32,000 bases of DNA from Candidatus Lokiarchaeum ossiferum (GTDB lineage: Archaea > Asgardarchaeota > Lokiarchaeia > Sigyniarchaeales > Promethearchaeaceae): contig CP104013.1 of the NCBI GenBank assembly GCA_025839675.1, forward strand, positions 3,420,001 to 3,452,000, in the 5' to 3' direction. Positions 1 to 32,000 of the stretch are shown here, in pieces. The notes under the pieces were generated by a model. That model was not told the DNA's origin. It was given only the letters and a program-made list of their open reading frames with translations, and did no database searches. The stretch's first letter is position 1. The number at the start of each line of letters is the position of its first letter. The position numbers were made by a program, and so were the translations under genes.

Positions 1-233
1 CTATTACTTGGTTAATCTCTGTTGCAGCTTTTATTCTCGGGGGTGCTATTGCTTTAGGTATTAGTTATTCTATTATCAAACCTAGTGTTGCAAAGAAAAC
101 CTCAAGTGATGATAATTCCACAACAGATGATGACGTAATGACAACCTCAGATGAAGTTGAAGAAGAAGTGCAAGAAGACGCTCCAAAATCAGATCAAAAA
201 ACAAAGAAGAAAAAATTAATCCGTAAGTTGTAA
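1..233 (+). CDS. 3' end of a CDS entering from upstream: C-terminal membrane anchor plus acidic/lysine tail (partial)
   Basis: The frame beginning at nt 3 is open to TAA at 231-233. It reads ITWLISVAAFILGGAIALGISYSII (one hydrophobic helix), then KPSVAKKTSSDDNSTTDDDVMTTSDEVEEEVQEDAPKSDQKTKKKKLIRKL*. It is absent from the ORF track because it has no start in the window. No family is assignable. Confidence 0.45.
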   Translation, partial: ITWLISVAAFILGGAIALGISYSIIKPSVAKKTSSDDNSTTDDDVMTTSDEVEEEVQEDAPKSDQKTKKKKLIRKL

Positions 234-275
234 CCCTTTTTCTTCTAACAACCTTTTTTCTTTACTTATTCTCTT

Positions 276-1232
276 CTAACGATGTTTTATCATTTCCTCT
301 AATTCTTTCAACTTATCAGATACCACTTGTGAAGATCCAAAAAGTGTCGGAAATATATTATTGTTTTTATCTGGACTTATGACAATTAGCATCCCATAAT
401 CATTGATTTCTTTGAGAATAATAAATCGAGTTTCTGTGGTAAAAATATAGGAATCCAAATACATATGTTCCTGCTTAGATTGCTGGAAGGCTTCTTGAAT
501 TGATTCAAAGATCGAATCAATATTTGATTCCATCAGTGCGATATCCAATGGGATGTATTTTAAAGGATCTGCAGGAATATCCCCTAATGTTGATGTAGTG
601 ATTAATCCATCTGGACGGTTTAACAAGATCAATTCACAATTAATGTCCGCTTTTATGGATTCTAACATTTCCCGAATATTTTTCCTTTTCTGGAGTTCAA
701 GAACAGAATTTTCCAAAGCATTATCAAGAATTTCAATCAATCGATGTTGAGCCGTGCCATGTTTCACAGAAACGGGGGTGAATTCTAATAAGTGGAGATA
801 TTTTGGGTCAATTTCCAACCGCAATAATTCAAACAGCTTGTTCGGATCTGCTCCTTCAACATCAGTTTTATTCATCAAAACATAAATCCGTTTAACTTGG
901 GGAGATAATTCGACAATATTTTCTACAAATTGTTTGAAGAGCTTTGCTTGTTCTGGGTGCAATTCTGAACAATCCTCCATGAATATGGGAATTGATACTT
1001 CAGAAAATAAACTTTCTCGTTGGTTTTCAGAAAAATATCGTTTAAGATATTTATCTTGCCCGCCAGAATCCCATGCATTGATTTCAAGCAATCCCCGAAA
1101 GAGATAGTTTTCTCTGCTAATTCCTCTAGTAGGTGGGATGTTTATCAGTTGCAAAAATGTATAGCCTTCACAGGTTGATTTCAGTAATGAAGTTTTCCCA
1201 ACAGCAGCATTTCCGAATACAAGCGTCTTCAC
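276..1232 (-). CDS. Small GTPase (Rag/Gtr1-like G domain) fused to a C-terminal roadblock/LC7-like domain
   Basis: G1 is GNAAVGKTS, the switch I Thr lies in PPTRGI, G3 is WDSGGQ, G4 is NKTD and G5 is like SVK. The stretch WDSGGQDKYLKRYFSENQRESLFSEVSIPIFMED resembles the Rag/Gtr1 pattern after G3. Residues ~185-318 (ELILLNRPDGLITTS...RFIILKEINDYGMLIVISP) look roadblock-like. The start is GTG at 1232, 6 codons before the P-loop. Confidence 0.8.
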   Translation of the reverse strand: MKTLVFGNAAVGKTSLLKSTCEGYTFLQLINIPPTRGISRENYLFRGLLEINAWDSGGQDKYLKRYFSENQRESLFSEVSIPIFMEDCSELHPEQAKLFKQFVENIVELSPQVKRIYVLMNKTDVEGADPNKLFELLRLEIDPKYLHLLEFTPVSVKHGTAQHRLIEILDNALENSVLELQKRKNIREMLESIKADINCELILLNRPDGLITTSTLGDIPADPLKYIPLDIALMESNIDSIFESIQEAFQQSKQEHMYLDSYIFTTETRFIILKEINDYGMLIVISPDKNNNIFPTLFGSSQVVSDKLKELEEMIKHR

Positions 1233-1252
1233 TATTAAAAATCGGATTTAAT

Positions 1253-1264
1253 CCTTATAAAAAG
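1253..1264 (-). promoter_or_regulatory. Candidate archaeal TATA box for the GTPase gene (leaderless-type spacing)
   Basis: The minus strand reads CTTTTTATAAGG, centred ~27 nt upstream of the GTG start at 1232. This matches the archaeal TATA-to-TSS distance if the transcript is leaderless. Judged by eye only. Confidence 0.3.
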
Positions 1265-1439
1265 TTCGCAGAGATAAAAATAATGGAGAAAAAGTTTTTA
1301 TTGGGCTATTGGCTTAAAAACATGGTCTATGATGATGTTACCCCCGAAGATATATGCTTTAGCATGTAAATGATTCACTTTTATAATTCTGAGACCAAAA
1401 ATGCTTGAATTGCCGTTGAATTAGAATTAAATGCTAGTA

Positions 1440-1667
1440 TTAGATTAAGTGGCGCATGAAGTAGTCAATTTGCTTCTTCGAGTTTTCATAGGCCTTTTCA
1501 ATATTTTTCCCAAAAAGCTTTGGCATTACTTCCTCGATGGAATAGTCAATTATTTTTGACAATTTATCAAAATTCTTGAGATTAGAACCTATATTTTGAA
1601 TAATTTTGGAATAATCTACTTTGGTTTTTTTGTTTATTTCTTCGATTTCATTTGATCCTTCAGTCAT
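1440..1667 (-). CDS. Hypothetical 75-aa helical protein (orphan)
   Basis: ATG ORF starting 21 nt downstream of the activase stop, with an SD-like GAGAGGT 7 nt upstream of the ATG (minus strand). The sequence is K/E/I-rich and I recognise no motif. Confidence 0.5.
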   Translation of the reverse strand: MTEGSNEIEEINKKTKVDYSKIIQNIGSNLKNFDKLSKIIDYSIEEVMPKLFGKNIEKAYENSKKQIDYFMRHLI

Positions 1668-1688
1668 TGATGCAACCTCTCTATCGAA

Positions 1689-2792
1689 TTAAAAAACAGC
1701 CCATTTTCCACACCGATCTCCCCAACGGGCTACTACTTCTTTTCGTTCTTTACCATTCTCATCTGTATCTCCTGTTTTCATAAGAACAGATACAACTTCA
1801 CAACGATTAGGACAACCCTGACACCGAAATGCTTTAGTTTGAAATTCAATATCCAAAACATCAAAGCCTCGGAATTTTGTTTGCCATTTACCCGCTATTT
1901 TTTCTGTCCGGTGAGCTTCTTCCATTACTAAAATTGCTGCCCCAATTGCTCCCATTAAGATATTATTTTCTGGGACGATAACTTTTGCGTTCAAAGCTTT
2001 TTCAAAAGATTTCACAAGACCCTTATTAAAACTAACTCCTCCTTGGAATACAATGGGCCCTTCAATAACTTTTCCTTTACCAACGTTATTAAGATAATTT
2101 CTTACTAAAGCGTCACAGAGTCCTTTAATGATGTCCTCCTTAGAATATCCCATTTGGGCTTTATGAATCATATCTGATTCCGCAAAAACACCACATCGTC
2201 CTGCAATATTGACTTCCGTTTCAGATCGAAGTGCATATTCCCCAAATTTTTCAATCGGAATTCCTAGGCGAGTTGCTTGATGATCTAAGAAACTTCCGGT
2301 TCCCGCAGCGCATACTGAATTCATTGCAAAATCAGCTACAATTCCATTGCGCAAAATTATTATTTTAGAGTCTTGACCCCCAATTTCAAGTATTGTCTTG
2401 ACATCCGGATAGAAAGTTGAAGAAGCTACTGCATGGGAAATGATTTCAGTTTTTGCAATATCCCCTCCTACCACACTTTTAATCAAGTACCGGGCTGAAC
2501 CTGTAGTTCCAACTCCACAAATATTAATTTTATCTAGAATTCCATTAGATTCTAACTTATCTTTAAGTTCTTGTAATCCTTTTTTTGAAGATTCAATAGG
2601 ACTCCCTTGATTACGAAGCCAAAGTTTTTCGACAATATTCTTTTCTTCATCTAATAAGACTATCTTAAGAGAAACTGATCCAATGTCAATTCCCATGTAT
2701 ACATCGATCTTTTCATTCTTAAGTAGATGTTGGATATTTTGCATTTGTTGAATGGAAGTCACTTGAGTGTTTGCTGCTTTTTGCTGGGTCAT
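1689..2792 (-). CDS. BcrA/BadF/HgdC-type ATPase (activator of a 2-hydroxyacyl-CoA dehydratase / benzoyl-CoA reductase-family enzyme)
   Basis: Contains the ASKHA phosphate-1 motif YMGIDIGSVSLK, GVGTTGSAR and EIGGQDSK. The conserved cysteines in NSVCAAGTGSF and AGRCGVFAESD sit at positions that bridge a [4Fe-4S] in HgdC-type activators. There is an additional C-terminal Cys motif, FRCQGCPNRCEV...WGDRCGKW. Confidence 0.9.
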   Translation of the reverse strand: MTQQKAANTQVTSIQQMQNIQHLLKNEKIDVYMGIDIGSVSLKIVLLDEEKNIVEKLWLRNQGSPIESSKKGLQELKDKLESNGILDKINICGVGTTGSARYLIKSVVGGDIAKTEIISHAVASSTFYPDVKTILEIGGQDSKIIILRNGIVADFAMNSVCAAGTGSFLDHQATRLGIPIEKFGEYALRSETEVNIAGRCGVFAESDMIHKAQMGYSKEDIIKGLCDALVRNYLNNVGKGKVIEGPIVFQGGVSFNKGLVKSFEKALNAKVIVPENNILMGAIGAAILVMEEAHRTEKIAGKWQTKFRGFDVLDIEFQTKAFRCQGCPNRCEVVSVLMKTGDTDENGKERKEVVARWGDRCGKWAVF

Positions 2793-2829
2793 TTTTTCAC
2801 TGATTTCCTAATTATTTTATAACGTGCCA

Positions 2830-4104
2830 TTACTCGTTTTTATTTTTTGGGGTTTTTTTCAATAATTGAGGTTTTTTAATCATAGAGAGCATATCGCAAA
2901 AGGGATTGAAGACATGTTCTACAAAATTATTGAATTTATAATATTTATTTGATTTTCCATACATTTCTTGGATTTCCGATGGCTCAACATATACTCCTTG
3001 AAATTTTGGGTTATTTTCACGATTGGCTTTCATCAAATCTATGAAGGCTTCTAATCGTGTTCGCATCCCTTCATATCCGGTATGTTCATCGAAAGCAAAA
3101 AACTGAACCGGTAAATAGAATGGATCAGGGCTTTGCCCTTCGATTATTCCTCGGGCGGTGACTTCTGGCATGCATGTAAATGGATATATATGGACAAAAC
3201 CATCAAATCCTTCTTCTTGACTTTGAATATAATGGCCTATCACCCAGATTGCTTCACCTCCAATATCAATTGGTATATATGGTTTAGAAATTCGTTCAAG
3301 ATTCTTCCGTTTATAATTTAAGTGAAGTTTATGCAAAACCCATCCATATAAACTGTTCCCCAAATGGACTTCAATCCCTTCTTCTCCAAATTTCTTGATT
3401 AAATCCATATTGATGAAATTTTCCAGCACCACATGGTTTTCACCTGCTAACATGATTCTTAAAGGTTGGAAATCACGCTTAATTGGTATTTTTTGAAATT
3501 CGGTGCGAATCACTTGATCAAAAGAATGTAATTTAAACATATCATTTTCATTATCTAATCTCTTTAATAAGCGGGACACGATCTTGGTTGTATCGCCTCT
3601 ATGGATTTCTCGACATCGAATTAATCCTTCCAAACGGACAATGTCCTCAATATAACTTCCTTTTACAAATGAATAGCGAATTGCAGGAATTAGATCAAAA
3701 AGCCGCATTACTTTTCCTTTCACTCGTGTTAATTTGAGTAGTGGATCCAACCACTGAAAATCAAGCAAATCATCTTGTTGAATGGGAATAATGATGACAT
3801 CGTATCCAAGATCTTTTAAGATTCGTTCCTGAATCGGGGCATAAAAACCAAGACGGCAGGGTCCGCAGTCTATAGACATGATGAACACATTCACATTGTG
3901 GTTTTCAATCATATTAATGAATTCACCAAGAGTGACTTTGAAGGGTAAACACACAAACTCGGGAGAATGCTTGGATCCTAATTTTACAATATCTTGGGTG
4001 ACATCTGGAGGAACAACAACTTCTACACCAGGTAAATGTTCAAATAAAGATTTGAACGGGATCCTACTATATCCCATTGAAGGGAAGCTTACTCTTATTG
4101 TCAT
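2830..4104 (-). CDS. 2-hydroxyacyl-CoA dehydratase D-component-like (HGD-D-like) subunit of the BCR/HAD-family enzyme
   Basis: The N-terminus VSFPSMGYSRIPFKSLFEHLPGVEVVVPP...SPEFVCLPFKVTLGEF and the later IYPFTCMPE are typical of the C-terminal halves of the large CoA-substrate-specific enzyme activase proteins. The gene is tightly linked to its neighbours (22-nt and 37-nt gaps). Confidence 0.75.
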   Translation of the reverse strand: MTIRVSFPSMGYSRIPFKSLFEHLPGVEVVVPPDVTQDIVKLGSKHSPEFVCLPFKVTLGEFINMIENHNVNVFIMSIDCGPCRLGFYAPIQERILKDLGYDVIIIPIQQDDLLDFQWLDPLLKLTRVKGKVMRLFDLIPAIRYSFVKGSYIEDIVRLEGLIRCREIHRGDTTKIVSRLLKRLDNENDMFKLHSFDQVIRTEFQKIPIKRDFQPLRIMLAGENHVVLENFINMDLIKKFGEEGIEVHLGNSLYGWVLHKLHLNYKRKNLERISKPYIPIDIGGEAIWVIGHYIQSQEEGFDGFVHIYPFTCMPEVTARGIIEGQSPDPFYLPVQFFAFDEHTGYEGMRTRLEAFIDLMKANRENNPKFQGVYVEPSEIQEMYGKSNKYYKFNNFVEHVFNPFCDMLSMIKKPQLLKKTPKNKNE

Positions 4105-4126
4105 AATGTATCATTTCTTGATTTCT

Positions 4127-5068
4127 TTACTTATATTTTTCTCGACGGATCATGTCTACAAAAGATTCAATGCGGGTTGTCAATCCTGATTCCCCTGAAT
4201 GTTCATCTAAAATCAAATCCAAATATGGAATTTTGCGACGTTTCATATCTCGCATAACTAATTCTTGAATTAAACTATCAGGACCACATGCAAAAGAGAT
4301 CAAAAAAATCACCCCATCAACCTGATCACGACCTTCCGTAAGGTAATATCGAGCAGTTTTGAGAATCTCATCTTCGCTTTGCCAATATTGGTGGTATTGC
4401 TTGTTAATTGTGACTGGTTTTTTGAAAATTTCTTTTGGGTGCTTTTCTATGGTCATTATATGGCAATCCATGGCTTTTAATCGCGCGATTAAATCGATGT
4501 TGATATAAGCCTCATAGACATTGTATGGATGTCCTAGGATCACGATATTTAAGGGAAATTTGCCTTTCATTTCTTTCGACATTCGATGGCGAAAATGTTT
4601 TTCAGTCTGTTTATGGGCAGAATTTGAATCTAATTGATTTAAAAGTTCAATATAATCTCCCTTACGAGCTTGCGATTGGAATTTTTGAAATTTTTGCATC
4701 GCAAAATACCATGCTTCCCCCGATTTTTCTTGATCAAATCCTAACTCTTTCCCCATTTTGATCGCACCCTCAATTCCTTTCATTTTTTTTGCATTTACTT
4801 CCAAGGTTAAGATTGGTACAGGAATATTCATTCCATGTTTAACGGCTTCTGGTAGAATGAGGAATTTTGGGCAGAAATATTGTTCTTTATGATTAGAAAT
4901 ATATCGGGGGATGAAAATATAATCTAAATTTGAATATTCATCGATAAGTGCTTTTATATGACCAAAATATATCTTCATTGGAACACACAATTCCGAATTT
5001 GCGATTTTCGAGCCATTCTCAACTATGTTTGTAGTGGTTGCTGGGCTAAAAACTACTTCGCAGTTCAA
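4127..5068 (-). CDS. DUF2229-like (CoA enzyme activase domain) subunit; true start unresolved and probably upstream of 5068
   Basis: The track ORF starts at TTG 5068. The same frame stays open to 5242 and encodes KRVGIPRALYFYKYGPLWKAFLEN directly upstream, which is the conserved N-terminal motif of this domain family. The body contains SELCVPMK, FCPKF and ISFACGPDS motifs. See the finding at 5066-5245. Confidence 0.75.
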   Translation of the reverse strand: MNCEVVFSPATTTNIVENGSKIANSELCVPMKIYFGHIKALIDEYSNLDYIFIPRYISNHKEQYFCPKFLILPEAVKHGMNIPVPILTLEVNAKKMKGIEGAIKMGKELGFDQEKSGEAWYFAMQKFQKFQSQARKGDYIELLNQLDSNSAHKQTEKHFRHRMSKEMKGKFPLNIVILGHPYNVYEAYINIDLIARLKAMDCHIMTIEKHPKEIFKKPVTINKQYHQYWQSEDEILKTARYYLTEGRDQVDGVIFLISFACGPDSLIQELVMRDMKRRKIPYLDLILDEHSGESGLTTRIESFVDMIRREKYK

Positions 5069-5242
5069 GTTCTCAAGAAATGCTTTCCATAAAGGACCAT
5101 ATTTGTAAAAATATAGGGCTCGGGGAATACCAACTCTTTTCTTTCCATTAGTTGAAAGAAGGGTAATTGATGGATCAGCTATATTATTATTCGTTTTTTT
5201 CCCCTCGCATAAATTATCAATATCTTCTCTTCTTTTTCTTTT

Positions 5243-6034
5243 TTATGGCGCCTTTTTTTGTTCTTCCTCAGTGATCCAAACATCTGTCCAAAGTTTTTTA
5301 ACTTTTCTATGGATTTTTCGAGTTAATTTATCAACTTGCTTGAAATTCAGATCCTTGAAATCAGAAGCTTGAGTTATATTAGAAATTGGAATCAAATCCC
5401 CAAATTTGACTCGAATTTTACCCTGAGGATTAATAATAGATGCTTTTTTTCCATAAATACGATCAGTGCCATAGATTGCTATTGGTAAAATTGGTGCCTG
5501 GGTACTTATTGCCAGCCGTAAAAAATCTGATTTAAATTGTAAGAGTTTTCCATTTCCAGAACCCAACTCGCCTTCTGGAAACATAACTAACAGTTTCCCA
5601 TCAAAAAGTGTTTGTTCACATCGTTCAAAGGCTTCCATGTCTTCTTCTTGGGGGCGGACAAAAATTGCTTGATTTACTCGAAAAAAGTTTTGCAGCATGG
5701 AATCAGTTCCTAATTTCGTATCCAATACCTGAATAGGAATACGTTGACTTTTATGATTAATGACAATTGAAGAGATAATTGGATCTAAAGTAGATTGAGA
5801 GTTACAAATAATGATTGCTGGACCTTCTAATGGAATAGCTTTTGAATTGAAGATTTGTAAATCATAAATCTTCTTTAAGACATTGAAAAGAATAGGATCT
5901 TCGATTCCCTTTATAAATAGTTCATCTAAAGGTTCTAAATACCCAATTTTTTTAATTACTTGCCGAAATCCGTAGATAGAGTTATTAATAGAATCAATAA
6001 TAAAACGTTTTAGAAAATTCTCTTCTTTGGGCAT
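5243..6034 (-). CDS. PlsC/LPLAT-family acyltransferase-like protein with degenerate HX4D motif
   Basis: The acyltransferase fold blocks are present: GPAIIICNSQSTLDP (block I with Ser in place of the catalytic His), FPEGELGSGNG (block III without the usual TRS) and APILPIAIYG (block IV). ATG start at 6034. Confidence 0.7.
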   Translation of the reverse strand: MPKEENFLKRFIIDSINNSIYGFRQVIKKIGYLEPLDELFIKGIEDPILFNVLKKIYDLQIFNSKAIPLEGPAIIICNSQSTLDPIISSIVINHKSQRIPIQVLDTKLGTDSMLQNFFRVNQAIFVRPQEEDMEAFERCEQTLFDGKLLVMFPEGELGSGNGKLLQFKSDFLRLAISTQAPILPIAIYGTDRIYGKKASIINPQGKIRVKFGDLIPISNITQASDFKDLNFKQVDKLTRKIHRKVKKLWTDVWITEEEQKKAP

Positions 6035-6096
6035 TTTTAACTACTATTTTTAATGAATTGTTGAAAAAAAACTTAAAGATTTTGAAGAGATAAAAA

Positions 6097-7068
6097 TTAA
6101 GAAATAGATAAATCTTCGGCAGGGTTAAAGCCTGGATCCATAATCGATTTAGGAATTTTTGCGCGTTTTTTGGTTTTTTGTTGGGTAGATATTGCAAGAG
6201 AAGCAGGAACTTTTTCTCTTTTTGAAATGGTTCGGGATTCATTCATTTCTCCACTTTGCAATTTTAAAATATCATTTCGCATTGCATTTTTAATCAATTG
6301 TGCATTCTCGTAATTTGCTTCCAAGCTGGGATCGGCATATACCGGTTTGCCGATTACAATGGATATCTCATATCCACCTTTCCATTTGATAGAAGAAGGT
6401 CCTTTATGCTTAGGGAAGACTTTATATGCTCCAATTACTGCGCACGGAACGTAAGGTACTCCAGACTCCAATACTAATCGAGCTGCTCCACTTCGAAATT
6501 CTCCAAGTGAACCATCTGAAGATCGTGTTCCTTCGGGAAACATGCCAACACATCCGCCATTTTCAAGAACATTTCTGACATTTTGCATCGCTTCTTCATC
6601 TCGCTGTCCACGTTTCAATGGAATTGTGCCAAATGGTTTGATAAATGATTTAAAGATTGGGATTTGGAAATTTTCTGCTTTGGATAACCATTGTACTTTG
6701 CGATGAACGGCACTTCCCACTAGAAATGGATCTAATTCACTTTGATGATTAGCAATTACTAAGGCTCCACCGTATTCTGGAAAATTTTCTTTCCCTCGAA
6801 TAGGATATTTCCAATAGGTTTTAAATAACTTTATAAAATTAGTTCTTCCTACATTCCAGTAGATAAAATCGTCAAAAATGTCGAGAACTCCAAATCTTTT
6901 CATAACTTTTCTTGAAATATTAGATAGTGGGTCAATGGGATTGCATTTAATTAAGTATTTTCCAAAACTCATTTTCTTCCCAGTAGTTCTTCTTTTAATA
7001 GAATTATTTGCTTTTTCCATATCACTAAGCACCCCAATACTGATAGAAATTGCTTGTAGTTTAGTCAA
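6097..7068 (-). CDS. plsC: 1-acyl-sn-glycerol-3-phosphate acyltransferase-like (PlsC/LPLAT family), canonical motifs
   Basis: Contains GGALVIANHQSELDP (HX4D), GMFPEGTRSSDG, GAARL and VPYVPCAVIG. The track start at 7068 is TTG. An ATG 16 codons downstream (7018-7020, MEKANN...) is at least as likely to be the real start. Confidence 0.85.
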   Translation of the reverse strand: MTKLQAISISIGVLSDMEKANNSIKRRTTGKKMSFGKYLIKCNPIDPLSNISRKVMKRFGVLDIFDDFIYWNVGRTNFIKLFKTYWKYPIRGKENFPEYGGALVIANHQSELDPFLVGSAVHRKVQWLSKAENFQIPIFKSFIKPFGTIPLKRGQRDEEAMQNVRNVLENGGCVGMFPEGTRSSDGSLGEFRSGAARLVLESGVPYVPCAVIGAYKVFPKHKGPSSIKWKGGYEISIVIGKPVYADPSLEANYENAQLIKNAMRNDILKLQSGEMNESRTISKREKVPASLAISTQQKTKKRAKIPKSIMDPGFNPAEDLSIS

Positions 7069-7290
7069 ACAACCGTCTATACAAACGAATTAATCTTATT
7101 TATCTTGCTTCCAATAAAAAAGTAACCCAATATTCTGTCTTCGGAAAAGTATTACATATTTTTAAAAATGGATGATTTTTATAAATATTTGGATATGCGG
7201 AGAAATTTTCTATTTGTCTCAGTTTTTGGCCCAATAGGACAGAAAATTTGCCAAAAGAATTTTAAACCAGTAATCGGAAGTTATTTGTAG

Positions 7291-7310
7291 AAAGAAAAGA
7301 AATTTATTGA
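7291..7310 (+). promoter_or_regulatory. Candidate BRE/TATA pair for the giant membrane-protein gene
   Basis: A purine run AAAGAAAAGA is followed by AATTTATTGA, centred ~21-25 nt upstream of ATG 7326. Judged by eye only, in an AT-rich background. Confidence 0.25.
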
Positions 7311-7325
7311 GGTTTTCTGCACATC

Positions 7326-10300
7326 ATGTTTCCTACCAAAAATGTATCTAATCCGACAAAAGATGCGTCTAATCGTTCCGAATCTCCCCTTTTGGTAAAA
7401 TTTACCAATTTCGTTACCAATTTTATCTTTTTCTTGTTTTTTATGGTAGGGGTGCCCTTTTTACTTGGATGGGCGATATCAACTGTTACAACATCCTTAA
7501 TTTCTAATCCAGCATTATTTGACGAGATTAGGTTGGGTGTATGGCTTCTCTTTTCCGCCATTATGGTCCCAGTTGGATACATTTTCTTCTTGAAAAGTCG
7601 AAAACTTCCCATTTTTCATAAAATTACAATTTCAACCCAAGAAAAACCGTTATTCCAATCTTTAGGTCTTTTAATCCTGCCTGAACTGATTGTAGTCTCT
7701 TCATTTTATGTTTTAAATGGTGTTTTAGGCTATTCCACTTTTTTAAAAGAATTTCAATTTGCAATTATTCCAATTTTCTCTGTTGCTAGCCTTCTTCTCC
7801 TTTCTACTTATAGCATTTTAATTGATCCCACACATTTACATCTTGAAACAATAAACAGAGGTGATCAACAAGGTTATGTGGTAGCTTTTCATCAAAAATC
7901 GATGGCTAAAATCTTTCAGGATACCCTAATCTTGAAGATGATTTTGATTTTAGGTGCTTTATTTTTAGATATGCATGTGGTATTAGTTATAATAGTAGAT
8001 GGATTCTTGTTAATTTTGCTGAGTGTTTTTTCAGCATTAAGTAGCAAAATCAGCCCTGAAAAACAAGATTATCGGTTCGCTTTAAAAATAATTATTTATA
8101 AAACGGGGCTCTTAGTTGCAGGGCTCCTAATTTTTGCAATATCTCTTAATTCCTCCGAATTTAATCAAATATTATTCATTCTAACTACAATTCTCCTGAT
8201 ATTTAAGGTCGCTTTAACATCATTTATGGGTCAAATTCGGAACTTAAACTACAATGAGGCGATGTGGCAACGAAGTAAGAAAATAAATGATATTTTGACT
8301 CTCATTCTTTATTTATGTTCTATTCCCCTAATTTTTCTTAGATTTGGGGAATTAGGAGGAATTTTTGCATTCATCACAGTTCTTCTATTCGTTCCCCTAA
8401 TTTTTATAGAAAATCATTACGAGATTACCAATAAGGAATTTGCGCGCATTTTCTACATGGCCAATTTACTGATTTGCGATGCTATATTGTCTTTCTTTGT
8501 TATTCCAACTAGTTTATTTGGTTCTTCTGTAATGGTGAATATAGTCATTTTTACCCTCTTGTTGACAGTATTTTCTTCTGTTTTGGACTACCAGAAGCTC
8601 ATTAGTAAAAAGGCTTATGTGATTTTGCAGAATATTTTATTGACAACCCTCTTCTTTGAGATTGCCATCCAATTAGCGATGTTTAATTTTCTTCCTATCT
8701 CCAATTCGGTAGTTTTCAACTACATTTGGTTTTTATCAATTGGATTTCTTAGCTCTTTTTATCGTCTCTATGTTGTTCAGTTCAAAAAACAAACGAATCG
8801 GTATCTTTCTGTCATTATTATTGGGTGTTTCTACATTATTTTCAGTGGAATATTTCTTCTTCTCACTAAAAATCTTGTAGGAATTAATGATCGGCTAATT
8901 TCCCCTATCCAAGAGGGAACGGGTCTTCCTATTATTTTTCGCCCTTCTGGTTTTATTTCTTTTATTGAAAATTCTTTAGAGAACTTTTTCTCGTGGATTG
9001 GCACTCTGAATGCAAATTTCAGCGCTATGATACCTTCATCAAACGGATTGATCAGTTTATGGAACTTATTTCTATGTCTAGGACTCACTCTTGGAATGCT
9101 ATTTTTTGTGTTGAACATTCATAAACAACTAAAAATCCTTAATTCTAATGTATATCTTAAAAATACTTTAATTCTTCAGTTATTTGGCAATATTGTGCTC
9201 TTTTTTGGAACATTATTGGTATTTCAATCTTTTTTTGGACTGTTTTTAGCTATTTCCATTGCTATTCTTGGAGTATCTCGTATTATTAGAAAGATGTTTC
9301 AACTCAAATTGAAGATTGATGATCAAGCAAAATATGATCAAATAACTCAAAAATTAATTCTATTTAATTTGGGATTGTCTCTTTTCTGTTTTCTCTTCTT
9401 TAGTTGGGAAATAATGCAGCTAAATGTATTTTTATCATTAGTAATTGCGATGTTTGTACTGAAAGTATATGTTAATCTTGTGCCTATCGTTAAAAATGCT
9501 TTAAATCACGTTGTTAATGGAAAAATGACTCTCCATTTAATTAATGGGGTGATTACATGTTTAATATCCGGCTTATTAATACCTTCAGTTATTCTCAATC
9601 TTGAATCTATTTTTGCAATTCAGCCTTCTATTCATCTCGGCATCTTAGCTAGCAGTTCCATTCTTATTCTTACTCTGTTTTACCGGCTTGCTTTGCCTCA
9701 ATTTTTAAAAGGAAATTATTTAACCCAACTGCAATATTCAAAAATGGTTTTCCTGAATTCAATCGTATTTCTTGGTTCAGTGTATGCAGTAGTCGAGATA
9801 ATTGGGTTGCATTATATTTCATGGATAAATCTACAACATCAATCATTATCAATCAATCTCTGGGTTATTTTTGTTCCCCTTTATGCCATTTGGTTCATTT
9901 CAAATAGACAAAAGACATCTTCTCTCAGGAAAGATGACGAATTTGTAAAATTAGGATGGCAAATCGCTACCCTTGTACTCTGGATTATATCGACAAGTGG
10001 ATTCGCTTTTTCTTTAATGTACTCTTTAGCTTTTAGCTTGTTTTTTGTCTCCCTTGGAGTGATAATTTTGGGCACATGCACAATTACCACTTTAAATTAC
10101 TTAACTCAACTAAAACCTGCCTTAGAACCGAAATTAAGTGAATTGAAAACTCGAATTTCTTATATCACCATTTTATTGATCATCTTAGCGGTGTTTTCTG
10201 CTAGCTATAAAACACCCGATGATGGTCTTTCGGCTTCTCTCTCCTTGGTGTTTGCTCTCCTATCTGCCATTATTTTATTCAATTCCGTTCCTCTCCTTCG

Positions 10301-13300
10301 AAAAAGCTTATCGACTAAGGCTTTATTCATTTTAAATGCATCATTCTTAGTTTCTTTATCAATCGTGATTGATACATCCATTCTTATTCCTTTAAATGAG
10401 ATACAATCTATATCACTTTCGGTCTTTTCAGCGAGTTTTTTAATTCCATTAGTAATGATCCAATATTCTATCTACCTTTTAGGTAAAAGTGTAATTGCTC
10501 ATGAACTCTCTCGAAAGATTCATCAAATCGTTGCATTTATAGGATTAATTACCATAGCCAGCATTCCATTTGAATCGATTCTAAATTCTTCTGGTGGAGT
10601 ATTTTTAGCGCTCTTTGTGTCTTCATTAATTATCACAGCACTTTTAGTAGTCGATATGGTCACTTTCAAATGGATAACTACCGATCGCTTAATCCTTTTG
10701 GTGTTTCTCATAGCATTTGCTACTAATGCAACTTCGTTAGGATTATTTGTAAGCAATAATCTTGATTTAAATTTAGATTATAAGATAGTGATTTTCATTC
10801 TTTTCATGCTCCCCTGTGTTTTTAGTTTGCTAAAATTTGTAGATTGGGGAAACAATAAGTTGTTACAAAAAAGGTCACAGGCAACTCCTGTGCAAAATAT
10901 TTCAACGCAAAGTATTCAAACTAAATCTCAAAGTGAAGTCCCCTATCCCCCTTCAAATACTGCTGTAAATATTCATAATGTTCCCAATGTTCCTTCGATG
11001 CAACAACCTATTATTTCTGATCCAATTCAGTATTCTGGTGATTTGCCCTTAACTCATAATCTTCAACAGCAAATTTTAAGTCACTATGATTCCATTGTTC
11101 CTATTTTTGATATTTTATGTTTATTGATTTCTTCTTATTTAGGCCTTCGAATGATTTTCAGTGATGCTCTATCATTTCCATTGGCGATATTAATAATGGG
11201 AACTTCCATTCTATCTGCCTTGACAACTTTTGATAATAAAACTAAAATGACTTCCTTTTTCATTGAATATTTCCAAGCCTTAATTTCAATTGCTCTTTAT
11301 TTCTTATTCACTATAGATGTTGAAGGTTCCTTCATTATCAACATTCTACCTAATGTTTCTGAAAATGTCATTATTTGGCTTATTTTCGCTCTTCAACTTC
11401 TTTTTATTGGGTTTTCTGCTTTTATTTCCACCCATCACACTCCTGTTAATAAAATTGTTAAAAATTCACAATCACTATTCTTGTTCGCCTTAATTGGATA
11501 CCCTTTCATTGCAACTCCTTTTATCGCAGAAAAAATACCAATAACTCTCGCATTAACATTTATAGCACTAATTTTTACCATTAGTATAGATTTTCGCTTT
11601 AAAAATCTCCTTTTCCGTTCTATATTACCCTGGAGTTTAGCCACTTTGGTAGGACATCTCCTGTGGAATTACTCTGATCGACCTTTACATTTAGACATAC
11701 TTATTCCAATTACTGTCGGAATGGTTTTACAATGGGTGCTTCTTCAATATTATTATCTTGGAAATTCCAAAATTAGTAAATTTAAAAGCATCATAGGATA
11801 TTCTGCCATTTTATTGAGTTTAACTACCTATATTACTTTATATCTTGAATTTAAATTTGTGATGGGACTACTTTCTCCAGTTGTTTTCAGTTTATTAATT
11901 ATTACCCTTCTTCAATTGAAGAAAATACCCTCCCTCTCCCATCGAATCTCCATTTATAATCAAATCATAATTCTATCTACTTTTGTGGTTTTCTTTTTCG
12001 CAGGAGCTCACTATTTCTTTTTTACTTTTGAATATAAATGGTATCTTGCCATTTCCCTCGCTAGTACCGCATCTGGGTTTGTAAACTTAAAACTTTTTGA
12101 CAAATTAAATGTTCAAGCTTCAAAATTTATAATTGGAAATTTAGGATTATCAACCATTTCGTCTGGACTATTATTCGGTCTTTTTCTTAATGATCCAACC
12201 CTTATTGATATGAAATTAAAGTTTGTTGTCCCTATTGCCATTGATTTAGCAGTACTCATGTTTTTCTTGGCAATTCGAGCCTATCAAGGATCTTTCAAAC
12301 AAGTGTGGGATTATGGATGGTATATATGGAATATCATGCCTATTGTTAATTTGTTCCTCATTTTTCCACTTGTATCAGGATTAGATCAATTATCAAGTGG
12401 TATTCCGCTCATAAATGATCTTTCTCTCAATGGTTCCATTATTCTTACCTTAATCTTAGTTTCTTTTCTTGAATTACCGGTATTCATCTCCAAGTTAAAG
12501 AAGAATTTCAATCGCATAATTTATGGATTTTGGCTGGAGTTTGTTGTTTTAAGTATTTGGGGAGCAGAAAATCTTTTTCCAGAATTGCTAACAGTAAAAC
12601 TTGCTTTCATTGGACTTGCAGCATTTTTGCTTTTGGTCCCAATTTTCACTTATTACAAGCAATGGAATTATCTAACTATCCTTTGGCCTTTTTTAGCTGC
12701 TGCAAACATTCTTTTCTTTTCTTTTCTGTTTGAAATAGATCCTAGTTGGATGATCCCTGTGGATTCTTTGGTTGGAGGACTTTATGTTCTAGTGTGGGGT
12801 TATTTTCCCAATATCAAAGAAAAATTTACAAAAACTCGTTTAGCTCTTATTCTTATTGGTTATTTTTCAATGTATGTAAGTATTTTTGCTTTAGTTTTCA
12901 ATTTTGTACAATTGATAGGTGTCCCCTCGAATATTGCTTTAAGCCTTACATTTATTATTATGTCATTTGGGCTACTTTCTGGAAAATGGGTCGATCTTAG
13001 TGAAAAAGGGTTGAAAGTTGTTCTTTCCGTTACCTCTGTTGTGAACATGGGTATAATTACTGCTCAATCTATGGCTTTAATTCCTGGATACGATTTAAAA
13101 TTATTTGGCATTTTTCTAGGGCTTTCATTTTCCTTTGGCTCTCTATTCATCTTCCAATCAAGAAATTTCCTCCCCCCTGTTTTCAAAGAAATTATTTGGT
13201 TTGGTATGGCTTTATCCATGGGATTAGCAATCGCATCATTGTTGCTATTTTTGTGGCATGCAGGCATTTGGGCCGTTATTGGTGTCTTAATCCTAGTAAC

Positions 13301-16300
13301 ATGTCTTATCTGCCTTCCCTTGTCCTTCTTCCGACAAAATCTCTTTATTATCAATTCGTTCATGGTGCTAAGTATTTCCTTATTAAGTATGCAACCTTTG
13401 GTCCATATTTCCAAATTTGTGGAATTTCATCAACCGTTGGTGTTCATTGATATCTTTTTAGGATTAGAACTCGTTTACTTGTGGATTTCTGCTAAAAAAC
13501 CACGCTATTCGTTATTTCAGAACTTAAAGAAAAATTTGGAAATGTTTGTCATTTTATGGATGGTCTTTTCAACCCTAATCTCATTCACTTTTATTCGTTT
13601 TGTAATGGATTTGATGCATTTTGATTTTGATTTAATTATTGTTTTTGGGACGATATTAGGTTTCAGTCTTCTTGCCTTATTGGGTATGAAACCAATTCGA
13701 GATTACGCTCTTTTTAATCAATTTTCAGTTATTGATAAGATCATAACGCATTTACGAACGAGTTTAAGTATTATTTCCTATGGGAGTGCAGCAATTCTGA
13801 TTGGTATTATTTTGCCTTCCACTTCCATTTCTACTGCAAATCCGATTCTATTTAATATTTGTTATCGATTGGCTGTAATTTCTCTAGTTTTGCTCGTGGA
13901 GTTTTCTGTTCTTGATAGTTATCAAGTGAAATTAATTCCGCCTGAGTTACGGAGTCAACTGACTTGGATATTCTTTTTCATATTCACTCTTTGTGGATTT
14001 GGGTTAGTTCAGCTAAGTGTTGAATATTGGGCACTTTCCCTATTCTTACTTTGTCTTTTCACTTTTGCCACAATCCGATTGATAGTCAATGCCAATACAA
14101 AAATAAACCCTAAAAATTTGAATTTAGGAAACGCATTAGTACTGATTGGGACTTTGTTTAGTGTACTATGGGGAGTTTTAAAAATCGAAGAGCATGTGAT
14201 TGATAAAAATTTCCATACATTATCGTTGAATTTGTTGATCGCCAGCCTTCTTGTGTATGGATTTGCAAAAATTAAGATTATACCTGCCAAAATTCTCCAA
14301 TTTATTCCCTATATTATCAGTTTCTTTATGGCAATACTACTGGAAGAACTTAGTCGCGTCTATTTACCGTTATCTCCTTTATTCCATTGTTGCGTCTTTA
14401 TTCTGTTCTTTTCAATTCTAAATTTAAAACGTATAACTCATTCTTTTCTTGTCTATTTCTTCTGGCTTGGTTTAGCCCTTTCTCTTTCCGGTTTTATTAT
14501 GGAGCCGATCTCAATTCTTGCTGGGGACTCTCTTTCTCTTTATAGTAAAGTGATGATGTTCCTATTTGGACTTTCTACGCTATTTTCGTTCTTTACACAT
14601 CGAATCGCCTCAATTATTCACCATCAAACTCCAAATTCACATTATGCGCTTGATGTTGCAAAACCTGCATTCAAACCTATGAAAATCAATTATGGATATA
14701 ATAACATCAAAACTAACCAGAAGATCTTCGTTGGTAGTACAATTTTTTCAGGACTTATAACTACTATAGGGGGCACATCATTATGGGCTAGTTTGATTTC
14801 ATCCAAATTGACTTCAAGTGAACTTATCACATCCTTACAGCAATCGTTCTTACTCATTTCTCTTCCTCCCTTAATCTTATCTATTTTTGCTGCCTCGATC
14901 TTTAACTATATCTGGGCTAACGAGTTATGGTTTGATCATGAAAATGTAAAAAATCGCTTGATAAAATGGCAAAAGATATCTGGAGTCCTCATTTATTTAT
15001 TCATTCCGATTTTTATTACCTCAAATCTCCATTTTCTCTTGCTTCCTGTCTTAGAAAATCTGTGGTGGAGATTTACAATCGATTATTTTGCAATTTCTGG
15101 TTTAAGTTTCATCTGTGTGTCATTATTTGATCGAAAATTTGTTCATTATCTTGATGATCAATTATCCTTGAAAATTTCTATGGTTGCTTTAGTAGGAATA
15201 GGAATTTCATTGTTCGGATTCTGGTATCTTGCTACTGGAAATATCATGGGAGGTTTAATTATATTTTCTCTCTTTTCTTTTAGTTTGAAACCTTACGTTC
15301 GGATTTATGATAAAATATACTTGAAATTCATCTTTGGTTTGAATCTAAGCCTTTATTTATGGATTTTAATACAAATTGGGGTGCTTCTATATTCGATTCC
15401 ATCATTTTGGATCCTAGCAACAATAATTCTTCTTGTCTGCATTCACATAGCTATCGAAATCGAGTCTCATTTTACCTTCTTAAGGCCTTTTACTCAGTGG
15501 ATTCAGGCATTACGATTAATTTCTTGGGTAGTTACCTCCGTAGGCACAACTGCATTGATGGTTGTGCAACAAATATCTCAATTCTCTCTTGGATACCTCT
15601 TTTTAGATATGATTATTTTAACTGTGGAAGGATTTTATTTGAATTATCTTCTTTATCATCAAAAAGATGCCGATAAATATTTCAAAAACAATCAAACTCT
15701 CGGTTTAATTGTGTATGGAGAAATTATTGGATTGATTACCTCCTTTCTAATCCCAATTATATTAGCGATCAATACAGATTCAAAAATTTTAGACTTATTG
15801 GAAAGTTTCGCGTTAGCCAGCGTTATCTGCTTCGCGATTTATGGGTTGATTTATTTAGACGATAAAATTATTCATTTGATTCAACCTCAATCTCGAAAAA
15901 TTTTACGTTTGGGCACCTATTTATTATTTATTGGAATATTTGCTATAGATTGCAGCCTTTTGGTAATGTTTATTTTCGATTTATCTCCTATTGGGGGATC
16001 ATTACCTTTCAATCAGCAGATTTTTCTTTCGTCAACCATTGGATCTGGCATTCTGGCTTTGGCATTTCTGTATCGGTTCCACAACAAAAAAATTAATCAA
16101 ATCTTTTATTGGATTGTTTCCATCCAGATTTCCATCCTTTGTTATATTTCTGATAGTCCAATCTTACTAGTTGTGGTGGCTTCTCTTTCCTTTGTCATGT
16201 ACTTCTTCATTTTCTTCATGGAAGCTATATTAAAGGCCCTTCGGATCATTATTGAAAAAATTTCTCTCTTTTTCAAGAACATATGGGGATATATTCGCCA

Positions 16301-16766
16301 ATTTCTTACTTGGATACTTCAAACACTTGTTGGATTCTATCGCAAATTTAAAAAAGCAATTTACCTTTCTTCAGCTCTAGTATTGAGTGGATTTCTATTC
16401 TATTTCTTAGGGGGGACTAATTTTGAATTAATTCCTAGAATTTCTTCCTCTATACTTGCTTTTCTCTTAGTTATTATCCCTATTTCTCCAGAAGTTCAGA
16501 AAAAAACGACAGAAAGAACATTTCTTGCAAAAATATTTTATCGATTCGGAATTTTATTCTCCGCTCTCGGAATAAGTAATCAATTTGCTCCCGATTTTCC
16601 TTGGTGGAATCCCTTCATAATTTTCATTTTCTTTGCAGCTTTTATTTGGGGTGTGAAAATATCAGAAGATGAATATAAATTGTCAATATATTGGCGTTTT
16701 AGTGCGGTTATATTAACGATCATAGATTTAATCTATCTTGTTTACGTATTCGTGTTCGGGTCGTAG
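7326..16766 (+). CDS. Giant (3,146 aa) polytopic integral membrane protein of unknown function
   Basis: A 9.4-kb uninterrupted ORF in AT-rich DNA. The translation is F/L/I/S-rich, with hydrophobic 18-25-residue segments about every 33 residues (~90 by manual count) and short K/R-containing loops. The only clearly polar stretch is a Q/S/P-rich linker at aa ~1178-1255. No known catalytic or transport motif was recognised. Confidence 0.85.
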   Translation: MFPTKNVSNPTKDASNRSESPLLVKFTNFVTNFIFFLFFMVGVPFLLGWAISTVTTSLISNPALFDEIRLGVWLLFSAIMVPVGYIFFLKSRKLPIFHKITISTQEKPLFQSLGLLILPELIVVSSFYVLNGVLGYSTFLKEFQFAIIPIFSVASLLLLSTYSILIDPTHLHLETINRGDQQGYVVAFHQKSMAKIFQDTLILKMILILGALFLDMHVVLVIIVDGFLLILLSVFSALSSKISPEKQDYRFALKIIIYKTGLLVAGLLIFAISLNSSEFNQILFILTTILLIFKVALTSFMGQIRNLNYNEAMWQRSKKINDILTLILYLCSIPLIFLRFGELGGIFAFITVLLFVPLIFIENHYEITNKEFARIFYMANLLICDAILSFFVIPTSLFGSSVMVNIVIFTLLLTVFSSVLDYQKLISKKAYVILQNILLTTLFFEIAIQLAMFNFLPISNSVVFNYIWFLSIGFLSSFYRLYVVQFKKQTNRYLSVIIIGCFYIIFSGIFLLLTKNLVGINDRLISPIQEGTGLPIIFRPSGFISFIENSLENFFSWIGTLNANFSAMIPSSNGLISLWNLFLCLGLTLGMLFFVLNIHKQLKILNSNVYLKNTLILQLFGNIVLFFGTLLVFQSFFGLFLAISIAILGVSRIIRKMFQLKLKIDDQAKYDQITQKLILFNLGLSLFCFLFFSWEIMQLNVFLSLVIAMFVLKVYVNLVPIVKNALNHVVNGKMTLHLINGVITCLISGLLIPSVILNLESIFAIQPSIHLGILASSSILILTLFYRLALPQFLKGNYLTQLQYSKMVFLNSIVFLGSVYAVVEIIGLHYISWINLQHQSLSINLWVIFVPLYAIWFISNRQKTSSLRKDDEFVKLGWQIATLVLWIISTSGFAFSLMYSLAFSLFFVSLGVIILGTCTITTLNYLTQLKPALEPKLSELKTRISYITILLIILAVFSASYKTPDDGLSASLSLVFALLSAIILFNSVPLLRKSLSTKALFILNASFLVSLSIVIDTSILIPLNEIQSISLSVFSASFLIPLVMIQYSIYLLGKSVIAHELSRKIHQIVAFIGLITIASIPFESILNSSGGVFLALFVSSLIITALLVVDMVTFKWITTDRLILLVFLIAFATNATSLGLFVSNNLDLNLDYKIVIFILFMLPCVFSLLKFVDWGNNKLLQKRSQATPVQNISTQSIQTKSQSEVPYPPSNTAVNIHNVPNVPSMQQPIISDPIQYSGDLPLTHNLQQQILSHYDSIVPIFDILCLLISSYLGLRMIFSDALSFPLAILIMGTSILSALTTFDNKTKMTSFFIEYFQALISIALYFLFTIDVEGSFIINILPNVSENVIIWLIFALQLLFIGFSAFISTHHTPVNKIVKNSQSLFLFALIGYPFIATPFIAEKIPITLALTFIALIFTISIDFRFKNLLFRSILPWSLATLVGHLLWNYSDRPLHLDILIPITVGMVLQWVLLQYYYLGNSKISKFKSIIGYSAILLSLTTYITLYLEFKFVMGLLSPVVFSLLIITLLQLKKIPSLSHRISIYNQIIILSTFVVFFFAGAHYFFFTFEYKWYLAISLASTASGFVNLKLFDKLNVQASKFIIGNLGLSTISSGLLFGLFLNDPTLIDMKLKFVVPIAIDLAVLMFFLAIRAYQGSFKQVWDYGWYIWNIMPIVNLFLIFPLVSGLDQLSSGIPLINDLSLNGSIILTLILVSFLELPVFISKLKKNFNRIIYGFWLEFVVLSIWGAENLFPELLTVKLAFIGLAAFLLLVPIFTYYKQWNYLTILWPFLAAANILFFSFLFEIDPSWMIPVDSLVGGLYVLVWGYFPNIKEKFTKTRLALILIGYFSMYVSIFALVFNFVQLIGVPSNIALSLTFIIMSFGLLSGKWVDLSEKGLKVVLSVTSVVNMGIITAQSMALIPGYDLKLFGIFLGLSFSFGSLFIFQSRNFLPPVFKEIIWFGMALSMGLAIASLLLFLWHAGIWAVIGVLILVTCLICLPLSFFRQNLFIINSFMVLSISLLSMQPLVHISKFVEFHQPLVFIDIFLGLELVYLWISAKKPRYSLFQNLKKNLEMFVILWMVFSTLISFTFIRFVMDLMHFDFDLIIVFGTILGFSLLALLGMKPIRDYALFNQFSVIDKIITHLRTSLSIISYGSAAILIGIILPSTSISTANPILFNICYRLAVISLVLLVEFSVLDSYQVKLIPPELRSQLTWIFFFIFTLCGFGLVQLSVEYWALSLFLLCLFTFATIRLIVNANTKINPKNLNLGNALVLIGTLFSVLWGVLKIEEHVIDKNFHTLSLNLLIASLLVYGFAKIKIIPAKILQFIPYIISFFMAILLEELSRVYLPLSPLFHCCVFILFFSILNLKRITHSFLVYFFWLGLALSLSGFIMEPISILAGDSLSLYSKVMMFLFGLSTLFSFFTHRIASIIHHQTPNSHYALDVAKPAFKPMKINYGYNNIKTNQKIFVGSTIFSGLITTIGGTSLWASLISSKLTSSELITSLQQSFLLISLPPLILSIFAASIFNYIWANELWFDHENVKNRLIKWQKISGVLIYLFIPIFITSNLHFLLLPVLENLWWRFTIDYFAISGLSFICVSLFDRKFVHYLDDQLSLKISMVALVGIGISLFGFWYLATGNIMGGLIIFSLFSFSLKPYVRIYDKIYLKFIFGLNLSLYLWILIQIGVLLYSIPSFWILATIILLVCIHIAIEIESHFTFLRPFTQWIQALRLISWVVTSVGTTALMVVQQISQFSLGYLFLDMIILTVEGFYLNYLLYHQKDADKYFKNNQTLGLIVYGEIIGLITSFLIPIILAINTDSKILDLLESFALASVICFAIYGLIYLDDKIIHLIQPQSRKILRLGTYLLFIGIFAIDCSLLVMFIFDLSPIGGSLPFNQQIFLSSTIGSGILALAFLYRFHNKKINQIFYWIVSIQISILCYISDSPILLVVVASLSFVMYFFIFFMEAILKALRIIIEKISLFFKNIWGYIRQFLTWILQTLVGFYRKFKKAIYLSSALVLSGFLFYFLGGTNFELIPRISSSILAFLLVIIPISPEVQKKTTERTFLAKIFYRFGILFSALGISNQFAPDFPWWNPFIIFIFFAAFIWGVKISEDEYKLSIYWRFSAVILTIIDLIYLVYVFVFGS

Positions 16767-16769
16767 TTG

Positions 16770-17405
16770 TTATTTTTTTTTAATTCTTTTCAAGGTATCA
16801 ATTCGAGAAATTTGGCCTTGTAAAAGCATCTTGCAAATTTCTAGTTGTTCAATAGATTTTTCAATTTCTCCCTTAAGTTGGTCTAGTTCGTCATTAGTAC
16901 GTTTATTGGGGATTTGATTGGCAACTTGGCTATCAAAATCAATGAGAAATGGACCTAAATAGTTCTCAGCAAATTTCTTATCAGGAAATTTTGTTCCTTT
17001 GAGATCGATTTTCGAATGCCCTGTCGTATTGCTCTCATTGGAACTTAAAGCAGCATCTAAGGCATCATCATTTAGATTTTTAATCACTCGAGTTAGTTTC
17101 TTTCCTTTAGGTGTCAATTTATAAAAAATCATCTGTCGTTTACTATTATTATCTGTTCGATCTTGAGCAACCCCCTTTTTGATAAGAAATTCCCTGTCTA
17201 ATTTCTTCAAAATTGGATATACTGTCCCAGATTTAACATTCCAACTGTAGGATTCTCGCAAGTGTGTCATTATCTGGTATCCGTACACGACATTTGAATC
17301 ATTGATCGGATCCTCAATAATTTCATCAATCGCCATTAGAACTAGGGCAGTTGCTACTGATACTGTTTTACCTTTATTATCTAAACGAATTTTTTTTGAA
17401 AACAT
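16770..17405 (-). CDS. PadR-family winged-helix transcriptional regulator with long C-terminal coiled-coil extension
   Basis: YGYQIMTHLRESYSWNVKSGTVYPILKKLDREFLIKK matches the PadR wHTH signature. The C-terminal ~60 aa (DELDQLKGEIEKSIEQLEICKMLLQGQISRIDTLK) are heptad-like. The gene lies 4 nt downstream of the 2TM gene. Confidence 0.85.
   Translation of the reverse strand: MFSKKIRLDNKGKTVSVATALVLMAIDEIIEDPINDSNVVYGYQIMTHLRESYSWNVKSGTVYPILKKLDREFLIKKGVAQDRTDNNSKRQMIFYKLTPKGKKLTRVIKNLNDDALDAALSSNESNTTGHSKIDLKGTKFPDKKFAENYLGPFLIDFDSQVANQIPNKRTNDELDQLKGEIEKSIEQLEICKMLLQGQISRIDTLKRIKKK
16773..16781 (+). terminator. Oligo-T (T9) tract immediately after the giant gene stop; candidate archaeal terminator
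   Basis: TAG lies at 16764-16766 and is followed by TTGTTA and then T9. The same bases encode the KKK C-terminus of the convergent PadR gene. Confidence 0.3.
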
Positions 17406-17409
17406 CTTT

Positions 17410-18036
17410 TTAATCTTCTTTATCGATATTTTTTTCTTTCCGCTCTTTTTTAGCTTCTAGCTTTCCTTGTTTCAATTTTTCTTCCATTTTCATTTTTTCA
17501 ATCTCAATACCAATACGTCTTTCCATTTTGGAAGTATCATCATTTTCAAAAACAATGTAGGCATAAGCTGCTGCAATTAATATTCCTCCAACTGTGACCC
17601 ATGGCCACCAAATCATAGAACTTTCGGTAATGTGATTTACATAATAATTAACATATACTAAAAATCCTAAAATATATCCCCCAATTGAGATTGTTATTGA
17701 AAAGATTCGCTGTTCCAAGTTCATTATATTAATAGTCAACACAATTGCAGCATGTGCCCACAATATCAATCCCCAACCCAAAATCGCCCAAATACACCAT
17801 AAATCATAAAAACCAAAATTCGCTGGAGTAGAAACTGCAAAGAGATTAATTATTGCGATGAACACATTAATGAAAAGATAAATTATTGCATGCACTTTTA
17901 GAGAACCTTTTAAAAGTACGCGGGTTTTTGCTAATTCTTTTAATTCATAATATTCTAAGGGTAAATTTTCCTCATCCTCAGGATCATCATGATCGATTTC
18001 ATCAACTAAACGTTTTATTAGCTTTCTTTTCGCCAT
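17410..18036 (-). CDS. Membrane protein with two 2TM-domain-like repeats (4 TM), acidic N-terminus and K/E-rich C-terminal tail
   Basis: LKVHAIIYLFINVFIAIINLF...WCIWAILGWGLILWAHAA is followed by a second copy, GGYILGFLVYVNYYVN...IWWPWVTVGGILIAAAYAY. ATG start; apparently co-transcribed with PadR. Confidence 0.7.
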   Translation of the reverse strand: MAKRKLIKRLVDEIDHDDPEDEENLPLEYYELKELAKTRVLLKGSLKVHAIIYLFINVFIAIINLFAVSTPANFGFYDLWCIWAILGWGLILWAHAAIVLTINIMNLEQRIFSITISIGGYILGFLVYVNYYVNHITESSMIWWPWVTVGGILIAAAYAYIVFENDDTSKMERRIGIEIEKMKMEEKLKQGKLEAKKERKEKNIDKED

Positions 18037-18060
18037 AGACTTAAATTTACTAATCCTTTG

Positions 18061-18113
18061 AGGATATATATTTTTTTGTACGGAAGATAGTCAGACCTAT
18101 ATATAGATATCCT
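18061..18113. promoter_or_regulatory. Imperfect inverted repeat AGGATATATAT-N29-ATATAGATATCCT overlapping TATA-like sequence upstream of the 2TM-PadR operon (candidate operator/promoter)
   Basis: The arms at 18061-18071 and 18101-18113 match 10/11 as reverse complements. The left arm, read on the minus strand (ATATATATCCT), is centred ~30 nt upstream of ATG 18036. Confidence 0.3.
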
Positions 18114-18233
18114 TTTCGAGATTTTACACCATATCTGAATGAACTAAAATTCTCATCCAAAAATTTTTAACAGTAAAGCATGTGATAGTGACTATAAAAC
18201 CCTTGAACTCTATTAAAAAACAAAAATCTCAAT

Positions 18234-19133
18234 GTGTTTATCATGGAACAAAAAATCGGATGGATTGGAACTGGCTCTCATGGAAAGCCTATGTGTAGCC
18301 ATTTAATTAAAGCGGGTCATGAAGTAAGAATATATAGTCGTACTAAAGAAAAATGTAATGATTTAATTGAAATTGGAGCTCAAGCTTGTACTTCTCCTGA
18401 AGAAGTTGCCAAAGAAAGTGATATTATTTTCACAATGCTAGGTTTTCCTCAAGATGTACATGATGTCTATTTTGGATCCAATGGATTGCTCTCTGGAGTT
18501 AAAAAAGGTGCAATTTTAGTTGACATGACGACTTCAGAACCACTTCTTGCAAAAAAAATATATGAAACCGCAAAATTGAAAGGAGCTCATGTTCTAGATG
18601 CGCCAATTAATGGGGATGATTTAGCTGCAAGAAATAGAAATTTATCTTTTATGGTGGGGGGAGAAAAAGAGATTTTTGAAGAAATCGAGCCTCTTTTTAT
18701 GAGAATGGGAAAAAGTGCTACTTATATGGGACCCTCCGGATCTGGTCAATCCACTAAAATAACCAATCAGATTTTAATTGCCTCAACCATGGTTGGAGTT
18801 GTGGAGTCACTACAATTTGCCTATAAAAAAGGTCTTGATTTAACAGAGGTTATTAAAGTTATTGGGCAAGGAACTGCCGCGTCATGGTCTATCAATAATC
18901 TTGGGACTAGGATTATTAATGGAAAATTTGACACTGGTTTCTTTATTAAACATTTGGTTAAAGATATGCGAATTGCACTAAAAGAAGCTTCAGATATGAA
19001 TTTATCTTTACCTGGACTAGCTATGGTTCACCAGTTCTACTTAGTGGCCATGAATATGAATTTGGCCGATAAAGGGACTCATGCTCTTCACAAAGTCTAT
19101 GCTCGGATGAATGAAAACGAATTTTCGAAATAA
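18234..19133 (+). CDS. NAD(P)-dependent 3-hydroxyisobutyrate dehydrogenase / 2-hydroxy-3-oxopropionate reductase-family oxidoreductase
   Basis: Contains the Rossmann motif IGWIGTGSHGKPM, then DIIFTML, VDMTT, LDAPING, MVGG, GSGQSTKITNQ (catalytic Lys region) and KDMRIA. The track start is GTG 18234. ATG at 18243 (MEQKIGWIG) is more likely. Confidence 0.85.
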   Translation: MFIMEQKIGWIGTGSHGKPMCSHLIKAGHEVRIYSRTKEKCNDLIEIGAQACTSPEEVAKESDIIFTMLGFPQDVHDVYFGSNGLLSGVKKGAILVDMTTSEPLLAKKIYETAKLKGAHVLDAPINGDDLAARNRNLSFMVGGEKEIFEEIEPLFMRMGKSATYMGPSGSGQSTKITNQILIASTMVGVVESLQFAYKKGLDLTEVIKVIGQGTAASWSINNLGTRIINGKFDTGFFIKHLVKDMRIALKEASDMNLSLPGLAMVHQFYLVAMNMNLADKGTHALHKVYARMNENEFSK

Positions 19134-19291
19134 TATCTCTTTTTTCTCATATTATATTTTTTTGAATTAAAACCATTTTTCAAAACTAATTCAATCAAAG
19201 TTTTCTATTATTGCAAAAAATGTTAAGCTTCCAAATGAGAAAAGTTATAATTTCAATTTTCTCTGGCTTTGAATATGTTTCCCCATCTTTT

Positions 19292-19308
19292 AAAAAAAAA
19301 TTTTTTTT
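19292..19308. terminator. A9T8 palindromic tract between convergent genes: candidate bidirectional oligo-T terminator
   Basis: Reads AAAAAAAAATTTTTTTT. The plus strand presents T8 and the minus strand T9. It lies in the 242-bp spacer between the dehydrogenase (+) and phosphatase (-) 3' ends. Confidence 0.35.
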
Positions 19309-19375
19309 GAATTTTCCAACATTTTTATTAGCTGAATAATAAAAAATCATTTAGAGATAAAATTTCTTAAAATTC

Positions 19376-20398
19376 TTAGGTTTTCGAGCGCGAAAATCGC
19401 ATTATTCGTTGATTTAATCTTCCTTGGGTGTTGAAATCTAAATCACGAAGAACTATATCTCCATTGGGTTGTTCATGGATAGTAAACGCCATTTTAATCT
19501 TGCCAAAATAAGGTTCGGACGAGAAAATATGATAGAGTATATTAGGGAAGACCTCTTGATATCCCCCCCGAGGATCTTCATGAGATCGGTAAATACGTAA
19601 CATTTTATTCCGTTCTAGAAAAAGATGGGTGTCTGTAAGAGTGTAATAATAGTATCCATGATAAGACCGCTCATCTAAATTATTGAGAATTTTACTGGCT
19701 GGGTCATTCCATCGTATTTGGAGAAAGGCTTCTTCGAGTTGCGCTTTAAGTTCTCCATCCTGGATATTTCGATAATTTTTATGTGGTTTAGGTATTTGTT
19801 CCACAATTTCTAAACGTGGTGTACTTTTTGGTATTCCTGCATGCATGCAAATGGATCGTTGAGGTGTTATTGCAACCAAAGACATTAAATTATAAATATC
19901 ATCCAAAATCGCAAGAACCGCTTGACATTCTTGTCTATTAGGATAATACTTATTGACCTCATCATAGAAGCCAAATTTCAAATTCAATTCCAAATCTTCA
20001 TGATTTCCTCGTAAAAGTATAATTCTTTCAGGCCATGCTATGGACATGCTGATAAGATAGAGCAGATTTAGCAGACTAAAGTCTCCTCTATCCACATAAT
20101 CCCCCAAAAATACCATAGAATCCACTTTTTCTTCCAAAAATGGCCGTATTATCCTCAAGGTAGAATTTAAATCACCATGCGTATCTCCAACTATCAGTAA
20201 ATTGTTGAATTGGGGACCAATTTTATCTAAAATTATAAGATTTGAGTATTTGGCATATATTTTTGTAAATTCTGTCCAAATAAAACCAATTTGTCGTACT
20301 GAGAAGGGCGCTTTTTCCGTTGACATTAAAAATGCCATAGGATCTACAAGAAACTTGTGAATATTTGGGGGGATCGATGGATTATCATAAGTTCGCAT
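19376..20398 (-). CDS. PPP-family (PP1/PP2A-like) serine/threonine protein phosphatase
   Basis: The full PPP motif set is present: GDTHGD, GDYVDRG and LRGNHE, then HAG (HGG-equivalent), RSHE (RGHE-equivalent) and SSEPYF (SAPNY-equivalent). There is a ~70-aa N-terminal extension. Confidence 0.9.
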   Translation of the reverse strand: MRTYDNPSIPPNIHKFLVDPMAFLMSTEKAPFSVRQIGFIWTEFTKIYAKYSNLIILDKIGPQFNNLLIVGDTHGDLNSTLRIIRPFLEEKVDSMVFLGDYVDRGDFSLLNLLYLISMSIAWPERIILLRGNHEDLELNLKFGFYDEVNKYYPNRQECQAVLAILDDIYNLMSLVAITPQRSICMHAGIPKSTPRLEIVEQIPKPHKNYRNIQDGELKAQLEEAFLQIRWNDPASKILNNLDERSYHGYYYYTLTDTHLFLERNKMLRIYRSHEDPRGGYQEVFPNILYHIFSSEPYFGKIKMAFTIHEQPNGDIVLRDLDFNTQGRLNQRIMRFSRSKT

Positions 20399-20552
20399 TT
20401 TTTATTCCTTCTCTAAAATATTTTCGTTAATTTATTTTCTCTTTGAAGAAATTTAAACCTCTCTCTTTGGTATTGGAAATCTAAAGGGAAAGTTAGCAAA
20501 TTTTAAATTTACTATGAAAGATAAAGATATAACGACAAAAAATTGATGCCTT

Positions 20553-21815
20553 ATGACACACGATTTACTACGTTCAACATCTTTACGCGATTTAATAAAA
20601 CTATCTAGTTTTAAACGAAAAAGAATTTCTTCATATGATAAATCTGGCGGTAATTTGGATATGGTCTTCATCAAACCGGGTGAGAAGACCACAATTTTCA
20701 ATGTAGATGGACCAGGATGTATTAATCACATCTGGACAACGCAAATGGTGAATAATGCAAAATTTTGGCCCCGGCATATTATTATACGAATGTGGTGGGA
20801 TGATGAGGAAACTCCCAGTGTTGAATGTCCCTTAGGTGATTTTTTTGGCTTAGGACATGGGGATAAGCAAAATTTTGTATCAGAACCATTACAAATGTCC
20901 CCCCAAAATGGGAAGGCTTTCAATTCGTGGTGGGTAATGCCCTTCAAAAACCATGCTCGTATCGAGATTGAAAATGATAATCCTACATCCTTAATTCCTG
21001 ATTCCAATTTCCTTCTTAAAAAAAAACCTGGAATTATGTTCTATTATTATGTAGATTATGAACTCTTTGAATCTTGGCCAAAGGATGAGACTCCAATTGG
21101 ATACTTTCATGCTCAATTTCATCGGGTTGATTATAAAAACGACATGCAAACCAATCCTGATTCTGGGGAAAAGTATAGTTTATTAGAATGGCAAATGTTG
21201 GCAGGGAAAAATACTCGCGAAAATGGAGGATATGATCGGAATCATTTTATTCTAAAGGCTAAAGGAAAAGGCCATTATGTTGGTTGTAATATAAATATTG
21301 ATAATTTCCCATTTCCTTTAAAACGCCGATTATATAATTGGCCTGGAGAAGGGGATGATATGATCTTCATTGATGACGATATTGGAGGAGAACCAACATT
21401 ATATGGAACAGGAACTGAAGATTATGTAAATACTGCTTTTTGTCCTCAAGAAAAATATAGTGCACCATATCACGGGGTCATAAAGGGAGGAGGTTTCAAC
21501 TGGGAAGGAAAAATAACTTATTATCGTTATCATATACAAGATCCAATTCCTTTCGAAAAAGCAATAGAGGTCACGATAGAACATGGTCATAACAATCATC
21601 GTGGAGATGATTGGGCAACTACTGCTTATTGGTACCAATTAGAGCCTCATGCTCCATTTCCTCCTTTTCCATCTCGAGAAGACCGAAATCCACGAAAAGA
21701 TCTGAATTGGTTGCATGGGTTATTGAAGGTAGGTGTAATTCTTCTTAAATGCTTGGGTTTTACAGCAGCCGTATTTGCTGCAATAAAAATACTCACTTGG
21801 ATAAAAATTGTATAA
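20553..21815 (+). CDS. DUF2961 / GH172-family glycoside hydrolase-like protein with C-terminal hydrophobic tail
   Basis: The N-terminal SSYDKSGGNLDMVFIKPGEKTTIFNVDGPGCINHIWTT is the DUF2961 signature, followed by GTGTEDY and HGHNN. The last ~35 aa (LLKVGVILLKCLGFTAAVFAAIKILTWIKIV) form a TM-like tail. There is no N-terminal signal peptide. Confidence 0.8.
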   Translation: MTHDLLRSTSLRDLIKLSSFKRKRISSYDKSGGNLDMVFIKPGEKTTIFNVDGPGCINHIWTTQMVNNAKFWPRHIIIRMWWDDEETPSVECPLGDFFGLGHGDKQNFVSEPLQMSPQNGKAFNSWWVMPFKNHARIEIENDNPTSLIPDSNFLLKKKPGIMFYYYVDYELFESWPKDETPIGYFHAQFHRVDYKNDMQTNPDSGEKYSLLEWQMLAGKNTRENGGYDRNHFILKAKGKGHYVGCNINIDNFPFPLKRRLYNWPGEGDDMIFIDDDIGGEPTLYGTGTEDYVNTAFCPQEKYSAPYHGVIKGGGFNWEGKITYYRYHIQDPIPFEKAIEVTIEHGHNNHRGDDWATTAYWYQLEPHAPFPPFPSREDRNPRKDLNWLHGLLKVGVILLKCLGFTAAVFAAIKILTWIKIV

Positions 21816-21845
21816 AAAAAACTGGAATTCATCATTTAAGTGTTA

Positions 21846-25004
<3,159 letters not shown>

Positions 25005-25108
25005 TTATTTTCACTTATTGTTATACCTCGTTTAGTTAAAAAAAAACTTTTTGCAAAGAAACCAAACTTTTTTTGAAAAAGATTAATTATAATAACTTGA
25101 CTTCGAAA

Positions 25109-25402
25109 ATGAGCGTTACAGCCAAATTTGTCGCAAATTTATTCGGACCCTTCTACTCTCGAACAAATTCTAAATCGGTGGAATATCAACTCGCATCAGA
25201 ATCTGCCACGATTAAAGATTTGATCGAAAAAATTATCGAGCAATTTCCCTCCATTAAAGAATTTATTTATGATGGTGAAGAATTAGCAGAAAACACCATG
25301 ATTGTCATGAATGGCGATATTGTTGGCGGAGAGAACTGGTTTGAAACAAAAATTACCCCCGAAGATCGAATTTCCTTTTTTCAAGGACAGCATGGTGGGT
25401 AA
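25109..25402 (+). CDS. MoaD/ThiS/SAMP-like beta-grasp ubiquitin-like protein ending in Gly-Gly
   Basis: MSVTAKFVANLFGP...TIKDLIEKIIEQFPSIKEFIYDGEEL...MIVMNGDIV...ISFFQGQHGG-stop follows the MoaD-like pattern, and the diglycine sits directly at the C-terminus. The track ORF extends to TTG 25073, but ATG 25109 fits the family N-terminus. Confidence 0.75.
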   Translation: MSVTAKFVANLFGPFYSRTNSKSVEYQLASESATIKDLIEKIIEQFPSIKEFIYDGEELAENTMIVMNGDIVGGENWFETKITPEDRISFFQGQHGG

Positions 25403-25443
25403 ACCTAATTAACTAATTAATTATTAAAAGAAAACTATTTTAG

Positions 25444-25896
25444 ATGATCACAATGGCAAAAAAATCACCTGCTGAACAACAGCTAAAAAAATATGTCAAA
25501 GCCCGTACCAAAGGAAAGGAAGAACCGATTTGCGTGTTTATAAAAATTCGAGAAGCAAAAGACGTAGTTGATCTTAAAATCAAAGACACAGAAAATGGTA
25601 TTGTGGAACTACGCGTTTCTAGTACAAACGAGCATTATCCTAAATGGTACACGCATGGATATTTAATCGATTTAAAAAATTTACGTCTAAATTATAAGGA
25701 AATTAAAAATTCTCTTGAAGTTCAAGATGTTTTACTTAACCCTGCAAAACTAGTACATGCCGCTACCAAACAATTGTTAACCAAATTGGATAAAGATTAT
25801 GGGGGTATTCTTCCCGATGGGAAAAAACTCTTTTGGAAAACTGAAAAATTTAAGAAATCAAAAGATCCTTACAAAGTCAAAATGAAAGCGATGTGA
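25444..25896 (+). CDS. Hypothetical Lys-rich 150-aa protein (orphan)
   Basis: ATG ORF with an alternative ATG at 25453 (MAKKSP...). The protein is basic and has no TM segment or recognisable motif. A TATA-like AT stretch lies ~25 nt upstream. Confidence 0.5.
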   Translation: MITMAKKSPAEQQLKKYVKARTKGKEEPICVFIKIREAKDVVDLKIKDTENGIVELRVSSTNEHYPKWYTHGYLIDLKNLRLNYKEIKNSLEVQDVLLNPAKLVHAATKQLLTKLDKDYGGILPDGKKLFWKTEKFKKSKDPYKVKMKAM

Positions 25897-26019
25897 AACT
25901 GGTTTAGAGGATTTTTGATACTTTTTTTTCCCCCTTCTGATATGCTTGTTCAATTATCAATCTACCTCCCAAAAATTAAAATTCGAGAACAATAACTTAT
26001 TGGTAAGGTAGAAAAAAAA

Positions 26020-29000
26020 ATGTCCAAGACTTCCTCGAAAGCTATAGCGAAGATAAATAGATGGAAGAGTAACTTTCTTGATCTGAGTAATAGGAATACC
26101 CAACTTAATTTCAATCCTAGTAGTAAAAGTTATATCGAAATCCTTCATCCTGATTGCGCAACTTTATTTAAAATTCTCGTGGTTCTTGACCAAACGGGAA
26201 CTTTTCCTTCCGTCTTTAAGCATAAAGTTCGGAAATCTCGAGCTAAAAAATCCTCCAAAACTGCATTTGAAACGACTCCGGAACCTAACGTATCCAAAGA
26301 AACGCAAGATAAACATCTTGAAGCTTTAGAAATCGTCAAAAAAAAAGCCCGACTCACTGAAGTAATTACAAAACTAACTGATAATGTATTAGAGACCCGA
26401 ATAAAGCGTATTATTCGAAAGAATCAAGACGCGTTGGATGAACGCGGAATTAATATTCTCTACATTACCTTTGGTTTGTTAAAATGGAAGGAAAAAGGGG
26501 AAAGCACTTTTAGTACAAGCCCTTTATTATTTATTCCTGCAAAATTGTCCTTGAAACCTTTATCCGTTGATTTATTGGATGATGAAGTCATTGTAAACCC
26601 TGCATTGCGGGAAAAATTGTTAGGTGAACAAATCCGCTTACCAAAATTTGGATACGAGTTTGATTCTCGGGCATTTGAGCACTACTTTAGCTCCGTTGAG
26701 GAAGCTATTAACATTGAACCATCTTGGGAATTGCAACATCGATCTTTCATAGGCACTTTCAGTTTCACTAAGGCCCCCCTTTTTGAAGATCTCGACGATC
26801 ACCAAACAAATCTACTTAATCATCCAATTGTACGGGCAATAGCAGAAGAACAGGGGTTCGCAGAAAAGAAAGAAAATTTACCCGATCGTAATTTCTTAGG
26901 AGACAAACTAGCTCCTACAGATTCCTATGCGATTTTAGATTGTGATTCAAGCCAGATGGAAGCAGTGTTGTATGCCAAATCTGGTAGTTCTCTTGTTATT
27001 CAAGGACCTCCAGGCACCGGGAAAAGCCAGTGCATTGCAAATATTATTGCCGAATCCCTTGCGGTGGGCAAAAAAGTATTATTTGTGGCTCAAAAACGGG
27101 CTGCTCTTGATGTAGTTAAAAAGCGGTTAGAAAAATGCGGTGTGGGTGACTTCTGCTTACAAGTTCATTCTCAAAATTCAAATAAAAAAGAAATACTTCA
27201 ACAAATTGAACACAGCATGAATTTAAACCAAGCAGATTTTCAAGTGCGAGAAGGAAAGTTTAAAGAATTGGGACTAATTCGAGATAAGTTGAATGAGTAT
27301 GTGGAGACTATCAATCAATCCTTCGGAAAAATGGATCTCTCTTTGTATGAGATTATTGGTCATCTCCTCAAGTTGGAAGAAGTACCCCTTATTGAAGCCG
27401 ATATCCGTGATCCCAAAAGTATTACAGAACCTGATTTTGTTGCTATCAAGGATCTTTTTAATCAATTAGAATTATTTCGGAAAACCATGGAAAATTATGA
27501 TGATAATCCCTGGCGCTATTCTCGTATTGTAAGTCCTCTTATTTTATCCCCAGAACTTCACTTGGTTTTGCGTAAATTATTGGTTTCTTTCAAGAAAGGA
27601 AATACTCACCTCCAAGAAGCTCTTCGACAGATCCATTTGAAATTTTCTCCCGATTTTATTAATAAATTGAATGGATTGAATCATTGGCAAAAAACTCTTC
27701 AAATAGGAAAATATTGGGGGGACATTTTACGAAATATTTATGAACTCTGGGAAACGATGGATTCCGATTTTTATAAGTTATCAGAATATTTTGACTTGGA
27801 TTCTGTAGTTGAATTTGAAGATCTCGATTTTCACTCATTGAAACAAATTCGATTGGCCTATGAAGATTTAGTTCCTGAAAATAAATCTTTGAATAAGTGG
27901 TTACATCATCATTTGGCAGAATATTTACAAAAAATTGAGGGTTTTAATGATCGGGTTACGGTTTGGAATCTAAAATCAAAATTAAAACCAATACAAGGAG
28001 AAAAGGATTTAGTTAGACTGGAAAAATTTTTCAATTCATACAATGATAACGCGTTATTGCTTGATGTTGATAGTTTAGTGGCTCGTTTTACCATTGACTA
28101 TACATCATGGTTTAAACGTAAAGGACAAAATTATAAAACAGATAAAGAGAGTATCCTTGCTTGTTTGCGTATCCCCAATCCAAAAGCAAATGTGATGGGG
28201 CATTTGAATATTATCAAAGCTTTTCAAGATGAATTTGGTAAACCATTTTCATCTTCTCCAGAATTTCTCGCTGATCTTCTTGAAGAATTTGATGGATTGT
28301 TTGAACAATGGAAGTCTTTTCGAGAACTTGATGACTTATTGCATCCTCTCCTTTCAGTTTCTTTCCTTACATCAGAATTTCAACAAAACCTGTGGGATAA
28401 AAACCATATCTTTGCAACTCAGTGGTATGATAATTTACCATATTTGAATGATTGGTTTGAAGTCCAAGTTCGGAAGCATCATTTACGGGATTTGGGAATG
28501 GGAGATTTATTTGATGGATTGATCAATAAAAAGTTGGTGGAAGTGGGACCCGATAAGAAATTAATTCCTTATGAAAAAATCTTTGAAAAAACTTTCTATT
28601 CCATATATTTTACCGATATTAAAGACAGCTTGCCACCGATTGCAAATTTTGATCGGAAATTCCATGAAAAGGAATTGGATAAATTTATTAAAATAGATTC
28701 GGAATCTTTGCTCCTAAATCAAGGTAGGTTGCAAGCTAAATTATTTGGTCAGCGGCCCAAATCCGATTTAGATATTTCAGATACTCTATTGGCTCAAACG
28801 GGCTATATTAAACGAGAACTGAAGAAAAAACGTAACGTTAAACCACTACGCCAAACTTTCATGGAAGCTCAAGAGTATATCACCTTGCTCAAACCTTGTT
28901 TCTTGATGAGTCCATTATCTATCGCCAATTATCTCGCAGTAGAAAAGTATGAACAATTCTTTGACATTGTTATTTTTGATGAAGCATCCCAAGTGACCCC

Positions 29001-30342
29001 TGAAGATGCAATTGGGGCGATTTTGCGGGGAAAAAGTCTGATTGTTGTGGGTGATAGTGAACAACTTCCTCCAACCAATTTTTTCTCTGCTCAAAGCAAT
29101 GCTGACGAAGATTTCGATGATCCCGAATTGGATGTAGAAATTCAATCCATGGAAAGTCTCTTGGATGAATGTACGGGAATCGGTTTTCGAGAAAAATTAT
29201 TGAAATTTCATTATCGTTCCAAGAAAGAAGGTCTTATCGCGTTTTCAAATATTAATTATTATAATGGGCGATTGTTTAGCTTTCCTGATATTGGAACTGG
29301 GAAAACTAAAAAACTCATAACAAAAAACCAAGATTCGGATGAAAGAACTACTTCACAAGCAAATTTGGAAGCTGAATTGGATGCAGAAATAAATGGGGAT
29401 CTTGATAATATACATCCTGAATTGGAAAATTATCAAGATATTGTAGCGTTACCCGCGATCGATTTTCATTATGTTTCTAAAGGAAGAAAATTGAAAGGAA
29501 CCAATAAAATTGAAGCAGACGCCTTAGCTCATGCTATCATAAACCATTATAAAAGTAATCAAAAGTATCAAACCAAATATTCTTTAGGGATAGTGGCATT
29601 TTCGCAAGCTCAACAAGATACTATTCAAAAAGCTTTAGATCACCTAGTGAAATTAGAACCTTCCGTAGAATCCATAATCTATAACGATCCGGAAGAACCT
29701 CTCTTCATAAAAAATCTGGAATCTGTCCAAGGGGATGAACGGGATTTCATCTTCTTCAGCATCGGCTATGGGAAGGATATGAAGGGAAAAATGAGTCTGA
29801 ATTTTGGCCCCTTGAATCGAACAGGCGGTTATCGACGATTAAATGTAGCCATTACCCGAGCACGGTATCACATCAAGCTTTTTGCTTCCTTTTTACCAGG
29901 TGATATTCCGATAGATCGTGTAAAAGCTCGTGGATTGCGTGATTTAGTGGCTTACATGAAATTTGCACGGTTAAGTATTCTCCCTGGTAAAAAAGATGTA
30001 TTTTCTTTAAAGGAAGCAGATCGGGCTGAATCTTTTGAAGCTGATGTCGAGCGCACTTTGGAAAAACTTGGCTATGAGGTAGAATTAAAGGTCGGTTCTA
30101 GTGATTTTAAGATTGATTTGGCCGTGATCGATCCAGATAATCCTTCCAAATATATCTTAGGCATCGAATTGGATGGGGGATCTTATAAAGATGCTGATAA
30201 TGCTCGCGATCGTGACCGGATTCGTACCAGCGTATTACACATGCTCGGTTGGAATATGATCCACATTTGGTCCATGAACTGGTATACCGACAAAGCGAAA
30301 GAAATACGACGCATCAAGCGAAACATTAAAAAGGCAATATAA
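26020..30342 (+). CDS. DUF4011-type N-terminus + Upf1-like SF1 helicase (AAA_11/AAA_12) + C-terminal PD-(D/E)xK restriction-endonuclease-like domain
   Basis: The N-terminus is RWKSNFLDLSNRNTQLNF (DUF4011-like). Helicase motifs are Walker A IQGPPGTGKSQ, motif II VIFDEASQ, VVGDSEQLPP, FHYRS, VQGDERDFIFFS and LNVAITRAR. The C-terminus FEADVERTLEKLGYEV...DFKIDLAV...LGIELDGGSY...IRTSVLHMLGWNMIHIWS resembles the MTES_1575/DUF559-type nuclease fold. Confidence 0.9.
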   Translation: MSKTSSKAIAKINRWKSNFLDLSNRNTQLNFNPSSKSYIEILHPDCATLFKILVVLDQTGTFPSVFKHKVRKSRAKKSSKTAFETTPEPNVSKETQDKHLEALEIVKKKARLTEVITKLTDNVLETRIKRIIRKNQDALDERGINILYITFGLLKWKEKGESTFSTSPLLFIPAKLSLKPLSVDLLDDEVIVNPALREKLLGEQIRLPKFGYEFDSRAFEHYFSSVEEAINIEPSWELQHRSFIGTFSFTKAPLFEDLDDHQTNLLNHPIVRAIAEEQGFAEKKENLPDRNFLGDKLAPTDSYAILDCDSSQMEAVLYAKSGSSLVIQGPPGTGKSQCIANIIAESLAVGKKVLFVAQKRAALDVVKKRLEKCGVGDFCLQVHSQNSNKKEILQQIEHSMNLNQADFQVREGKFKELGLIRDKLNEYVETINQSFGKMDLSLYEIIGHLLKLEEVPLIEADIRDPKSITEPDFVAIKDLFNQLELFRKTMENYDDNPWRYSRIVSPLILSPELHLVLRKLLVSFKKGNTHLQEALRQIHLKFSPDFINKLNGLNHWQKTLQIGKYWGDILRNIYELWETMDSDFYKLSEYFDLDSVVEFEDLDFHSLKQIRLAYEDLVPENKSLNKWLHHHLAEYLQKIEGFNDRVTVWNLKSKLKPIQGEKDLVRLEKFFNSYNDNALLLDVDSLVARFTIDYTSWFKRKGQNYKTDKESILACLRIPNPKANVMGHLNIIKAFQDEFGKPFSSSPEFLADLLEEFDGLFEQWKSFRELDDLLHPLLSVSFLTSEFQQNLWDKNHIFATQWYDNLPYLNDWFEVQVRKHHLRDLGMGDLFDGLINKKLVEVGPDKKLIPYEKIFEKTFYSIYFTDIKDSLPPIANFDRKFHEKELDKFIKIDSESLLLNQGRLQAKLFGQRPKSDLDISDTLLAQTGYIKRELKKKRNVKPLRQTFMEAQEYITLLKPCFLMSPLSIANYLAVEKYEQFFDIVIFDEASQVTPEDAIGAILRGKSLIVVGDSEQLPPTNFFSAQSNADEDFDDPELDVEIQSMESLLDECTGIGFREKLLKFHYRSKKEGLIAFSNINYYNGRLFSFPDIGTGKTKKLITKNQDSDERTTSQANLEAELDAEINGDLDNIHPELENYQDIVALPAIDFHYVSKGRKLKGTNKIEADALAHAIINHYKSNQKYQTKYSLGIVAFSQAQQDTIQKALDHLVKLEPSVESIIYNDPEEPLFIKNLESVQGDERDFIFFSIGYGKDMKGKMSLNFGPLNRTGGYRRLNVAITRARYHIKLFASFLPGDIPIDRVKARGLRDLVAYMKFARLSILPGKKDVFSLKEADRAESFEADVERTLEKLGYEVELKVGSSDFKIDLAVIDPDNPSKYILGIELDGGSYKDADNARDRDRIRTSVLHMLGWNMIHIWSMNWYTDKAKEIRRIKRNIKKAI

Positions 30343-30367
30343 CGATTTCAAGGATACTGAGAAAATT

Positions 30368-30634
30368 ATGAGTGTGTTATTAAATCCCCTTGTTCAACTA
30401 TTACCAAAAAATAAACTTAGTTATCGGATTTATTGTTGTATTTTTGTAATCATAGCAATATTTGCTTATTTCTTCTTTCCTACCCAAACTCTCCCAGGAG
30501 CAAATTTTGTGGTAATGGGATTCGCAATCTTATTTGCCCTAACTTTTTATTATTTGAGTTTTTCAGTTGATCGAGAAGCAAAACCTCATGATAGTATGCA
30601 ATACGATGGAAATACCGAAACTCCAGCGAAGTAA
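30368..30634 (+). CDS. Small (88 aa) two-TM membrane protein, hypothetical
   Basis: Has two hydrophobic segments (YRIYCCIFVIIAIFAYFFF and FVVMGFAILFALTFYYLSF). It lies 25 nt after the helicase stop and 14 nt before the next ATG. Confidence 0.45.
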   Translation: MSVLLNPLVQLLPKNKLSYRIYCCIFVIIAIFAYFFFPTQTLPGANFVVMGFAILFALTFYYLSFSVDREAKPHDSMQYDGNTETPAK

Positions 30635-30648
30635 AAAGTGGATTTGAT

Positions 30649-32000
30649 ATGAAAAAAGCACATGTTTTATTTTTTCTTTTCCTAATAATTAATACATCTT
30701 TTGCCCACAGTTTGAACTTTGTTTCCTTGAATCCTGAAATCTCCTTGAAATATCCCCCAAAAGTAAATTCATTTCTATATTCTTCATCAACATCCGAAGT
30801 TGATTATTTAATTATTACAACCACAGAATTTGTTTCCGCTTTAACCGATTTTCAAAACTGGAAACAGCAAAAAGGATTGCACACTCAAATTGTAACTATT
30901 GATGAAATTCAAACAAATCATTCCGGAATCGATTTACAAGCTAAGATCAAAAATTGTATCCAAGCTTTTTATGAAAATAATGGAACCCGATGGGTATTAT
31001 TAGCTGGAGATGATGAACAAGTTCCCTCGCGATCTCTTAAAACCGCTGAAGAACATCCTGGACATGATGAAGGTAATGTTTCTTGTGATTCATATTATGC
31101 TGACTTAGATCACAATTGGGATTCCAATAATGACGGGCTTTGGGCCACAAATTTGGATGATTTTGATTTAATTCCCGAAGTGTATGTTGGAAGATTAACA
31201 GCAAATAATATCGAAGAGATGCAGAAGTTAGTAAGTAATATTTTAGGATATGAAAAAATCCCACCTTTGGGTGATTGGATGACTCGAGCCCTTCTCGCTG
31301 GGGCTATGCTGGTCTTCAATGAAGATTGGGACAATGATAATCAAATTGATTTTGGTGAATGTGATGCAAATCGTCATTATAATTTTCTGAGTCAACAATT
31401 TCCTACCAATTGGAGTTATATTTTACAAGCCGAAGCGGAAGGCTTGAGTCCGTCTCAATATGCATACAATGAAAGTCTAACCATAACCCATTTAGAGAAC
31501 CAAATTAATGATGGAAATGGGATCGTTTTTATTACTGGGCATGGAAATCAAAAGGGGATGTATCGTACAATATTTACTGAAGATGTTGATGATGATGGCT
31601 TATTTGATCAAAATGGGGATCCTCTCTTTGGGGGAGCTGCAATTGACACCCAAATAACTTCACCCCTCATCTCTACTTCGATTACTACTATCAACCCTTC
31701 GCGGACCTTGGGAATGTACTATTTAGGAGGGTGCAGTACTGGCACTTTTGATGAAGATTATGATAGTCTAGCTGAGTATGTTTTAAAAACTAGTGCTATT
31801 GGTTGCATTGCAGGTAGTCATGTTGTATGGGGTGAAGATCAATGGACGGAACGTGACCATGGAGGTTGGTATTCCGAAGGACTTCAATCCCGATTTTTGG
31901 AAAACTTAGTGATGTTTTCTCAACCAGGAAAAGCCTTAGGGTTAGCTAAGCAAGACTACATAGCAGATCTTCAAGAGCTAAATATAACACTCGACTATCC
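30649..32000 (+). CDS. Secreted peptidase C25 (gingipain-like cysteine protease) family protein, 5' part (runs off window)
   Basis: This frame is open from ATG 30649 to the window end, which I translated by hand. It is missing from the ORF track because no stop is reached. It has a signal-peptide-like MKKAHVLFFLFLIINTSFAHS. C25-like blocks are YLIITTTEF, WVLLAGDDEQVPSR, DSYYADLD and VYVGRL, with the catalytic His in FITGHGN and the Cys in YYLGGCSTGTFD. Confidence 0.8.
   Translation, partial: MKKAHVLFFLFLIINTSFAHSLNFVSLNPEISLKYPPKVNSFLYSSSTSEVDYLIITTTEFVSALTDFQNWKQQKGLHTQIVTIDEIQTNHSGIDLQAKIKNCIQAFYENNGTRWVLLAGDDEQVPSRSLKTAEEHPGHDEGNVSCDSYYADLDHNWDSNNDGLWATNLDDFDLIPEVYVGRLTANNIEEMQKLVSNILGYEKIPPLGDWMTRALLAGAMLVFNEDWDNDNQIDFGECDANRHYNFLSQQFPTNWSYILQAEAEGLSPSQYAYNESLTITHLENQINDGNGIVFITGHGNQKGMYRTIFTEDVDDDGLFDQNGDPLFGGAAIDTQITSPLISTSITTINPSRTLGMYYLGGCSTGTFDEDYDSLAEYVLKTSAIGCIAGSHVVWGEDQWTERDHGGWYSEGLQSRFLENLVMFSQPGKALGLAKQDYIADLQELNITLDY

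Follow-up and report, generated by a model that had tools for sequence, protein, structure and literature searches.

In the literature searched, PlsA/PlsR and Ger are the only characterized DUF2229 proteins that we found, and both are lipid ester reductases. PlsA/PlsR (CPE1194-1195 in C. perfringens, a single gene in E. faecalis and Listeria) combines a BcrAD_BadFG activase with two ATPase domains, a DUF2229 module, and a second HAD-fold module (PlsR). Ger (T. maritima Tmari_0479, BBDHDDH; D. alkenivorans SHJ90043) is a DUF2229-containing, ATP-dependent ester-to-alkyl-ether reductase, in which two activation domains are fused to the reductase part. The 2-hydroxyacyl-CoA dehydratases (HgdABC, HadBCI), the benzoyl-CoA reductases (Bzd, Mbd), and the double-cubane cluster protein DCCP use the same kind of ATPase activator and the same logic of ATP-driven electron injection, although they act on CoA thioesters or small molecules and lie among other gene neighbors. 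Ger homologs have already been reported in Lokiarchaeota, including MK-D1 (PMC13159169), and the role of PlsA homologs without an activation domain has been called unclear (PMC13274423, 2026).

The locus described here lies in a 32,000-nucleotide stretch of DNA (the window), at positions 1689-7068. Exact protein matches identify the host as Candidatus Lokiarchaeum ossiferum B-35, a cultured Asgard archaeon, in agreement with the archaeal-looking genome noted in the initial annotation. That annotation had proposed two PlsC-type acyltransferases upstream of a split PlsA/PlsR/Ger-like reductase set, and the five same-strand ORFs were found at exactly the limits it gave (Table 1). Its intergenic gaps of 22-62 nt hold for three of the intervals (62, 22, and 37 nt), whereas the interval from PlsC2 to Red1 is 174 nt when measured to the TTG at 5068. 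Its domain assignments were upheld overall by Pfam and NCBIfam profile searches. Strong purifying selection acts on all five genes, with dN/dS values of 0.022-0.094 relative to the related locus L095 (86-94% identical; dS 0.8-1.3). The 75-aa ORF that begins 21 nt downstream of Act is an exact match to NEF87_002900 and has no meaningful Pfam match in the profile search, and tblastn matches to it occur directly after Act in L095, L007, L006 (MK-D1), L001, L005, L008, L004, and L002.

Table 1. Genes of the cassette and its possible sixth member, with positions in the window.
Gene	Assignment	Position	Strand	Evidence
PlsC1	LPLAT/AGPAT-family acyltransferase	6097..7068	-	PF01553, motifs catalytically intact
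PlsC2	acyltransferase-fold paralog, catalytic His missing	5243..6034	-	PF01553
Red1	DUF2229 catalytic-type subunit, start uncertain	4127..5173 (canonical start 5068)	-	DUF2229, three invariant Cys
Red2	Red1 paralog, presumed partner subunit	2830..4104	-	DUF2229 N-terminal part, three invariant Cys
Act	single-domain HgdC/BcrAD-type ATPase with C-terminal 4-Cys extension	1689..2792	-	PF01869, TIGR00241
75-aa ORF	conserved ORF, possible sixth cassette member in this clade	1440..1667	-	tblastn conservation

The cassette belongs to the same superfamily branch as PlsA/PlsR and resembles it in module order (activase, Red1-like DUF2229 module, PlsR/Red2-like module), in the conserved cluster cysteines, in a four-cysteine motif that follows the ATPase and precedes the first reductase module, and in forming a stand-alone operon in bacteria. 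It differs in having one ATPase domain instead of two, in being divided among three polypeptides, and in the genetic tie of the Lokiarchaeum genes to PlsC genes.

Act, an exact match to NEF87_002901, scores 155 bits against BcrAD_BadFG (PF01869) and 191 bits against TIGR00241. The 39-residue spacing between C161 and C200 is the same as that between Cys127 and Cys166 of HgdC. The two cluster cysteines and the extra CxxCxxxC...C motif described in the initial annotation are confirmed, the latter including CQGCPNRC at residues 324-331, and 24 Asgard orthologs all retain C161, C200, C324, C327, C331, and C361. As judged from these profiles and residues, Act is an HgdC-type ATPase with two cluster cysteines plus an additional invariant four-cysteine site, and is presumed to form a homodimer with a bridging [4Fe-4S] cluster. 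The PDB matches of Act (MbdQ, HadI, and HgdC) align only with residues 32-300, and the four-cysteine tail is missing from these activators of the Hgd/Had and Bzd/Mbd systems. By comparison, a post-ATPase motif, CxxCxNxC(E/Q)...G(D/N)(R/K)C, is common to the split Act proteins, the PlsA-type proteins of Listeria, Fusobacterium, Collinsella, and Acetoanaerobium, where it sits in the Act2-to-D linker, and a set of fused Asgard proteins (BBD).

Red1 and Red2 are paralogous HAD/BCR-fold subunits (19% identity, E 1e-9) with three invariant cysteines each (C63, C101, and C296 in Red1; C52, C83, and C311 in 28 Red2 orthologs). They had been described as a DUF2229-like and an HGD-D-like protein, of which the first designation stands (DUF2229, 123.2 bits). 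The second is loose because Red2 is a Red1 paralog that matches DUF2229 in its N-terminal part only (37.4 bits) and has no HGD-D match in the Pfam profile search. Red1 itself matches HGD-D only in its last 60 residues, with 28.0 bits against a cutoff of 28.4. The best Foldseek matches of the predicted Red1 structure (AF2 pLDDT 83.7) are DCCP (7yyl/6eno), HadC (3o3m_B), MbdO/N, and BzdN/O, with which it shares a fold (probability 1.0, TM ~0.5), whereas similarity in PDB profile searches is marginal (E 1e-5 to 1e-4) and the double_cubane model for DCCP reaches only 16 bits against a cutoff of 350. Red2 is an exact match to an L. ossiferum protein, and NEF87_002902 is an annotation of this gene with a shorter start.

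The results above bear on whether the cassette could encode a 2-hydroxyacyl-CoA dehydratase of the classical kind (HgdAB/HadBC plus activator) for amino-acid fermentation. Fermentation of amino acids or peptides is known in cultured Asgard archaea, 'acyl-CoA dehydratase activase(-related)' and '2-hydroxyacyl-CoA dehydratase' are among the names that NCBI gives to relatives, and Act reaches 117-126 bits with HgdC and HadI. This assignment nevertheless appears highly improbable given the terminal, sub-cutoff HGD-D match of Red1, its lack in Red2, and a PDB match to HadC of only E 1e-4. Moreover, no genes for a CoA-transferase, 2-hydroxyacid dehydrogenase, or acyl-CoA dehydrogenase lie nearby in the window, as the initial annotation had stated for CoA-transferase and amino-acid fermentation genes, nor do they occur among the ten most recurrent neighbor families scanned at 80 loci, and the conserved partners are instead acyltransferases and a phosphatase.

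Sequence comparison places Red1 and Red2 in a sister 'split' clade and not among the orthologs of PlsA/PlsR/Ger. In a neighbor-joining tree, with PlsA-type references from Listeria, Collinsella, Fusobacterium, and Acetoanaerobium and without the validated C. perfringens PlsA, T. maritima Ger, and D. alkenivorans Ger sequences, the PlsA-type and Asgard BBD sequences group together (bootstrap 89) apart from the clade holding Red1 and Red2. Identity of Red1/Red2 to the PlsA-type proteins of these four genera is 21-25%; it amounts to 21-23% between Red1 and their D domains and to 21-23% between Red2 and PlsR-type C-terminal regions (Listeria, Acetoanaerobium) over ~355 aa (E 1e-8), a homology that spans its full length. 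In phmmer searches, Red1/Red2 score 31-78 bits against PlsA-type proteins vs. 171-201 bits against bacterial split proteins. The description as PlsA/PlsR/Ger-like is accordingly correct for the DUF2229 branch of the BCR/HAD superfamily and fails at the level of the clade. Ger was compared by architecture alone, and the Asgard proteins that resemble it closely are the BBD genes of other loci, not the split genes of the window; the 'Ger homologs' reported earlier (PMC13159169) are most likely this different, fused paralog.

The Asgard split sequences are monophyletic (bootstrap 96), and among the bacteria sampled, Omnitrophota lie closest to them (bootstrap 93). The three-way split with a single ATPase, which had been considered unusual, is not, because the split clade also forms Red1-Red2-Act operons in bacteria, namely in Omnitrophota (L090), Monoglobus pectinilyticus (L085), and the metagenomic or genome-assembly contigs L092/L093 and L094. 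Thermoanaerobacter (L081) and Natranaerobius (L083) carry Red1-Red2 pairs, and each of the top-150 representatives is either stand-alone or a Red1-Red2 fusion. The bacterial operons have the same gene order and belong to the same subfamily (Red1 31-38% identical; Red2 up to 45%, in Omnitrophota; Act 362 bits, in Monoglobus) and keep the four-cysteine tail, but no PlsC or HAD gene was found near them in the six contexts examined. They stand alone with variable neighbors, which would fit an enzyme acting on a ubiquitous substrate, e.g., a membrane lipid, although this is only suggestive.

PlsC1 has the PF01553 signature (110.5 bits), a TIGR00530 score slightly below the cutoff (99.5 vs. 102.95 bits), and both motifs of the canonical PlsC that the initial annotation recognized (HX4D as NHQSELD, and FPEGTRS). 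It is 100% identical to an L. ossiferum 'lysophospholipid acyltransferase family protein', and its longest ORF opens at TTG 7068, while the 307-aa NCBI protein implies an ATG start at 7020. The sole PDB match is T. maritima PlsC (5KYM, E 3e-15), a distant relative with the same fold signature and motifs, from which PlsC1 differs by a longer N-terminus and a C-terminal tail, and most Asgard archaea fuse two such domains into a ~555-aa protein. The distal domain keeps HX4D and FPEGTRS (63 Asgard loci), and the fused proximal domain has NHNSEWD or SHNSEWD in 56/63. PlsC2, an exact match to NEF87_002904, is a PF01553 paralog as described (77.9 bits), except that the catalytic histidine has been lost in this lineage. 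Block I reads NSQSTLD and block III FPEGELG; the histidine position is S, L, F, and F in the window, L095, L002, and L005, respectively, and H in L008, L009, and the fused proximal domains. In the L. ossiferum lineage, PlsC2 probably serves as a subunit or partner that is altered or has no catalytic role.

Degeneration of PlsC2, which is absent altogether from L003, L006 (MK-D1), and L007, may suggest ongoing decay of the cassette in the L. ossiferum lineage, with no current function there. The start of Red1 points in the same direction: upstream of TTG 5068, the frame continues through the conserved N-terminus KKRVGIPRALYFYKYGPLW and contains no ATG, GTG, or TTG, and initiation at this canonical TTG would remove that N-terminus. 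The ATG start of Red1 in L095 has been lost in the window, and the ATA at 5173 is only a candidate. Decay is nonetheless very unlikely, since the frames are intact, the N-terminus of Red1 is still in frame, and dN/dS is low for each gene (PlsC1 0.057, PlsC2 0.094, Red1 0.025, and Red2 0.022 vs. L095) at the dS given above.

The adjacency of PlsC and Red1 is more than a chance association. PlsC genes lie directly upstream of Red1 in 70/76 Asgard species-level loci; linkage in relatives had been set beforehand as a test by which the proposal could be refuted, and it was found. Two PlsC domains precede Red1 in 63 of the 76 loci, as a single ORF in 58 of these. Of 80 Asgard species-level loci retrieved by means of Red1, 76 contain a PlsC family gene and 51 a HAD hydrolase, against only 22 for the next commonest neighbor family, and a HAD phosphatase lies upstream in 44/59. 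Searching from the PlsC side, Red1 was downstream in 3/3 Asgard-type metagenome matches vs. 0/77 generic PlsC matches. The full set in L029 is HAD - PlsC.PlsC - Red1 - Red2 - Act - third acyltransferase, the last being present at some other Asgard loci as well, while the cultured relative P. syntrophicum MK-D1 (L006) carries PlsC1-Red1-Red2-Act. In seven Asgard loci, a genuine PlsA/Ger-type BBD gene adjoins the same PlsC-Red1 pair (981-985 aa, 65-67% identical to Thermodesulfobacteriota proteins).

The leading explanation, to which we assign a probability of about 45%, is that a PlsC-family acyltransferase is coupled to a low-potential iron-sulfur reductase that is driven by ATP, belongs to the DUF2229 (PlsA/PlsR/Ger-related) branch, acts on the acyl ester from the adjacent acyltransferase and plausibly gives an alkyl/alkenyl ether glycerolipid. 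By analogy with the HgdC/HadI activators and 2-hydroxyacyl-CoA dehydratases, ferredoxin or flavodoxin would give an electron to the Act homodimer, and ATP hydrolysis would drive it, probably via the four-cysteine site, onto the [4Fe-4S] clusters of a heterodimer of Red1 and Red2. The cluster iron left free by three-cysteine ligation could then bind the substrate carbonyl oxygen and generate a ketyl-type radical. The substrate may be an acyl-glycerolipid, reduced at its ester carbonyl; PlsC1 would supply it here and the fused double PlsC with the HAD phosphatase in other Asgard lineages, and by likeness to bacterial PlsA/PlsR and Ger the ester would become an alk-1-enyl or alkyl ether. Counting against this reading are the separation of the split clade from PlsA/PlsR and its lack of a member of known function, the bacterial operons without PlsC, the missing canonical start of Red1, and the lipid analysis of MK-D1, which recovered isoprenoid hydrocarbons only (PMC11316595), although others have noted that the method could miss ester lipids (PMC13400652).

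An alternative is that the ATP-dependent Fe-S enzyme, a reductase or a dehydratase, acts on a compound other than a glycerolipid that PlsC-family enzymes make or consume, with no ether lipid formed; candidates are acyl-CoA or acyl-ester metabolites, aminolipids, and other acylated acceptors. In its favor, the split clade branches deeply and is uncharacterized (PMC13274423), its bacterial members have no lipid-gene neighbors, the HAD partner is of a generic small-molecule phosphatase type (PpaX/PGP-like), the MK-D1 lipids are reported as isoprenoid only, and the acceptors of PF01553 enzymes include lyso-ornithine lipids, among others, with weak OlsA/OlsF matches seen here. We regard such a substrate as a serious but rather unlikely alternative, given that the best acyltransferase family matches are 1-acylglycerol-3-phosphate and phospholipid acyltransferases and the sole PDB relative is PlsC, that the only characterized DUF2229 enzymes we found reduce lipid esters, and that both the seven BBD-bearing neighborhoods and the four-cysteine signature tie the cassette to PlsA-type proteins. 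More doubtful still is a mixed pathway, in which PlsC1 would transfer the acyl group to an isoprenoid lyso-lipid, to a G1P backbone, or to a head group and the reductase, converting that ester, would yield chimeric isoprenoid/alkyl ether lipids. Asgard genomes also encode the archaeal ether-lipid pathway (PMC9385802; PMC11316595), bacterial PlsY and PlsC take both glycerol-phosphate stereoisomers (PMC13400652), and the cassette is kept across Asgard archaea, but no such chimeric lipid has been reported and the acceptor is not readable from sequence. Returning to the glycerolipid ester reductase, the PlsC-reductase pairing kept across Asgard archaea suggests, rather than proves, that these organisms make fatty-acid-derived ether lipids.

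Six closely spaced genes on the minus strand, spanning 1440-7068 of the window, encode two acyltransferases (PlsC1 and PlsC2), two DUF2229 paralogues (Red1 and Red2), a BcrAD_BadFG ATPase (Act), and a small protein of 75 aa. Exact protein matches place the window in Candidatus Lokiarchaeum ossiferum B-35, an Asgard archaeon available in culture. The initial annotation of this cassette was accurate overall and needed three corrections, which concern the start of Red1, the catalytic capacity of PlsC2, and the small sixth gene, which also belongs to the set. The layout is identical in the nearest relative locus (L095), giant ORF and GTPase included. The dN/dS values against L095 are 0.057 (PlsC1), 0.094 (PlsC2), 0.025 (Red1), 0.022 (Red2), and 0.030 (Act), the value for Red1 holding despite its missing canonical start. 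Strong purifying selection acts on all five genes, and a decaying cassette, which these values contradict, is a highly improbable explanation.

Features of the Lokiarchaeum ossiferum window and of two comparison loci (coordinates within the respective stretch)
Feature	Position	Strand	Description
Gtr1/RagA-like small GTPase	276-1232	-	long C-terminal extension
75-aa ORF	1440-1667	-	exact match NEF87_002900
Act	1689-2792	-	exact match NEF87_002901
Red2	2830-4104	-	same gene as NEF87_002902, whose deposited start is shorter
Red1	4127 to about 5173	-	DUF2229 protein
PlsC2	5243-6034	-	exact match NEF87_002904
PlsC1	6097-7068 (NCBI start implies 7020)	-	100% identical to NCBI 'lysophospholipid acyltransferase family protein'
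Giant ORF, 3,146 aa	7326-16766	+	nearly all hydrophobic segments, multi-pass membrane
PadR-like regulator beside 2TM-domain protein	16770-18036	-	
GH2 beta-galactosidase (1,051 aa) adjoining DUF2961 protein (420 aa)	20553-25001	- (GH2), + (DUF2961)	
ThiS-family ubiquitin-like small protein	25073-25402	+	
Helicase-nuclease, 1,440 aa	26020-30342	+	DUF4011/AAA_11/AAA_12/MTES_1575
L026, BBD example	8037-15711		
L029, fullest gene set	7414-14556		HAD, PlsC.PlsC, Red1, Red2, Act, third PF01553 gene

The conserved N-terminus of Red1 is not preceded by an ATG, GTG, or TTG (minus strand, 5069-5242). The L095 orthologue, which is 94% identical, has an ATG that is mutated in the window, with a 6-nt deletion beside it, and an out-of-frame ATG lies at about 5147. 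Either a non-canonical start (ATA at 5173, or ATT) or a sequence error is possible. As bacterial promoter and terminator scans are inapplicable to an archaeal genome, the intergenic gaps were inspected for T-runs and TATA-like boxes alone. A T5 run, a T8 run, and a TATA-like box occur in the 62-nt gap after PlsC1; this gene may therefore have a transcript of its own. The gaps between Red1, Red2, and Act (22 and 37 nt) contain no T-run and no room for a promoter, bar one short TATA-like string.

The genes flanking the cassette suit an Asgard genome. The giant membrane ORF is divergent from PlsC1, and its L095 counterpart (3,144 aa, same position) has no Pfam family on record. About 200 nt separate the GTPase from the 75-aa ORF upstream of it. 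L095 has a 318-aa Gtr1_RagA gene, 89% identical to it, downstream of Act, and tblastn matches (53-70% identity) also occur downstream of Act in L001, L006 (Promethearchaeum syntrophicum MK-D1), and L007. Further along the window, the GH2 and DUF2961 genes are a carbohydrate-utilisation pair in an Asgard genome.

The linkage of acyltransferase and reductase genes that had been proposed for this locus is kept in its relatives. A scan of one genome per species yielded 80 loci with Red1 relatives, nearly all of them Asgard (Loki-, Thor-, Hermod-, Hod-, Odin-, and Borr-labelled MAGs, as well as P. syntrophicum MK-D1). Among the 76 loci with at least 2 kb of upstream sequence, counting genes on the same strand and within 3 kb, at least one PlsC-type domain lies upstream of Red1 in 70 and two in 63, with a PlsC-Red1 gap of at most 400 nt in 64/76; for 58 of these 63, a single ORF (about 555 aa) holds both domains. 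Clustering of all neighbouring ORFs from the 80 loci served as an internal control and returned PlsC in 76/80 and a HAD_2 hydrolase in 51/80, the next family being an MFS transporter found in only 22/80. The HAD gene is present in 44 of the 59 loci with more than 3.5 kb upstream and lies at most 300 nt ahead of PlsC in 33 loci; in many Asgard loci, a HAD-IA type phosphatase (PpaX/phosphoglycolate-phosphatase-like) stands directly upstream of the double PlsC. Approached from the PlsC side in a metagenome scan, the matches listed were mostly generic bacterial PlsC, and only three Asgard-type loci were informative; Red1 is downstream in 3/3 of these and in 0/77 generic PlsC. A PlsC gene of Asgard archaea thus nearly always has the gene of a PlsA/Ger-related ATP-dependent reductase beside it, and in many cases a HAD phosphatase gene as well.

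Gene order is looser downstream of Red1. In the 39 loci with at least 2.8 kb on that side, Red2 follows within 500 nt in 17 and occurs anywhere in the locus in 28, and a split Act is found in 23. The fullest set occurs at L029, where all genes from HAD to a third PF01553 gene are closely spaced; weak PlsC2-like tblastn matches lie directly after Act in seven more loci, the Pfam check covering the L029 gene alone. The window has neither a HAD phosphatase nor a third acyltransferase of the L029 type.

Both PlsC proteins of the window belong to PF01553 as first annotated (110.5 bits for PlsC1 and 77.9 bits for PlsC2; gathering cutoff 23), but PlsC2 is catalytically degenerate. The motifs of PlsC1 are intact (HX4D in block I, HQSELD; FPEGTRS in block III) and PlsC2 fails both, with NSQSTLD in block I, without the catalytic His, and FPEGELG in block III; the pair therefore combines one intact site and one degenerate site. 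Neither protein reaches the TIGR00530 cutoff of 102.95 (99.5 and 59.1, respectively), which the fused double PlsC of L029 passes with 151 bits, and the equivalog PRK15018 was not matched (35.7 vs. a cutoff of 501). In the L. ossiferum/Harpocratesius/Promethearchaeum group, the double PlsC exists as two separate genes, no HAD gene adjoins the cassette, and the 75-aa ORF and Rag-like GTPase come after Act. The proximal PlsC copy of this group has lost block III, its His being replaced by S, L, F, and F in the window, L095, L002, and L005, respectively; PlsC2 is missing from MK-D1, L003, and L007.

Among the domains anticipated for the reductase genes, DUF2229 and BcrAD_BadFG were recovered, but HGD-D not in full length. 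DUF2229 (PF09989; cutoff 29.4) matches Red1 with 123.2 bits over profile positions 25-215 of 218 and Red2 with 37.4 bits over positions 17-73 only. The HGD-D (PF06050) match in Red1 is confined to the C-terminal tail (profile positions 282-342; 28.0 bits, below the 28.4 cutoff), and Red2 has none. Red1 and Red2 are remote paralogues (19% identity, E 1e-9), and each subunit has three invariant Cys residues (C63, C101, and C296 in Red1; C52, C83, and C311 in Red2). The AlphaFold model of Red1 (pLDDT 83.7) resembles the catalytic subunits of DCCP, 2-hydroxyisocaproyl-CoA dehydratase, and benzoyl-CoA reductases. The double-cubane cluster protein model NF040772 was not matched (16 bits vs. a cutoff of 350), and no solved structure of a DUF2229 protein was found in the PDB. 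A classical 2-hydroxyacyl-CoA dehydratase, which would have full-length HGD-D, is scarcely credible, as it is contradicted both by these Pfam scores and by gene context: in agreement with the initial annotation, no amino-acid-fermentation, CoA-transferase, or dehydrogenase neighbours were found in the window or among the recurrent neighbour families scanned.

Act exceeds the cutoffs of PF01869 (BcrAD_BadFG; 155 bits vs. 31.5) and TIGR00241 (191 bits vs. 125.4), has the N-terminal ATP-binding motif DxGS(T) (GIDIGSVS), and retains the invariant Cys pair that bridges the [4Fe-4S] cluster (C161 and C200). Four further Cys residues (C324, C327, C331, and C361) are invariant. In the alignment, the corresponding motif, CxxCxNxC(E/Q)...G(D/N)(R/K)C, follows the ATPase domain in split Act proteins from Asgard archaea, Omnitrophota, Monoglobus, and others. 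It is also found in the linker between the second activase domain and the DUF2229 module of Listeria, Fusobacterium, Collinsella, and Acetoanaerobium proteins, and of Asgard proteins in which two activase domains are fused to that module (BBD). In contrast, the activators HgdC, HadI, and MbdQ stop before the position of this 4-Cys tail. From this distribution we infer that the motif may define a PlsA/PlsR/Ger-type family, a criterion that is our own rather than a published one.

PlsA/PlsR comprises about 1,425 aa in total in the order Act1-Act2-Red1-Red2 (PMC12838417), and Ger has the BBD architecture followed by small D/H segments (PMC13159169). The window set corresponds to that architecture minus one ATPase domain and split over three genes. 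It shares with PlsA-type proteins the 4-Cys motif, located there between ATPase and first reductase module, and DUF2229, rather than HGD-D, as the strong Pfam match of the reductase. Red2 can be aligned for about 355 residues to the PlsR-type portions of Listeria and Acetoanaerobium proteins (E 1e-8), its matches to PlsR-type regions ranging from E 1e-8 to 2e-4. Unlike the tandem activase fusion of PlsA/PlsR/Ger, the window set has a lone 367-aa Act, with Red1 and Red2 encoded by genes of their own.

The proposed membership in the PlsA/PlsR/Ger group itself did not hold. For the Listeria, Collinsella, Fusobacterium, and Acetoanaerobium proteins used as PlsA-type references, the function is assumed from literature reporting pls orthologues in these taxa. 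The chromosomal PlsA-type genes were retrievable because chromosomal records are filed as plasmids in PLSDB: among NZ_LR134399.1, NZ_CP030101.1, NZ_CP084075.1, and NZ_CP154629.1, several have the size of a chromosome (2.1 to 2.9 Mb), and NZ_LR134399.1, at 0.39 Mb, resembles a fragment of one. The neighbour-joining tree (Kimura distances, 49 sequences, 332 columns, 100 bootstraps, rooted on Red2) separated a clade of PlsA-type proteins, Asgard BBD, and Paraclostridium (bootstrap 89) from a split clade containing the window protein, in which Asgard sequences are monophyletic (96) and stand next to an Omnitrophota protein (93). Window Red1 is 21-25% identical to the first clade. By phmmer, it scores 171-201 bits against bacterial stand-alone Red1 compared with 31-78 against fused D domains, and window Red2 scores 156-196 bits compared with 15 or less. 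The window reductase modules therefore appear not to be PlsA/PlsR/Ger orthologues, as judged from neighbour-joining and from comparisons built on these references rather than on the tested C. perfringens PlsA/PlsR, T. maritima Ger, and D. alkenivorans Ger.

The three-way split with one ATPase, initially regarded as unusual, recurs as a Red1-Red2-Act operon of the same order in Omnitrophota, Monoglobus, and the contigs L092/L093 and L094, and Red1-Red2 pairs occur in Thermoanaerobacter and Natranaerobius. When 1.84 billion representatives were searched with a profile, 3,525 matched. The best 150 of these all stand alone at a length of about 300-370 aa, are fragments below that length, or join Red1 to Red2 in a fusion (about 670-770 aa), with no BBD among them. 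PlsA homologues lacking the activation domain were found in all screened Bacillota in a 2026 study, which called their role unclear (PMC13274423). In the six split contexts outside the Asgard loci, no PlsC gene was found (0/6). A plausible, though less favoured, alternative is a reductase working on a different acylated substrate.

Seven Asgard loci (L013, L016, L023, L024, L026, L031, and L062) carry a fused Act-Act-Red1 (BBD) gene together with a 462-466-aa ORF downstream of Red1. The BBD gene encodes 981-985 aa in six loci and 865 aa, counted from the first start codon, in L013. The PlsC pair and Red1 are just upstream of it in L013, L024, L026, L031, and L062, and L016 and L023 have no PlsC within 3 kb of Red1. 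The 462-466-aa ORF has no Pfam match (checked in L013 and L026) and shows short local matches only to Red2 and PlsR, making it at most a candidate PlsR equivalent. Asgard BBD proteins share 65-67% identity with proteins from Thermodesulfobacteriota and Abyssobacteria, which in some cases reach 1,427-1,444 aa. This similarity suggests recent inter-domain transfer, and on the same grounds the BBD genes are likely the 'Ger homologs' already reported for Lokiarchaeota (PMC13159169). Two paralogous reductase systems, the split type and the Ger-like fused type, thus exist at the Asgard locus.

No BBD-type gene was found within the 32-kb window. The long ORF at 26020-30342 was considered as a fused activase and rejected; it is a helicase-nuclease with a C-terminal MTES_1575 restriction-endonuclease-like domain and is possibly defence-related. 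Contigs end within 1.2 kb downstream of Red1 in 32/80 loci and within 1.2 kb upstream in only 4/80. This pattern looks like a recurrent assembly break, which may be caused by alternative downstream cassettes (Red2-Act vs. BBD and the 462-466-aa ORF) or by repeats.

The component parts are an HgdC-type ATPase with a 4-Cys metal site, two three-Cys HAD-fold subunits, and one intact acyltransferase, and the linkage among them is conserved. By analogy with the activator/dehydratase mechanism, an Act homodimer would spend ATP on transferring an electron of low potential to a Red1/Red2 heterodimer, whose three-Cys [4Fe-4S] cluster would bind the substrate carbonyl. The substrate would be the ester carbonyl of an acylated glycerolipid made by the neighbouring acyltransferase(s), and its reduction would give a vinyl or alkyl ether. 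We assign this reading a probability of roughly 0.45. It is favoured by the strong synteny and the genuine Ger-like paralogue in the same neighbourhood, and held at this level because the split clade is uncharacterised, its bacterial members lack a lipid context, and only isoprenoid lipids have been reported for MK-D1 (PMC11316595), which carries PlsC1-Red1-Red2-Act. The lipid method used for MK-D1 may have missed other lipids (PMC13400652). Action of the enzymes on archaeal or mixed lipids is a distinctly less probable alternative. As for ester reduction at the level of the organisms, it is no more than tentatively proposed that Asgard archaea, L. ossiferum included, possess a self-contained pathway in which the HAD phosphatase and double PlsC furnish fatty-acyl glycerolipids, which the split reductase, a PlsA/Ger-like enzyme not characterised before, then reduces to ethers of the alkyl or alk-1-enyl (plasmalogen-like) type.

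PlsC homologues in Asgard archaea, Asgard 'Ger homologs', and activation-domain-less PlsA homologues are already known. In the searchable literature, we found neither the near-universal HAD-PlsC.PlsC-Red1 cassette, the distinction of split and Ger-like paralogues at one Asgard locus, the common 4-Cys signature, nor the degenerate PlsC2. Searches for Asgard with hydroxyacyl-CoA dehydratase or activase returned nothing, and those for Asgard with PlsA returned the 2022 Ger paper only.

What the bacterial-type PlsC homologues do in Asgard archaea is an unsettled point in the debate on the 'lipid divide' and eukaryogenesis (PMC9385802, PMC13400652). Both L. ossiferum and P. syntrophicum, which are in culture, carry the cassette under selection, and the hypothesis is therefore directly testable in them. 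If the split clade were an ester reductase, an annotation would follow for thousands of proteins from anaerobic bacteria now labelled 'acyl-CoA dehydratase activase-related', and a large bacterial and archaeal enzyme subfamily, with more than 3,500 representatives at 50% identity, would gain its first function. The proposed chemistry, if true, would allow archaea of the lineage closest to eukaryotes to make non-isoprenoid ether lipids without oxygen.

Follow-up and report, generated by a model that had tools for sequence, protein, structure and literature searches.

The locus and its giant gene

Within the analysed window, a stretch of 32,000 nucleotides from the genome of Candidatus Lokiarchaeum ossiferum B-35, positions 7326-16766 of the forward strand are taken up by a single uninterrupted open reading frame (ORF) of 3,146 codons from ATG to stop. 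It corresponds to NEF87_002906 (UYP46621.1), which is annotated as "hypothetical protein". The gene, the parts of its predicted product and the adjoining genes are as follows (window coordinates, strand, feature).

7326..16766, + strand: whole gene, 3,146-aa polytopic membrane protein, stop codon at 16764-16766
7326..7421, + strand: N-terminal polar tail, aa 1-32, with 4 K/R, predicted cytoplasmic
7422..10841, + strand: N-terminal helix array, aa 33-1172, ~32 hydrophobic segments
10842..11090, + strand: Q/S/P-rich low-complexity non-membrane linker, aa 1173-1255
11793..14117, + strand: conserved core, aa ~1490-2264, the part most clearly common to family types A and B
12225..12896, + strand: most conserved block, aa 1634-1857, 8 helices
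12375..12437, + strand: conserved K/R-free loop, aa 1684-1704, SGLDQLSSGIPLINDLSLNGS, predicted outside
14118..14993, + strand: one 8-helix repeat unit of ~290 aa, aa 2265-2556, with the EELSRVYL motif
14994..16763, + strand: C-terminal helix array, aa 2557-3146
5243..7068, - strand: context, two PlsC-type acyltransferase genes, divergent from the giant gene
16770..18036, - strand: context, PadR regulator and 2TM-domain protein, convergent with the giant gene

The sequence-only reading had held that a chance ORF is not credible here. An artefactual origin (chimeric assembly, a pseudogene undergoing decay, or an ORF open by chance in T-rich DNA) has in its favour that AT-rich DNA with T at codon position 2 gives hydrophobic translations, that the relative P0019 is broken into ORFs of 733 aa and 1,870 aa and that the Promethearchaeum syntrophicum MK-D1 orthologue (DSAG12_00898), with an RPKM of 152, lies near the bottom of its table (Supplementary Tables of Imachi et al. 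2020, PMC7015854), where values span a narrow 109-375 and it ranks third from last among 116 neighbouring genes. However, the chance of 3,146 stop-free codons, computed with the gene's own base composition, is ~1e-86, and the longest ORF in the other five frames of the gene region does not exceed 148 codons. Comparison with a second L. ossiferum assembly (strain) gave a dN/dS of 0.20, a value that falls among those of its neighbours (0.07-0.26). Furthermore, in independent closed genomes and metagenome contigs, relatives at 73% identity differ in length by no more than two residues and those at 32% identity are still collinear; length and collinearity are maintained in the B-35 record (6.04 Mb), the second L. 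ossiferum assembly (6.27-Mb contig), the second Lokiarchaeum species, the MK-D1 chromosome (4.32 Mb) and an independent Logan assembly of the MK-D1 reads. Together with an alternation of loop charge that is not expected by chance (see below), these results in practice refute the artefact reading, to which we assign a negligible probability. The ORF is almost certainly a real gene under purifying selection, whose product is membrane-integral, has about 90 transmembrane (TM) helices (range 80-95) and belongs to a superfamily found so far only in Asgard archaea.

The giant gene is the fastest-evolving of its neighbourhood (73% identity as against 79-96% for its neighbours), which fits mainly structural constraints. 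The MK-D1 table hints weakly at transcription of DSAG12_00898, and a value at its low end does not indicate an abundant structural protein.

Helix number and topology

Using the Kyte-Doolittle scale with a 19-residue window and a threshold of at least 1.6, we obtained 79 non-overlapping hydrophobic segments, and hydropathy averaged over seven homologues (17-residue window, at least 1.5) gave 93. Sensible settings return 80-95 segments in the 3,146-aa protein, a count that rests on hydropathy, so that the exact number is uncertain and some segments may be re-entrant. The 93 segments divide into 32 preceding residue 1172 and 61 following residue 1255, close to the ~35 and ~55-60 counted earlier by eye on the two sides of the linker. 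In an AlphaFold2 model of residues 1441-2400 (960 aa, pLDDT 69), we found 31 helices of at least 15 aa as against 32 hydropathy segments, and all 32 segments were at least 80% helical; across residues ~1460-2220 the pLDDT was mostly 70-90. The corresponding model of the N-terminal region was all-helical at low confidence (pLDDT 54, pTM 0.34) and was too poor to be interpreted beyond that.

The K/R counts alternate from loop to loop in 79 of the 93 adjacent pairs, as against 46.8 +/- 4.9 under permutation, and the lag-1 autocorrelation of counts in successive loops is -0.53. This is the positive-inside pattern, as in a real hairpin array. Predicted inside loops are K/R-rich with a median of 17 aa and outside loops are short with a median of 11 aa. 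Hydropathy, the AlphaFold2 helices and the K/R alternation agree in upholding the ~90 TM helices claimed from the sequence, and the far smaller number named beforehand as grounds for giving up the claim was not obtained by hydropathy.

We found no cleavable signal peptide, and the first helix is predicted as a signal anchor. The GRAVY is +0.95 and half of the residues lie inside hydrophobic 17-residue segments. The longest clearly non-hydrophobic stretch is the 83-aa Q/S/P-rich linker (residues 1173-1255); residues 2393-2507 form a 115-aa non-hydrophobic stretch at a strict threshold, but with moderately hydrophobic runs inside it. The earlier statement that a large soluble domain is absent was borne out, whereas its limit of ~75 aa for any soluble part is exceeded by both stretches. 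In the C-terminal array we noted a conserved YWRF motif at the C-terminus and, at ~aa 2965-3010, a K/R-rich amphipathic stretch. With near certainty, the protein consists of antiparallel TM helices with a predicted cytoplasmic N-terminus and is devoid of a folded soluble domain.

An Asgard superfamily

An exhaustive HMM search matched 29 cluster representatives among 1.84 billion, and 31 further proteins of type B were found. These are 1,086-3,118 aa long, mostly 2,500-3,118, and have at most 88 hydrophobic segments. Since the HMMER bias filter can drop very hydrophobic matches, these counts and the HMMER results without a match are somewhat conservative; the default filters missed a true 155-bit match of the 8-TM unit in the window protein, which became visible only with --max (i-E 1.2e-47, filters off). 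Members of the superfamily, as we define it here, are ~2,500-4,900 aa long, carry 70-117 hydrophobic segments and are collinear from end to end. Type A comprises proteins of 3,144-4,905 aa and type B proteins of ~2,500-3,100 aa, and the two types were aligned over 2,447 columns with an hhalign probability of 100% (E 2e-84). By this definition, drawn up in the present analysis, the window protein belongs to the superfamily: it exceeds 2,500 aa, has at least 70 hydrophobic segments, contains the core motif and shows end-to-end collinear homology.

The source labels of the metagenome-assembled genomes encoding the family are Promethearchaeota, Lokiarchaeota, Hermodarchaeota and Helarchaeota. The same L. 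ossiferum genome encodes at least one paralogue, of 4,905 aa. The window protein is not unique, being one of a sizeable Asgard family, and there is hardly any doubt that this is an undescribed superfamily, so far found in Asgard archaea only. Searches of the literature by locus tag, accession and topic retrieved no description of the family, and the window protein was absent from the supplements of two L. ossiferum preprints.

Repeat modules and growth of the arrays

The homologues differ in the number of their helix modules. An 8-TM unit of ~295 aa is single in the window protein. Homologues have it in tandem, the MK-D1 type and the relatives P0007 and P0011 with two copies, P0010 with three and the 4,905-aa paralogue with five, and the copies are up to 56% identical. 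In type B, units of ~129 aa with ~4 hydrophobic segments are repeated 3-4 times and are up to 72% identical. Homologues have 240-600 additional residues in the region of the N-terminal array, and weak alignments link the C-terminal array to the C-termini of certain type B relatives.

The window protein alone contains a single clear 8-TM unit and weak repeats. BLAST self-comparison of its 300-aa tiles gave no repeat below E ~0.03, and autocorrelation of its loop lengths revealed no 2-, 4- or 8-helix periodicity. Tile-against-tile hhalign was weak at first (20-43%) and became firmer only with larger family alignments; self-comparison of the profile by hhalign then disclosed diverged internal repeats as off-diagonal alignments at 94-99% probability, and the 8-TM unit (aa 2265-2556) is weakly similar to aa 1890-2269 (94%). 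The suggested concatenated array of helical-hairpin modules is therefore backed by the variable-copy 4-TM and 8-TM tandems of the homologues and by the profile self-comparison, whereas within the window protein itself there are one clear 8-TM unit and weak repeats. We are highly confident that the length differences in the family stem mainly from tandem duplication of even-numbered helix modules flanking a W/P/N-rich core of ~8 helices.

Comparison with known families and folds

No Pfam family was matched by the whole protein (E<=1), by ten 350-aa tiles (E<=10) or by the cores of 22 homologues (E<=0.1), and NCBIfam, PADLOC and PHROGs yielded zero matches, be it to enzymes, transporters or defence proteins. 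The protein sequence and three profiles, built on the core, the N-terminal region and the 8-TM unit, likewise matched no PDB sequence, although E<=10 was allowed in two of these searches. Foldseek searches of the PDB with the core (pLDDT 69) and N-terminal (pLDDT 54) models gave no match with E<0.06, a null result of little weight for the N-terminal model in view of its quality. The top non-significant matches were mostly soluble alpha-solenoids (importins, mTOR HEAT repeats, TPR proteins and designed toroids), and the best membrane-protein matches had E values of 0.7-6 and TM-scores of at most 0.1. The absence of a recognisable domain, stated in the sequence-only reading, thus withstood all of these searches, and no match to a characterised family, which had been named as a counter-finding, turned up in the family libraries or the PDB. 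Judged by sequence and predicted models, the family matches no known protein family or fold.

A possible counterpart in architecture is offered by Piezo1 and Piezo2, which are likewise very large and polytopic and in which small tandem helix units of low conservation flank a more conserved module. The units are of 4 TM in the Piezo blade; in the Asgard family, tandem units of 4 TM were seen in type B relatives and tandem units of 8 TM in other homologues, and the window protein has one 8-TM unit and weak repeats. Piezo has 38 TM helices per subunit (PMC13485668), so that the ~90 of the window protein are far more, as had been claimed, and the family as a whole has 2-3 times more (70-117 hydrophobic segments). 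Unlike Piezo, the Asgard family is archaeal, is without large soluble cap, beam and anchor domains and differs in unit copy number between close relatives. The Pfam Piezo models were not matched, and no Piezo chain was among the best 50 Foldseek matches of either model.

Alpha-solenoids (HEAT, ARM and TPR, e.g. importins and mTOR) are similar in that antiparallel hairpins form open-ended arrays growing by tandem duplication, and open-ended hairpin repeats of variable copy number are indeed found in the family (8-TM unit 1-5 times, 4-TM unit 3-4 times), a likeness to an architecture class and not to a homologous family. Alpha-solenoids are water-soluble, whereas the Asgard protein, with its strongly positive GRAVY, matches no HEAT, ARM, TPR or other Pfam repeat model. 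The antiporter-like subunits of complex I and Mrp (NuoL/M/N, MrpA/D) also set repeated many-TM modules in a row in the membrane. However, each of these is a subunit of its own, has 14-16 helices and retains buried Lys/Glu, and the Asgard protein has no such charge chain and no Pfam match to Proton_antipo_M; Foldseek against antiporter-like chains, for which a 14-TM inverted-repeat fold is typical, gave E 2.4 (7d3u_A) and E 5.7 (7p7k_L) at TM-scores of ~0.08. Shaping or organising the bilayer by membrane-embedded hairpins, the role proposed below for the Asgard protein, would resemble that of reticulon/REEP and SPFH/flotillin proteins, but these are small, have 1-4 membrane segments and act by oligomerisation, in contrast to ~90 full-length helices, and have no sequence relationship to the Asgard protein.

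The conserved core

The core motif W-x2-G-x3-W-x3-P-x2-N ... G-S ... L-P ... W ... W-x3-N-x-F ... F-P-N is present in the window protein. Near-invariant residues in the block of aa 1634-1857 are W1661, G1664, W1668, P1672, N1675, G1703, S1704, P1718 and W1736, followed by W1745, N1749, F1751, P1772, W1780, W1787, F1827, P1828 and Y1846. W, P, N, G and F predominate among them, at helix ends and in loops. E1738, kept in 16 of 21 sequences, is the sole intramembrane charge retained, and in the same 21-sequence analysis no Lys was conserved inside predicted TM segments. The loop of aa 1684-1704 forms a small beta-hairpin in the model and has the family consensus G-x-D ... T-N-A-L ... G-S. Neither a His/Cys/Ser catalytic set nor a conserved chain of buried charges was found among the conserved residues.

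The core bears on the possibility that the protein is a channel, transporter or mechanosensor, in which the ~8 helices would conduct and the flanking arrays would act as levers or as sensors of tension or curvature, following a Piezo-like logic without homology. Such a role would suit the invariant polar and helix-breaking residues in predicted helices (N1675, P1672, N1794, P1718), the largely retained E1738, the strictly conserved predicted outside loop, the type B arrays of 4-TM units, which equal the Piezo blade unit in size, and the tension-exposed membrane that lacks an S-layer (PMC9834061). Regulatory input is hinted at by one early loop, in which the partial relative P0063 has a ~130-aa soluble insertion and three others have a zinc ribbon. 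On the other hand, there were zero matches to channel or transporter families in Pfam, NCBIfam and PDB sequences, Foldseek listed neither a Piezo chain nor a meaningful channel score, the chain of buried charges is missing and free variation of module copy number would be unusual for a gated machine of fixed geometry. On balance, we consider this role rather unlikely. The zinc ribbon was rejected as a feature of the family, being confined to the three close relatives.

Much less probable still is a membrane-embedded enzyme with a lipid-linked substrate (e.g. a polymerase, ligase or glycosyltransferase) and very large accessory arrays. Asgard cells have many glycosylated surface structures. Complex surface densities have been described on L. 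ossiferum cells (PMC9834061), and the conserved core contains, besides a near-invariant D2197, the predicted outside loop, which is invariant (G-x-D ... G-S). Against an enzyme stand the lack of matches to GT-C, Wzy/O-antigen-ligase, MBOAT and other Pfam enzyme families, the absence of a typical conserved His, Cys, Arg or Asp cluster and the near-absence of extracytoplasmic loops big enough for an active site.

Gene neighbourhood

In both Lokiarchaeum species, two PlsC genes together with a BcrAD/DUF2229 set are transcribed divergently from the giant gene. This arrangement, together with a very large lipid-facing surface and conserved Trp and Asn at helix ends, at the level of the lipid head groups, would agree with a lipid-handling platform, i.e. 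a scramblase, a lipid-transfer or sorting device or a dock for lipid-synthesis enzymes such as the adjacent PlsC. However, in MK-D1 the PlsC gene (DSAG12_00862) directly adjoins the PadR gene (DSAG12_00863) with no giant gene between them, the giant gene DSAG12_00898 lying ~35 genes away, and in another relative it is flanked by genes for a cupin and an ABC transporter. The juxtaposition with PlsC is thus lineage-specific; since the flanks are not conserved outside Lokiarchaeum, the context lends no support to a link with lipid remodelling, and known scramblases, flippases and lipid-transfer proteins show no similarity to the giant protein. A lipid-handling platform therefore seems improbable.

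The pairing with an acyltransferase operon and the PadR/2TM genes, pointed out earlier, is real in the window and in the second Lokiarchaeum species but is not conserved in Promethearchaeum; length holds across assemblies, synteny with the flanks does not. Among the loci compared, no neighbour was conserved across the whole family, and the gene neighbourhood was rejected as a guide to function for this reason. In two Promethearchaeum genomes an SPFH/flotillin gene is located directly upstream on the same strand, a neighbour limited to Promethearchaeum that was counted toward the scaffold reading set out below.

A possible intramembrane scaffold

L. ossiferum cells are fragile and have a single membrane, no ordered S-layer and thin (<100 nm), branched protrusions (PMC9834061). 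Arguing from architecture, we suggest as a possibility, short of a probable one, that the protein serves as an open-ended intramembrane repeat scaffold for this S-layer-less, protrusion-rich membrane. Such an intramembrane repeat protein would be the membrane-embedded analogue of a soluble alpha-solenoid and, at ~1 nm2 per helix, would have a footprint of roughly 100 nm2 of bilayer. It might give structure to, or organise, the single plasma membrane and the thin protrusions, with the conserved core as the proposed site for self-association or for binding of lipids or partners and with the variable helix arrays setting the size or reach of the scaffold. The proposal draws on the variable copy number of the modules, the solenoid-like though non-significant Foldseek matches, the predominance of W, P, N, G and F among the near-invariant residues and the fast evolution of the gene.

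Several observations speak against a scaffold. The invariant N1675, N1794 and Pro and the mostly conserved E1738 would equally suit a transport, channel or catalytic centre. The solenoid-like Foldseek matches are non-significant and the N-terminal model has a pLDDT of 54. Moreover, the window protein has no more than one clear 8-TM unit beside weak repeats, the flotillin neighbour is confined to Promethearchaeum, and MK-D1 expression is at the low end of its table.

A more specific form of the scaffold proposal, which we regard as doubtful, is that single-chain intramembrane solenoids join via their cores into curved or extended arrays that shape, stiffen or sense tension in the membrane and its protrusions.

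Implications

Among well-characterised proteins Piezo is the usual extreme, with its 38 TM helices, whereas the Asgard family is predicted to have 70-117 per chain and essentially no soluble parts. This raises the questions of how such a chain is inserted by SecYEG/YidC-type machinery, how it folds and what a protein is capable of in the bilayer phase alone. Its members are labelled "hypothetical protein" and are covered by no Pfam model, an annotation gap that the definition of the family closes. Moreover, the family is confined to Asgard archaea, whose single bilayer, lack of an ordered S-layer and long actin-supported protrusions are central to models of eukaryogenesis. As two of its hosts, L. 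ossiferum and P. syntrophicum, have been cultured and imaged by cryo-ET, the proposals made here are directly testable. If the more specific form of the scaffold proposal, with arrays joined via the cores, were true, it would reveal a protein-based membrane-architecture system, without a characterised counterpart, in the closest archaeal relatives of eukaryotes.

A conserved gene under selection

Window positions 7326-16766 (+) form one ORF that opens with ATG and runs for 3,146 codons to its stop. The base composition of the gene itself (T 41%, A 27%) predicts a stop about every 16 codons and a probability of ~1e-86 for 3,146 codons without one; the remaining five frames are open for at most 148 codons. 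The 48% T at second codon positions fits the expectation for a hydrophobic protein. The product exactly matches NEF87_002906 / UYP46621.1 of Ca. Lokiarchaeum ossiferum B-35, labelled 'hypothetical protein'. A second L. ossiferum assembly holds a 3,144-aa copy, 97% identical and in unchanged gene context, and between the two assemblies the gene shows dN = 0.012, dS = 0.059 and dN/dS = 0.20, within the range of its neighbours (0.07-0.26). In a second Lokiarchaeum species, with identical neighbours, it is the fastest-evolving gene of its block (other genes 79-96% identical), and despite 73% identity the 3,144-aa orthologue differs in length by no more than 2 residues. Promethearchaeum syntrophicum MK-D1 and its relatives carry collinear orthologues of 3,926-3,945 aa (32% identity), found both on the chromosome of 4.32 Mb and when the reads were assembled independently. 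The stop-free odds, the dN/dS and these copies across strains and species thus exclude a chance ORF, a chimeric assembly and a decaying pseudogene; the sequence-only reading had likewise dismissed a chance ORF, and its concern over a chimera is settled by the collinear copies in independent assemblies.

The MK-D1 orthologue DSAG12_00898 has an RPKM of 152 (Imachi et al. 2020, Supplementary Tables, PMC7015854), the third-lowest value among 116 genes in that table part, which spans a narrow range of 109-375. The assigned reads weakly support transcription, and the value gives no sign of high abundance of the product.

For the second strain, RefSeq gives a 3,075-aa version (WP_371802129.1) that lacks about 70 residues of the GenBank call, hence the annotated start codon differs between pipelines; the long N-terminus of the window protein aligns with all homologues. 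Along the gene, the two L. ossiferum strains differ very unevenly at synonymous sites (window 7326-16766 against 8001-17435 of L014, the second assembly's locus): pS is 0.017-0.045 over codons 1-1500, 0.129 over codons 1501-2000 and 0 over the final 146, and dS is 0-0.03 in several adjoining genes. This unevenness suggests that the gene's central part has recombined or is of mosaic origin.

Transmembrane helices and topology

L, I and F make up 40% of the window protein and its GRAVY is +0.95. A strict Kyte-Doolittle scan (19-residue window, at least 1.6) gave 79 non-overlapping hydrophobic segments and hydropathy averaged over seven homologues (17-residue window, at least 1.5) gave 93; with sensible settings yielding 80-95, the hydropathy-based helix count is about 90 (80-95). 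The 93 segments fall into a set of 32 ahead of residue 1172 and another of 61 beyond residue 1255, close to what had been counted by eye from the sequence. Two independent checks support genuine transmembrane helices. In the AlphaFold2 model of residues 1441-2400, 31 helices of at least 15 residues stand against 32 hydropathy segments, all 32 of which are helical. Furthermore, successive loops alternate between high and low K/R counts: 79 of 93 neighbouring pairs do so, where permutation gives 46.8 +/- 4.9, and the lag-1 autocorrelation is -0.53. A two-state assignment, which has hand-set rate parameters and so illustrates this alternation without proving it independently, placed the N-terminus inside. 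Its 46 'inside' loops have a median length of 17 aa and 0.168 K/R per residue; the 48 'outside' loops, with a median of 11 aa, have 0.041. The sole clearly non-membrane stretch is a Q/S/P-rich linker.

Anatomy of the window protein
aa 1-32: predicted cytoplasmic tail
aa 33-1172: N-terminal array of about 32 helices
aa 1173-1255: disordered linker (the Q/S/P-rich stretch)
aa about 1490-2264: conserved core, preceded by further helices
aa 2265-2556: 8-helix repeat unit, one copy
aa 2557-3146: C-terminal array

Conservation is strongest in eight helices at aa 1634-1857. In a 22-sequence alignment of both family types (type A, 3,144-4,905 aa, including the window protein; type B, relatives of mostly about 2,500-3,100 aa) the near-invariant positions are W1661, G1664, W1668, P1672, N1675, G1703, S1704, P1718, W1736, W1745, N1749, F1751, P1772, W1780, W1787, F1827-P1828, Y1846, F1927, F1943 and D2197; most of the conserved set is Trp, Pro, Asn, Gly or Phe. 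The loop at aa 1684-1704, K/R-free with a G-x-D ... G-S pattern, is also conserved and forms a small beta-hairpin in the AlphaFold2 model. The invariant intramembrane Asn and Pro and this outside loop are the strongest argument that the core may hold a specific active centre; the conserved positions of the alignment include no His/Cys/Ser constellation and no chain of buried Lys/Glu, and E1738 is the only intramembrane charge kept (16 of 21 sequences). An enzyme acting on lipid-linked substrates is, on our assessment, highly improbable.

An Asgard family that grows by modules

The 960 residues conserved best, used as an HMM in an exhaustive search, returned 29 cluster representatives out of 1.84 billion, a conservative count since HMMER default filters can lose very hydrophobic matches. 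Among them are proteins of 3,491, 4,044, 4,356 and 4,905 aa. The last has 117 strict hydrophobic segments and is a paralogue from the window protein's own genome (NEF87_003094 in B-35; a 4,905-aa equivalent lies on CP163304.1 of the second assembly). The type B subgroup comprises 31 proteins of 1,086-3,118 aa, most of 2,500-3,118 aa, with up to 88 hydrophobic segments and GRAVY of 1.0-1.2, from MAGs named by their sources Promethearchaeota, Lokiarchaeota, Hermodarchaeota and Helarchaeota and including one Loki's Castle sequence. Profile-profile comparison aligned types A and B over 2,447 columns (probability 100%, E 2e-84), which shows that the two are homologous and that their collinearity extends along the full chains. 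No family member has a precomputed Pfam domain, and all named sources are Asgard archaea. A one-genome-per-GTDB-species scan returned only Promethearchaeum loci, the Lokiarchaeum locus presumably being masked.

Three type B proteins (P0034-P0036) contain a zinc ribbon (CSKCG...CPNCG) at residues about 165-190, and a partial one (P0063) has a ~130-aa soluble insertion at residues about 139-276, PAS-like by eye. Both lie in one early loop that follows approximately the fourth helix and that may be especially prone to insertion of soluble domains. The 1,870-aa relative P0019 and an upstream 733-aa ORF (5566-13613 of its locus, L010) jointly match intact 2,685-aa relatives, reflecting either a frameshift in the gene or a sequencing error in the metagenome contig.

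The ~290-aa unit at aa 2265-2556 of the window protein, with the motif EE-x-SR-x-YL, varies in copy number among relatives.

Copies of the ~290-aa unit
Window protein and 73% identical orthologue: 1
MK-D1 type and the relatives P0007 and P0011: 2
P0010, a further relative: 3
4,905-aa paralogue: 5, neighbouring copies up to 56% identical

Type B proteins have a ~129-aa unit of about 4 helices in three or four tandem copies, up to 72% identical. The duplicated units have even helix numbers, so topology is preserved. Diverged internal repeats in the window protein, also sought after the sequence-only reading, were recovered at profile level (residues 2259-2673 against 1890-2269, 94%, E 9e-8) but not by BLAST self-comparison, nor was there any periodicity of loop length. 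Most of the N-terminal 1,200 residues of type B self-align at short offset by profile (99%, E 2e-19). Because recent duplications inside the chain are tolerated, these data suggest an open-ended, repeat-like architecture and not a closed bundle of fixed size.

Gene context

Towards the window start the giant gene adjoins minus-strand genes for a RagA-like GTPase, a BcrAD ATPase, two DUF2229 proteins and two PlsC acyltransferases; beyond it lie PadR, 2TM, HIBADH-like dehydrogenase, metallophosphoesterase, GH172, GH2, ThiS and helicase genes.

Genes and blocks around the giant gene
Window 276-1232 (-): Gtr1/RagA-type small GTPase of eukaryotic-signature type, 318 aa, Pfam E 1e-17
Window 1689-5068 (-): BcrAD_BadFG ATPase and two DUF2229/HGD-D-like 'CoA enzyme activase' proteins, directly upstream of two PlsC genes
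Window 20553-25001: DUF2961/GH172 protein and 1,051-aa GH2 beta-galactosidase, convergent neighbours
Window 26020-30342 (+): DUF4011, SF1 helicase (AAA_11/AAA_12) and C-terminal MTES_1575 restriction-endonuclease-like domain, 1,440 aa
Window 276-7068 and 16770-30342: syntenic with MK-D1 DSAG12_00857-00879
8496-9731 of L001 and 6511-7734 of L004 (Promethearchaeum loci), on the giant gene's strand: SPFH/Band_7 (flotillin-like) gene and unannotated 282-291-aa gene

The GH172 gene is missing at that position in the second Lokiarchaeum species. The BcrAD/DUF2229/PlsC set is kept in Lokiarchaeum and, by annotation, in MK-D1. The pairing of the giant gene with a 'lipid-remodelling operon' and PadR/2TM, proposed from the sequence, holds in the second strain and second Lokiarchaeum species, where gene order is kept, but not in MK-D1, where DSAG12_00857 (RagA/B), 00859-00861, 00862 (PlsC), 00863 (PadR), 00866, 00871 (beta-galactosidase), 00877 (ThiS) and 00879 (helicase) run consecutively without it. 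The giant gene of MK-D1, DSAG12_00898, lies downstream of an SPFH/flotillin gene, and two Promethearchaeum genomes have the SPFH and 282-291-aa genes directly upstream of it (MK-D1 RPKM 284 and 317 against 152). At the P0007 locus (L013) it sits between cupin and zinc ABC transporter genes that adjoin each other in MK-D1 (00872 and 00873), and other family members have unrelated neighbours. Thus the giant gene stays in one chromosomal region while its insertion point shifts, and the operon linkage is therefore lineage-specific and carries little functional weight. A lipid-handling device, for which this linkage would speak, is an improbable reading.

Comparison with known proteins and possible role

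The absence of a known family, noted from the sequence, was borne out. Pfam gave no match to the whole protein, to ten tiles at E<=10 or to 22 homologue cores, NCBIfam, PADLOC and PHROGs gave none either, and PDB chain sequences none to the window protein and three profiles. As the HMMER default bias filter discarded a true 155-bit domain match in a local search, recovered with --max, HMMER/Pfam-type negatives are a little weaker than usual for so hydrophobic a query. The AlphaFold2 core model reached pLDDT 68.8 and pTM 0.57 (model residues about 20-780 mostly 70-90) and the N-terminal model was poor (pLDDT 54); Foldseek against PDB found nothing significant for either (best E 0.34 and 0.067; TM-scores <=0.17). 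Its top, non-significant matches were mostly soluble alpha-solenoids; the few membrane proteins among the matches listed (ABCC1, Mrp, NuoL, XPR1) had E 0.7-6. Searching the literature by tag, accession and topic yielded no published description. The sequence is public yet unannotated, and belongs to a family for which no Pfam model, structure or literature was found.

The window protein is under selection and almost wholly membrane-buried, with small cytoplasmic and minimal outside loops, and combines a conserved 8-helix centre with expandable arrays of hairpin modules. We tentatively favour, as one possible reading, a membrane-embedded solenoid that would structure or organise the single membrane of its host cells and whose core would mediate self-association or binding of lipid or a partner. 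Taking about 1 nm2 of bilayer per helix as a general estimate, the footprint would be ~100 nm2, equivalent to an ~11-nm disc or, at a width of two helices, to a ribbon reaching tens of nm in length. The host cells are fragile, have no ordered S-layer and extend thin branched protrusions (PMC9834061). Piezo, the usual extreme among characterised proteins, has 38 TM helices (PMC13485668), in contrast to about 90 (80-95) here; by analogy with its logic the protein could be a channel or mechanosensor, which we consider unlikely. The architecture has no counterpart among characterised proteins and is new as a kind of protein. Interest in the family is high because it is surprising, restricted to archaeal relatives of eukaryotes and testable in two cultured organisms.
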